In this document: piece by piece, positions 1-45,534 of the stretch
Numbering within the stretch: position 1 is the stretch's first letter
How the letters are laid out: each line of letters begins with the position of its first letter
Virus record (IMG/VR): IMGVR_UViG_3300020058_000046
DNA length: 45,534 nt
Direction: 5' to 3' (one strand)
From: a virus
Notes under the pieces: generated by a model
Told to the model about the DNA's origin: nothing
Database searches by the model: none
What the model saw: only the letters and a program-made list of their open reading frames with translations
Program-made: the position numbers and the translations under genes

Positions 1-99
1 ACGTTCTTGTTGTGACGATACTGCGACGAACCGACCTTGCGTTCTATCTAAGTCCTTTCGCGTTTCGCCGACGATTGATTCAAGACTTCGGACCATTGC
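1..99. repeat. Terminal 99-bp direct repeat, most simply the assembly overlap of a circular or circularly permuted genome
   Basis: Bases 1-99 are identical to 45436-45534. The ATG at 45531 equals the complement of 94-96, so ORF 44608..45531 lies directly downstream of ORF 100..1560 on the closed circle. Confidence 0.95.
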
Positions 100-1560
100 T
101 TACAGACTAACGTTGCCCGATAGACTTAGGGTGACGTATCCGACATCGGTTCGACCGACTGAATACACGACGTATTCACCGTCGATATTTTCAGACGACC
201 ATGTCACCGACAACAGGGTGCCCGGTTCGACCTTCTTGAACCGTTCGTCGGCGACGGTGATTGTGATTGCACCGTCGTCGAACGCGTTGTCTTGCAGGTA
301 TCCGCGTGCCCGCCGTTTTGCCTGTTCGAACGTGCGAATCGACGGGTCGTCTATTGCGTCGGGTTTCGGTGACCGACTGCCATAGAATTCAATCGACTGC
401 GACGATTCAAAAGTTTCCCGTATGTCACCTTTACCCTGTATCGTGACGACGTTTGTGACATTGAAGTCGCGGTCGACTTCGAAGTCGACGACTGCCGGTG
501 TGCCGGCGTCTTCGTCGATTGGAATATCGAACGATTCGGACCCTGACGGCTTGTAGTTCAGTACGTTGTCTTCGTCGACGTACGCCGTGTATCCGTCTTC
601 GGTCGACAGTCTGTCGGCGATTTCAAGAATCGACCCGGTAAGCCGTCGCGTCGTTTCGCCCGATGTCGGCACCACGTTCGTCGTGATATTCGTGTCGCGG
701 TCGACCGTTTCGAACGTGATTGCCGACGCCGAATCTATCATAAAGGCACGTTCGTCGGGTATATTCCCGTCTGTGACAAATTCGTATCGCAACGTGCCGG
801 CAGGGTGGTCGTTGTCGGTCGTGATATCCGCGTCTTCGACCGGCAATTCGTACGTTCGGGTTTCGGCACGACCGGCAAGGGGCAATTCCCACTTGTATTC
901 GACGCCGGCGTCGTCGACAACGTACACGAAGCCGTCGAAGTTATCACCCTTGTCGGCGATAAGAAGCCGGGTTTCGATACGTTCTAAGCGTTTCGCAGGT
1001 ATGCCCGAAAAGTCGGTGTATTCGGCGAAGTATGTGCCTGTACCGCCGGCACGGAAACCGAAGTATAACGCATTGTCACCCACCTGTATCACGTCTGTCG
1101 CCGAATCCATCAATTCGAAGTCTTGCAGGTTGTGCGACCACCCTGTCGTTGTCTGCCCTTCGTGTATCTGTATCGTGTTCTTGTTCGGGTCGGCTTGTTC
1201 GGCGACGGCTTTTTCTATCAATTCCGAATTCGTCACTTCGATAAACGGTCGGTCGACCGTTCCGTATTCTAATGCCGTCGACGACCCTTCGGCAGACACG
1301 GTTAACGTCAGGTTATCTTTCGACGCGTTCGACGGCTTCGACGTGACTTCGCCGACCCAATCTTTCAGGTACACGTTCGGATTATCAGGGTCCGGCGTTT
1401 CGACTGTGACCGTCGCACCGGCTTCGAATAAGTCACGGTTCGGTTGCGTGTTTCCGGCTTCGATTGTGGCTTCGCCGATACCGCCGGAATCTGGTTTATC
1501 GTACGATACGCTAATTACCTGCGTTGCGACCGTTCCGTCGACGCGTACACGGTAAGGCAT
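100..1560 (-). CDS. Tail-tip / baseplate structural protein (putative), 486 aa
   Basis: ATG at 1560 and TAA at 100-102. Acidic product, second gene downstream of the tape measure in the tail module. No diagnostic motif recognised. Confidence 0.6.
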   Translation of the reverse strand: MPYRVRVDGTVATQVISVSYDKPDSGGIGEATIEAGNTQPNRDLFEAGATVTVETPDPDNPNVYLKDWVGEVTSKPSNASKDNLTLTVSAEGSSTALEYGTVDRPFIEVTNSELIEKAVAEQADPNKNTIQIHEGQTTTGWSHNLQDFELMDSATDVIQVGDNALYFGFRAGGTGTYFAEYTDFSGIPAKRLERIETRLLIADKGDNFDGFVYVVDDAGVEYKWELPLAGRAETRTYELPVEDADITTDNDHPAGTLRYEFVTDGNIPDERAFMIDSASAITFETVDRDTNITTNVVPTSGETTRRLTGSILEIADRLSTEDGYTAYVDEDNVLNYKPSGSESFDIPIDEDAGTPAVVDFEVDRDFNVTNVVTIQGKGDIRETFESSQSIEFYGSRSPKPDAIDDPSIRTFEQAKRRARGYLQDNAFDDGAITITVADERFKKVEPGTLLSVTWSSENIDGEYVVYSVGRTDVGYVTLSLSGNVSL

Positions 1561-1575
1561 GGTTGTGTTGTTGTT

Positions 1576-2022
1576 CTAACTGATAAATACGTCTAAGTAT
1601 GTCCATTCGATAGACGCGTCGTACTGTCGTGCCGGTCGTGACGATACGTCTTCGACAAGATTCAGATTCGTGAATACGCCGTTTAGACTTCGCCCGTCGT
1701 AATACAATTCGTCGAATCCGTCTTGTCTGTCCCAACCCCATTCTAACGACGCACGTTCAAGTTCGTTATAAAATCCGTAATCGTCGTCGGAATACGACCC
1801 ACTATTCGGGTAATCCGACGAATCCATACCCTGAATGTCTAAATCAATCTGCCATTGCCGTATATCTAAGACGAACTTGCCACCCAATATTTCACGCGAT
1901 ATTCCCGACACTATCGAATCGGTGACCAACCCGTTCGATACTTCGGTTTCGACACGGCTTGCTTTCAGTACGAATATTTCTGAACCGTCGTTGCGTCGTA
2001 ATTCGACTTCGGTATCTGACAT
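1576..2022 (-). CDS. Tail-associated protein of unknown function, 148 aa
   Basis: ATG at 2022, starting 2 nt after the tape-measure stop. Acidic, with codon usage like its neighbours. The call rests on position in the tail module. Confidence 0.6.
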   Translation of the reverse strand: MSDTEVELRRNDGSEIFVLKASRVETEVSNGLVTDSIVSGISREILGGKFVLDIRQWQIDLDIQGMDSSDYPNSGSYSDDDYGFYNELERASLEWGWDRQDGFDELYYDGRSLNGVFTNLNLVEDVSSRPARQYDASIEWTYLDVFIS

Positions 2023-2024
2023 TG

Positions 2025-4025
2025 TTACCGAACACCCGAACGACTGTTCGTCTTGCGACCGATTGCCTGCGATATCTGTTCGGCGAAGTCTTCAAGTTCG
2101 CGTCTGTTCATGTCTGACGGGTCGAAGTTACCGCCGTCGATGTTTACCGATACGTTTTCGACATTCGTGACTGTCGACCCGGCACCGCCGGCACCTGATT
2201 CGCCATTACTTGCGGCAGACACTATCGGTTCGGGTATCACGGCTTCACCACGGTCGACCACCGCGACGCCGGTTTCCTGAATCATACCGCCGGTGTTCAG
2301 TTGCGGCAAGTCTAACGACTGCCCGCCGATTGTGACTGACATACCACCTGCCCAATCCGGTGCCGACAAAGTCACAGACGGTATCGACACTTCGCCCGGA
2401 ACCACCGAATTGAACGCCGTTCGCACCGACCCGGTCATTGCCGACCCGATGTCTTCGACGAATCCGATTGCTGAACTTGCCATGTCTTCAAAGAAGTCGG
2501 GCACGATAGACGTGACTGTACTGAATATCGACCGAATCGTGTTACCGACCGAACGAACCGTGCCGATTATTCGGTCGAACGCACCTGTAATCGTACCGCG
2601 TACGGCATTGAACGCCGACGACGCAAGACCGCGTACGATACCGAACACGTTGCTTACCACCTGCCGAATGCGATTGAACACACCCGTCACGACGCCGATG
2701 TATGCCTGAATACCTGAACGCAGTACGCCGATTGCAGATTCGAAGACGCCGACGACGCGGTCGAATGCGCCCGTGACTGTACTGACGACGCGGTCGAACA
2801 CACCCGTCACGACGCCGATGTATGCCCGAATCCCTGAACGCAGTACGCCGATTGCCGACTGAAAAACGCCGACGATTCGATTGAACACACCTGCGACTGT
2901 GTTACGCACCCGATTGAACACACCCGTCACGACGCCGATGTATGCCTGCACACCGGAACGAAGGATACCGAACATTCGTCGACCGACGCCGATTATTCGA
3001 TTGAACACACCCGTCACGACACCGATTACGGTATTGAACGCACCGACGAACCGTGATTGTATCGCCGTCACCGCCGTCGCAATCACACCGCGTACCCTGT
3101 TGAAGATACCGACCACGAACGACACGTAATTGTTGAACAATCCGCGTAAGAATGCAAAGCCACTTGCGAACACCGACCGGATACCGCCGACGACACCGCC
3201 GACGAACGACCCGATACGCCGAAACCCGGATACGATACCGCCGATTACGCCGTCGAACAAGCCGGCAATAAAGTCGACTGCACCCATGACGACGCCGACG
3301 ACCCGGTCGAATTGCCGTTGCCATGACCCGATAAATATGTTCATAATCTGTGTTGCCCGGTCGATTGCACCACTAAACCCGTCTTCGAAAAATCCGATTA
3401 TCAAGCCACCTAACGCGGCAAGTGGTGCAATGAATATCGACATAATCTGCAAGATTCCGTCTTTCACGAATCCGGGCAGTATTCCGGCGACGAATTCGCC
3501 GAATCCCTTGATTGCGTCTAAGGCACCCGTGACGTGTAAAATCCATGCACCGAACAACCCGATTGCGGCACCGATTGCACCGGCGACTGCAAGGGCACCC
3601 GCCGACCCTGCCGCAAGCCATGCCGCAAAACCCTTCAAGGCACCAATTACCGACCCGACGATTCCCGAAAGCGAAAGACCACTTAGGGCACCCGTGACTG
3701 TACCGATTGCACCTGACAGGGTCGACATGATACCACCCAATCCGGCAAGACCCGCAATATAGGCACCGACCGACGCAATCGCCGACGTAATCGTACCACC
3801 CAACAGACGCGTCTTGTTGTCCATGATACCCGTCTGTCGACCCGTCTGTTCGGCTTCGTCGCCGGTGTCTTGAATGACGCCGGTAAACCCACGCATTCGA
3901 CCCGATGTCGATTCCGTCGTTTCACCTAACCGTTCTTGCGATTCCTGTAATTCCTGCGTCTTTTCGGTGGCTTCGTCGGCACCCGTGACTTTTGCTTGAT
4001 ATTCTATCGTTCCAATCTGAACCAT
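2025..4025 (-). CDS. Tail tape measure protein, 666 aa
   Basis: ATG at 4025. Long Gly/Ala/Ile-rich hydrophobic segment followed by 40-aa tandem repeats (AYIGVVTGVFNRV...). Lies between chaperone-like ORFs and tail-tip genes. Confidence 0.85.
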   Translation of the reverse strand: MVQIGTIEYQAKVTGADEATEKTQELQESQERLGETTESTSGRMRGFTGVIQDTGDEAEQTGRQTGIMDNKTRLLGGTITSAIASVGAYIAGLAGLGGIMSTLSGAIGTVTGALSGLSLSGIVGSVIGALKGFAAWLAAGSAGALAVAGAIGAAIGLFGAWILHVTGALDAIKGFGEFVAGILPGFVKDGILQIMSIFIAPLAALGGLIIGFFEDGFSGAIDRATQIMNIFIGSWQRQFDRVVGVVMGAVDFIAGLFDGVIGGIVSGFRRIGSFVGGVVGGIRSVFASGFAFLRGLFNNYVSFVVGIFNRVRGVIATAVTAIQSRFVGAFNTVIGVVTGVFNRIIGVGRRMFGILRSGVQAYIGVVTGVFNRVRNTVAGVFNRIVGVFQSAIGVLRSGIRAYIGVVTGVFDRVVSTVTGAFDRVVGVFESAIGVLRSGIQAYIGVVTGVFNRIRQVVSNVFGIVRGLASSAFNAVRGTITGAFDRIIGTVRSVGNTIRSIFSTVTSIVPDFFEDMASSAIGFVEDIGSAMTGSVRTAFNSVVPGEVSIPSVTLSAPDWAGGMSVTIGGQSLDLPQLNTGGMIQETGVAVVDRGEAVIPEPIVSAASNGESGAGGAGSTVTNVENVSVNIDGGNFDPSDMNRRELEDFAEQISQAIGRKTNSRSGVR
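2670..3050. repeat. Tandem ~120-bp (40-codon) repeats inside the tape measure gene, about 3 units
   Basis: The string cacccgtcacgacgccgatgtatgcc recurs at about 2690, 2810 and 2930, with a degenerate copy near 3010. The translated repeat is GVVTGVF[ND]R..(x)..AIGVLRSGI[QR]AYI. Confidence 0.85.
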
Positions 4026-4088
4026 TGTTACCTGAAAACACGGTGTCCGACCGACTTATGCGTACGGTGCCCGACGCGGTCGACGCCG

Positions 4089-4607
4089 TCAGGGTCGGTT
4101 ATTCTGTTGATTCGCCCGCCGGCGTTGTCGTTTCCGTTCTTTTTCGCGTTGCTCTTGTTCGTACTTCTTGCGTTCTTGCACTATCGCAAGCCGGCGTCGG
4201 AATTCGTCGCCGGTCATGCCGTCACTTCGTATCTTGCCGACCTTGTGCGTATCCGGCGGGTCGGTGAACACGGAATCGGGTGCCCGGTTCGCACCGGTTG
4301 CGACGCCGGCACAGACGACGGCAAGTATGCCGACCGTGACGGTGCCCGTGAACGCCGTGACGACGGCACACGCGACTGCCGCGACTGCCGACGCCGATTG
4401 CACCTGCCGACGACCGAACGCCGACAAGACGCGTCTGACTGTCGCAGTCGCGTCGTGTCGTGTCTGTGCGATTGCGACGGTTCGGTCGACGCCGTGTATA
4501 TCCTGCCGCGTCACACCTTCGTCGTGCAATAGTTGTTCGCCGATTTCACGGTGTATTAGTAGGTCGTCGGCGTCTTGCGGGCGACGACCACGTATCGCCC
4601 GCGTCAC
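4089..4607 (-). CDS. ORF in the -1 frame overlapping the end of the chaperone-like gene (gpT-like position); TM helix plus basic tail, 172 aa
   Basis: GTG at 4607 overlaps the TGA of 4604..5038 (GTGA). Its frame is open back to 4718. It sits directly upstream of the tape measure. Expression mode is unresolved. Confidence 0.45.
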   Translation of the reverse strand: MTRAIRGRRPQDADDLLIHREIGEQLLHDEGVTRQDIHGVDRTVAIAQTRHDATATVRRVLSAFGRRQVQSASAVAAVACAVVTAFTGTVTVGILAVVCAGVATGANRAPDSVFTDPPDTHKVGKIRSDGMTGDEFRRRLAIVQERKKYEQEQREKERKRQRRRANQQNNRP

Positions 4608-5038
4608 ACGTTTAATTCGGCTTCGTCGATGTCGGAAACCGGCGGTGGCACTTCGTTTTGCAGTTTTTCGAACACCGGATTTCCGACTTCGTTTCCGGTC
4701 GGTGCCTTTGTCAGTAGTTCACGAATGCCGGGTGCGTCAGGGTCGTCGGCACCGGACCAATCGACGACCATGTATTCAAGCATATCAATATAATAATCGT
4801 TCGACACCTTCGTACCCTGTTCGGTCATGGTCGCATTGTCTTCTAACACGTTGCCCTTCTTACGCACCGGCACCTGTTCGCGCAATTCGAACCACCATTT
4901 AAGTTCGCGTTCGTGGTCGACGACCCACACAACACGCGTCGACGAATCGTCGGCGATTGCGTCGTCGGCAGTACCTAATTCGTAATCCGCGACATCTTCG
5001 GGTGGTTCGGGCACCTTGTCAGGTGTGTCGTCAGACAT
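4604..5038 (-). CDS. Tail assembly chaperone (gpG-like position), 144 aa, acidic
   Basis: ATG at 5038 with a TATA (TTAATAC) 26 nt upstream. Lies between the tail tube gene and the tape measure. Confidence 0.55.
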   Translation of the reverse strand: MSDDTPDKVPEPPEDVADYELGTADDAIADDSSTRVVWVVDHERELKWWFELREQVPVRKKGNVLEDNATMTEQGTKVSNDYYIDMLEYMVVDWSGADDPDAPGIRELLTKAPTGNEVGNPVFEKLQNEVPPPVSDIDEAELNV

Positions 5039-5080
5039 ACCACACGGTTCGTCGATATTGGGTATTAACGTGTCGGTGCC
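5039..5080 (-). promoter_or_regulatory. Archaeal promoter for the tail operon
   Basis: Minus strand reads CCGACACG-TTAATAC, then about 26 nt, then ATG(5038). It matches the CGACAC(G)+T/A-rich box consensus seen at at least 10 other starts in this genome. Confidence 0.6.
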
Positions 5081-5151
5081 CGGTCGACCGTGTCTGCACA
5101 GTCGTCTTTGTCGGTGCGAACGACGGGTGTGTAAGTAACTGTCGCCGTAAT

Positions 5152-5400
5152 ACTATCAGGTACAGTACCGATACGCCCATATACACAGTTTCGATTCTAT
5201 GCCGTCTAAGCGGTCGCACAGTCGGTTTGAATTTTCGCCGACCCATACCACCTATTCATTTTTCAAACGGATTCGGCAAGTTCGGACTCTGTACTTGCCG
5301 ATATCCGGCGTTTCGGCAAAATACATGGGTACTTAAAGGCACCCGCCGATATTACCCTGTATCAGACTGCGTAAACAAAACGCGTCGGGTCCGGCGTCGG
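5152..5400. repeat. Long intergenic repeat, copy A (paralog of 26843..27089)
   Basis: About 250 bp aligns with copy B with scattered substitutions. Contains GCGTTTTGTTT, a TTTAAGTA TATA-like box and a hairpin CGGCAAGT-N11-ACTTGCCG. Confidence 0.85.
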
Positions 5401-5549
5401 TCGGTGCCTGTCGGTGCCTGCACAGTCGTCGTCAGAAACGGCACAGTCGGTCGTGACGCCGTCGCAGTCGAACGTGCCCGATTGGTCGGACCCTGTCGGC
5501 GACGACTGCACGCGCGTCGCACGTCGGCACGCACACCCTGCCGTGTCGA
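5401..5549. repeat. Phased-repeat boundary element, copy 1 (most diverged)
   Basis: Directly follows the stop of 5550..6482. Shares ctgcacagtcg..gtcagaaacggcacagtcggtcgtg..ccgtcgcagtcg.acgtgcc with the copies at 17809, 27090 and 36466. Confidence 0.8.
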
Positions 5550-6482
5550 TTACACCGTCGTATCCGGCACCCATTCGATGTATCCGGTATCGGGCACTAT
5601 CGTAATGCCGACTTCGGGTGACCCTTCGTCTGCCATTGGGTGACCGGCTTCGGTGAATCCGATTTTGTCGAACGTGAATGTCAGTTTTTGATTTTCGCGT
5701 TCGAATGCGATACTTGCTGTACCGGCGTCGTCACGACCGATTAGGTCTTGATAAAGTTGGTCGTCTGACGGTGTAATCGTCGCCGACACTTCGTGGTCGG
5801 CGTTTCCGAATGGGATTTCAAACGGGTCTTGCGCGTCGCCGTCGTGAATGTAGTGTCGCGGATTCACGTTGTTCGATAATTCCCATTCGAAGTCTGTGAC
5901 CCGTGCGTACGACGTGCCTGCAAGGGACAGGTTCGACTGTGCGTCATGGAATAACCACGGTGACCCTGACGCGGCAGACACGTCGGTCGGCGACGACCCG
6001 GTCGTGACACCTTGTGCGATGAAATCAAGGTCGACCGTAAGCCGTGATTCGTTGTCGACCGATATGGTGCCGGCGTCGGGTGCGTTTCCGACGAAGGTAC
6101 GCACGAAGTCGGATTGTGACCCACCCGTGCCGTAATATGTGGCTTCGACGGTCATGGTACGCGGCAATGCCGCGTTGTCGACTTCGATTTTACCCGACGA
6201 TTCGTCTTGCCCGAACAGAAATTCGAACGGTGTAAGGTCGACGGGTATGACGGTTAAAGAACCGCCGTCGTATGCGTTTTGACCCGGTTCTTTGCCTGAT
6301 AGTTCGCGGCTTTCGGCACCGATTGTTCTTTCCTCTTGCCATTCGACTGTTGGGTCAGGCATATCGCCGGCGTCGACGATTTTGCCTAACGTTGTGTCCG
6401 GCGTCACCGACACACCGTGGTCAGATTCGAAACCAACCGCAATCTGTGCGTTGTGCCGTGTGAACGGTGGTTGTGCCGACAT
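5550..6482 (-). CDS. Major tail (tube) protein, 310 aa
   Basis: ATG at 6482. Size, position (after connector genes, before chaperones) and sequence style fit siphovirus tail tube proteins. Confidence 0.65.
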   Translation of the reverse strand: MSAQPPFTRHNAQIAVGFESDHGVSVTPDTTLGKIVDAGDMPDPTVEWQEERTIGAESRELSGKEPGQNAYDGGSLTVIPVDLTPFEFLFGQDESSGKIEVDNAALPRTMTVEATYYGTGGSQSDFVRTFVGNAPDAGTISVDNESRLTVDLDFIAQGVTTGSSPTDVSAASGSPWLFHDAQSNLSLAGTSYARVTDFEWELSNNVNPRHYIHDGDAQDPFEIPFGNADHEVSATITPSDDQLYQDLIGRDDAGTASIAFERENQKLTFTFDKIGFTEAGHPMADEGSPEVGITIVPDTGYIEWVPDTTV

Positions 6483-6527
6483 ACACGTCGATATGTGAAC
6501 GACTGACTTAACGGTTCGTCGCCCGGT

Positions 6528-6974
6528 TCAGGTTTCGACGTTTCGACTGCGACTTTCGAATGCGATTACGACTTCGTGCAGAAACGCACCGAACGCGTTG
6601 TCGTCTAACGGCGTCACGTCTTCGAATATCATTCGGTCGTGGTCACCCGGTGTATCCGGGCGTTTCCGGTGCGATTCGATTATCCGTCTGAATTCGTCGA
6701 ATAGGTCGTCGCGTCGTTGTTCCGACGACGACTTGATTTCAACAAAGACGACGGTGTCGATGTCTTGCGTCGACATGAATAGGTCGGAATACGATATGTC
6801 GACCGGCGACGTAATCGACACTTCGATGTAATCGTACGTGCCGATGTCCCTGCCCTTGCCGATACTGTCTGACTTGTCGATAATCAGGTTTCGTCGTGGT
6901 ACGTTGTTACTGTCCCAATTGTCGTCTAACAACTGTACGACCGCGTCGGTCATGTTCACGTCTGGTTGTGTCAT
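6528..6974 (-). CDS. Tail terminator / tail completion protein (putative), 148 aa
   Basis: ATG at 6974, abutting the stop of 6975..7550 with no gap. Last small gene before the tail tube gene. Confidence 0.45.
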   Translation of the reverse strand: MTQPDVNMTDAVVQLLDDNWDSNNVPRRNLIIDKSDSIGKGRDIGTYDYIEVSITSPVDISYSDLFMSTQDIDTVVFVEIKSSSEQRRDDLFDEFRRIIESHRKRPDTPGDHDRMIFEDVTPLDDNAFGAFLHEVVIAFESRSRNVET

Positions 6975-7550
6975 TCACGAATCACCATCTTCGAAGGTGG
7001 TTTCGCCGTCGCGTTGTACCACGACGAAACCTGATTGCAGTAAGGTGCCCCTGTCTGTGGCTTCGTCGGCGACGATGTCTTGTGACTGTTGAAACGCGAA
7101 GTCGAACGTATCTTCGAATATCTTGCGTGCCGCGTCAGGGTCGTCGGTGCCTGCGTACGATTCGGCGAATTGTTCGGCGGCTTGTTTCGCGGCTTCGAAA
7201 CCGCGTCGCAACATGAAGACGCCGTCGGTGCCCGTCGCGGCAATCGACGATACGACCACCCATGCAACCGCGTCTTTGTGTTCAGGTGAACCGGGCGTAA
7301 TGTTCGTCGATTCGCCGTCTTCGTTCGTCAGGGGCACGTCTTTCAAGCCACCGTCTAAGTCGTCCCATTTTCTGTCGACCCATTCGCGCAACGGTTCGAA
7401 CGGTGGTTGCGTGCCGGTGTATTCAGTCGGGAATTCGACGTATGCCGCGTATTCGGCGGTGTACCCAACCTTCGCAACCACCTGCAAGTTACTGAATAGT
7501 TCGTCTAACTTGCCCGTGTCGAACGATACCGTCACGTTTGCGTCGGTCAT
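6975..7550 (-). CDS. Head-tail joining protein, HK97 gp10-like, 191 aa
   Basis: The motif AEYAAYVEFPTEYTGTQPPFEPL resembles the gp10-family A.yA..vE.GT....PF signature. ATGA overlap with the upstream gene. Confidence 0.55.
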   Translation of the reverse strand: MTDANVTVSFDTGKLDELFSNLQVVAKVGYTAEYAAYVEFPTEYTGTQPPFEPLREWVDRKWDDLDGGLKDVPLTNEDGESTNITPGSPEHKDAVAWVVVSSIAATGTDGVFMLRRGFEAAKQAAEQFAESYAGTDDPDAARKIFEDTFDFAFQQSQDIVADEATDRGTLLQSGFVVVQRDGETTFEDGDS

Positions 7551-8374
7551 GGTCGTCTGTATTCGTCGATTAGGTCGTCGGCTTCGGCTTTCAGGTTCGA
7601 TACCGCGTTCGACAACGACGGTTCGTCACCGCCGGAATCGGGCACAAGTTCACCGTATTGGTCCGACCCAATCAGTCGGGCAGTCGTAAGCAATGCGACC
7701 GCGTCGCGGATATCACCGGGCACGGCAGTCGATACCTGCACACCGTCGACCGTCTGTGCATTCGGTTCACGACCGTACCGATACGTCATTCGCACCCGTG
7801 CGTTGTCGATGTCGCGGGCACCGCGTCGACGCCGACCCGTCGGCACGAATAACGACACGTTCGGTCGTATCACACCCTTGCGCGTGTCGACGACCCATTG
7901 CCCGTCGTCACGACCTTCGTTGTCAGTCACGTCGTTCACGTTTCGCGGATTCAGGATTTCTACCGTGTCACCTTCGTTCGGGTCGATGTCGAAAATCTGT
8001 ATGTGTGGCAAGTCACCGAAGCCGCGTCGACCCGCGTTCGTCACGAAACCACCGGCACCGCGTCGACCGCGTCGTCGCAGTCGACCGCGTTTTTCCTGTT
8101 GCCTGAACTTGATTCGTACTTCGTACCCGTTCACCCGGCGTTTTCTCCATGCCCGCTTTGTCTGATTATCGACCCGTTCGGTGAATCGGGCAATCAAGTC
8201 GTTCACCTGCGACTGCGACAACGATGTACCTTCGCCCGGTGCCGGGTCGGTTGGGTGCGTTTCGACAAGGTCGGACCATGCCTTGTTTCGGATATGCGTA
8301 AAGACATCGGTGCCCGTGCAGTACACGATGTCGTCGTCGATAAGTTCGGTTTCGATTCGACCCGACGTGTTCAT
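7547..8374 (-). CDS. Head-tail connector/adaptor protein (putative), 275 aa
   Basis: ATG at 8374. Lies between the capsid genes and the gp10-like gene. Has an Arg-rich central loop. The call rests on position. Confidence 0.45.
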   Translation of the reverse strand: MNTSGRIETELIDDDIVYCTGTDVFTHIRNKAWSDLVETHPTDPAPGEGTSLSQSQVNDLIARFTERVDNQTKRAWRKRRVNGYEVRIKFRQQEKRGRLRRRGRRGAGGFVTNAGRRGFGDLPHIQIFDIDPNEGDTVEILNPRNVNDVTDNEGRDDGQWVVDTRKGVIRPNVSLFVPTGRRRRGARDIDNARVRMTYRYGREPNAQTVDGVQVSTAVPGDIRDAVALLTTARLIGSDQYGELVPDSGGDEPSLSNAVSNLKAEADDLIDEYRRP

Positions 8375-8439
8375 ACCGGCAGGTACACCGTCGCGGTACT
8401 TAGGGATTCGTCGCCGGAAAAGAAGTCTGCCCGCGTCGT

Positions 8440-9228
8440 TCAGTTGTCGCCCGACGGTTCAATAGTCACGTCGACCGACTGAATCCAATACCGAACGTTC
8501 TTGCGAACTATCGTCGTGTTGTGTTGTCGTTCGATTTTGTTGTCGTCGTCGCCGACTGCCGGCAGGTTCGATTGCCACATTGCGGTGTCGTACGACCCGC
8601 GACTTGTACTGTTCAGTTTCGACCGGGCACGTTCGACGATGTCGCCGGCACGACCCGGCACGACCGTCACGGTCACCGGCACGTCGATACGGGCACGGCG
8701 TTCGGTTCGGTCGGTCGACACCTGCACGTCTTCGACGTGTCGTTCGTCTTGCGGCGGTGACTGTGCGTCGTCGTAACTGTATTTGTCGACCGTGTGTTCG
8801 GTTGCGTCGTCGACGACTTCGTCGATGTCGTACGCCGTCGCATAGTTGCCTGCAAGACACCGGAACGTGACAGTCGCGTCGACCTTGTCGACCGACGCGT
8901 CAGGGTACGCAACCCATTCGGTCGTTCCGATTCGACCCGACGATTCCGACGTGTGTACGGCACCGCCGACGCCGATGTATCGGTCGGCTTCGGCGTCGGT
9001 GCCGATTACCCACCCGGACAGTCGACGGGCACGCGAATCGAACGGGTCTGACGGTCGCACCGGGTCGTTCAGTCGTTTCGTCGTCACGTCGTCGTCTGAA
9101 TAACTTGAATCGTACCCGACGACGATGAAATCGCAGTCAGGGATTACCGTACGTTTTTCGTGCCGCGTCAGTCTGTCGACCGGCACCTTAGTCAATTCGT
9201 CGCCGTCGGCGTCGGTGTGTCGCACCAT
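8440..9228 (-). CDS. MVRH-cassette gene of unknown function, 262 aa, embedded in the structural operon
   Basis: Starts ATGGTGCGACACACCGACGCCGAC at 9228, behind its own conserved promoter. The ORF-track start at 9276 just translates the promoter. Confidence 0.75.
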   Translation of the reverse strand: MVRHTDADGDELTKVPVDRLTRHEKRTVIPDCDFIVVGYDSSYSDDDVTTKRLNDPVRPSDPFDSRARRLSGWVIGTDAEADRYIGVGGAVHTSESSGRIGTTEWVAYPDASVDKVDATVTFRCLAGNYATAYDIDEVVDDATEHTVDKYSYDDAQSPPQDERHVEDVQVSTDRTERRARIDVPVTVTVVPGRAGDIVERARSKLNSTSRGSYDTAMWQSNLPAVGDDDNKIERQHNTTIVRKNVRYWIQSVDVTIEPSGDN

Positions 9229-9290
9229 TGCAGTCGACACTAATAGACGGGTGCATAAATAAGTGTCGTCTTGCACCGGCGGGTCGGCAC
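9229..9290 (-). promoter_or_regulatory. Conserved promoter cassette, sub-type I
   Basis: Minus strand reads GGTGCAAGACGACAC-TTATTTATGCAC-CCGTCTATTAGTGTCGACTGCA-ATG. Confidence 0.75.
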
Positions 9291-9305
9291 CGGGTCGGTT
9301 CCGGC

Positions 9306-9581
9306 TTATCGGTCACCGATTGCCATGACCGACACGGTGACATCGGTACTTGTGTCACCGCCGGATACGTCGACCGTTGCCTGCGACGTGCCGACTGCCG
9401 ACCACCCGGCTTCGCCCGACGCCGACGAAACCAGTAATGTCGGCGTCGAATCGAAGTCTTCGGACCACGATACCGTTGTCGAACCGTTGCCTGAACCGTC
9501 GGTCGACACCGTCGTTTCGTACACGTCGATGTCACCGCCGTCGTGCGTCGGGTCACCGAATGCTGTTTTTGCTTTTCCCAT
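9306..9581 (-). CDS. Small Ser/Thr/Gly-rich protein after the capsid gene (possible head decoration), 91 aa
   Basis: ATG at 9581, 14 nt after the capsid gene stop. Function inferred from position only. Confidence 0.45.
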   Translation of the reverse strand: MGKAKTAFGDPTHDGGDIDVYETTVSTDGSGNGSTTVSWSEDFDSTPTLLVSSASGEAGWSAVGTSQATVDVSGGDTSTDVTVSVMAIGDR

Positions 9582-9594
9582 TGTTCACACCTTC

Positions 9595-10818
9595 TTACTG
9601 CCCGACATTGTAGTGATACCGAATGCGCGAAGTCGACGACACGGCAAGGGTGCCGTAACTGTCGATTGCCATGTCTTCTTCGGGCGTCGTTCGCGCAAGT
9701 GGGTGAATCGTCGCGTCTTGTAGCATTGGCATGACGGTTTCCGACATATCAAGGGTCACCACGACCCTACTGCCGTCGGAATCAGGGGCACCGTGCGTTT
9801 CCATGACCGGCGTACCGTCAATGTTCAATGCCTGAAAGCCGAAGTCGACGGTGTCGCCCGGTGTGTCGTATCGCAGTACGTCGTCGACATCGTCTTTCAA
9901 GTCACCAAACACCGTATGGTCGACAAGGGTGACGATGTCGGCGTAATCGGCACCGCGTCGTCGCAGGTATTCGATGTCTTCGCGGATTTTCGACGTGCCG
10001 TACGTACCGCCGGATTCGGTGATAAGTTGGTCGGATTCGGAACGCACGACATCAGGCAAGCCGGGAAAACTGTTCGTGTCGAAACCGGACAGGTTCGACG
10101 CGTCGCCGTTGCCCCTGATTACCTGATTTTCCTCATAGAACCGTTGCGACCGCATTAGGCTTTCCTCTGTGATTGCCTGCGACGACCGTAACGTCTGTGC
10201 CGCAAGTTGCAGGAAATCGGTCACCGAAGTCTGCCGACCGTACGGCACGACATTGTACGAATGCGTGTCGAAGGTGTCGTCGGCTTCGACCCACGTTTCG
10301 TCTGTACCGCCGTTCGTACCCGGTTCGTAATACCGTTCGGCTTGCCCGTGGTCCGTCTGTTCGTCGACATTGTATTCGTCTGACTGTATCGCCGTGCGTG
10401 CCACCATGTCGGCAAACGGTGTCTGCCGTTCGTCGGTGACTGTGACATCGGGCGACACGAAAATCGGCAGACTGAACGACGGTCGGTTTATCTCTTTTGC
10501 GACCGTTTCGACTGCCGACCGAACCGACGCACCCTTGCGGATTGCCGCATTGAAGATGTCGTACGCGTCGGACCACACGGCGTCGTACATCTTCTTTTTC
10601 AGGTTCGTCGGGTCACCGCCGTTTTGGAAACCGAACGGGTCGTAATACAGCACTTCGTCACCGGGCAAGCCGGTGTTCTTTTCGACGACTTCGTGCAGGT
10701 TACTGAACGAAGCCGCGTACGCGTCGATTCGTTCTTTCTTGCTGATTCGACCACCGCGTCGACCACTTGCCTTTACGACTTCGGAACGCACCGGCGTTTC
10801 AGGGTAATCGTTTCGCAT
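9595..10818 (-). CDS. Major capsid protein (HK97-fold type), 407 aa
   Basis: ATG at 10818, 3 nt after the protease/scaffold stop. Size and order (portal, protease-scaffold, this gene) are typical for the major capsid protein. Confidence 0.8.
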   Translation of the reverse strand: MRNDYPETPVRSEVVKASGRRGGRISKKERIDAYAASFSNLHEVVEKNTGLPGDEVLYYDPFGFQNGGDPTNLKKKMYDAVWSDAYDIFNAAIRKGASVRSAVETVAKEINRPSFSLPIFVSPDVTVTDERQTPFADMVARTAIQSDEYNVDEQTDHGQAERYYEPGTNGGTDETWVEADDTFDTHSYNVVPYGRQTSVTDFLQLAAQTLRSSQAITEESLMRSQRFYEENQVIRGNGDASNLSGFDTNSFPGLPDVVRSESDQLITESGGTYGTSKIREDIEYLRRRGADYADIVTLVDHTVFGDLKDDVDDVLRYDTPGDTVDFGFQALNIDGTPVMETHGAPDSDGSRVVVTLDMSETVMPMLQDATIHPLARTTPEEDMAIDSYGTLAVSSTSRIRYHYNVGQ

Positions 10819-10820
10819 TG

Positions 10821-12560
10821 TCAGTCACCACCTTTCAGACGCGGATTCGCGTTGTTCGTCGACCCGGTCGTCGAACCGGTGTCGTCACCGTCGTCGTCGA
10901 AGTCGATGTCGTCGTACGCGTCTTCGACTTCGGAATCGGTGTCGACGCCGGCAGTCTGTTCGACCATGCCCTTGCGGGCGACTGTGCCACCGTCACCGCC
11001 GTCGTTGTCGGCGTCGGCGTCGACGCCGATTGCGTCGGCGATTTCATCGACGCGTTTTTCGACTGACTTCATTCGGTCGTTTTCGGGTGCGTCGTCGTCG
11101 ATGTCACCTTCGTCGATTCGGTCGTTCGGCACGTCGTCGCCGACTGCACCTTTCAGTTGTTCGACTTCGTCTTCGACCGTCGTAAGCCGGTCGTCGAAGT
11201 CGTCGACCTTTTCGTCGACACCTTTCACCATTGATTTCAATTCGTCGATACCGTCGGCGACATCGTCACCGCCGTCGCCGGTGTCCGTGCCCGTTTCCGG
11301 GTCGTCGTGTTCGTCTGTCATGGATTGCGAACCGCCGTCGTTCTTGCCTGACTGTTCGACTTCGTCTTCGTCGTCTTCGTCGTCGGATTCGCCGGCGTCA
11401 CCGCCGTCGCCGTCTGACATTGCCGATTCGATTATGTTACTGGCTTCGCGTAACATATCGACAATGGCTTCGGCGTCGTCGTCGGGCATTTCTGCCTTTG
11501 CCGATACCGTGCGTTCGGCAAGTGTGACACCGGGCGTATCCGACTGCAATGCAGTCTGAATCGGGTGTGTGCCGTCGTTGTCCATGTCTGTGCGTTCGTC
11601 GTTGTTACCGCCGTCACCGCCGGCTTTCGCGCGTCTGTCGACCGTGTCGACAAGGTCGTCGACAGGGATTGGTGTACCTGCACCGTATATCGAAAAGCCG
11701 GATAATTCACCTGACTGTACGCGGTTCCATTCGTCGTCGACGAACCGTTTGCCGACGACCCACGTACCGGCAGGGTACGTCACCGATTCACCGTCGGGCG
11801 TTTCGAATGACGTTTCCTCTTTCAGTATCCAACTTTCGACCGGCGTACCTGCACCGTCTTCAAGGTCGTGGTCGGAATCCATCTTGCGGTATTCCGACAT
11901 ATATTCGTGTGCCGTCTTTTCGACGACATACGGTGGTATCACGTCACCTTGTTTATCCGGTTGGTTGGGTATCAAGACTGCCGCGTAAGCAATCTGTTTT
12001 TCGCCGTCGTCGTTCCGTGCCGTGACATCGACATCGGCGTCTTTCGCCGTCATTCCGATGTCGTCAGGGTCGAAGTCGTCAGGGTCGAAGTCGTCGGGCA
12101 AGCCGGCACGCGTCGACCCTAAATCCGGCGGGTCGTCGACTTCGTCTTCGGGCACGCAATTCGGCACTTCGTCGCCCGAACCGTCAGGGTCCGGTTTCAT
12201 GCCGACCATGACCCACCCGTCTTCGCACGGGTCGTCTTCTTGCTTACACGGTCGACACAAGCCGTCGTCGTCGGCAGGAAAGACGAACGGTCGTTCGACT
12301 TCGCGTGCCTTTCGACGCGGTGTGTCGGCGTCTTTGAAAAGCAACCATTCGGAATCTTGTGCAGGTGTGTCGACAGACGACACGAATTCCGTTGTTAGTG
12401 ACGTAAGTACATTTTGCGCGTCAGGGTCGTCTAACACCTTCGCACGTTCTTGTAACCACGCGCAAAATGCGTCAGGGTCGTCGACTTCGCCGGTATTGTC
12501 ACGAACGCACGCGTCGAAGTCGTCGTACCCTGCAAACGGTTTCTGTATCGTCTGACTCAT
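10821..12560 (-). CDS. Prohead protease (XkdF-like) fused to an acidic coiled-coil scaffolding region, 579 aa
   Basis: The central segment IAYAAVLIPNQPDKQGDVIP...AHEYM...SDHD...WVVGKRFVDDEWNRVQSGELSGFSIYG matches the XkdF-type pattern. The C-terminal half is Asp/Glu-rich with heptad-like stretches. Confidence 0.7.
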   Translation of the reverse strand: MSQTIQKPFAGYDDFDACVRDNTGEVDDPDAFCAWLQERAKVLDDPDAQNVLTSLTTEFVSSVDTPAQDSEWLLFKDADTPRRKAREVERPFVFPADDDGLCRPCKQEDDPCEDGWVMVGMKPDPDGSGDEVPNCVPEDEVDDPPDLGSTRAGLPDDFDPDDFDPDDIGMTAKDADVDVTARNDDGEKQIAYAAVLIPNQPDKQGDVIPPYVVEKTAHEYMSEYRKMDSDHDLEDGAGTPVESWILKEETSFETPDGESVTYPAGTWVVGKRFVDDEWNRVQSGELSGFSIYGAGTPIPVDDLVDTVDRRAKAGGDGGNNDERTDMDNDGTHPIQTALQSDTPGVTLAERTVSAKAEMPDDDAEAIVDMLREASNIIESAMSDGDGGDAGESDDEDDEDEVEQSGKNDGGSQSMTDEHDDPETGTDTGDGGDDVADGIDELKSMVKGVDEKVDDFDDRLTTVEDEVEQLKGAVGDDVPNDRIDEGDIDDDAPENDRMKSVEKRVDEIADAIGVDADADNDGGDGGTVARKGMVEQTAGVDTDSEVEDAYDDIDFDDDGDDTGSTTGSTNNANPRLKGGD

Positions 12561-12866
12561 TACGACCCTTCGGTCGATATGTGTGCCCCTTCAAGTATTA
12601 GTGTAATCCGACCGTTTAGCACTATCGTCGGCAGAAACGTCGCGTGAACGGTAAACGTTCAGGGGAATACCTGAACCGAACCGTTCCTTGCAGGTTTTAG
12701 AAATCCGCCGGGTGTGACGCCGGCGGTGTGTGATTGCTCACAGACGACAACGACAGTCGGTTCGTTGCGGGCGACACACCGAACAACCGACCGACCCATG
12801 TTGTCGGCGGTGTCTGACACACCGCAACCGGAACAAGGCACACCGTCAGTAAAAACGTGTCGGGTA
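12561..12866 (-). other. 306-bp structured non-coding spacer between portal and protease genes, with its own promoter-like box
   Basis: Minus strand has CCGACACGTTTTTAC at 12850-12864. Hairpins at 12657-12676 (GTTCAGG/CCTGAAC), 12705-12726 (CCGCCGG/CCGGCGG) and 12809-12823 (GGTGT-CTGAC-ACACC). Confidence 0.5.
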
Positions 12867-15815
12867 TTACAGTACGTCGTTCAGTCGGTCGTCGTACTTG
12901 CGTTTCCAATTGTATAGGGTCGGCTTCGATACTAACCCGTGTTCGTCGTCGTCGTATGACGACGACCGCGTCAGTCGGTTGTTCAGGTGTCGTTTCGCCG
13001 GTTCGACCGACCCGCCGGATTCGGTGAATGCCGTGCGTAATGCCTGCACGATGGATTCACCTAATGCGCGTTCAATCTGCCGTTCGCGGTCGGAACGGGC
13101 AAGGTCGTCGGCAAGTTTCGACACCGTGTCGCGGTACGATTCGCCGGCGTCGTCGTCGACGCACCCACACTTGCCGACCGAATTGAAGACTTCGGCGTCG
13201 GGCACAGTCACGTCGATATCGGTGTCGGCAGTCGTGTCACGAACGAACGTGTGCCGGCAGTTAATGTGTGGTGTGTGCCGACGGTATTGCAGATTCGGAA
13301 AGTGGTTTTCACTTGCTTCGCGTTCCAATCGAACTAACGTCTTCATGTCGACAGGTTCACCGGGCACGAAGTCGAAGTCGGTGTCGGGCGTACCCGATTC
13401 CTGCCCGGTCGCAATCTTCAAGTCTTCGCACAATGCCGTCGTGCGACTGTCGCCCGGACCCTGCCAATAGTACACGAATCTGTCCGAATCGTCGCGGTCT
13501 TGATATCCGATTTCACGCGAACGGTTCAGTACCGAAGTCGTTTCTGTCCGTGCCACCGTTTCAAGGTCGTCGGCGTCGGCACCCGGAAACACGTCTTGCA
13601 TTCGGTCGACGATACTGTCTAACGACCACCCTTGCGGTTGCGTTAGTGATTCCTGTACGATGTCTTCGACCCTGTCGCGCAAGTCGGTCGGCACGGATTC
13701 GAACCGTTCGAACACGGCACCACGGTCGACGGCTTCGTTCACCGCGTCGCGTACGTATTCCGGCACGACATCGTCACGATTCCATGTTCGTTTTTCGATG
13801 TCGTCGACCGACGCCGGTTGTATCTGGTCTTTGTGTGCAGTTAACAGGTGCCGGTCGAATTCGACAAGTTCGGCGTCGGACAGTACGACGGTGCCGTCTG
13901 TGCCGTCGGTGGGTCCGTCACCGCCGTCGCCGTTTCCCGTGTCACCGCCGTCGGCAGGTTCGTACAAGTCCCATTCAGTCGACAACGACAGGGTTTCCCT
14001 GACTTCGTCGATTCGGTCGGCAAGACTGTCGGACCATTCGAAGCCGGCGTCACTTCCCCAAAGTTGGTCGGATAACCACCCATTGTCTTCGTATCGGTGG
14101 TCGTGGTCGTCGGCGTCGAATTCGTGATTGCCTTGTGCCCGGTGCCGGCGATGAAAGTTCGCAATTTCAACAACGTACGGCACACCGTCGTCGTTCGTGC
14201 CGATAAGCGGTTCGTCGTCTTCGTAATGCCTGATAATCTGCCGTGCCCGTTGTAAGGCTTCTTGCGTACCACCCGACGCCGTTTCCCTGCCGTGTTCGTC
14301 GATTAGTTCAAGGGCACGTTCGCAGGCTTCTTTTGCACCCTTCGGCGGTACGAACCTGTCTTCGGATATTTCAGACAAGACGGCTTCGGGTATCTGTTTC
14401 GTCACGTCGCCGGCGTCGTCGGTCGACATGAACAACCCACCGCCGGCGTCACCGCCGTCGTCTTCGGGCACGACCGTACCGTCTTCGACCACGATACGAC
14501 CGTCGCGGTACTGCACCTTGCCGTCAGGGTCGTCGGCGTCTTCGTCGACTGCACCCGCAATTGCCCGTGCCGCGTTTGCCTGCGATTCTATCAAGTCGGC
14601 ACGGTCTTTTCGTTCGGCGACTGTCTGTTCGCGTTCGAATTCGAATTTCAAGTCTTCGGATATGTCCGACCATATCAAACCCCTGTTAATTGATTCCTCT
14701 AACTGACGAAGTAAGACCCTGAATCCGCGTTGTGCATATGCTTCTTGTTGTGACGTATCGGTCGCACGGTTCGTATTTTCGAAGTCGAAACCCGCATACG
14801 ACGGGTTAACCTTGAACACGGAACCTAACACCGTCACCCAATACTTTGTACGTTCAAGTATCTGCAATTCCTGATATGACGGTGTAATCGGCGTAAAGTC
14901 GACGGGCACCTTGCTGTACCCGACGCGGTGTCGTTCACCTTCGTCTAACTGCATACCTTCGACGAATGTATCCCAATCTTCGTCGGGCACGGTGCCGAAT
15001 TCGTCTGTGAAATCCGGCGACACCACACCCGGCGGTGACCCGGCAATCAAGTCTAAGCGTTCTTTCGTCTGTAATTCCTCTATCAATTCGACTTCGTGTC
15101 GCGTCTTTTCTAACGGACCTTCGCCGTAATGCCTGTCCGGTCGTGGTGACCAACTGAACCACACGACTTCGTCGATGTCGAATTCGGCGGTGACATCTTG
15201 CGACCGCCGACTTGCCTGCATATATCCCTGCGTGATTCCGTGGTCGTTCACCTTCTTAAACATCGTTGCACTATCAACAAGCAAGATTTCAGCAAGGTCG
15301 TCGGAATTTTCAAAGTAGTGCTTTACCCAACAGGAATCGCCGAATTCTAATAGAATCCGTGACGTGCCCGCAAGTACGTCACGAAACGGCAATTCCGGGT
15401 GCAGGCTTCGCACATTGCGTTCGGCTTCGGATAATTCCTTGTCACTAAACGAATCCTGCATATCGGAATCACGCGGCTTAATCTGCCATGACGCCGAAGC
15501 CGCGTCTTGCGACAGGGTATCGACGTATGCCTGCACTATTGCGTTCGACGCAATGTCGCGCAAGAATATCGGGTCGTACGGCTTCGCAATCCCTGATTGG
15601 TCGACGACCGCGTCTTCAAGCAACCCGTACGTTTCTGCCCGCCGGTCGATTCCTTGTTTTTCGACGATATCCGACCCGTCGGTTCCGTCACGACGCCGTC
15701 GGAATTCGTGTCGGCGTCGGCGGGCACCGGCAGTCTGTTCCGGCGGTGTCGTCGACGACCCTGACGACGACAACGGTGACGTTAGTATGTTGATAAACGA
15801 ATCGCCGAATGACAT
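12867..15815 (-). CDS. Portal protein fused to a Mu-F/SPP1 gp7-like head morphogenesis domain, 982 aa
   Basis: ATG at 15815. The N-terminal ~450 aa are portal-like. The middle has the GT..AL.RAR.I......FHRRH...G motif block. The C-terminal part has the ...HTPHINCRHTFV Mu-F-type signature. Confidence 0.8.
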   Translation of the reverse strand: MSFGDSFINILTSPLSSSGSSTTPPEQTAGARRRRHEFRRRRDGTDGSDIVEKQGIDRRAETYGLLEDAVVDQSGIAKPYDPIFLRDIASNAIVQAYVDTLSQDAASASWQIKPRDSDMQDSFSDKELSEAERNVRSLHPELPFRDVLAGTSRILLEFGDSCWVKHYFENSDDLAEILLVDSATMFKKVNDHGITQGYMQASRRSQDVTAEFDIDEVVWFSWSPRPDRHYGEGPLEKTRHEVELIEELQTKERLDLIAGSPPGVVSPDFTDEFGTVPDEDWDTFVEGMQLDEGERHRVGYSKVPVDFTPITPSYQELQILERTKYWVTVLGSVFKVNPSYAGFDFENTNRATDTSQQEAYAQRGFRVLLRQLEESINRGLIWSDISEDLKFEFEREQTVAERKDRADLIESQANAARAIAGAVDEDADDPDGKVQYRDGRIVVEDGTVVPEDDGGDAGGGLFMSTDDAGDVTKQIPEAVLSEISEDRFVPPKGAKEACERALELIDEHGRETASGGTQEALQRARQIIRHYEDDEPLIGTNDDGVPYVVEIANFHRRHRAQGNHEFDADDHDHRYEDNGWLSDQLWGSDAGFEWSDSLADRIDEVRETLSLSTEWDLYEPADGGDTGNGDGGDGPTDGTDGTVVLSDAELVEFDRHLLTAHKDQIQPASVDDIEKRTWNRDDVVPEYVRDAVNEAVDRGAVFERFESVPTDLRDRVEDIVQESLTQPQGWSLDSIVDRMQDVFPGADADDLETVARTETTSVLNRSREIGYQDRDDSDRFVYYWQGPGDSRTTALCEDLKIATGQESGTPDTDFDFVPGEPVDMKTLVRLEREASENHFPNLQYRRHTPHINCRHTFVRDTTADTDIDVTVPDAEVFNSVGKCGCVDDDAGESYRDTVSKLADDLARSDRERQIERALGESIVQALRTAFTESGGSVEPAKRHLNNRLTRSSSYDDDEHGLVSKPTLYNWKRKYDDRLNDVL

Positions 15816-15845
15816 TCTTGTATCTGATTCGTGCGTCGCACGACT

Positions 15846-16766
15846 TTAGTGTTCGTCACGCGTCTGTGGTTGCACGTCACCGTCACACCGACACCTGCCG
15901 AATATGTGATAATCGGCAGTCGGTCGTGTCACACCGAATTCGCGGGCGATACGTGCGACGACCGGGTCGTCGCGTCGACTGTGTGACTGCCGCAATTCGT
16001 CACATAACGCCGTCGTGGTACTTGCCCGTGGTATCGGGTCGACATCGACATCGTGGTCGCAGTCGTCGCGCAAGTGCTTGTACGCCGTCGATACTGCGAT
16101 ACGATACGCCGACGCGCATTCGTCGACGGTTACCGTTTCGTTCCGTCTGTACGCGTGACGAAGGTGCCCGCATTCGGCAGTCGACAGTACGGCGTCGACC
16201 GGGTCGTCGCGTCGGCAGTCGTGGTCACACCTGCCCCAAAGGTGTTTATGAACCGCATTCGCCGACCGATGAAAGTCTGCCATGATGTCGGCTTTCGTTG
16301 CCCCTGCCCGGAACGCGTCGCGGATATCGCAACATTCGTCGACGCCGACACGCGGCGATGTCGTCGGCGGGTCGTCGTGGTCGTGGTTGCACCGACCTTC
16401 GGCATGACGGAATACTGCCGACGGGTGTACCGTGTCGTATCTGTCCATGACCGTCGACGGTCGACGTGCCTGCCGCATTCGGCGTCGTATGTCTGCACAG
16501 TCGTCGGCGTCGACTGCCGACGGTGATTGGTCCGACCCTGACGCCGACGCGTGTGACGTGCCGTCTGACGCCGTCTGTGACCGTTCACAGTCGCCGGATA
16601 ACATCGACGGTTTCCGTGCCGACCGTGGTAACTTGCCGAATCGCACGATTCGTTCGGCTTCGGAACGGTCGAACGCCGTGTCGCCGGTCGACAGATATTC
16701 GATTCGGGCACGGTCGGCGTCGTCTAAGTCGACCGACTGTAAGTCAGGGTCGGTTACTGTTGACAT
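15846..16766 (-). CDS. DNA-binding protein with four tandem Cys/His-decorated HTH-like repeats, 306 aa
   Basis: ATG at 16766 (the ORF-track start at 16775 is GTG). There are 4 repeats of about 48 aa with the pattern [DE]C..[IL]R-x18-25-[VA]..H[LAI].G[RD]C.[HC]D. Confidence 0.7.
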   Translation of the reverse strand: MSTVTDPDLQSVDLDDADRARIEYLSTGDTAFDRSEAERIVRFGKLPRSARKPSMLSGDCERSQTASDGTSHASASGSDQSPSAVDADDCADIRRRMRQARRPSTVMDRYDTVHPSAVFRHAEGRCNHDHDDPPTTSPRVGVDECCDIRDAFRAGATKADIMADFHRSANAVHKHLWGRCDHDCRRDDPVDAVLSTAECGHLRHAYRRNETVTVDECASAYRIAVSTAYKHLRDDCDHDVDVDPIPRASTTTALCDELRQSHSRRDDPVVARIAREFGVTRPTADYHIFGRCRCDGDVQPQTRDEH

Positions 16767-17092
16767 TCGTCGCACACGTTATATACCGACAGTTGGTCGA
16801 CCGGCGTAAGCCGGTAACAACGGGTGCATTCGCGTACTTGTGGGTGTTCGTCGTCAGGTTCACCGTTTCGGCAGACTTCGTCGACGTGCCCGGTGCAGAT
16901 ATACCGTCGGACACCTTCGGGCGTAAACACCCATGTCACCGCGTCGTTCTTGCACCTGTTGTCGACCGGACCTTCGGCGTTTAAGGGTCGTGCGTAACAA
17001 TTCGATTCGACGCCGTCGGCGGTGTCGTGCATACGTGTGGTTGCGCGTCGCCCGCCGAAAAAGTGCCGGTGAATGTCACCGACAGTCTGCAC
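16754..17092 (-). CDS. Cys-rich (zinc-binding) small protein, 92-112 aa
   Basis: GTG at 17092, or ATG at 17032. Multiple C..C / C...C pairs (CTGH..VC, CTRC, CDEC). Confidence 0.6.
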   Translation of the reverse strand: MQTVGDIHRHFFGGRRATTRMHDTADGVESNCYARPLNAEGPVDNRCKNDAVTWVFTPEGVRRYICTGHVDEVCRNGEPDDEHPQVRECTRCYRLTPVDQLSVYNVCDECQQ

Positions 17093-17333
17093 ACCGACCG
17101 CCGGTCAATATCCGATTGCAGGCAAGGAATCGTGCCGGTGCCCGTCGCGTCGGTTCGATTGCGTCGTCGCAGTCTGTGCAGTAAAGGTCGGTTTCCCTGA
17201 CGTACACGGTGGTCGTGCCGATAGTGACGCCGACACGCGGTTCGTGCCCGCCGTATCGACCCGAACCGACTTCGTCTGTCATGTGCAGGTAATACGCAAG
17301 TCCTTGCGGTGACCACATACCCGAATCAGTCAT
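17076..17333 (-). CDS. Zinc-ribbon protein, 85 aa
   Basis: ATG at 17333 overlaps the upstream stop (ATGACTGA). Contains CTDC...x19...C...CADC. Confidence 0.6.
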   Translation of the reverse strand: MTDSGMWSPQGLAYYLHMTDEVGSGRYGGHEPRVGVTIGTTTVYVRETDLYCTDCDDAIEPTRRAPARFLACNRILTGGRCADCR

Positions 17334-17724
17334 TGCCCCAATCGTCACCGTATCGCAGTCGGCGGGCAGGTGACAAGTTGCCTGCACCCGTCGCAGGGTC
17401 GGCGTTCGTACCGTGACAATACTTGCACCCGTCGCGGGTCGTGCAGGTGCCGACCGGCTTCAAGACGAAGTCGACCGCGTCAGGGTCACCCGAACGAAAT
17501 TCGCATTCGGGCAACGGTTGCGCGTTGTCGGCGTCGCGGTCGACGCGTTCCGTGTGGTCGTCGCCGTCGACGAACACGATTGTACCGTCGTCGTCAGTCT
17601 TCGGAACGTGCGTCGACCGACTGTTCTTACTGCGTGCCCGTACTGCGACTTCGACGCCGTCGTCGTACACGTCGGTCGATTGTGGGTCGGTACTGCCGTC
17701 GCCGTCGTCTGTTGCTTTCGACAT
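17326..17724 (-). CDS. Acidic protein of unknown function, 132 aa; first gene of the portal operon
   Basis: ATG at 17724, preceded by GGTGCGACACACCG and a TTTTAA box 38 nt upstream. Confidence 0.7.
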   Translation of the reverse strand: MSKATDDGDGSTDPQSTDVYDDGVEVAVRARSKNSRSTHVPKTDDDGTIVFVDGDDHTERVDRDADNAQPLPECEFRSGDPDAVDFVLKPVGTCTTRDGCKYCHGTNADPATGAGNLSPARRLRYGDDWGND

Positions 17725-17780
17725 CGGTGTGTCGCACCGGGTGCCCGTTCGGGCGTTCGCGTTAAAAGTCTGTCGTCGTC
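17725..17780 (-). promoter_or_regulatory. Promoter of the packaging/head operon
   Basis: Minus strand reads GACAGAC-TTTTAAC, then 27 nt, then GGTGCGACACACCG-ATG. Confidence 0.6.
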
Positions 17781-17808
17781 AGTCTAAAGATTGAATCTTC
17801 GCCCGGTC

Positions 17809-17956
17809 GACCCTGTCTGCACAGTCGGCGTCACAGTCGCCGTCAGAAACGGCACAGTCGGTCGTGTGACCGTCGCAGTCGTACGTGCCGTATGGGTCGA
17901 ATCAGGAAAAGAACCGTCGCGTGCCGTACGCCGTCGACCCTGACGACCCTGCCGCG
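17809..17956. repeat. Phased-repeat boundary element, copy 2
   Basis: Begins at the TGA of 17957..18526. Nearly identical to copies 3 and 4. Contains TTCTTTTCC (minus strand) and 4 copies of GACTG[TC]G. Confidence 0.9.
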
Positions 17957-18526
17957 TCAGTCGTCGTCGTTGTCGGCAGTACCCAACCCGTCGATGTCCG
18001 TACCGGCAAGTGCCGCGTCGACGACTTCGGTGTCGAACGCGTCGACTGCGTGTGCGACGATTGGGTCGGCGACTGTACTGTCAGGGTCGACCCTGTCGAA
18101 CAGTTGCGACAGGAATTCGACCCGACGGTCGAATTGCGGTCGTGTCTGACTGTCGTACAGGTGTTCGATTGGGATTCGTGCAAGCCGACCCGACGGGTAA
18201 TCGTACGTCTTGTCGGCAGGGTCGGCGGGTATGTCTTGCGGCTTCGTCGGCACGAACACGCATTCGAATATCGTGTCGTCGGGTCGGATTGGTAACCACG
18301 GGTGAACCTTGTACGTGGTTAGGTCGAAGTCTTCGTCGTCGAAGTATTCGACCGCCGTGTCTGCACGAACGCGACTGACGTACAACGGTCGACCTTGCAC
18401 AAGGTCGATTACGATGTCGCCCGGTTGTACCTGTCGCGGGAATTGCGACAGACTGTCAGTCAGTCGGTCGTGTGCCTTGCGTTCCGATTCGTCGAACGTG
18501 TTGTCGATTGCACCGTGTTCAGACAT
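17957..18526 (-). CDS. Acidic protein of unknown function, 189 aa
   Basis: ATG at 18526 (MSEHGAID...) overlaps the stop of 18519..19094 (ATGTCTGA). The longer ORF-track version (to 19072) runs through the upstream gene in a Ser/Thr/Arg-rich frame. Confidence 0.7.
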   Translation of the reverse strand: MSEHGAIDNTFDESERKAHDRLTDSLSQFPRQVQPGDIVIDLVQGRPLYVSRVRADTAVEYFDDEDFDLTTYKVHPWLPIRPDDTIFECVFVPTKPQDIPADPADKTYDYPSGRLARIPIEHLYDSQTRPQFDRRVEFLSQLFDRVDPDSTVADPIVAHAVDAFDTEVVDAALAGTDIDGLGTADNDDD

Positions 18527-19094
18527 GGTCTTGTGATTCGTCTTCGGTCGGTTCGACACCTGAAAACAGTACCACCGTGACAGTCGTGTCGGCGGTGATT
18601 CCGTCGGTGTCGTACAAGTCACGCAGGGTTTCGACAAGGTCGTCAGTCTGCCCGGTTTCCCAATCGCCGATACTGAATTCGCACACCCGACGAACGGGTA
18701 TGTCGATATAGGCTTCGACCGTCGCAGTTGCGAAGGTATCGCCGTCAGGGTCGACAAGGTCGAATCCTTGTCCGGGCACGAATTCGCGTTGTAAACCGTA
18801 CCGTATCGTCGTCGTCTTGTCGCCCGACAGTATCGGGTCGATGTACTGCGTATCGAATCGAAGGTACTGATTCGTCGCGTACCGTATGATGTCGGCGACA
18901 TCTTCGAAACCGTGCGTCGCGTGGTACGACAGGGACAAGTCGAACCGTGCCGCGTCGTCGGCGTCGACGCATTGCCCGGTTTCGGCGTCGGTGACGTGTA
19001 CCTGCCCGGATTCGATACCGTCGGCAAGCCGTCGCAACCCTGCCGCAAGTTCGTCGGTGTCGACATCGACACCTTGTATTATCCGTCGTTTCAT
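18519..19094 (-). CDS. ASCH (PUA-like) domain protein, 191 aa
   Basis: The C-terminal half carries ILSGDKTTTIR...ATVEAY...VVLF, typical of the ASCH fold. ATG at 19094. Confidence 0.6.
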   Translation of the reverse strand: MKRRIIQGVDVDTDELAAGLRRLADGIESGQVHVTDAETGQCVDADDAARFDLSLSYHATHGFEDVADIIRYATNQYLRFDTQYIDPILSGDKTTTIRYGLQREFVPGQGFDLVDPDGDTFATATVEAYIDIPVRRVCEFSIGDWETGQTDDLVETLRDLYDTDGITADTTVTVVLFSGVEPTEDESQDHV

Positions 19095-19160
19095 GGTCGT
19101 GTGTCGCCCGCCGGCGACGGTGGTACTTCGGCAGGGGTTGGTAAAAACGCGTCGGTGGTT
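19095..19160 (-). promoter_or_regulatory. Promoter-like box
   Basis: Minus strand has CCGACGCG-TTTTTAC about 48 nt before the ATG, with GGCGACACACGACC immediately before the ATG. Confidence 0.45.
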
Positions 19161-19206
19161 GGTCGAACGGTGAAAGAATTAGAAGTCGCAGTCGGCTTCG
19201 TCGGCG

Positions 19207-19842
19207 TCAGGGTGCGAAGTCGGTGACCGTCACGATTCGCCGTCGCGGGTTTCGGTTGCGCGTGAACCGTTCGTCGTGTTTCTTGTGGTGGTCGTACCTG
19301 TCGGGCACGTATTGGTCGATGAATCGGAACGCACCTTGTTTCGTCTGAAAGACGACTTCGACCGTGCCGTTGTTCACGTCGAAGTCGGCGTACGACACCG
19401 TGTCGACGTATGCGTTGTTGTCGGCACGCATATCGTCGATACAGTCACCCGCAACGGCGTCGACCACAATGACACCACGCAGGTAATCGACGATGTCGAC
19501 GACTGCACGGTTCGACAGGCACGCGTCGACGAACGCCGGCATACCCATGATATGCACGACGATATCAAGGTCGTCGGATATGGTCGACACGACACGACCG
19601 ATTTTGATTCCGTCGGTCGTCAGACAGTCGTTGTCGGTCACCCACCCGTGTTCGACCAACCGTGCCTTGCGGTCGGTGTCGACGGTTCCGGCTTCGCCGT
19701 CGACGTACCGGGCGACTGCCCGCAAGTCCTTGCGCGTTCGGTTCGTGCCCGCGTCGTCGTCGGCAAGTGCCTGCACCGCGTCGGCAAGGCTTAACGTCTG
19801 TTCGTCGGTTCGGTCGTCGTCGGCGTCGGTGTGTCGCACCAT
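19207..19842 (-). CDS. MVRH-cassette gene of unknown function, 211 aa
   Basis: ATG at 19842. The first ~30 aa (MVRHTDADDDRTDEQT..DAVQAL.DDD) are shared with 29017..29232; the rest is unrelated. Confidence 0.75.
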   Translation of the reverse strand: MVRHTDADDDRTDEQTLSLADAVQALADDDAGTNRTRKDLRAVARYVDGEAGTVDTDRKARLVEHGWVTDNDCLTTDGIKIGRVVSTISDDLDIVVHIMGMPAFVDACLSNRAVVDIVDYLRGVIVVDAVAGDCIDDMRADNNAYVDTVSYADFDVNNGTVEVVFQTKQGAFRFIDQYVPDRYDHHKKHDERFTRNRNPRRRIVTVTDFAP

Positions 19843-19900
19843 TGCAGTCGTCACTAATAGACGGGTGTATAAATATGTGTCGTCTTGCACCGCCAGTATG
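19843..19900 (-). promoter_or_regulatory. Conserved promoter cassette, sub-type I
   Basis: Minus strand reads GGTGCAAGACGACAC-ATATTTATACAC-CCGTCTATTAGTGACGACTGCA-ATG. Confidence 0.75.
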
Positions 19901-20098
19901 CGGGCGACAGATATATTAACACGGCACCCTTAGTACACCTGTCGGCGGGCGACGCCGACCGTACACGTCAGGAAACCCCTGCGCGTGTTCGCAAGTACGA
20001 CCGACCCATGACGGCACCAATCTGTGCCCGTGACACGGCACACGACCACGGTGTATCGTTCACAACCGACGCCGGTGCGTTCCGGGCAGGTGATTCCG

Positions 20099-20554
20099 AT
20101 GTCTGACGCCGATGTCGCGGCAGACATCGACTTCGTCGACACCGTGCCGACGCGCATTATGTCGACGACCGGCACCGTCACGAAGGAAACACCGCGTGAC
20201 ACGGCAGGCTTCGCGGTCAATATCCTGCCCGAAGGGGCACCCGCCGGCTTCGTCGAAGCCGTCGTCGATTGGTTCGACACGCGTGTCGACCCTGACGACT
20301 TCGACGACCGTACACCCGTCGGCGTTGTCGTCGTCGACGCCGACGACCCGTCGACGGTAATGCCGGTGTGCCTGTACGACACCGTCGCCGTCGACTTGCC
20401 GGCAGACTTCGAACAGGATACCGCAGCCGGCACCGTCGCAATCGTGTCGCGTTCCGGCAGTCTTCGATTGCGTGGTATCGGTGCAGTCGATGTCGAACCG
20501 ACCGACGTGTTAGAAGTTACCGACCGGCACTTCGACGCAATCGCCGGCGACTGA
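20099..20554 (+). CDS. Acidic protein of unknown function, 151 aa, plus strand
   Basis: ATG at 20099 (MSDADVAADIDF...). Codon usage (GAC/GAA/GTC) matches the rest of the genome. Converges on the terminase stop. The ORF-track start at 20024 is an upstream alternative. Confidence 0.65.
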   Translation: MSDADVAADIDFVDTVPTRIMSTTGTVTKETPRDTAGFAVNILPEGAPAGFVEAVVDWFDTRVDPDDFDDRTPVGVVVVDADDPSTVMPVCLYDTVAVDLPADFEQDTAAGTVAIVSRSGSLRLRGIGAVDVEPTDVLEVTDRHFDAIAGD

Positions 20555-20567
20555 CGACCCGACGGTG

Positions 20568-22079
20568 TTACCGTTTCGACACCGTCGACCCTGACGACCC
20601 TGACGACGACCCACGCAACGAATCGGTATATATCGCATACCGTAAACTGTCGACCGCGTGGTCGTCGGCGTCTTTCGCACCGACATCGTCTTCGGTGTAC
20701 GACAGTAATTCACTTATCAGATTTTCACATTCGGTACTGACAAGTAACCCGTACCTGTCTTCGTGGTCGGCACGCAGTCGGTGTTTCACTTCGTCGATTC
20801 CCGCGTCGATGTCCTTTTCGGCTTTGCCTGCCGGATACCCTGACGGTGGGTCGTCGATATTCGTTAGTGCCGGCTTTCGGAACTTGCGGATATCGCCCGG
20901 TTCGTGTTCGCAATAGATTCGACCCGACGGCTTACTGCCGTCACCCAACCACCTGATTGCGTCGGCGACGTGCGTGCCCGATTCGTAAAATTCGTCGACA
21001 ACGACGTACTGCCCGTACGACGACCGGGCGATTTCAAGCAAGACACGCGGGTCGGACCAACCCGCGTCGTACCCGTATATCCGGTGCGTGCCGGATATCG
21101 TCACGCGGTCGGTTGGGTTTCCGTCGTCGTCGACTGACGTGTACCCGCCGTCGTCTGTCTGCACAAGGTCGACGACGTGTGCCTGCCGACTGAACGGAAA
21201 GACTTGCCCTTCGGCACTTTCGAACGCACCGTGTAATGCCTGTTGGGATTGTTTCGACTGCCCGTGCGTTCGACGTAATCGTGCCTTGTCGTCGGCAGTC
21301 AGAAACGGATTATTTAGTGACGACGCCGTTATCAGTTTCACCGATTGCCCGATTGGATTGCCGTACGCGTCGACCCGTCGTTCTAAGATGTCGTGTGCCG
21401 GATTCAAGCCGTTGCCTGTCGTCGTCACAAGCATAACCTTCGGTTTCCCGAAGTCGAACCGTTCGGTCACCGTCTTGCGAATGCCGTGTATCTTGTCCGT
21501 GTCGTAATGCGCGAATTCGTCACACCACGCGAAGGAAAACGACCCGCCGTCGTACCTGTCCGACTTGTCTGCCGACGCAAGTATCACCGTCGAATCCGTC
21601 GCCGTCGTCAGGATACCGTCTTGTTTCGACCACGACTTGATTACCGGCGAATTCGTCGGGTCACCGTCGTACAGAAACGGGTCGACCTTTTCGGCAGGGG
21701 CACCCGGCAGTTGTTCGAACAGTACCGGGTACGTCGTCTTTTTGGCTTCGGCGTACGTCTTGCCCATTGCTAACGACCGCGTCTGTCCGAACGAATCGTC
21801 TAACGCAACCTGCCATGTGGCACGGGCACCCGTCACCGACTTGCCTGAACGAAACCCGCCGACCAACCCGACGATGTCGTAATCGCCGGAATAGACTGCC
21901 CGGAACGCGTCGACTTGCGGTTTCCAAAATGCCCATTTGACCGACAGACTGCCACCGACCGACTGTTCGACGACGCCGTCGTGTCGCAACCTGTCGACTT
22001 CGTCGTCGGCAAGGTCGTCGACGCCGTCGGGAACGACCAACTGCGTGCCGTCAGGTGCCGATATTGTCGATACAGACAT
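20568..22079 (-). CDS. terL: Terminase large subunit, 503 aa
   Basis: Walker A-like VGGFRSGKS, Walker B-like FAWCDEF, and a C-terminal nuclease-type half (...DHAVDSLRYAIY). ATG at 22079. Confidence 0.9.
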   Translation of the reverse strand: MSVSTISAPDGTQLVVPDGVDDLADDEVDRLRHDGVVEQSVGGSLSVKWAFWKPQVDAFRAVYSGDYDIVGLVGGFRSGKSVTGARATWQVALDDSFGQTRSLAMGKTYAEAKKTTYPVLFEQLPGAPAEKVDPFLYDGDPTNSPVIKSWSKQDGILTTATDSTVILASADKSDRYDGGSFSFAWCDEFAHYDTDKIHGIRKTVTERFDFGKPKVMLVTTTGNGLNPAHDILERRVDAYGNPIGQSVKLITASSLNNPFLTADDKARLRRTHGQSKQSQQALHGAFESAEGQVFPFSRQAHVVDLVQTDDGGYTSVDDDGNPTDRVTISGTHRIYGYDAGWSDPRVLLEIARSSYGQYVVVDEFYESGTHVADAIRWLGDGSKPSGRIYCEHEPGDIRKFRKPALTNIDDPPSGYPAGKAEKDIDAGIDEVKHRLRADHEDRYGLLVSTECENLISELLSYTEDDVGAKDADDHAVDSLRYAIYTDSLRGSSSGSSGSTVSKR

Positions 22080-22081
22080 TG

Positions 22082-22462
22082 TTACACGTACACCGTTTCA
22101 CCTTCAAGTAGTTCACCGTCACCGTGCCGACTGACTGCCCGCAATCCGTTCACGTCGTACCTGTCGCACCAATCTTCGAAGTCGAAGTCGTCTGAATACG
22201 CGTCGGCGACTGCCGTTTCGAACGCGTCGATGTCGATGTCGCCGTCGACGTACCGTTCACGCGCGACTGCGACGGCAATGTTCCGGTCGTCGAAGCCTGA
22301 CGCCGACCCGCGTGACGCGTCGTCTGACGCCGTCTGTGCCCGTCTGTGTGCCGACTGCATGACTAACGCCGTTCCGTACGATACGACGAACGCAACTGCG
22401 ACGATACACACGACGCCGGCGACACCTGCGACGACCCACAGTACGATTGATATTCCCGACAT
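22082..22462 (-). CDS. Membrane-anchored protein with a SHOCT-like motif, 126 aa
   Basis: N-terminal TM helix ISIVLWVVAGVAGVVCIVAVAFVV, then ARERYVDGDIDIDAFETAV. Stops 2 nt before the terL ATG. Confidence 0.65.
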   Translation of the reverse strand: MSGISIVLWVVAGVAGVVCIVAVAFVVSYGTALVMQSAHRRAQTASDDASRGSASGFDDRNIAVAVARERYVDGDIDIDAFETAVADAYSDDFDFEDWCDRYDVNGLRAVSRHGDGELLEGETVYV

Positions 22463-22464
22463 CG

Positions 22465-22662
22465 TCAGTACGGCGTATCGACCAACTGCCCGGATTCGTC
22501 GCGGTCGTGCCGACGGTTCGGGTCGACCATGAACACGGAATCGGTCGAATGCCGTTTACCGCAATCGTCACACCGTACGACTGTTTCCGGGTCGTCGTCT
22601 TTCCTGTAATACGTGTTGAACGACCCGCAACGGGTGCAGTTAAGCCGCAATTCCTGAACCAT
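22465..22662 (-). CDS. Zinc-ribbon protein, 65 aa
   Basis: Contains CTRC...x17...CDDC. ATG at 22662. Confidence 0.65.
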   Translation of the reverse strand: MVQELRLNCTRCGSFNTYYRKDDDPETVVRCDDCGKRHSTDSVFMVDPNRRHDRDESGQLVDTPY

Positions 22663-22703
22663 GACCGACGTTTAATCTTCATACGGCAAGTGCCTGTCGG
22701 CAG

Positions 22704-23153
22704 TCACAACCCGGCAGACACCGCAACGTACACGACTTGCGTTGCGAACAGACTTGTTAGAAAATACCACGGTTTTTCTTTGATGTCGTGTGCCCCAATG
22801 CCGTGATTGCAGGGTGAATCAGGATTATACTGCCGTCGACGTGCGAAGACGAAGTCGCCGACCATGTACGCGACACCGACGACGGCACCCGGAAAGCCGA
22901 ACGCGACTGCGAACGCGACGAAGACGCCGACGCCGACACCTAACTGCAATGCGTGCAGTTTCACCCACGACAGATTACGCAACCACGGTAAATTAGGTCG
23001 AACGGGTCGGTGACGGGTTTCTGCAAGCCACCGGATACCCGCGACTTCGACGCCGTCGGCAGGGTCCGGGTGGTCGTACCCGTCGTCGTCACCGCCGGCA
23101 CAGTCGCCGTCAGTCGCGGCAGACACGTCGTCACCGCCGTCTTTCCGGTTCAA
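22704..23153 (-). CDS. Membrane protein, 149 aa
   Basis: TTG start in a TTGA overlap with the upstream stop. Acidic N-terminus followed by 2-3 hydrophobic helices (LQLGVGVGVFVAFAVAFGF..., WYFLTSLFATQVVYVAV). Confidence 0.55.
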   Translation of the reverse strand: MNRKDGGDDVSAATDGDCAGGDDDGYDHPDPADGVEVAGIRWLAETRHRPVRPNLPWLRNLSWVKLHALQLGVGVGVFVAFAVAFGFPGAVVGVAYMVGDFVFARRRQYNPDSPCNHGIGAHDIKEKPWYFLTSLFATQVVYVAVSAGL

Positions 23154-23542
23154 TTGTTACCACCGTCGTTCGAATCTGTCGCGTCTTGTACGTCGGTCGA
23201 TTCGATTTCATAGTTATCTGCAATGCGGGCGATTGCGGTGACCAACCCGCCGACGAACGATACGCCGATTATGTTTAGCACTTGTGCAAGGGTGAACAAC
23301 ACGAATAACCCTGCAAGGGCAAGTGCAGTATATTCAACAATCCACCCAATCGACACCGTCGCAGTCACCTGAATCGACGGGTCGATTATACCGAATGCGA
23401 CCGACCCGACGATTGCACCCAATATCGTCAGGAATAACGCCGTGACGTACACGTACGAATATTTCTTACTTCCCTGCACTTCGGGCACTTCGTCGACGGC
23501 TTCGTCGACCGCGTCAGGGTCCGGTGTATCCGGTGCAGACAT
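23150..23542 (-). CDS. Multi-pass membrane protein, 130 aa
   Basis: ATG at 23542 with a TTTAG box 26 nt upstream. 3-4 hydrophobic helices. G+C is locally lower. Confidence 0.7.
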   Translation of the reverse strand: MSAPDTPDPDAVDEAVDEVPEVQGSKKYSYVYVTALFLTILGAIVGSVAFGIIDPSIQVTATVSIGWIVEYTALALAGLFVLFTLAQVLNIIGVSFVGGLVTAIARIADNYEIESTDVQDATDSNDGGNN

Positions 23543-23580
23543 GGTCGACGAAAGGTGCCGTCGGCACTAAACCATTCGTA
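23543..23580 (-). promoter_or_regulatory. Promoter of the membrane-protein/terminase operon
   Basis: Minus strand has GGTTTAGTGCC, then about 26 nt, then ATG(23542). Confidence 0.5.
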
Positions 23581-23605
23581 CCGTGTCGGAAAGAAACCGT
23601 GTGAC

Positions 23606-23645
23606 GTGCCGTCTGTGCCCGTCTGTGCCCGTCTGTGCCCGTCAG
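23606..23645. repeat. 10-bp tandem repeat (GTGCCCGTCT) x ~3.5
   Basis: The sequence gtgccgtct gtgcccgtct gtgcccgtct gtgcccgtca lies immediately after the stop of 23642..23851. Confidence 0.9.
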
Positions 23646-23851
23646 TCGCGTTCGTCGCGTTCGTCGCGTCGAACTAAGCAACCGGAAAGACCGGAATTCG
23701 ACGCCGATTGCGGGTCACACACCCAATGCCCGGCACGACCGCATTCAGTACACCGATACTTACCTGTACCACCGCGAATCGTGATTCGTTCGTACACCGT
23801 TTCGACTTCGTGCCCGCATTCACAGACGAAGCCGACTTCGTCGTCGGTCAT
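23642..23851 (-). CDS. Zinc-ribbon protein, 69 aa
   Basis: Contains CECGH...x19...CTECG. The C-terminal RDERDERD is encoded by a 9-bp tandem repeat. Confidence 0.65.
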   Translation of the reverse strand: MTDDEVGFVCECGHEVETVYERITIRGGTGKYRCTECGRAGHWVCDPQSASNSGLSGCLVRRDERDERD

Positions 23852-23852
23852 G

Positions 23853-23987
23853 TTACCACCGACCCGACGCGACTTCGTTGCCCTTGTCGAATAGCACTTG
23901 CGCGACTTCGGCGTCGTCGGCGTCGGTGTCTTCGATTAGTTGTTCAAGTTCCGATTCGAAGTCGCCCGCCGGCGATTCCGTCGTCAT
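23853..23987 (-). CDS. Small acidic protein, 44 aa (MTTESPAGDFESELEQLIED...), below the ORF-track cutoff
   Basis: ATGA overlap with 23984..24346. Shares the MTTES start and about 37 nt of junction sequence with 28658..29020. TAA at 23853, 1 nt before the next ATG. Confidence 0.5.
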   Translation of the reverse strand: MTTESPAGDFESELEQLIEDTDADDAEVAQVLFDKGNEVASGRW

Positions 23988-24346
23988 TGCGAACCACCGT
24001 CGTCACGCGGGTCGGTCGGCAGTCGCACGTCGTCGGCGTCGATTCGCAGTCGCGTACCGCCGTTGTGTCTGTCTTCGACTGTCACCGGCGGGAAATACGC
24101 GTCGTACATACCGGCGACTGCCGCGTCGATGTCCGACGCCGACCACGATTCGGGCAATTCGACCACCGCGTCGCCGGCGATAGCAATGAATTCGTCGATG
24201 TCCTTGCCGTGTACGTTGCGGTCGAACCACCGTTGCGCGTGTGCAAGCCAATATCGGGCATGGTCACCCGCGTCGGTGTCTTCGCCGGCGGTTCCGAACC
24301 GTTCGTACCGACCTTGTCGTTCGTCGGTTGTGGTGTGTCGCACCAT
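23984..24346 (-). CDS. MVRH-cassette gene, 120 aa, ending in the DPRDDGGSQ linker
   Basis: ATG at 24346 behind the conserved promoter. The C-terminal ...DPRDDGGSQ* is identical to that of 29017..29232. Confidence 0.75.
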   Translation of the reverse strand: MVRHTTTDERQGRYERFGTAGEDTDAGDHARYWLAHAQRWFDRNVHGKDIDEFIAIAGDAVVELPESWSASDIDAAVAGMYDAYFPPVTVEDRHNGGTRLRIDADDVRLPTDPRDDGGSQ

Positions 24347-24400
24347 ACCCCTACTTGCATACCCGTGTATAAATATGTGTCGTCTTGCACCGGCAAAAGG
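24347..24400 (-). promoter_or_regulatory. Conserved promoter cassette, sub-type II
   Basis: Minus strand reads GGTGCAAGACGACAC-ATATTTATACAC-GGGTATGCAAGTAGGGGT-ATGGTGCGACACACC. The TATA is at 24368-24375. Confidence 0.8.
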
Positions 24401-24415
24401 GGAAACCCGACGCCG

Positions 24416-24649
24416 TCAGTCGACGATGTCCGACCGCTTTTCGTTTAGCAACGATATCAGTTGCTTTCGAACCTGTCTGTCTTCGTGGTCGGCAAGCCAC
24501 AATTCGGCTTCGATGTATTCAGTCACCCGTTCCGGTTTCCTGATTCCTTTGATTACTGCCCGTACGGTTGCGTCGTTCTTTTCGGCAAGTACGTACGCGG
24601 CTTCGGTCGGATATTCCGACTTCGATGTCTGTGCCTGTTTCCGTGTCAT
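24416..24649 (-). CDS. Small Lys/Glu-rich protein, 77 aa, unknown function
   Basis: ATG at 24649 (MTRKQAQTSK...), 2 nt after the upstream stop. The longer ORF-track form overlaps the upstream gene. Confidence 0.55.
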   Translation of the reverse strand: MTRKQAQTSKSEYPTEAAYVLAEKNDATVRAVIKGIRKPERVTEYIEAELWLADHEDRQVRKQLISLLNEKRSDIVD

Positions 24650-24651
24650 GG

Positions 24652-24828
24652 TCACCGTTTGGATACGAACGACCCGCCGTCGTACCTGTCTTCGTCTGTG
24701 TACGACCCACACACCGGGCATTCGTACATCGTCTTCGGACCACCGGGCGACGGCACTTCGGTTCGGTGCAAGCCGACGTGCCCGCAATCGACGCATTCGA
24801 CATCGTACGTATCGCCGGCGTCACTCAT
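24652..24828 (-). CDS. Zinc-ribbon protein, 58 aa
   Basis: ATG at 24828 inside the conserved GGTGGTTCGAATGAGTGA linker. Contains CVDCGH...x19...CPVCG. Confidence 0.65.
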   Translation of the reverse strand: MSDAGDTYDVECVDCGHVGLHRTEVPSPGGPKTMYECPVCGSYTDEDRYDGGSFVSKR

Positions 24829-25081
24829 TCGAACCACCCGACAGGAATTCCGACACGTCGTCAGGGTGTGGCAGTACCCTCTTGCCGTCGGTCGTCTGTA
24901 CCACGACGCCGGCGACTGTTTCGCCGTCGTGCCGACTGTCGTTGTGTTCGTGTATCACGTCGGCAGATTCCGACCAATCGACCACCTTGTGCGTACCGCA
25001 TTGCGGGCACGCAACAGGTACGTGGTCCGGTGTGTCGTCGGCGTCGGCGGTACTGTCGTCGGCAGGTGTGTCGCCGGTCAT
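24821..25081 (-). CDS. Small acidic Cys-containing protein, 86 aa, ending in the GGSNE linker
   Basis: ATG at 25081 with a TTTTAA box 28 nt upstream. Contains CPQCG. The C-terminal EFLSGGSNE* parallels ECLPGGSNE* of 28658..29020. Confidence 0.7.
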   Translation of the reverse strand: MTGDTPADDSTADADDTPDHVPVACPQCGTHKVVDWSESADVIHEHNDSRHDGETVAGVVVQTTDGKRVLPHPDDVSEFLSGGSNE

Positions 25082-25125
25082 GCCTGCCGGTGACGACGTA
25101 CGCGGTGGTTAAAACCGTGTCGGCG
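25082..25125 (-). promoter_or_regulatory. Promoter
   Basis: Minus strand has CCGACACGG-TTTTAAC, then about 27 nt, then ATG. GACTTTTCTGTTC (T-tract) lies just upstream, after the 25159 stop. Confidence 0.6.
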
Positions 25126-25158
25126 ACTGCCGGACAGGTGAACAGAAAAGTCGCGTCG

Positions 25159-25947
25159 TCAGTCGTCGATTCGACCGTCGTGGTCGACCGTCACGTCGAA
25201 GTCGGAATCGACCGTGCGTTCGACGCCGGCTTCGATTCGGTCTTGCACGGTGTCGACGCGGTCGTCGGTGACGCCGTCGACGGTCACCGTGAACGTGTGA
25301 CCGGCAGGGAATTCGACGCGTGCCGTCTTGCCGATTTCTTGATTCCGTCGACCCTGCGTTTCGACGGTGCGTTCGTGAACCGCCGTCACTTCGACGTGCC
25401 TGTCGCGTCGACTGTCGTACCCACGAATCCGGTCACCATTCCATTCGACCGATACGTCTTGCAGGGTCATGGTTTTCAGATTGCCCGAACGGTTCGAACG
25501 GTACTGCACCGTCACGTCGACGCCGTCTTGCACGGCACCGTCGACGGGTGCCCGCCGACCCATGACCACGCAGGTTAGGTCGACCGCGTCGGCGACTTGC
25601 CTGAATTCGTAATCGTCACCCTGCCGGTACAGATTGCCGGCGTCGGTGTACGCGTACTTCGTGCCGTCGACGTACCAACTGTAAACGCCGACGCCGTCGT
25701 CGGTGTCGACCTTGTCGGCGTCGCGGGTCGACTTCGTCGGCGTAACTGCCCGAACCGTCTTGCGCGTGTCGCGTCGGGTCGTGTACGTGAATTCGATTGC
25801 CTTGCGGTTGTGGTCACAGTCGACGACATCGTCAGACACGGTAAGACCCGTGAATCGGTCGTGAAATAGGTCGTCGGCTTCGATGTCGACCGTTCGTTCG
25901 TGGTATTCGTCGGCGATTCGGTCGTCGGTTGCGGTGTGTCGCACCAT
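25159..25947 (-). CDS. MVRH-cassette gene of unknown function, 262 aa
   Basis: ATG at 25947 (MVRHTATDDRIADEY...). The ORF-track N-terminal extension translates the promoter and the upstream repeat. Confidence 0.75.
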   Translation of the reverse strand: MVRHTATDDRIADEYHERTVDIEADDLFHDRFTGLTVSDDVVDCDHNRKAIEFTYTTRRDTRKTVRAVTPTKSTRDADKVDTDDGVGVYSWYVDGTKYAYTDAGNLYRQGDDYEFRQVADAVDLTCVVMGRRAPVDGAVQDGVDVTVQYRSNRSGNLKTMTLQDVSVEWNGDRIRGYDSRRDRHVEVTAVHERTVETQGRRNQEIGKTARVEFPAGHTFTVTVDGVTDDRVDTVQDRIEAGVERTVDSDFDVTVDHDGRIDD

Positions 25948-26002
25948 ACCCCTACTTGCATACCCGTGTATAAATACGTGTCGTCTTGCACCGGCGGGCA
26001 AG
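25948..26002 (-). promoter_or_regulatory. Conserved promoter cassette, sub-type II
   Basis: Minus strand reads GGTGCAAGACGACAC-GTATTTATACAC-GGGTATGCAAGTAGGGGT-ATG. Confidence 0.8.
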
Positions 26003-26074
26003 CCGGTGTCGACCGTGTCGTGTCGACGCAACTGCAAGGGTCGAAGTCGGCAAGAAGGGTCGGCAGGGTGGTCG
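26003..26074. repeat. ~72-bp intergenic repeat, copy 1 (paralog of 28156..28230)
   Basis: The string ggtgtcgaccgtgtcgtgtcgacg..actgcaagggtcga..cggcaagaagggtcggcagggtggtcgtc is shared. It follows a stop codon and precedes a promoter in both places. Confidence 0.85.
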
Positions 26075-26350
26075 TCAGACGCGTTCGATTCGCGGGTGAC
26101 CGTACACGTCGTCAGGGTCGACGACCGTGCCGTCGACGTACTGACGTGCATACCCGGCACAGTCGGCACCCGTGCCCGGTTCGTTCGGGTGACTGTCTAA
26201 CCACGACTGCGTGACGTGTATGACGGTTTCGTCGTGTGGCACGATATAGTGCATGAATACGTCGACTTCGATGTAATAGAAGCCGTGTGGGTGCCCCTGC
26301 ACCTGCCACCGGATTGTGAACGGGTCGGTGTCGATGTCGGCGTCAGTCAT
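26075..26350 (-). CDS. Small protein of unknown function, 91 aa
   Basis: ATG at 26350 in the GGTGGTTCGCAATGAC linker (MTDADIDTDPFTIRW...). Confidence 0.65.
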   Translation of the reverse strand: MTDADIDTDPFTIRWQVQGHPHGFYYIEVDVFMHYIVPHDETVIHVTQSWLDSHPNEPGTGADCAGYARQYVDGTVVDPDDVYGHPRIERV

Positions 26351-26799
26351 TGCGAACCACCGTCGGCGTCGTCGTCGTCGTCGTCGTCGCGTCGTTCGGG
26401 CACTTCGACGTACAGTCGAACGCAACCGGCACCGTCACGGAATCGAACCGTTCGGTCGGTCGATTCGTCGGCGTACCCGGCAAGCCTGACAAGTGACATC
26501 GGCGTCGCGTGTGGGTCGTCTTGCCCGAACGAATCGTATTCGACTTTCACTTCGTCGGCACGGTCGAAGTCTATCATAGACAACACGTCGAAGCCGACCG
26601 CGTCGGCACACAGTTTTGCGGCAAGACCGACCGGCGTTAGAACCTTCGACGATTCCGGGTCGTGGTCGTCGGCGTCGTATTCGGCTTCGACCGCGTCGAC
26701 GACCGCGTCGAACGCGTCAGACGACGGGTCGTCGGCGTACGCAGTCGCAGTCTGTTCCGGCGTCGGTTCGGCGTCGTCGGCGTCGGTGTGTCGCACCAT
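26347..26799 (-). CDS. MVRH-cassette gene, 150 aa, ending in the ...DGGSQ linker
   Basis: ATG at 26799 (MVRHTDADDAEPTPEQ...). The C-terminus is DDDDDDDADGGSQ*. Confidence 0.75.
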   Translation of the reverse strand: MVRHTDADDAEPTPEQTATAYADDPSSDAFDAVVDAVEAEYDADDHDPESSKVLTPVGLAAKLCADAVGFDVLSMIDFDRADEVKVEYDSFGQDDPHATPMSLVRLAGYADESTDRTVRFRDGAGCVRLYVEVPERRDDDDDDDADGGSQ

Positions 26800-26842
26800 A
26801 CCCGTACTTGCATACCCGTGTATAAGTATCTGTCGGTGGTTT
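26800..26842 (-). promoter_or_regulatory. Conserved promoter cassette, sub-type II, with the upstream half replaced by the long repeat
   Basis: Minus strand reads CCGACAGAT-ACTTATACAC-GGGTATGCAAGTACGGGT-ATG. Confidence 0.7.
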
Positions 26843-27089
26843 ACTATCAGGTACAGTACCGATACAGTCATATACGCAGTTTCGATTCTAAGCCGTCTTA
26901 GCGGTCGCACAGTCGGCTTCAATTTTCGCCGACCCATACCACCTATTCTTTTTTCAAACGGATTCGGCAAGTTCGGACCCTGTACTTACTGATATCGGGC
27001 GTTTCGGCAAAATACACGGGTATTTAAAGGCACCCGCCGATATCACCCTGTATCATAATACCGAAACAAAACGCGTCGGTTCCGGTGTC
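26843..27089. repeat. Long intergenic repeat, copy B (paralog of 5152..5400)
   Basis: See copy A. Contains GCGTTTTGTTT, CCTTTAAATACCC, and a conserved stem GTCGG-N12-CCGAC whose loop differs between the copies. Confidence 0.85.
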
Positions 27090-27237
27090 GACCCTGTCTG
27101 CACAGTCGGCGTCACAGTCGCCGTCAGAAACGGCACAGTCGGTCGTGTGACCGTCGCAGTCGTACGTGCCCGATTGGTCGCAGTCACAGACGAACCGTCG
27201 CGTGCCGTACACCGTCGACCCTGACGACCCTGCCGCG
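27090..27237. repeat. Phased-repeat boundary element, copy 3
   Basis: Begins at the TGA of 27238..28041. Minus strand has GACTGCGAC-N15-GACTGCGAC-N12-GACTGTGCC-N12-GACTGTGAC-N3-GACTGTGCA. Confidence 0.9.
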
Positions 27238-28041
27238 TCAGTCGCCGTCGTCTTCGTCGCCGTCTTCGTCGGTCGGTGGTTCGGTCACCTGTACGTGCGT
27301 GATATCGACTTCGGTGACACCGTCGTCGTCGACCGTCACGTCGTGGTCACCGTCGACATTCACGTCGACACCGTCTGATATCTTCTTGTACGTGTCTATC
27401 AGGTTCGCAAGGTGGCTTTCCTTGCGTTCGATTGCCTTGTCACCGAACGATACGAACCGTTCACCCGTCGGTTCGAAGTCGCCCGAACGTACGTCGCACG
27501 GCGTCGGGTTACCGTCAGACATATCGAAGCCGGTGCAGACTTCGGGCAACGGTGACGATTCCGACGCCGTGTACGTGTTGCCACACTTCGGGCAACTGTA
27601 CTTGTCGACCCGTTCGGCTTCGGGTATCTTGTCGACTGCCCGAACCAACCGGGTGAATTCCCACCCGATTGATTGCTTTAGCATATCTGCCATGTCGTCG
27701 ACCGACAGTAAGTCGCCGTCGTCTGTCTGCACGACCGCGTCGAAGACTTCGGCGTCGTCGTCGTTCATTCGTTCGGAATACAACAGGTGTCGGGCGTTTT
27801 GGTTTTGCCACCCTTCTAAGCCACCGACGCCGTGCCCGTTGTGTTTCCTGCAATGCCCGGTCGTACGGTCGGTGCCCCAACCTGCGGCTTGCAGACAAAA
27901 CGCGTAATCCCACCGTTTGTTTCCGTTCACGTCTGTCGCGTCTGTCTTTTCACGACCGCATATCGGATATCCGTTTTCCGGGTGTATCGGTACGCCGTCG
28001 TCGTTCGTCGGTGCGTCAGGGTGTACGTTCGACCATGCCAT
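27238..28041 (-). CDS. HGGxSTG-like Zn-binding protein; possible small terminase subunit, 267 aa
   Basis: ATG at 28041. The N-terminus CGREK..x..CLQAAGWGTDRTTGHCRKHNGHGVGG..WQNQNARHLLYS resembles the C..C..GRC..HGG...G..GN.NA.KHG.YS block seen in some phage TerS-annotated proteins. Middle CPKCG. Acidic tail. Confidence 0.35.
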   Translation of the reverse strand: MAWSNVHPDAPTNDDGVPIHPENGYPICGREKTDATDVNGNKRWDYAFCLQAAGWGTDRTTGHCRKHNGHGVGGLEGWQNQNARHLLYSERMNDDDAEVFDAVVQTDDGDLLSVDDMADMLKQSIGWEFTRLVRAVDKIPEAERVDKYSCPKCGNTYTASESSPLPEVCTGFDMSDGNPTPCDVRSGDFEPTGERFVSFGDKAIERKESHLANLIDTYKKISDGVDVNVDGDHDVTVDDDGVTEVDITHVQVTEPPTDEDGDEDDGD

Positions 28042-28155
28042 ATTACGCACCTGCCGTCTGTGTGTTTTCAGTCATGTTTACGTGTTCGGGCGATTGCCCG
28101 TCGTGTTACTGGTTGGTTCGGCAGGTGCAGGTAAAGTCGTGTCGGCGTCAGACGG

Positions 28156-28230
28156 CAGGTGTCGACCGTGTCGTGTCGACGTGACTGCAAGGGTCGACAC
28201 CGGCAAGAAGGGTCGGCAGGGTGGTCGTCG
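28156..28230. repeat. ~72-bp intergenic repeat, copy 2
   Basis: Paralog of 26003..26074. Follows the stop of 28237..28665. Confidence 0.85.
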
Positions 28231-28236
28231 GTCGGT

Positions 28237-28665
28237 TCAGTCGTCGCAGTCGTGAATCTTCTTGCGGGCACGGGAAACAGACGTGCCGACGGTGCCGCGT
28301 TCGACACCGCGTTCACGGGCACGTTCACCGCCGGTCTTGCCGTCGACTTCGACTGCGAAGTAATCACGTTCTTGCGTTTCGGTGACGTGACTGCCGGCAA
28401 GGTCGTCGAAGTCGTCGAAGGTGCCGACGTACGACTGCGACGTTATTTTTCGGTCGAAGATGTCGAAGCCGTCAGGGAATTCACGCGGCTTTTCCGACCC
28501 GTCGTCGTACGTTTCGGTACCCATGCACGACGGGCAAGCCATAACGTCGGTGCGTTCGAAGTCGTCGGCGTCGTCGAAGACACTAACGAATTCTTGCCTG
28601 CACCGGCGACAGGAAAGCAAGAATGCAAGTCGTGCCCGACTGCCGTGTTCGGCGGTATCACTCAT
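28237..28665 (-). CDS. Zinc-ribbon plus sigma-70 region-4-like HTH regulator, 142 aa
   Basis: ATG at 28665 in the GGSNE linker. The N-terminus has CRRC...CPSC. The C-terminal LAGSHVTETQERDYFAVEVDGKTGGERARERGVERGTVGTSVSRARKKI fits the LT..Q..V......G.s..EIA...gv..gTV.s...RAr.Ki pattern. Confidence 0.6.
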   Translation of the reverse strand: MSDTAEHGSRARLAFLLSCRRCRQEFVSVFDDADDFERTDVMACPSCMGTETYDDGSEKPREFPDGFDIFDRKITSQSYVGTFDDFDDLAGSHVTETQERDYFAVEVDGKTGGERARERGVERGTVGTSVSRARKKIHDCDD

Positions 28666-29020
28666 TCGAACCACCCGGCAGGCATTCAGACGTGTCGTCG
28701 ACCGCGTCGGCGACGGTTCGGCGAATGGTCGACAGGTACGGCGTCTTCGTGAATATCGCAACGGCGTCGAACCTGTCCGACAGACGGTCGACTGCGTACT
28801 GCCGGTCGTCGACTGCCCATGCAAGTGCCGGGTACACGGCACGCGACAAGTCGTCGGCGTCGAATAGGTCGGTCGACGCGTCGAACGCGACTGCGACGAA
28901 TCGGCAGTCGTCACGAAGCCGCGACTGCACGATGTCTTGCGTTTCCTGCCCGAATGCCGACCACACGGTTTCGTCGTCGGCGTCGCGGATTGCGTCGGCA
29001 AGGTCCGATTCCGTCGTCAT
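28658..29020 (-). CDS. Acidic protein, 120 aa, with an MTTES start and a GGSNE end
   Basis: ATGA overlap at 29017-29020. Both termini lie in conserved linker sequences. Confidence 0.7.
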   Translation of the reverse strand: MTTESDLADAIRDADDETVWSAFGQETQDIVQSRLRDDCRFVAVAFDASTDLFDADDLSRAVYPALAWAVDDRQYAVDRLSDRFDAVAIFTKTPYLSTIRRTVADAVDDTSECLPGGSNE

Positions 29021-29232
29021 TGCGAACCACCGTCGTCACGCGGGTCGTCGAAGCCGTCGACGTACGTGACTGCAAGGTCGATAATCTGGTTCGGGTCGTC
29101 GATTGAACCGACTTCGTCGACGATGAATTCGGGCACGTCGTCGTCGCCGGTTAGTGCCTGCATTGCGTCGAACGCGTGTGCTTTCGTCTGTTCGTCGGTT
29201 CCGTCGTCGTCGGCGTCGGTGTGTCGCACCAT
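29017..29232 (-). CDS. MVRH-cassette gene, 71 aa, ending in DPRDDGGSQ
   Basis: ATG at 29232 behind the conserved promoter. Confidence 0.75.
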   Translation of the reverse strand: MVRHTDADDDGTDEQTKAHAFDAMQALTGDDDVPEFIVDEVGSIDDPNQIIDLAVTYVDGFDDPRDDGGSQ

Positions 29233-29285
29233 ACCCGTACTTGCATACCCGTGTATAAAAATGTGTCGTCTTGTACCGGCAGGTG
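29233..29285 (-). promoter_or_regulatory. Conserved promoter cassette, sub-type II
   Basis: Minus strand reads GGTACAAGACGACAC-ATTTTTATACAC-GGGTATGCAAGTACGGGT-ATG. Confidence 0.8.
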
Positions 29286-29286
29286 T

Positions 29287-29634
29287 CTATGCAGTTGCGA
29301 ACAGGATAATCGCAAGGTTCGACCCGGTGATTAGGGCACCGACTGTCGTTAGTGACGCCGGTATCGCCGTTCGATACTTCGTGTTCGCGGTGAAATAGAA
29401 GCCGACTGCGACTGCAAGAACCACCGCTTTCATGCCGACCATTAGCAAGGGTCCGAAGTCGACGATTGTACTGCCGACAGGGTGCGTTTCGGTCACACCG
29501 GGCAGGGATAACCCGACGACTGTTGTGATTACGTCGCCGACGACGAAGGTTAGTGCCGACGCAACCCAAAGCCACCCGTCGGTGTCTGTACTGCGTTCGT
29601 CTAACGCGTCGATTGGATTGGTCACAGTCTGCAC
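29287..29634 (-). CDS. Membrane protein (3-4 TM helices), 115 aa
   Basis: GTG start at 29634. Hydrophobic helices WLWVASALTFVVGDVITTVVGL, LLMVGMKAVVLAVAVGFYF and VGALITGSNLAIILFA. Confidence 0.6.
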   Translation of the reverse strand: MQTVTNPIDALDERSTDTDGWLWVASALTFVVGDVITTVVGLSLPGVTETHPVGSTIVDFGPLLMVGMKAVVLAVAVGFYFTANTKYRTAIPASLTTVGALITGSNLAIILFATA

Positions 29635-29767
29635 GTCGACCGTGTCGAAGATAAGGTCTTGTTGTTCGTCGCCGTTTCCCGTGACGTGTCACGTCGTTCG
29701 ACAGGTACAAACGCCGGCGTTTGTTCGACGATTCGCACGACGACACTTTGTATGCTTGCCGTATGTA

Positions 29768-29935
29768 TCACGTAATCGACCGTACGTCGTTGTCGGCTTC
29801 GCGCAACCGTCGGATACACCGGGCACACAACGGCTTTCGTTTCGGTCGTCGGTCGTCGTCGAAAAAGACTGTGTGAACGGTACTGCGTACGTCGTCGCGT
29901 TCGCACCGAACGCAGGGTCGTGATTCGGTGACCAT
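29768..29935 (-). CDS. Zinc-ribbon protein, 55 aa, below the ORF-track cutoff
   Basis: Hand translation gives MVTESRPCVRCERDDVRSTVHTVFFDDDRRPKRKPLCARCIRRLREADNDVRSIT*. It has CxxC...CxxC like the many other small Zn-ribbon genes here. Confidence 0.4.
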   Translation of the reverse strand: MVTESRPCVRCERDDVRSTVHTVFFDDDRRPKRKPLCARCIRRLREADNDVRSIT

Positions 29936-30033
29936 GACCGTGCCGTCGGTGTCTGCCGTCTTAGTGATTCGCCCGCGTCTGTCGGCGATTGTGTAAACCG
30001 TATGGTGCGATACAAAGTCGGCGTCGTCGGCAG

Positions 30034-33000
30034 TCAGTCGTCAGGGTCGACCGCGTCTTCAACCGTCACGGCTTCGATTCGCGTAATCGTGCGTGGTTCG
30101 TCGAAGTCGGCACCGTGCAGTTGCGGTCGGTATGCGTTCACCTGTCTGTCGTCGGTGTCGCCGGTGGTTCCGACGCGTGTTTCTGTCCATTCGACCGATA
30201 CCATGCAGTCGTCACGAAGCCATCGGAACGACGCCGTGTGTGCCGTCTTCGTTCCGTACTTGTGGTCGGTCGTCGACCGTGCGTGTCGTCTGAATTCGGC
30301 GGTGACCGTGCCTGCGACGGTTCGCAGGTGGTACGCGTCGCCGGATTCGACTGTGACCGTCGTGTCTTCGTTCACGGGTATGTCGACCGATACGTACGGC
30401 GTCGCGGCAGGGTCGACCACGGTGTCGAAGTCGCCGTCGTCGCCGTCGTCGCCGGCACCCTGCCCGCCGTCGGTTCGAACCGCGTGCAGGGTTGCGTCGA
30501 ACGATATGACTGCAAGCCACCCGTCGGTGTCGACGACGGACAGTCGACCGCCGGCATTCCATACTAACTGCTTGCCGTCGGCGTCGGCAAGTTTCACGAT
30601 GTTAGATAGTTCCGTGCCGTCGACCGTCTTGATGTCCGTGTCGGTCACCGTTCCGGCGATTCGACCTTTGCCGTCGTCGCCGGCAATCGGTTCGGCTTGC
30701 ACGACCACGTTGTCACCGCGTTCAAGGTCGTGTGCGTCGACTTCGGTGTCGTCGTCGGTATCCTGCCCGCCGTCGGTTCGAATCCTGCCGTCGCCGGCGT
30801 CACAGTCGTCGTCAGACGCGTCAGACGTGCCGTCAGGGTCGTCGTCGGTGTCGTCGGTGGTTTCGTCACCGTCGTCGACGCGGTCGACGTGCCGTGCAGA
30901 CACGACGATAGACGTGCCGTCGTACGCGACGTGCCCGTCACCGTCGCGGGTCGTGGTCGCAGTCAGTTGTGACCCGTCGACTTCGTCGACCGTTGCCTGC
31001 CCGCCGTCGACGAAGGTGCCCGAATGTTCGTCGGGCACGAACACGGTGTCGCCGGCGGTGATATCGTGGTCGTAATTGTACTTCGGGTCGTCGAAGTCGA
31101 CGCCGGCGTCGGTTAGTTCGTCGACGACCGCGTCTGACGACCGGATTTCAGGCACCGCGAAGTCGCGGTCGTCACCGGCTTCGAACGCGACGAATTCGAT
31201 ATCGCCGATGTACGTGTGATTCCCTGCCGACGACACCGAATGTATCTGTCCGGTCGTAAACTTGTCATTGCCGAACCGGAACGACCCGTCGTGGTCGTCG
31301 GTTTCGAAGACGATTCGGTGCAATTCGCCGTGTGCGTGATTGTACGTCACGTTCGTCACCGTGCCCGACTTCGTCAGGGTCGACGACGAACGGTTCGAAT
31401 CGTACGCGACGAACACCCTGTCGCCGATTGCGATATCGCCGGCGTCGAAGGGCACTTCTTGATACGTACCCAATGACTGCAAGCCGGAACCTGACGTGCC
31501 GGCGGTGACGTGACTGTCGTACGATTCGGCGGTTTCGTACGCGACTGCACCGGGTCGGTCGTCGTTGTAGACTTCGCCCGACGATTCCTGCACGTACCAC
31601 CTGTCGTCGTCGGTTGCGGTGAACCGAACGACACCGTCGGACACCTTCGTCACCGTGCCCGCGACGACGGTGTCGTCGTGATTGCAGTCTTTGCCCGTGA
31701 CGACGATACTGTCGCCGGCTTCGAACCTGCCGTCGAATGCGTCACAGTCGTCGTCAGACGCGTCAGACGCGTCGTCAGGGTCGTCGTCGGCGTCGTGCCC
31801 GCCGTCGGTCACCGGGTCGGCACGTTCGACAGTCAGGTGCCGGTCGTCTGATTCCTGCACGGCGTCGACACCGTCGAAGTGTCGTAACATTGCGTCGCCC
31901 GCGTCGACCGCCGTGTCGTCGCCGGTGAATGACATCGACAATTCGTGTAACTGAACGCCGACGACGCGTTCGTCGGCAGGGTCGACCGCGAAGTGTCCGT
32001 ACCGGGCACCACCTTTCACCGTTCGCAAGTCGACCGCGTCAGTCAGGGTCGACAATGCCGACTGCACTTCGTCGACGACGCCGTACTGTTCGGCGACGAT
32101 TTTGTCAGGTTCGAACCACCCGGCAAGACCCGTTCCGAAGTCGAACGTGGTTCGGTCACCGGAACGGTCGGCGACGAATCTGATTTTGTGCCGGTCGGCG
32201 TCATTCATCGGTTTGTCGACTGCGACTTCGAACGGGTCGGCGTCTTCGTCGCGGGCAGACAAGACACGACGGCACGTTTCCGTCGCCGTGTCTGCCACCG
32301 GAACGAAGACACCGGATTCGACGGATTCGACGAAGTCGTCGATAGTGTCTGCCGAACCGTTGTCGTACCGAACGACCGTGTCGAACGACGCGTCGTCGAC
32401 GGTTTCGACGGTGTAAACCTTGTCGTTGTGAACGCCGACGAACGTGTCGCCCGGCGACGGCATATCGGCGTTGTCGGCGTCGTCGGTGCCGTCGTCGACG
32501 ATGTCGATGTCGTCGACACGACCCAACTGCGTATTGTGTTTGCGTGACGGACCCGTCGACTTGTGCAGAAACACGGGCACGGTGTCGCCGTCGGCACGAA
32601 CGTACCGCGTCGAACCGTCGTAATCGGCGTCGGGTGCCGTCGCGTTCGTTTGCAGTCGGATTCGGGCAGGGGCACCGTCGTCGTCGGTCGTCGTCACGGC
32701 TTCGGTGACCCACACGTCGACCGTCGTGGTTTCGTCGTATTCGTCTTTGTAGTGACGCGACTTGTGTGCGTACGTCACTTCGATTCGGTCACCGGCTTCA
32801 AGACCCTGCACGATGTCGAACGCGTCGGCAAACGGCAGGTGGTCGGTCGTCGATTCGTCGGCGTCGTCGGCGGGCACAAGTTCGATTACGTCGGCGTCTT
32901 TCAGTCTGTACGACAGCGTGCCGTGTGGTTCCGGGTCGACCCATGTGGTGCGACCCGACGCCGAATCGTCTGTCGTCACGCGGTACACGTCTGTCGTGCC

Positions 33001-33195
33001 CGGTATCGGGTCGTGTCGCCGTCTGAACTTGTCTAACGTGTCGGCGTCTGTGTGCCACCGTTTGCCTTGCCGCAAGACGATTAGCGATTCGTCTTCGGGC
33101 AGGTTCGGCAGGATTGCCGCGACGGTTAGGGCAGTACGATACGACAGGGGCACACCGACGCGTAAGTTGTTCCAATCTGTCGGTTTCCGTGTCAT
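30034..33195 (-). CDS. Giant acidic protein with repeated small beta-barrel-like modules, 1053 aa, unknown function
   Basis: ATG at 33195 (ATGA overlap). At least 7 copies of [FL][ED]AGD.[IV].V...G.V..V. Three (R/V)TDGG(Q/H) Asp-rich linkers, two of which follow the SDASDDDCDA segment. No P-loop seen. Confidence 0.8.
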   Translation of the reverse strand: MTRKPTDWNNLRVGVPLSYRTALTVAAILPNLPEDESLIVLRQGKRWHTDADTLDKFRRRHDPIPGTTDVYRVTTDDSASGRTTWVDPEPHGTLSYRLKDADVIELVPADDADESTTDHLPFADAFDIVQGLEAGDRIEVTYAHKSRHYKDEYDETTTVDVWVTEAVTTTDDDGAPARIRLQTNATAPDADYDGSTRYVRADGDTVPVFLHKSTGPSRKHNTQLGRVDDIDIVDDGTDDADNADMPSPGDTFVGVHNDKVYTVETVDDASFDTVVRYDNGSADTIDDFVESVESGVFVPVADTATETCRRVLSARDEDADPFEVAVDKPMNDADRHKIRFVADRSGDRTTFDFGTGLAGWFEPDKIVAEQYGVVDEVQSALSTLTDAVDLRTVKGGARYGHFAVDPADERVVGVQLHELSMSFTGDDTAVDAGDAMLRHFDGVDAVQESDDRHLTVERADPVTDGGHDADDDPDDASDASDDDCDAFDGRFEAGDSIVVTGKDCNHDDTVVAGTVTKVSDGVVRFTATDDDRWYVQESSGEVYNDDRPGAVAYETAESYDSHVTAGTSGSGLQSLGTYQEVPFDAGDIAIGDRVFVAYDSNRSSSTLTKSGTVTNVTYNHAHGELHRIVFETDDHDGSFRFGNDKFTTGQIHSVSSAGNHTYIGDIEFVAFEAGDDRDFAVPEIRSSDAVVDELTDAGVDFDDPKYNYDHDITAGDTVFVPDEHSGTFVDGGQATVDEVDGSQLTATTTRDGDGHVAYDGTSIVVSARHVDRVDDGDETTDDTDDDPDGTSDASDDDCDAGDGRIRTDGGQDTDDDTEVDAHDLERGDNVVVQAEPIAGDDGKGRIAGTVTDTDIKTVDGTELSNIVKLADADGKQLVWNAGGRLSVVDTDGWLAVISFDATLHAVRTDGGQGAGDDGDDGDFDTVVDPAATPYVSVDIPVNEDTTVTVESGDAYHLRTVAGTVTAEFRRHARSTTDHKYGTKTAHTASFRWLRDDCMVSVEWTETRVGTTGDTDDRQVNAYRPQLHGADFDEPRTITRIEAVTVEDAVDPDD

Positions 33196-33497
33196 TGTTT
33201 GGGTCCGTGTTCAGTCAGGATATCGCCGATTCGGTCGAACAATGCGTCGCGGTCGTCGAAGTCGTCGCCGTCGACTGTCGCAACCCGTTCGTTGTCGATG
33301 TCGATTCGGTAATCGGGCACACCGAAGCCGTCAGGTTGCACGAAGACGTGTGCCGTCGACCCGTCGTGTATCCGGTCGTCGTCGCCGTCGTCGGCACCGT
33401 GTCGGTACGACAGTACGTCACCTTCGACCCAATTGACCGACCAGTCACCCGGTGCCGGGTATTCCGTTCCGTTCACAGTTTCGGTTTCGTGTTTCAT
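33192..33497 (-). CDS. Acidic protein, 101 aa, unknown function
   Basis: ATGA overlaps at both ends. Confidence 0.7.
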   Translation of the reverse strand: MKHETETVNGTEYPAPGDWSVNWVEGDVLSYRHGADDGDDDRIHDGSTAHVFVQPDGFGVPDYRIDIDNERVATVDGDDFDDRDALFDRIGDILTEHGPKQ

Positions 33498-33922
33498 TGT
33501 GTCACCCGTTGCATTACTGCAAGGATTGCGAACGCGTACAGGAAAGCAAACGCACCGCCGACGATTAAGCCGACGTGAACACCGCCGAACGACGCCGACA
33601 CCGCCGTCGTGCCGTACGCGACGGACAAGGCACCCACCGCAAGGGTGCCGTATAATCCTGCCGTGACGGTCGTTCGTGCCGGTGGCACGGCGTCGACAAT
33701 GCCGGTCGTTGTCGTCGATAGTGTCTTCGACATTGCCGTCAGTACGTCGTCGCCGTCGTCGTGCGTGTCAGTTTCGTCGACCGCGTCGCCGGCGTCGTCG
33801 TGCGTCGGTGCGTCAGGGTCGGCTTCGCCGGCGTTCGGTTGCACTTTCCGATTCACCGTTCGGTCGTCGTGGTCGTCGCCGTCACCGTCACCGTCGACAG
33901 TACCGCCGTCGGCGTCGGTCAT
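33494..33922 (-). CDS. Membrane protein with an acidic N-terminal region and two C-terminal TM helices, 142 aa
   Basis: ATG at 33922 overlaps the PCNA stop (ATGA). The ORF-track start at 33988 lies inside the PCNA gene. Confidence 0.65.
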   Translation of the reverse strand: MTDADGGTVDGDGDGDDHDDRTVNRKVQPNAGEADPDAPTHDDAGDAVDETDTHDDGDDVLTAMSKTLSTTTTGIVDAVPPARTTVTAGLYGTLAVGALSVAYGTTAVSASFGGVHVGLIVGGAFAFLYAFAILAVMQRVTQ

Positions 33923-34716
33923 GCTGATTTTGGTAATCGTGGTGCCTGCATTATCTTCGTGTCTATCGTGTCGTGTCGCGTTGTCCATACGTGGTATGGC
34001 ATATTGTCGCCGGTTACCATACGGAACGTGTCGGCGTCGATTATCGACACGAAGTCTTGCAGGTACGATAGTGACTGTTTTACCGTGACGCGTGTGTCCG
34101 GTGTGCCGTCGTCGTTGTACGCGAAGTCGTCGGCGTCGTGAATGTCGACCGATACTGAATCGGTGTCGCCGTCACCCGTCACCGTGAACGCCGAATCGTC
34201 GTCGAACGTGAATGTGCAATAGTTGGTCACCATGTCAGTCACGTCGACGGCACGGTCGAACTTGTCTGTCGGTACTGTGCAGTCGACGACGTACCCGTCT
34301 TTGTCTGCCGGCGGTACGTCGAACGGTGACCCGGTGACGGAATCGACGGTAAGACCCGCCATTCGGAATTCGATTTCTCCGGCTTCGATTACGAATTCGT
34401 AATTGTCCCAATCGTACCACAAGTGTACGGGTGCGTCGACCTTGCCGATTACGTCGCCGAACCGTTCGATATTCACACCCAACCGGAACGTGCCGGATAC
34501 GTCGTAATGGTCGAAGTCGTCGGCGTCGACCGTCTGTCGGACCATTGCGACGTTTGCCGCGTCGACACTTCTGTTTTCGAAACCGTCAGGTGTGAATTCG
34601 AAGACGGTTTCGAAGCGATTGATTGCCTGCAATCCGTTTGCGATACTGTCCCATACGTCGCAGTCGATTATCGTGTCGACGGTTACTTCGCCGTCGGAAC
34701 CTGTTTCGGGTGGCAT
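33919..34716 (-). CDS. pcn: PCNA sliding clamp, 265 aa
   Basis: ATG at 34716 (MPPETGSDGEVTVDTIID...). Length and two-domain pattern fit PCNA, and the C-terminal ...KIMQAPRL matches the PCNA-type ..APRI ending. The upstream part of the ORF-track ORF covers the tRNA. Confidence 0.75.
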   Translation of the reverse strand: MPPETGSDGEVTVDTIIDCDVWDSIANGLQAINRFETVFEFTPDGFENRSVDAANVAMVRQTVDADDFDHYDVSGTFRLGVNIERFGDVIGKVDAPVHLWYDWDNYEFVIEAGEIEFRMAGLTVDSVTGSPFDVPPADKDGYVVDCTVPTDKFDRAVDVTDMVTNYCTFTFDDDSAFTVTGDGDTDSVSVDIHDADDFAYNDDGTPDTRVTVKQSLSYLQDFVSIIDADTFRMVTGDNMPYHVWTTRHDTIDTKIMQAPRLPKSA

Positions 34717-34774
34717 GGTTGTTCGGTGGGTCCGAATTGCGGGTCGGATACCCGCCGACCGCGTGGTCGGAAAG

Positions 34775-34857
34775 TGGCACCTGCCGGATTCGAACCGGCG
34801 AAGTCCTGCGACGCACGGTCTTAAGCCGTGTGCAGTCGACCACTTTGCTAAGGTGCC
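34775..34857 (-). tRNA. tRNA-Leu (anticodon UAA), class II, 83 nt, no encoded CCA
   Basis: Acceptor GGCACCT/AGGTGCC. D stem GCA/TGC with GG in the loop. Anticodon stem CACGG/CCGTG with loop CTTAAGA. 14-nt variable arm. T arm GCCGG-TTCGAAT-CCGGC. Discriminator A. Confidence 0.85.
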
Positions 34858-34883
34858 CCAAACGAACCGGCGTGCGCCGGTGG

Positions 34884-35171
34884 TTAATGCGTGTCGGCGT
34901 CGTCTGTCGGCATATTCGGCACAGTCGCGTCGACCGACAGGGTTTCGTTCAGGATTCGTTTCACGCAGTCGTCGCACACCGTTGCTTTCGTGTTCGACGG
35001 TGCCGGCGAATTTTGGTTTTGTACGTATTCGCCGACAAAGTGCCCGATGTCGACTTCGTGCCCGTTGTCGTCGGCAGTCAGGAATCGGTCACACCCTGCA
35101 CCGTCGCACACGTCACCGCGTTCGATATCCGATTCGTCGATTACCGTACCGTCGGGTAATTTCAATGCCAT
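34884..35171 (-). CDS. Small Cys-containing protein, 95 aa
   Basis: ATG at 35171, 4 nt after the upstream stop. Contains CDGAGC...CDDC. Confidence 0.65.
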   Translation of the reverse strand: MALKLPDGTVIDESDIERGDVCDGAGCDRFLTADDNGHEVDIGHFVGEYVQNQNSPAPSNTKATVCDDCVKRILNETLSVDATVPNMPTDDADTH

Positions 35172-35175
35172 GTTG

Positions 35176-36339
35176 TCAGTTGTCGTCGGTGTCGTTTTGG
35201 TCGTGATACGCCGGCACGACGCCGGTTGCGTCGTCGACGATTGCGTCGATTAGGTCGTCTGTGTCCGGTGTCGCACCGGCGTCGACTTCGTCGCGGTTCG
35301 ACGCAATCACCTTCAAAGCGTTGTAATTCAGTACGCCGTCGACTGCCGCGTCGAACGACTGTCGACGAACCTGTCGGTCGATGTCGTCACGACCGAATTG
35401 CACGGTTAACCCTGACACGTCGCCGTGCCCGTCGTCGTCGGCGACTGTGACCGTCGCGGTGTCGAAGTCGGTGCCGTCGACCGCGTCGTCTGTGCCGGCG
35501 TCAGGGTCGTCAGACGCGTCGTCACCGCCGTCGCCGTCGTCGGTGGTATCGTCGCCGGTGTCGCCGTCGAAGTCAGACAAGGCTTTGTGTGCCTTTGCAG
35601 TCGCGTCGTCGTCTGATATCGGTTCACCACGGTCGACGATATCAAGCCGACCCGTCTTCGCAAAGTCGACTGCCCATTGCGGGCAGTCAGGGTCGTCGGG
35701 CGTTGCCCGCGTTCCGGTCGTGAACACGCACCGCGTCAGGTAACTGTACCCGATAATCGCCGGTCGGTTTTCACCTGCACCGTGTGGGTGAATTATCCAT
35801 ACACGGGTACGCAACGGTTCGATTACCGGCGGTTGTTGTTTCGACGACACGGGAATTCGAAGGTTCAAGCCGCGTTCACGGCATTCGTCGATGTAATCTT
35901 CGGGCGTTTCCCAATTGCTCTTACCCACGGACATCAATAGGTCGATTGCCCGCGTCGACGTGATATCGCCGAAGTGTGACCCGTCGAAGCCGAACCGCGA
36001 CAGTCGGTCGATATGGTTGGGAATGTCGTCAGACGGTGTCGTCGTACCACCGTCGGCAATGTAGTGCAGACTGAACGCGTTGCCCGGAAACGGTCGGTAT
36101 CCGGGTATAATCGCACCTTTGCCGGTGTATTCCTTGTATTCGACCGGGTCGTCTAATTCGACGAATCGTGGTATGTCGCCGTCAGGTGCCGAAAGTGCAG
36201 ACACGTCACACCTGACGTAAGCCGCGTTCGGTTTCAAGTGCCCGCAACCGCGTTCTTTGTTGTCGATTGTTTCGCGTTCGTCGTCGGGTATGCCTTTTTC
36301 TAACTGTTCGTCGACGGCTTGCCGCAAGGGGTTGGTCAT
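35176..36339 (-). CDS. Unknown replication-module protein with a C-terminal HeH/SAP-like motif, 387 aa
   Basis: ATG at 36339 behind a TTTTATAC box. N-terminal ERGCGHLKPNAAY motif. Asp-rich linker. C-terminal YNALKVIASNRDEVDAGATPDTDDLIDAIV. Confidence 0.75.
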   Translation of the reverse strand: MTNPLRQAVDEQLEKGIPDDERETIDNKERGCGHLKPNAAYVRCDVSALSAPDGDIPRFVELDDPVEYKEYTGKGAIIPGYRPFPGNAFSLHYIADGGTTTPSDDIPNHIDRLSRFGFDGSHFGDITSTRAIDLLMSVGKSNWETPEDYIDECRERGLNLRIPVSSKQQPPVIEPLRTRVWIIHPHGAGENRPAIIGYSYLTRCVFTTGTRATPDDPDCPQWAVDFAKTGRLDIVDRGEPISDDDATAKAHKALSDFDGDTGDDTTDDGDGGDDASDDPDAGTDDAVDGTDFDTATVTVADDDGHGDVSGLTVQFGRDDIDRQVRRQSFDAAVDGVLNYNALKVIASNRDEVDAGATPDTDDLIDAIVDDATGVVPAYHDQNDTDDN

Positions 36340-36392
36340 GGGTCGGTCACCACGGTCGACGATTGTTTCGGCGGGTATAAAACCGTGTCGGT
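36340..36392 (-). promoter_or_regulatory. Promoter of the PCNA operon
   Basis: Minus strand has CCGACACGG-TTTTATAC, then about 36 nt, then ATG, with GGTGACCGACCC before the ATG. Confidence 0.6.
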
Positions 36393-36465
36393 GATTGGGT
36401 GAATGGTGGGCCGGACATTGCCACCGGCAGGTGTGACCCGCGTGTGTCGGTCGGTGTCTGTCGAT

Positions 36466-36607
36466 GTCTGCACAGTCGGCGTCACAGTCGTCGTCAGAAA
36501 CGGCACAGTCGGTCGTGACGCCGTCGCAGTCGTACGTGCCGTATGGGTCGAATCAGGAAAAGAAACGTCGCGTACCGTACGCCGTCAGTCGTGACGACCC
36601 TGCCGCG
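36466..36607. repeat. Phased-repeat boundary element, copy 4
   Basis: Begins at the TGA of 36608..38305. Near-identical to copy 2. Confidence 0.9.
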
Positions 36608-38305
36608 TCAGTCGTCGGTGTACTTGTCGTGCAGGGTCGTGAATGACCCGTTTCGGGAATCACGGCACCCACACGGGCACCGCAAGGTTAGTTCGCGGTC
36701 GGTCGTCGTGTTGTATCGACTGATTTTGTAGGTGTGAACGCGAAGGGTCGGTCGAAGTCGGTCACCACACCACGGGCACACCGCAAGTTCGTGCAAGACT
36801 TCGGTGCCCTTGTCGGTGATATCCCACCGGGCATTAGGGTCGTCGAAGTCGGCGTCGTCATTGCCGTCGACGCGTTCAATCAAGCCGACTTCGCGTGCCT
36901 TGCGAATGACCGTTCGAAAGTGTGCGTCGCCGTGTGCGAAGCCGTCGGGTCGACGGAAACCCGTGCCCGGTGACCCATGACCCTGCACCTTGCGAACACC
37001 TTGCTTACCCGTCGGGCACGGTGCGATATCGTCAGGGTCGACATCGTCGTCGTACGTGTTCACGGTGAACATACCGCCGTCGCCCGACGCGTCTTCGCGT
37101 GCCGACGCAATGAATTCCTGCCACCACGCGACATCGGTAAGCAACGACCGAACCTTCGTCGGCGTCACCGACGCGTATTCGTCGAACACGTCGGCGACAT
37201 CGTCGGGCACGTCGGCGTCGTCGACGGACCACACGCGGTCGTCTTTGCAGTCGATACACACCGGGTCGTCGTGTGCCGGGTGGTCGTGTTCGGCACCGGC
37301 GTCGTGCGTGTCACCGCAACGGGCACAGTCGAACGTGTCGATGTACCTGTCGGCGGTCTTTTTGCCGTCGTCGTTGTACTGTGCCTTGTTGTAAGCCGCG
37401 TCGCGGATTCGTTCGACGTTTCGGTTCACGGACAGTCGGCGAAACGTCTGTGCGACTTCGGTTCGGTTGTTGTCCGACGCGTCGACAAGGTCGGAATACG
37501 AAGCCGCGTCGAATTCGTCGTCGAAGTCGTGTGGTATCGTCGCACGATACCACAAGGGTCGTTCGTAATCAGGGTCGTCGTATGACGGCAAGCCGTCGTC
37601 GACATCGTCGCCCGCCGTGCCTGCACGCAATGCGATAGTTGCGTCGAAGGGGCAGTCGCCGTCGTCGCCGTCGCAGGTGTATCGCAGTCGAATGATTCCG
37701 TCGTCGTCGACACGGGTGCGTTCGCGGTTCCGGTGACCGTCGTGAACCGGGCACGTCGGCGGTGCGTGTGACAACGATTCACCGTCGGCGTCGTCGGAAT
37801 ACTGTTCGACGACCTTGTGAACGACGGTGCCGTCTTCGACGACCGTTCGAATCGACCCGTCGTGCCGAATCTTGATGTCGTACTGTTCCGGTTCGGCGTC
37901 GCGCAAGAAGTGTTCCGTGTCGGCGTCGGAGTGTGCGTCGACTTTGGCTTCGACCGGGTCGGTGTCACCGCCGTCGGTCACCGCGTCGGCGACTGCCGTT
38001 TCGAACGCGTCGACGGTGTCGCCGAATCCGCGTTCGGCGTCGGTCGGTTCGCGGTCGTCGGCGTTCAGGTGGTCGTCGGCGTCGGCGGTGTCGTCGCGGT
38101 CGACGCCGTACGGATTGCGCGACTTTAGTTCGGCGATTGCGACTTCGGCGTTCGCGGTAAGGACAGGTTCGGCGTATTCGCCGTCGGGCAGGTTCGCGGC
38201 AGTCTGTGCGACGCGGTCGATGTACTGAATCAGTTGGTCGGTCGACATCGTCGTCGGGTCGATGTCGGCGGGCGATTCGTCGTCGGCGTCGGTGTGTCGC
38301 ACCAT
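36608..38305 (-). CDS. MVRH-cassette gene: large Zn-finger / winged-helix-like protein, 565 aa, candidate replication or regulatory factor
   Basis: ATG at 38305 (an in-frame ATG also sits 6 nt upstream). Cys clusters CARCG..CIDC and CPWCG..CPCGC. FRTVIRKAREVGLIERV resembles a wHTH recognition helix. Confidence 0.75.
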   Translation of the reverse strand: MVRHTDADDESPADIDPTTMSTDQLIQYIDRVAQTAANLPDGEYAEPVLTANAEVAIAELKSRNPYGVDRDDTADADDHLNADDREPTDAERGFGDTVDAFETAVADAVTDGGDTDPVEAKVDAHSDADTEHFLRDAEPEQYDIKIRHDGSIRTVVEDGTVVHKVVEQYSDDADGESLSHAPPTCPVHDGHRNRERTRVDDDGIIRLRYTCDGDDGDCPFDATIALRAGTAGDDVDDGLPSYDDPDYERPLWYRATIPHDFDDEFDAASYSDLVDASDNNRTEVAQTFRRLSVNRNVERIRDAAYNKAQYNDDGKKTADRYIDTFDCARCGDTHDAGAEHDHPAHDDPVCIDCKDDRVWSVDDADVPDDVADVFDEYASVTPTKVRSLLTDVAWWQEFIASAREDASGDGGMFTVNTYDDDVDPDDIAPCPTGKQGVRKVQGHGSPGTGFRRPDGFAHGDAHFRTVIRKAREVGLIERVDGNDDADFDDPNARWDITDKGTEVLHELAVCPWCGDRLRPTLRVHTYKISRYNTTTDRELTLRCPCGCRDSRNGSFTTLHDKYTDD

Positions 38306-38355
38306 ACCCATACTTGCGTACCCGTGTATAAAAATGTGTCGGCTTGTACCGGGCA
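38306..38355 (-). promoter_or_regulatory. Conserved promoter cassette, sub-type II
   Basis: Minus strand reads GGTACAAGCCGACAC-ATTTTTATACAC-GGGTACGCAAGTATGGGT-ATG. Confidence 0.8.
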
Positions 38356-38365
38356 GTCGGTGAAT

Positions 38366-38405
38366 GCCGACACGTTTTTACCTGCCGTCGGCGTACCCTG
38401 CACCG
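38366..38405 (+). promoter_or_regulatory. Divergent promoter of the plus-strand TFB-like operon
   Basis: Plus strand has GCCGACACG-TTTTTAC (38375-38380), then 26 nt, then ATG(38406). Confidence 0.6.
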
Positions 38406-39407
38406 ATGTCAGGTGCAAAAACCGACCCGCCGACCCTTCGCCGTCTTGCCGATTCCGTCGGCTTCGACGACGGTGATATCGACTTCGCCGAACAGTTAGA
38501 CGACCAACTGCCGAACGACGGTGGTTTCGCCGACCGTGACGCCGGTATCGTGTACGCCGTCGCGCGTATCAATAACGTGCCGATTCGACCCGGCGAAGTC
38601 GCCGACGCGTCGCAGTACGACGATGTCGACGCCGATACTGTCGTGAACGACACGCGACGTATCGCCGACACTATGCCCTTCGACTTACACGTCGACGACC
38701 CGTCGGCGTTCGTAAAACGATTCGTCGACGACGTATCCGATGTCTGCCGGGTGCCCGACGGTTTCCGGCAGACTGCCCTTCGTCTGTGTGCCGACGCAAC
38801 GAACGCCGGCTTGCAGTCAGGTAAGTCGCGTTCCGGTTTTGCCGCGTCGGTCGTGTACGCGGCTTCGGTCGTCACCGACGCCGATATCGGGCAATACGAA
38901 GTCGCCGACATCGTCGACGTGTCACCCGTAACAATCCGAAACCAGTACCGACCGATTATCGACTGCACCGACGAACACGATTGGACAATGCACGACGCCG
39001 ACGACTTGCCCGAACTTGTCGACGCAATCGCCGACGACATCGACCGCGTACCTGACGACGTGCGTGACGACGCGGTCGGCGTCGCCGAATCAGTCGTCGC
39101 CGACGAACCGGAATTCGTCACGTCGACGAAGGTGACCGGAACCGCCGGCGGTGTCTTCTATGTCGTTGCTGAACGACACCGTTTCGACGTTTCCATGCAA
39201 GAAGTCGCCGATACCGCCGGCGTCAGTAAGCATACAGTCGTTGCCCGTGTTCACGACGTGCGTGATTACTGCCGTCGCGTTCAGTACCGAACGATGAATT
39301 ACAACCGTCTGAAAGAACTTGCCGCGTCGCACGACCTTGATGTCGGCACGACGCCGGCGAAGTCAGACATCGTCGACGCGTTAGTTCGCAACAAAATCGA
39401 CGCATAA
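38406..39407 (+). CDS. TFB/TFIIB-like protein (two cyclin repeats, no Zn-ribbon or B-reader) with an extra HTH and a C-terminal HeH/SAP-like motif, 333 aa
   Basis: LQSGKSRSGFAASVVYAASVVTDADIGQYEVADIVDVSPVTIRNQYRPI matches the TFB second-repeat signature (sGrsP..lAAAalY.As......tQ.evA....VtevTIRNrY.e). The first repeat has RDAGIVYAVARINNVPIRPGEVA. There are no Cys pairs at the N-terminus. An ATG at 38364 is an alternative start. Confidence 0.7.
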   Translation: MSGAKTDPPTLRRLADSVGFDDGDIDFAEQLDDQLPNDGGFADRDAGIVYAVARINNVPIRPGEVADASQYDDVDADTVVNDTRRIADTMPFDLHVDDPSAFVKRFVDDVSDVCRVPDGFRQTALRLCADATNAGLQSGKSRSGFAASVVYAASVVTDADIGQYEVADIVDVSPVTIRNQYRPIIDCTDEHDWTMHDADDLPELVDAIADDIDRVPDDVRDDAVGVAESVVADEPEFVTSTKVTGTAGGVFYVVAERHRFDVSMQEVADTAGVSKHTVVARVHDVRDYCRRVQYRTMNYNRLKELAASHDLDVGTTPAKSDIVDALVRNKIDA

Positions 39408-39409
39408 CC

Positions 39410-39595
39410 ATGCCTGAATACCTGAAATTCCGTGAACCGTGCGACGCCGACGACTGTGACCACACAGTCACGACATGGTTTCCGAAAAACGTGTCGCCGG
39501 TGCGTGTTCGGTGTGCCGAATGTCGACGTATAAACCGTATCGAATCGTCGCCGGTCGAATCGGCAGTCGTCGCAAACAAGGGTACGGGCACATGA
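39410..39595 (+). CDS. Zinc-ribbon protein, 61 aa
   Basis: Contains CDADDCDH...x21...CAECR. ATG lies 2 nt after the upstream TAA. Confidence 0.6.
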   Translation: MPEYLKFREPCDADDCDHTVTTWFPKNVSPVRVRCAECRRINRIESSPVESAVVANKGTGT

Positions 39596-40203
39596 CGGTC
39601 GACGAATCCTGCCCGGTGTGTGACGATACCGGGTGCGTCGTCTGTTGGTCGGTCGACGATGTCACTATCGGCACGACTGACGACTGCACGTACGACAATA
39701 TCGCCGGCTTCGATGTCGACGTGACTGACGAACGGGTGCGAAGTCGTGACGGCTTCGATATCGGCGACTGCGAAGTGTCGTTCAATGCTGAATTGACCGT
39801 GCCGCAATCCGTCGTTCGAAAGACGAACCGGCGGGCAGTCGATACCCTGCAATCGAAAGCAACCCACGAATTCGACTGTGACGGATTCGACCGGGAAACC
39901 TTCGACGACGCCGTGCATTCGATTGAATCGGCAGGGTACGATACTGCACGGTGGGTTATGCCGTCGTCGGTCGTCGAATCCCTGCGTTCGTGGTACGACG
40001 ATAGGTTCCGTGTCAGTCAGTTCGACGGTGCGTTCGTCGACGACCGTGTGTCATGGCAGTACCCAATCGTCGAAGTATCTGACGATGTCGAAGATACCGA
40101 CGCGTTGCTTGTTGCCACCGACGCCGTGTCGAATGGCCCGTCGCCGTTCACCGACCGAATTATCGTCGTCGACCCTGACGGTGTCGCGGTGATTCACACA
40201 TGA
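39592..40203 (+). CDS. Protein with an N-terminal CxxCxxxGCxxC knuckle, 203 aa, unknown function
   Basis: ATG at 39592 in an ATGA overlap (MTVDESCPVCDDTGCVVCW...). The ORF-track start at 39475 overlaps the upstream gene. Confidence 0.65.
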   Translation: MTVDESCPVCDDTGCVVCWSVDDVTIGTTDDCTYDNIAGFDVDVTDERVRSRDGFDIGDCEVSFNAELTVPQSVVRKTNRRAVDTLQSKATHEFDCDGFDRETFDDAVHSIESAGYDTARWVMPSSVVESLRSWYDDRFRVSQFDGAFVDDRVSWQYPIVEVSDDVEDTDALLVATDAVSNGPSPFTDRIIVVDPDGVAVIHT

Positions 40204-40625
40204 CCGGGTCGATATTGGGGCACTTCGAAGACTGGTTCAAAAGCCGCGACACGCGGATTCGACACCGATACGAAGACGATGTCGGGCAATGGGCATTCGT
40301 CGTTCAGGTGCGTGGTGACGAACTTGTCTGTGCCGCAAGGTCGTCGTACCGTGACGACGACGCGTCGCAGGTGTCGATTATGAAACGCGTCGCAGGTAGG
40401 GCACAAGTCCGTGACGGCTTCGTCTGTCTTCGCGTTCGTGACGATATCCTTGTCTTCGACCCGGTCGCAATCCTTGCGGCAGGGTCGAATGACGAAGTCT
40501 TCGAAGACGACCGCAAGAAACGCGGTGAACAATGGGTCGTCGTGCCTGTCGATGTCGCCGTTCCGTTCGACAGGTGGTTCGACGGTGTCGACCCTGCCAC
40601 CTTCGGCGATATTACTGATTACTGA
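40200..40625 (+). CDS. Protein of unknown function, 141 aa
   Basis: ATGA overlap at 40200. Its 3' end overlaps the convergent gene 40612..41373 by 14 nt. Confidence 0.65.
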   Translation: MTGSILGHFEDWFKSRDTRIRHRYEDDVGQWAFVVQVRGDELVCAARSSYRDDDASQVSIMKRVAGRAQVRDGFVCLRVRDDILVFDPVAILAAGSNDEVFEDDRKKRGEQWVVVPVDVAVPFDRWFDGVDPATFGDITDY

Positions 40626-41373
40626 ACGCACCGCCGTCGCGTGCCTTGCGATACGTCGTCTGTTTCACCCTGTCGCCGATGTCGGCGACTTCGGCGTCGA
40701 CCGCGTCTTCGGTTCGACCGATTACGATTTTCCATGCCGACCCGTCACCCGTATCTGCCGGCTTCGCAACGACTGCGTTGTACTTGTCGACGACGCGTTC
40801 AATCAGGGATTCGCGGGCACGGTCACCGAACGACCACCTGTCGTCTATTATGTTCGTCAGTACGGCACGCGGTACTGCGACCGCGTCGTCGGTGGTTCGC
40901 AAGAGGTATTCGGCGATGTATTCGGCTTTGTCGCGTTTCGGTGCCTTTGCGTGTGGTACGTCGTCAGGGTCGAAGTCGGAACCGCCGTCGTCGGTACTGT
41001 CGTCGGCGTCGTCTGTGCCGGCGTCACAGTCGCCGACAGACGCGTCAGACGTGCCGTCAGGGTCGACCCGTGCAGTCTGCCCGGTGTGTGTGTGCGACGG
41101 TCGTGAAACGGTGCGTGTGGTGTCTGTACCGCCGTCACAATCGACGACGACCGCGTCTTCAAGCCGCGACAATTGTGCCTGAATCGTTGCGACATCGTTT
41201 TCTAACCGGGCGATTTCATCGGTCGGTCGGTCGGCGTCGATGTACTGCCGTATTGCGTTTTCAAGTTCGTCACGCAAGACACCGCGTCGTTGCCCGTGCC
41301 TGTCTTCGACGTACCGAACGAACCTGTCGTACAAGTCGGCGTCTATCGGCGTCGGTTGTTTGGTGTCACCCAT
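40612..41373 (-). CDS. Ribbon-helix-helix (CopG/Arc-like) regulator with a long acidic C-terminal extension, 253 aa
   Basis: ATG at 41373 (MGDTKQPTPIDADLYDRFVRYVEDRHGQRRGVLRDELENAIRQYI, a beta-alpha-alpha pattern). A TATTTACA box lies 27 nt upstream. Contains one in-frame copy of the DPDGTSDAS..DCDAG segment. Confidence 0.6.
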   Translation of the reverse strand: MGDTKQPTPIDADLYDRFVRYVEDRHGQRRGVLRDELENAIRQYIDADRPTDEIARLENDVATIQAQLSRLEDAVVVDCDGGTDTTRTVSRPSHTHTGQTARVDPDGTSDASVGDCDAGTDDADDSTDDGGSDFDPDDVPHAKAPKRDKAEYIAEYLLRTTDDAVAVPRAVLTNIIDDRWSFGDRARESLIERVVDKYNAVVAKPADTGDGSAWKIVIGRTEDAVDAEVADIGDRVKQTTYRKARDGGAFSNQ

Positions 41374-41415
41374 TGCAGATTTCTGTTTTGTACCCTGTTG
41401 TAAATACGTGCCGGT
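41374..41415 (-). promoter_or_regulatory. Promoter of the RHH regulator gene
   Basis: Minus strand has GGCACG-TATTTACA, then about 27 nt, then ATG(41373). Confidence 0.55.
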
Positions 41416-41463
41416 TGTTTCGATTAAGATTGTACTAACTGTGCGTCTTGTGTGCAAGCCGAC

Positions 41464-41505
41464 ACTACTTACTACTTAGTTTGTACTGTAAAAGTAGTAA
41501 GTAGT
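41464..41505. promoter_or_regulatory. AT-rich perfect inverted repeat of tandem heptads: (ACTACTT)x2 - 14 nt - (AAGTAGT)x2
   Basis: Read directly from actacttactactt agtttgtactgtaa aagtagtaagtagt. It is the most AT-rich spot of the divergent intergenic region. Confidence 0.9.
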
Positions 41506-41508
41506 AAC

Positions 41509-41554
41509 AGGTGGGTCGGTTCACCGACCCACCTAATCGGGTCACCGACCCGAT
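41509..41554. promoter_or_regulatory. Two adjacent GC-rich hairpins/palindromes sharing TCACCGACCC
   Basis: AGGTGGGTCGG-ttca-CCGACCCACCT (11-bp stem) and ATCGGGTC-acc-GACCCGAT (8-bp stem). Confidence 0.85.
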
Positions 41555-41672
41555 GTCTTGCGATTCGACGAATCCGTCGAATCTGCACCGTACCGTCTGA
41601 CACCGTCTGCACACACACACCGCAATCGGCACCGACACGCGTATCGGTCACCCGTTCAATGTTCACGATACC

Positions 41673-42146
41673 ATGTCTTCGACAAAGGGTGACAGGTGGG
41701 AAAGAAATTATCGAAACGCGTTGTGTGCAACTGATTCCGAAGCCGACGCCGACGACATCGACCGCGTCGGTGTCGATAGTGTCGACGCCGTCGAACCGTT
41801 CGTCGCCGTTCGTATGCCGTCGTCAGGGTCGGCGACACGCGAAGACTTGCCCGACTTGCACGTCTGGTATGTTTCCGGGTCGGTCGTTCGGGAATTCGCC
41901 GTCGAAGTGAAAGCCGGTCGTGACAGGGTTAGATTGGATAATTCCGAAGTACCTGCACTTCGTCGGTATGCTGATTCGACCGCGTCTGAACCAATCGTGT
42001 TCGTACATATTGATTACGTCGGCGACTTCGTCGTGCCCGTCGACGACCTACACAGTACCGATAAAGGGTACACGTTCACCGAAAGTCGTGACGCCGGCGA
42101 CGCCGTCACATTCGCCGAATGGGTGCAGTCTGTGCCGACTGTTTAA
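41673..42146 (+). CDS. hjc: Holliday junction resolvase, archaeal Hjc-like, 157 aa
   Basis: KGDRWERNYRNAL...AVRMPSSGSATREDLPDLHV...FAVEVKAG...VRLDNSEVPAL fits the Hjc pattern G...E......L...G..v.R...SG.....PD..a......EvK. Confidence 0.7.
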   Translation: MSSTKGDRWERNYRNALCATDSEADADDIDRVGVDSVDAVEPFVAVRMPSSGSATREDLPDLHVWYVSGSVVREFAVEVKAGRDRVRLDNSEVPALRRYADSTASEPIVFVHIDYVGDFVVPVDDLHSTDKGYTFTESRDAGDAVTFAEWVQSVPTV

Positions 42147-42517
42147 TCGTCACTATCGGCGGGCGATTCGGAATCTGCCGACGACCCGCGAAACAGGATT
42201 GTGTCGATGTCGGCTTTGTCTGCAATCTTCTTTAGAAGTCTGTAATTCCTGTCCGTCTTGTTGTCGACTTCGTCGACCTTGTGTTCGACGCCGTCGACGC
42301 GTTCGCGCAAGGTCGAATTCGACTGTTCAAGGGTTTCAAAGCGGTCGTCTGTCGATTGTAAGTGCCCTTCGTCTAATTCCGTTCCGGCAAGGGTTTCGTA
42401 TGCGGGTTTCGCATACCGATAGTGCCTGACTGTAAGCCACACAAGCCAACTGAAAATTGACCCGAAGCCGAATGCGATTACCCACACGGCAAGGTTGGCA
42501 ACGACTGATTGCACCAT
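42143..42517 (-). CDS. Membrane-anchored coiled-coil protein, 124 aa, last gene of the tail module
   Basis: ATG at 42517 with a TTTAG box 26 nt upstream. TM helix VVANLAVWVIAFGFGSIFSWLVWLTV, then heptad-like ...LEQSNSTLRERVDGVEHKVDEVDNKTD... Confidence 0.7.
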   Translation of the reverse strand: MVQSVVANLAVWVIAFGFGSIFSWLVWLTVRHYRYAKPAYETLAGTELDEGHLQSTDDRFETLEQSNSTLRERVDGVEHKVDEVDNKTDRNYRLLKKIADKADIDTILFRGSSADSESPADSDD

Positions 42518-42560
42518 TGCCTGATTTCAAGGCACCCGGAACCTAAAGGTTCGCGTACTG
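42518..42560 (-). promoter_or_regulatory. Promoter-like box
   Basis: Minus strand has CCTTTAGGTTCC, then 26 nt, then ATG(42517). Confidence 0.45.
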
Positions 42561-42586
42561 TCTGTTATGTTGTTTATACGTCGCGC

Positions 42587-43000
42587 CTATTCCGCAACTA
42601 ACGTCAGTTGCCCGACTTCGATTTTGATTTCTGTGAAATCTTCAAGATTGCGCGTACTGTCTAACGCGGCAATTGCGACAAGTTCGTCACCCGATATCGA
42701 CGGTACATTGCCCAATATGAACACATGGTCGACCGTCTGTGACGAATCCGACGTGTCGAAAGTCAGGGTACTGTCGTTTTCGAAGCCGTACGAATCGCCG
42801 ACGACATCGGCACTTGTCGTCACCGACGACGACTGCCGACTGTATGCCGACCCGGTCGGTTCGGTCGTAATATCGGATTCGGTCGACGTGTCGTCTAACG
42901 AATCGTTCACCTGATTGTATAACCCGACGGTGACCGACTGCCCGTCTAAATTCGAATCGACGACCCATTCTTCGCCGTTGTCCGTGACTTCATTCGGCAT
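42587..43000 (-). CDS. Tail fibre-associated protein, 137 aa
   Basis: ATG at 43000. Ser/Thr/Asp-rich and beta-rich, with a pattern similar to the middle of 44608..45531 (..DD.S....D.T.EPTG....). Confidence 0.55.
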   Translation of the reverse strand: MPNEVTDNGEEWVVDSNLDGQSVTVGLYNQVNDSLDDTSTESDITTEPTGSAYSRQSSSVTTSADVVGDSYGFENDSTLTFDTSDSSQTVDHVFILGNVPSISGDELVAIAALDSTRNLEDFTEIKIEVGQLTLVAE

Positions 43001-43074
43001 ATCTGTGCGTTGTCGCCGTCATGCAATAGTCCTTTGCGAACGACCGTTTGAATAATCCAGATTGCGACATAGTT

Positions 43075-44577
43075 TTATAATTTAACGATATCGTCGAAGT
43101 AACAAATTGCCGTGTCATCACTAAACAAGGTCAGATTTATTCCCCAATCGTCGCGGTCATTAATAGATGGGGAAATATTAAGTGTTCCTACATTCACACC
43201 CGAATTATTTTGCACACGTAGTTCGACGGCACCAGATACAAAATCAAGACTGTACTTGTACCATTCAGGGTGGGATAAGCCGGGATTCAAACCGTTAGAT
43301 GTAGTTACTTGCGACCCGTCCCAATGCCTAAGAAATATTTCATCTCTGCCTTGAATATTCGCTGATAACCGACAGTCGACGTTTTCACTTGTTGATTCTG
43401 CACGCACCTGAAATACTGCGACAGGTCCAGCGTTCGGGTCGATGTGTTTTACCCACCATTCGACTGTGTCACCTTCTTGTGGGTAAATCGGCAATCCGTC
43501 ACCCGGAAAAGAACCTGCAGCCGGCGAATCATTGGCAGAGTTATTACTCTGTTCCATGCCGAACGACCCGGTCTTTGCCGCGTCACTTGTTACGTCGACA
43601 TACGCCGACCCGCCGACATCAGATAATGAATATTCCGACAAGTCGCCGTCTTCAAAGTCGTCGATTGTTTGTATTGCGGATACCGTCACCGTCGACACGG
43701 CAGTATCGTCGTCGGCAGTTAATCGCGCGTCGTAATCTTGTGCCGTTGTCGACGATTGCGTCGACCATGTCCATGTGTCCGATACTGTTGTGTTCGGTGA
43801 CACCTGCGAAAAGAAGACTGAATCTTCTTGTGTGTATGCCGATTCGGAATCATTGAAGGGTTTTATTTCAAGGGGCACAGTCACGTCGCCGGTGCCGTCG
43901 CCGTTGTTCGACAAGTCGCCGTCGACGGTAAGGTCGGACCCTTGCACGACCGGCGAATTCGTGCCGGTGATTGTGATTGCGAAGTCAGGGGCAACGATGT
44001 CGGTGGTCGTCGTGTCGGTGTCGTCGTCGGAATTGATACGCAAGTCGTACGTTCCGGTATCGGCATTACTGTCGACGAACCACGACCATGTGAACGACTT
44101 TGTGTCACCGGGTTGTATGTCACCTTCGCCGATGAATACGGACCCTTCTTGTGCGTATTCCGATTCGGATTCGGTCGATTTTTTCACTTCTAAGGGTATG
44201 CTTTCCGATGTCGCGGCAAAGTCGGCGTCGTTCGTCACGTCGGCATTCACGTCGACGGTTTCACCGGGTTGTGCCTGTTGTGTTCGGCTTGTAATCGTAA
44301 TCAGGTACACACCCGTCGCGTCGGTCACCGTTTCCGTCACCGCCGGCGTCAGGGGCACGTTCACCGTCTGTACTGTGCCACCGACGCCGAACGATTCGGT
44401 TACTGCCGGCGTTAGGTCGACCGTGATATTGTCCGATATGACATCGGCAATCGACGTTTCGGTCACACCCGGCGTTAACTGCACTTCGACGGCACCGGAT
44501 TCGAACCTGTCGACAAGGTCGGCGTCACGGACCACGCGCAACCGTTCTAACTTCGTCGATTCAAGCAAGTTCGACAT
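43075..44577 (-). CDS. Tail fibre / receptor-binding protein: two Ig-like (CARDB-type) repeats plus a C-terminal lectin/jelly-roll-like domain, 500 aa
   Basis: Internal repeat PLEVKKSTESESEYAQEGSVF...TKSFTWSW vs PLEIKPFNDSESAYTQEDSVF...VSDTWTWS. The last ~160 codons (43075-43560) are visibly AT-richer. Confidence 0.65.
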   Translation of the reverse strand: MSNLLESTKLERLRVVRDADLVDRFESGAVEVQLTPGVTETSIADVISDNITVDLTPAVTESFGVGGTVQTVNVPLTPAVTETVTDATGVYLITITSRTQQAQPGETVDVNADVTNDADFAATSESIPLEVKKSTESESEYAQEGSVFIGEGDIQPGDTKSFTWSWFVDSNADTGTYDLRINSDDDTDTTTTDIVAPDFAITITGTNSPVVQGSDLTVDGDLSNNGDGTGDVTVPLEIKPFNDSESAYTQEDSVFFSQVSPNTTVSDTWTWSTQSSTTAQDYDARLTADDDTAVSTVTVSAIQTIDDFEDGDLSEYSLSDVGGSAYVDVTSDAAKTGSFGMEQSNNSANDSPAAGSFPGDGLPIYPQEGDTVEWWVKHIDPNAGPVAVFQVRAESTSENVDCRLSANIQGRDEIFLRHWDGSQVTTSNGLNPGLSHPEWYKYSLDFVSGAVELRVQNNSGVNVGTLNISPSINDRDDWGINLTLFSDDTAICYFDDIVKL

Positions 44578-44607
44578 ACCTGACGACAGGGTCGGCAGGT
44601 GGTTAAA

Positions 44608-45531
44608 TTATTGCACCGTGACTTGTGCCTGCGTGACGAAACCACGGTCGTCGACTGTGATTGCGTGACTGTTGGCAAGCCACACAAGCCGGTTCGAATC
44701 GTCGTGAACACCCACCTGTACGATGTCGTACGGTGACCCGCCGGATACCGCCGAATCCGGCACAGACGCCGTCACGACGACAGACGTGCCGTCATGTGCC
44801 ACCGTCACCGACTGCCGCAAGACTTCATTCGGCAGTTGGTCGTAATCCTGTATCGTATCCTGCGTGTCGGAATACACGAATGCACGGAACGGGTCGGCAG
44901 GATTGGTCGACACGACCGCGTCGGCAATCTGTTCGAACGCGTACGGTGCCACCCATTGCGACGTACCACGGGCACGACCCGATATCGTGACTTCGGTTTC
45001 GAATTTTACGTCGTCGTTCGACGGGTCGACGCCGGTTGCGTCGAAGACTTCGCGTGTAAGCAAGGCACCGCCGTCGTCGATAATGCCGACTTCGTACCCG
45101 TTGTCGATGTACGACGGTGCCGCAATCGGGTCGGATTCGACGCGTACGTTCTTACCCGTCGCCGATACCGTCGCCGACACGTCGCCGGTCTTGTTGCTTA
45201 GTGTCGTGTCTGTCACGTCGGCGTCGTCGCCGGTGCCGTCACCGTATGCAATCTTGTCGGGCACCGACCCGTCGCCCGCCGTCGAAGCCGCGACAAGTTC
45301 ACGACCGCGTCGCGTCGATACCACCGACGACCGTGTCTGCCCGACTTCGGTGAACGGGTCGGTCGTGCCCGACGGTCGTGTGAATAGTGTCGTGTCGACA
45401 TCTAACTGCACGTACTGCCGACCATAGAACCGGGCACGTTCTTGTTGTGACGATACTGCGACGAACCGACCTTGCGTTCTATCTAAGTCCTTTCGCGTTT
45501 CGCCGACGATTGATTCAAGACTTCGGACCAT
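44608..45531 (-). CDS. Tail-tip / baseplate protein, 307 aa
   Basis: The ATG at 45531 lies in the terminal overlap. On the circle it follows 100..1560 with a 3-nt gap. Confidence 0.6.
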   Translation of the reverse strand: MVRSLESIVGETRKDLDRTQGRFVAVSSQQERARFYGRQYVQLDVDTTLFTRPSGTTDPFTEVGQTRSSVVSTRRGRELVAASTAGDGSVPDKIAYGDGTGDDADVTDTTLSNKTGDVSATVSATGKNVRVESDPIAAPSYIDNGYEVGIIDDGGALLTREVFDATGVDPSNDDVKFETEVTISGRARGTSQWVAPYAFEQIADAVVSTNPADPFRAFVYSDTQDTIQDYDQLPNEVLRQSVTVAHDGTSVVVTASVPDSAVSGGSPYDIVQVGVHDDSNRLVWLANSHAITVDDRGFVTQAQVTVQ

Positions 45532-45534
45532 TGC
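45436..45534. repeat. Second copy of the terminal 99-bp overlap
   Basis: Identical to 1-99. Confidence 0.95.

Follow-up and report, generated by a model that had tools for sequence, protein, structure and literature searches.

In an uncultured archaeal virus from a salt lake, the 299-base gap between the diverging RHH-like (ribbon-helix-helix-like) and hjc genes contains a module built from palindromes, hairpins and short repeats, which is kept in related viruses and which most likely represents a transcription control and boundary element, a replication origin being a less likely alternative. In its full form, this reading makes the region the virus's central transcription control and boundary cassette, composed of a promoter-like core with operator arms, of hairpin blocks working irrespective of orientation, and of upstream repeats for a weak hjc promoter; at this level of detail it is put forward tentatively. 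From the RHH-like gene onwards, the module runs through the AT-rich H1 with its ACT/ACTT microrepeat arms, the GC hairpins H2 and H3, the TTGCGATT motif, H4, direct repeats and a (CA)n stretch to hjc (Table 1). The two flanking start codons lie where an earlier note on this DNA had placed them (minus-strand ATG at 41373, plus-strand ATG at 41673), and its description of a repeat-dense control region is borne out: the non-coding region is real and conserved, and it accompanies the neighbouring DNA-binding-type gene in at least 17 related loci.

A late minus-strand transcription unit of roughly 40 kb ends at the module, where a small regulatory island begins that is made of the RHH-like gene, the virus's own TFB gene and hjc. 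The last late gene and hjc overlap tail-to-tail by 4 nt, as is also the case in the relatives L001-L004; a late transcript would find no space to stop ahead of hjc and would have to run antisense across it into the gap. An independent assembly shows the intergenic region with 100% identity, which speaks for a genuine sequence and not an artefact of assembly. Being identical, this second assembly contributes no micro-evolutionary information.

Repeats and hairpins of the gap

Table 1. Features of the gap and its flanking genes; positions are those of the window, that is the whole 45,534-nt (45.5-kb) stretch of viral DNA analysed.
Feature	Position	Strand	Description
RHH-like protein gene	40612-41373	-	ORF, 253 aa; always accompanies the non-coding module
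RHH-like gene proximal promoter	41400-41414	-	TATTTAC at 41400-41406 (plus strand GTAAATA); BRE-like CCGGCACG at 41407-41414
GT-rich outer arm	41439-41457	.	Complementary to the (CA)n region 41608-41628 (folds, both strands)
Third promoter-like site, GTGCAAGCCGACAC	41452-41465	+	13/14 match to the BRE-side element GTACAAGCCGACAC
H1, AT-rich perfect palindrome	41464-41505	.	14-bp arms (ACTACTT twice); 14-nt AT-rich core
H2, GC-rich hairpin/palindrome	41509-41534	.	12-bp perfect stem, 2-nt loop
H3, GC-rich hairpin/palindrome	41536-41554	.	8-bp perfect stem, 3-nt loop
TTGCGATT motif	41558-41565	+	Directly 3' of H3; conserved at sequence level (alignments)
H4, hairpin	41562-41583	.	GATTCGACG-aatc-CGTCGAATC; relatives have a hairpin here, of different sequence
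Short direct repeats	41586-41609	+	CACCG at 41586 and 41601; ACCGTCTG at 41592 and 41602, 10-bp period
Alternating purine-pyrimidine tract, TGCACACACACAC	41608-41620	.	Z-DNA-prone
hjc promoter	41629-41647	+	BRE-like GCACCGACACG, then weak TATA-position CGTATCGG; 26-44 nt before ATG
hjc, archaeal Holliday-junction resolvase	41673-42146	+	Pfam Hjc 2.4e-6, above gathering cutoff; PHROG 6591

The repeats catalogued by the earlier note were all found again at their positions, and as a set they go far beyond chance. The two arms of the palindrome, ACTACTTACTACTT (41464-41477) and AAGTAGTAAGTAGT (41492-41505), are 100% complementary across a 14-nt spacer, and H1 includes the genome's second-lowest-GC 40-bp window, the region also having its second-lowest-GC 100-bp window. 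Both GC hairpins exist, although the stem of the first had been given as 11 bp and is in fact a perfect 12 bp; the sequence that they share, TCACCGACCC, is a 15-nt direct repeat present at 41521 and 41542, 21 bp apart. The small palindrome GATTCGACGAATC (41562-41574) is there as well and is better seen as the 9-bp-stem hairpin H4, while the phased repeat ACCGTCTG is followed by CACACACACA at 41610. Taken alone, the small palindrome is nothing out of the ordinary, the genome having many 9-bp stems, and the phased repeat is a weak item by itself, but the same CCGTCTG repeat with 10-bp phasing is found again at 23609-23643 (3.5 copies, upstream of another gene's promoter), 22330 and 16561, and further repeat-rich intergenic regions occur in the genome.

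Only 31 perfect inverted repeats with a stem of at least 9 and a loop of at most 20 are present in the window, and four of them fall in this 120-bp block, where the genome's longest (14 bp) adjoins one of its two 12-bp ones. Perfect inverted-repeat seeds of 12 nt number five against a mean of 0.20 in dinucleotide shuffles, and for 14-nt seeds one was observed against 0.02. The fold of 41436-41630 reaches a z of -9.35 on the plus strand and -7.26 on the minus strand, with pairing between the GT-rich arm and (CA)n closing the entire module into a multi-branch fold; the equivalent (GT)n/(CA)n pairing covers 12 bp in L003 and L004 and is partial in L001 and L011. The pentamer CACCG occurs in six copies on one strand between 41522 and 41630 and in none on the opposite strand, six within 142 bp being the genome maximum. 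A closing stem between the 5' flank and TTGCGATT, present in some genomes, was dropped as not consistent.

Conservation among relatives and pairing of the hairpins

The module is kept in seven related uncultured viral contigs and, in a looser form, in the cultured Halorubrum virus Hardycor1. The heptad, whose conservation the earlier note had left to be checked, is not the shared unit, the palindrome arms of the relatives being (ACTT)3 or (ACT)n (L001-L004, L011, L015, L019, L024 and Hardycor1). Behind H3, the motif reads TGCGATT in six of eight genomes and TGCGGTT or TGCCGTT in the remaining two. The family's most widely conserved non-coding feature is the alternating purine-pyrimidine (RY) tract, which attains at least 12 nt in 15 of the 18 intergenic regions upstream of the RHH-like gene; eight such tracts are present in the entire window. 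Distant relatives keep the microrepeats and the RY tract and lack H2 and H3, so that the hairpins are not essential to the family-wide function. The downstream neighbour is hjc in seven of the eight module-bearing genomes; it is not adjacent in Hardycor1 and L019, where, as in seven distant relatives, the module follows an upstream gene of the same direction and precedes the RHH-like gene's promoter.

These relatives were recovered only with alignment-based scans. Nucleotide searches of a phage collection with the region and with its 3-kb surroundings gave nothing relevant, a scan of IMG/VR for the protein pattern of this one RHH-like sequence gave no match, and the IMG/VR DNA pattern AAGGGG-N-CCCCTT-N-TGCGATT returned more than 120 loci, nearly all of them bacterial-phage terminators, with no new member. 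In the same line, no provirus with an RHH-like gene was found in a scan of genome contigs, and a covariance model search retrieved the eight known copies only, with no second copy in this genome and with Hardycor1 missed.

Compensatory change was assessed over eight further genomes, namely the seven contigs and Hardycor1. From one genome to another, 34-53% of the positions in the H2 and H3 stems are changed and pairing stays perfect: 171 of the 172 stem pairs are Watson-Crick, with one G·T and no A·C, and double changes affect 12 of the 18 modelled pairs. The covariation score amounts to 0.518 compared to 0.162 in shuffles, none of 500 reaching the observed value, and slid controls do not exceed 0.157. 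Besides, H2 and H3 differ from each other within one genome, their loops (1-4 nt) are not conserved between genomes, and in L001 and L003 the H2 stems are identical while the loops, GAA and TTC, are reverse complements. As the stems vary yet stay perfectly paired, it is structure and not sequence that is under selection, either in the DNA itself or on both strands, and such selection with perfect Watson-Crick pairing counts against plain RHH operators and a one-strand RNA; the Watson-Crick stems on both strands and the inverted loop together point to selection or homogenisation at the DNA level. The alignments show that the GC hairpins are maintained by compensatory change.

Promoters and the RHH-like protein

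Haloarchaeal promoters have the consensus CGAAA for the BRE and TTWT for the TATA box (PMC4983044). A viral pattern, (C)CGACAC with a TTTTTATAC-type TATA, lies upstream of g4604, g35176, g36608/TFB, g29017 and g18519, and is also found at the hjc and RHH-like gene promoters, in agreement with the haloarchaeal BRE and TATA; in the RHH-like gene and other viral genes, a TTWT-type TATA about 25-30 nt ahead of the start is immediately preceded by a CGAAA-like BRE. The TATA box of the RHH-like gene is located at about -30 from its ATG, as it is in L001-L004, so that its mRNA should be leaderless. For hjc, the BRE-like part is present and the TATA is weak; an 11-mer of this promoter is found identical and at equal distance upstream of g4604 (5079-5069), with a one-mismatch copy before g35176, and the promoter is kept in L001, L002 and L011. 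The third promoter-like site matches GTACAAGCCGACAC, identified by upstream-region comparison as the BRE-side element of the divergent promoter common to TFB and g36608, and since it abuts the left arm of H1, this arm occupies the TATA box position. The H1 core in this window contains no TTWT; those of L024, L025 and L001 are TATA-like, and the H1 loop of Hardycor1, CGAAAC-GTTATAC, corresponds to the canonical CGAAA plus TTAT. With both flanking genes having their own promoters about 30 nt upstream, the central 210 bp or so constitute an extra, separate element.

The protein encoded next to the module belongs to a family of 113 cluster representatives at 50% identity, with no annotation. Of its designation as an RHH regulator in the earlier note, the topology is what stands. 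The AlphaFold model (AF2, 76-sequence alignment, mean pLDDT 76.9) predicts an N-terminus of beta-alpha-alpha-like topology, followed by a coiled coil and, beyond an acidic disordered linker, by a C-terminal domain resembling a winged helix; residues 1-11 are extended and helices cover 12-26 and 32-48 (pLDDT 93-96), in a monomer model beyond which lies the strand pairing through which RHH folds of about 45 residues dimerise. The predicted N-terminal topology, with its pLDDT above 90, fits an RHH fold. Searches did not extend this to a family assignment: no Pfam family reached E<=0.01 for the 253-aa protein, none of 15 homologues matched the RHH families of Pfam at E<=1, hhalign against CopG gave a probability of 0.2%, PDB profile searches returned nothing for the N-terminus, and Foldseek gave no significant match, the best one (E = 0.16) being to winged-helix proteins on the C-terminal domain. 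A single-sequence AlphaFold model (pLDDT 48) was discarded. The type of microrepeat partly tracks the N-terminal strand, IGVRIDEDLW going with (ACTT)n and PTPID/PTTID with mixed ACT/ACTT, yet L027, L029 and L031 share the strand ERIQPGGRVD and carry CTAT or CTAA repeats. The homologue in HRTV-28 matches the N-terminal part of the protein only and has no long gap upstream. The protein layout resembles that of a small terminase; the corresponding pac/terS idea was dropped, the gene being 20 kb from terL (20568-22079).

Candidate functions and related systems

In the transcription control and boundary cassette favoured here, H1 would be a promoter-like AT-rich core flanked by ACT(T) microrepeat arms, to which the neighbouring two-domain DNA-binding protein would most plausibly bind, shutting the core in both directions. 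H2, H3 and H4 would act via their structure, in either orientation, as a block or insulator against transcription from either side, and the CACCG and CCGTCTG repeats and the (CA)n tract would serve the weak hjc promoter from upstream, in a regulatory or topological role. Of the 3' ends mapped in Haloferax volcanii, 503 come after a hairpin, and a hairpin on its own was shown to stop 59% of transcripts in vivo (PMC7237163). The hairpins described here are likewise GC-rich, haloarchaeal and just downstream of transcription units; they differ from those sites by the absence of an oligo-T run and by forming two to four tandem perfect palindromes with compensatory change. The perfect GC-rich stem of an intrinsic terminator is present in H2 (12 bp), H3 (8 bp) and H4 (9 bp), and the flanks are biased in composition, A averaging 40% in the 14 nt 5' of H2 and T 37% in the 14 nt 3' of H3, compared to backgrounds of 18% and 24%. 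No T run of at least four follows H2 or H3 on either strand, the longest after H3 being 1-3 nt in the eight genomes within T-rich tails (37-40%), and a generic terminator consensus scan flagged nothing in 41464-41621; oligo-T, the strongest archaeal termination signal, is therefore absent. Further points speak against the cassette: the microrepeat unit changes among relatives with almost identical N-terminal strands, the binding of the arms being putative; H2 and H3 are missing from distant relatives; and the perfect DNA palindromes, the AT-rich core and the Z-DNA-prone tract would fit an origin equally well.

A replication origin, also proposed by the earlier note, is possible but doubtful. 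H1 would then be the unwinding element, H2-H4 and (GT)n/(CA)n would either be extruded, as hairpins or cruciforms, or fold once their strand is displaced, supercoils would be taken up by the RY tract, and the RHH-like/winged-helix protein would be the origin-binding factor bringing in the host replisome, possibly aided by transcription that starts at the H1 core. Such a function is in agreement with stems that are Watson-Crick on both strands and a loop inverted between close relatives, with the low-GC windows and the one-stranded CACCG array, and with the constant company of a conserved two-domain DNA-binding-type gene. It would also suit a genome in which Pfam and PHROGs detect no replicase or initiator among about 50 ORFs (no Orc1/Cdc6, MCM, polymerase, primase, helicase or Rep), Hardycor1 being likewise said to rely on host enzymes (PMC7911831). 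Two orphan proteins, of 1053 and 567 aa, had no tblastn match in phages, so that no hidden replicase was identified. An AT-centred palindrome between divergent promoters is a classical origin layout, that of HSV oriS and SV40. Against this, Orc1/Cdc6-dependent origins have inverted ORB or mini-ORB elements on either side of an AT-rich stretch (PMC3936714), and no ORB-like element was found here: the consensus GTTCCANTGGAAAC has nine genome matches with up to three mismatches compared to 12 expected by chance, none of them in 41374-41672. Neither orc1/cdc6, Rep nor another initiator gene was recognised, and the direct repeats, in two copies of 8-15 nt, form no true iteron array, for which at least 3-4 repeats of 17-22 bp would be expected with an initiator and an AT-rich element, the latter alone being present. 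For a rolling-circle origin of the HUH Rep type, there is no Rep and no nick site in a conserved loop, the loops being variable. One turning point of the detrended cumulative GC skew, at 42,436, falls within about 0.9 kb of the region, a point in favour of an origin, but it is a maximum, by bacterial and archaeal convention the terminus, the minimum being at 24,986; since both turning points coincide with early/late gene-block borders and a GC3-skew difference (0.33 vs 0.10-0.17), the skew neither supports nor refutes an origin here and was rejected as an uninformative locator. The intergenic region at 23.6 kb, near the skew minimum, has better tandem iterons, and the missing upstream gap of the HRTV-28 homologue also argues against an origin. 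Still more doubtful is the proposal that the cassette and its dedicated RHH-like/winged-helix protein would be a previously undescribed kind of origin for archaeal tailed viruses without a replicase, in which structure-conserved hairpins or cruciforms would combine with a microsatellite-armed unwinding core and a Z-DNA-prone tract to recruit the host replisome without ORB or Orc1/Cdc6.

A structured non-coding RNA is unlikely, be it a 60-70-nt small RNA from the H1 core (H2, H3 and the U-rich tail UCUUGCGAUU) or a pair of hairpin RNAs from both strands like ColE1 RNA I/II or P22 sar. The strong, conserved and covarying hairpins, the very low folding energy relative to shuffles on both strands, the promoter-like core about 25 nt before H2 and the conserved T-rich motif after H3 would be in line with it, and a both-strand pair would account for the absent wobble pairs. 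Nevertheless, no Rfam family matches, the whole window giving tRNA-Leu only at gathering scores and 41300-41750 only generic hairpin (miRNA) matches of 12-24 bits, against thresholds of 42-100. A one-strand RNA is further disfavoured by the single G·U in 172 stem pairs, the binomial chance of at most one being about 0.002 in a hand calculation that presumes, as the analyst's assumption and not a measured value, some 5% G·U in functional RNAs; moreover, a strand-specific product hardly agrees with a loop that is GAA in L001 and inverted to TTC in L003, and the H1 core in this window is without TTWT. Quite improbable is the main reading of the earlier note, according to which all the repeats are duplex operators bound sequence-specifically by the adjacent RHH repressor for autoregulation. 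Arrays of short repeats are indeed bound by RHH proteins, the gene is invariably found beside the region, the modelled N-terminus is RHH-like in topology, and the microrepeat type partly follows the N-terminal strand. However, the gene's own promoter (41400-41414) is 50-90 bp away from the repeats, which therefore lack the usual position of an autoregulatory operator; H2 and H3 change in sequence with perfect pairing, a signature of structure and not of sequence-specific operators; one and the same strand, ERIQPGGRVD, goes with CTAT or CTAA; and no Pfam RHH match is available. Finally, it is most improbable that the module is another DNA-level site, such as a parC/ParR-like partition centromere to which the RHH-like protein binds, a site for packaging (pac) or a cruciform on which Hjc acts. 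In R1 parC/ParR, too, repeat arms surround a promoter core that precedes an RHH-type gene, hjc is the usual downstream neighbour of the module, and the palindromes could extrude as four-way junctions; on the other hand, neither a ParA, ParM or TubZ-type NTPase nor an integrase came up in the Pfam and PHROGs scans, the distance to TerL is 20 kb, and hjc is separated from the module in Hardycor1 and L019. An attP site was rejected, no integrase being found in the ORF scans.

Among known systems, P22 immI combines the Arc and Mnt ribbon-helix-helix repressors, divergent promoters and the small antisense sar RNA. It resembles the present region as a compact phage control region between diverging genes with a small RHH-type gene beside it, with putative palindromic operators overlapping promoters and a putative short structured RNA as likened features; it differs in that the protein here has 253 aa, an extra coiled coil and a winged-helix-like domain and no RHH profile match, and in that three to four structure-conserved GC hairpins, a Z-DNA-prone tract and archaeal BRE/TATA promoters are found. 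In R1 parC, repeat arrays lie on either side of a promoter core directly upstream of an RHH gene, and in pMV158, GC-rich hairpins and direct repeats (the double-strand origin) immediately precede the RHH gene copG; unlike in R1 parC/ParR and pMV158 dso-copG, no partition NTPase or Rep gene follows the RHH-like gene here, and the arms consist of 3-, 4- or 7-nt microrepeats instead of 11-bp iterons. HSV-1 oriS/oriL and SV40 share the AT-centred perfect palindrome between divergent early genes and an origin overlapping promoter-regulatory DNA; as neither a UL9 or T-antigen homologue nor repeated initiator boxes round the palindrome are found here, the likeness is an analogy only. The RY tract can be likened to the alternating purine-pyrimidine (RY) box reportedly described as non-B DNA in a 1996 paper on the bop promoter, a work cited in PMC3184054. 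Haloarchaeal chromosomal origins comprise an AT-rich region and inverted ORBs with a G-string, to which Haloarcula hispanica oriC1 adds a G-rich inverted-repeat enhancer (PMC3936714). The present region has in common with them an AT-rich core between inverted repeats, further inverted repeats close by that are G-rich (AAGGGG...CCCCTT in relatives), and a long intergenic region beside a DNA-binding-protein gene; it is distinguished by the lack of an ORB-like sequence and of an orc1/cdc6 gene, and by G-rich arms that adjoin as a hairpin with a 1-4-nt loop instead of flanking the AT-rich region.

To our knowledge, no cis-acting control element has been defined for haloarchaeal tailed viruses without replication genes. 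This work yields a bounded module of about 190 bp, a partner protein family and a cultured relative, Hardycor1, with its own version of the module. The perfect Watson-Crick compensation and the flipped loop suggest that DNA hairpins do form in vivo at near-saturating intracellular salt, which is of biophysical interest, and the module bears on the start of replication and on the switch between early and late transcription in tailed haloviruses without replication genes.

The gap upstream of hjc and its relatives

The 299-bp gap between the RHH-like gene and hjc, which encodes an archaeal Holliday-junction resolvase, is, as judged by sequence comparison, a conserved, modular, structure-selected non-coding cassette, and no Rfam family matches it. 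Every repeat described there in an earlier note is present where that note had placed it (the AT-rich palindrome H1, the twin GC hairpins H2 and H3, a palindrome at 41562-41574, and a direct repeat of 10-bp period with (CA)5), although H2 has 12 pairs and not 11, and the palindrome is better described as the 9-bp-stem hairpin H4. Four of the 31 perfect inverted repeats of the 45.5 kb (stem of at least 9, loop of at most 20) lie within 120 bp here, and the genome's longest (14 bp) adjoins, in the gap, one of its two 12-bp repeats. Perfect 12-nt inverted-repeat seeds number five, against 0.20 in shuffles. Compared to shuffles, the segment 41,436-41,630 folds with z = -9.35 and -7.26 on the two strands, the predicted fold being a closed multi-branch structure whose four hairpins are enclosed by an outer stem of (GT)n/(CA)n. 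Ranked by GC content, the genome's second-lowest 40-bp and 100-bp windows fall in the gap, and CACCG occurs six times in 142 bp on one strand, the genome maximum, and not at all on the other. An independent metagenome assembly gives a 100% identical gap sequence. An independent contig of the same virus (L155, JGI 3300042583, 4,084 bp) ends in the gap, 48 nt upstream of the RHH-like gene; the hairpin-rich block may interrupt assemblies.

Syntenic loci were recovered from IMG/VR and JGI metagenomes by scans with Hjc and alignments of both proteins. The module recurs, with its parts in unchanged order, in seven of them (L001-L004, L011, L015 and L019), running from the RHH-like promoter through H1, H2, H3 and T(T)GCGATT to, usually, a fourth hairpin, then variable direct repeats, (CA)n and hjc, with H1 arms made of (ACTT)3, (ACT)n or mixtures; in L019, the (CA)n tract is not followed by hjc. 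A recognisable version (an ACT palindrome, GCGATCGC and two GC hairpins) lies upstream of HrrHc1_265 in the cultured Halorubrum virus Hardycor1, whose authors' account discusses neither this gap nor an origin. The distant homologues (L022-L031, L017 and L024) lack H2 and H3 and retain (CTAA)4- or (CTAT)4-like microrepeats, followed in turn by TTTAACGAAACGTT, by (ACT)n or (CAA)n, and by an alternating purine-pyrimidine tract. Of 18 gaps preceding the RHH-like gene, 15 have such a tract of at least 12 nt, versus only eight tracts in the entire 45.5-kb window. The genome collection yielded no provirus copy. In L008, L010 and L025, a second, different RHH-like gene (MSKDGLVRLPRI...) stands directly upstream of hjc on its strand, preceded in L008 and L025 by ACT-rich microrepeats and in L008 by a hairpin too, so that the module also occurs in rearranged forms.

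Hairpin structure and the neighbouring protein

H2 and H3 are perfect in nine of nine genomes, their 172 pairs comprising 171 Watson-Crick pairs, one G·T and no A·C, while any two genomes disagree at 34-53% of the stem positions and the arms take eight and nine distinct sequences. In the covariance-model alignment, both sides change in 12 of the 18 pairs, and the covariation score of 0.518 compares with 0.162 in shuffles (none of 500 reaches 0.518) and at most 0.157 for slid partners; RNAalifold on a plain alignment concurs (13 of 19 pairs). These comparisons argue that H2 and H3 are under selection for structure. At the roughly 5% G·U rate that we assumed for functional RNAs, the chance of at most one G·U in 172 pairs is about 0.002 by a hand-calculated binomial. 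In addition, H2 has the same stem in L001 as in L003, with loops, GAA and TTC, that are exact reverse complements, a swap accounted for by a single inversion and not by three point mutations. The near-absent wobble and the inverted loop thus point to a constraint at the DNA level or on both strands. TTC or GAA is the most frequent loop type (7 of 18 hairpin loops); as a lead only, DNA mini-hairpins of the type d(C-GAA-G) are very stable.

The RHH-like protein belongs to an unannotated family of 113 representatives at 50% identity. Its designation as an RHH regulator in the earlier note is plausible, since the AlphaFold model (76-sequence alignment) confidently predicts an N-terminal strand-helix-helix-like unit and, after it, a long helix, an acidic linker that is disordered and, at the C-terminus, an alpha/beta domain with the element order of a winged helix. 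However, Pfam gave no match, the PDB sequence search nothing useful (best E = 0.15, a Phd/YefM-type antitoxin, C-terminal part), and Foldseek a list topped by winged-helix proteins, none significant.

Gene layout and promoters

Bases 1-99 recur at the end of the window as a 99-bp direct terminal repeat, so that the contig is a circularly closed assembly; with a unique length of 45,435 bp, it is probably a complete genome. Since its proteins resemble those of Halorubrum viruses (Hardycor1 as the closest cultured relative by protein similarity, HRTV-28 further off), and since it encodes a portal protein, a large terminase, a tail-tube protein, a candidate protease/capsid fusion and acidic proteins, the window represents an uncultured tailed virus of a haloarchaeon. 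Nearly all genes lie on the minus strand, running down from 38,311, across base 1 and as far as 42,143; a small island (marked in the table) interrupts this arrangement. In L001, the gene for transcription factor B (TFB) follows the RHH-like gene and shares its strand.

Coordinates of genes, repeats and promoter-like sites in the window
Feature	Position	Strand	Remark
Terminal repeat	1-99; 45,436-45,534
ORF, 666 aa	2025-4025		possibly tail or fibre protein
120-bp tandem repeat	2671-3013		within 666-aa ORF; 2.4-2.9 copies, 75-82% matches
ORF, 579 aa	10821-12560		sole Pfam match XkdF-type protease domain (residues 183-295); candidate protease/capsid fusion, capsid part putative
Portal ORF	12867-15815		unusually long, 982 aa; portal domain confined to residues 93-414
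60-130-bp intergenic repeat	17810-17884; 27095-27237; 36465-36607		contains CTGTCTGCACAGTCGGCGTCACAGTCG...GAAACGGCACAGTCGGTCGTG
Tandem repeats	23609-23669		perfect CCGTCTGTGC x3.5 and GTCGCGTTC x2.8
Near-identical promoter copies	29233-29280; 38312-38363		ACAAG(A/C)CGACACATTTTTATACACGGGTA(C/T)GCAAGT
Other 12-bp perfect inverted repeat	34576-34614		TTCGAAACCGTC ... GACGGTTTCGAA; 15-nt loop; ~160 bp from tRNA-Leu
tRNA-Leu(TAA)	34774-34857	-
Island: TFB homologue and two ORFs	38,364-40,625	+
TFB homologue	38364-39407	+	Pfam TFIIB, 2.2e-15
Island: RHH-like gene	40,612-41,373	-
RHH-like/ORF141 overlap	40612-40625		tail-to-tail, 14 nt; ORF141 on plus strand
RHH-like promoter	41,400-41,414		CCGGCACG + TATTTAC
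Promoter-like site	41,452-41,465		GTGCAAGCCGACAC
H1	41464-41505
H2	41509-41534
H3	41536-41554
H4	41562-41583
Island: hjc	41,673-42,146	+	299-bp gap to RHH-like gene
hjc/DUF5798-like overlap	42143-42146		tail-to-tail, 4 nt

Comparison of upstream regions within the genome revealed a recurrent pattern, (C)CGACAC with a TATA right after it (TTTTTATAC, TTAATAC or TTTTATAC, for example), about 25-45 nt upstream of the start codon of several genes, in agreement with the haloarchaeal BRE CGAAA and TATA TTWT (PMC4983044). The viral TFB could steer host RNA polymerase onto such CGACAC-type promoters. The second of two near-identical promoter copies lies in the 52-bp divergent gap between TFB and g36608 and serves both, with one TATA in common. 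The genome contains just two copies of the 11-mer GCACCGACACG, 30 nt before the g4604 start and 33 nt before hjc. Judging from these motifs, both genes flanking the cassette therefore have proximal promoters, and probably leaderless mRNAs, which leaves the central ~210 bp as an extra element; hjc itself has a poor TATA (CGTATCGG), so its promoter may need help. A third promoter-like site, which adjoins the left arm of H1, shares 13 of its 14 positions with the BRE-side element of the TFB/g36608 promoter. The loop of H1 in Hardycor1 is CGAAAC-GTTATAC, a canonical BRE and TATA directed away from the RHH-like gene, and TATA-like H1 cores occur in L024, L025 and L001. Taken together, these features make H1 look like a promoter core with microrepeat arms on either side.

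Readings of the cassette

The earlier note had proposed an operator hub or replication origin. A conserved non-coding cassette is borne out, whereas pure RHH operators and an origin both rank below a boundary element. A pure array of RHH operators is improbable: H2 and H3 vary yet stay paired, and the near-absent wobble and inverted loop argue against two different sequence-specific duplex operators. Although the microrepeat unit partly tracks the N-terminal strand of the protein among close relatives, L027, L029 and L031 have the common strand ERIQPGGRVD yet differing units, which makes base-specific reading of the microrepeats doubtful. The same wobble and loop data argue against a one-strand RNA. 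Non-coding RNAs from the gap are rather unlikely, and some other DNA-level site is very improbable.

A replication origin, a less probable reading than the boundary element but the next in line, would fit the DNA-level palindromes, the AT-rich core, the Z-DNA-prone tract, the one-stranded repeat array, a cumulative GC-skew extremum at 42,436 and the constant linkage to a DNA-binding-type gene, in a window with no recognisable replication gene; Hardycor1, too, has no replicase and must depend on host enzymes according to its authors (PMC7911831). Nevertheless, neither an ORB-like origin motif, an initiator gene nor a true iteron array was found, and the skew extremum is a maximum. The skew turning points, at ~25 kb and ~42 kb, are borders of the structural and early gene blocks, and GC3 skew is 0.33 in the early block (25159-38311, + strand) versus 0.10-0.17 in the structural genes, all genes being on the same strand, which yields a V-shaped cumulative skew. 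Since either codon usage or expression, as opposed to fork direction, could be the cause, GC skew was set aside as uninformative. Repeat-rich gaps also occur elsewhere in the genome. One of them, with tandem repeats, lies upstream of the gene at 23150-23542 near the detrended GC-skew minimum (24,986), and its CCGTCTGTGC repeat has CCGTCTG and 10-bp phasing in common with the direct repeat of the cassette. The three-copy intergenic repeat, at 17.8, 27.1 and 36.5 kb, marks further such gaps and recalls related ones reported for Hardycor1.

The mechanism preferred, tentatively, is that the cassette would act as a transcription control and boundary element. The two tail-to-tail overlaps, of which that of hjc with the last minus-strand late gene is kept in L001-L004, leave neighbouring transcripts no non-coding space for terminators before the gap. 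The upstream gene runs in the direction of the RHH-like gene in L019, Hardycor1 and the distant relatives; read along the sense strand of the RHH-like gene, the module is thus invariably placed after an incoming transcription unit and ahead of the RHH-like promoter. Next to the H2-H3 pair are a tract rich in A (40%) on one side and one rich in T (37%) on the other, against backgrounds of 18% and 24%, a two-way terminator layout. In Haloferax volcanii, hairpins lie upstream of 503 mapped 3' ends, and one halted 59% of transcripts in a reporter (PMC7237163). Against termination count the lack of any T run of at least 4 after H2 or H3 and of any flag in the hairpin block from a generic terminator scan. 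Finally, because viral origins often overlap promoter-regulatory DNA, these readings are not mutually exclusive.
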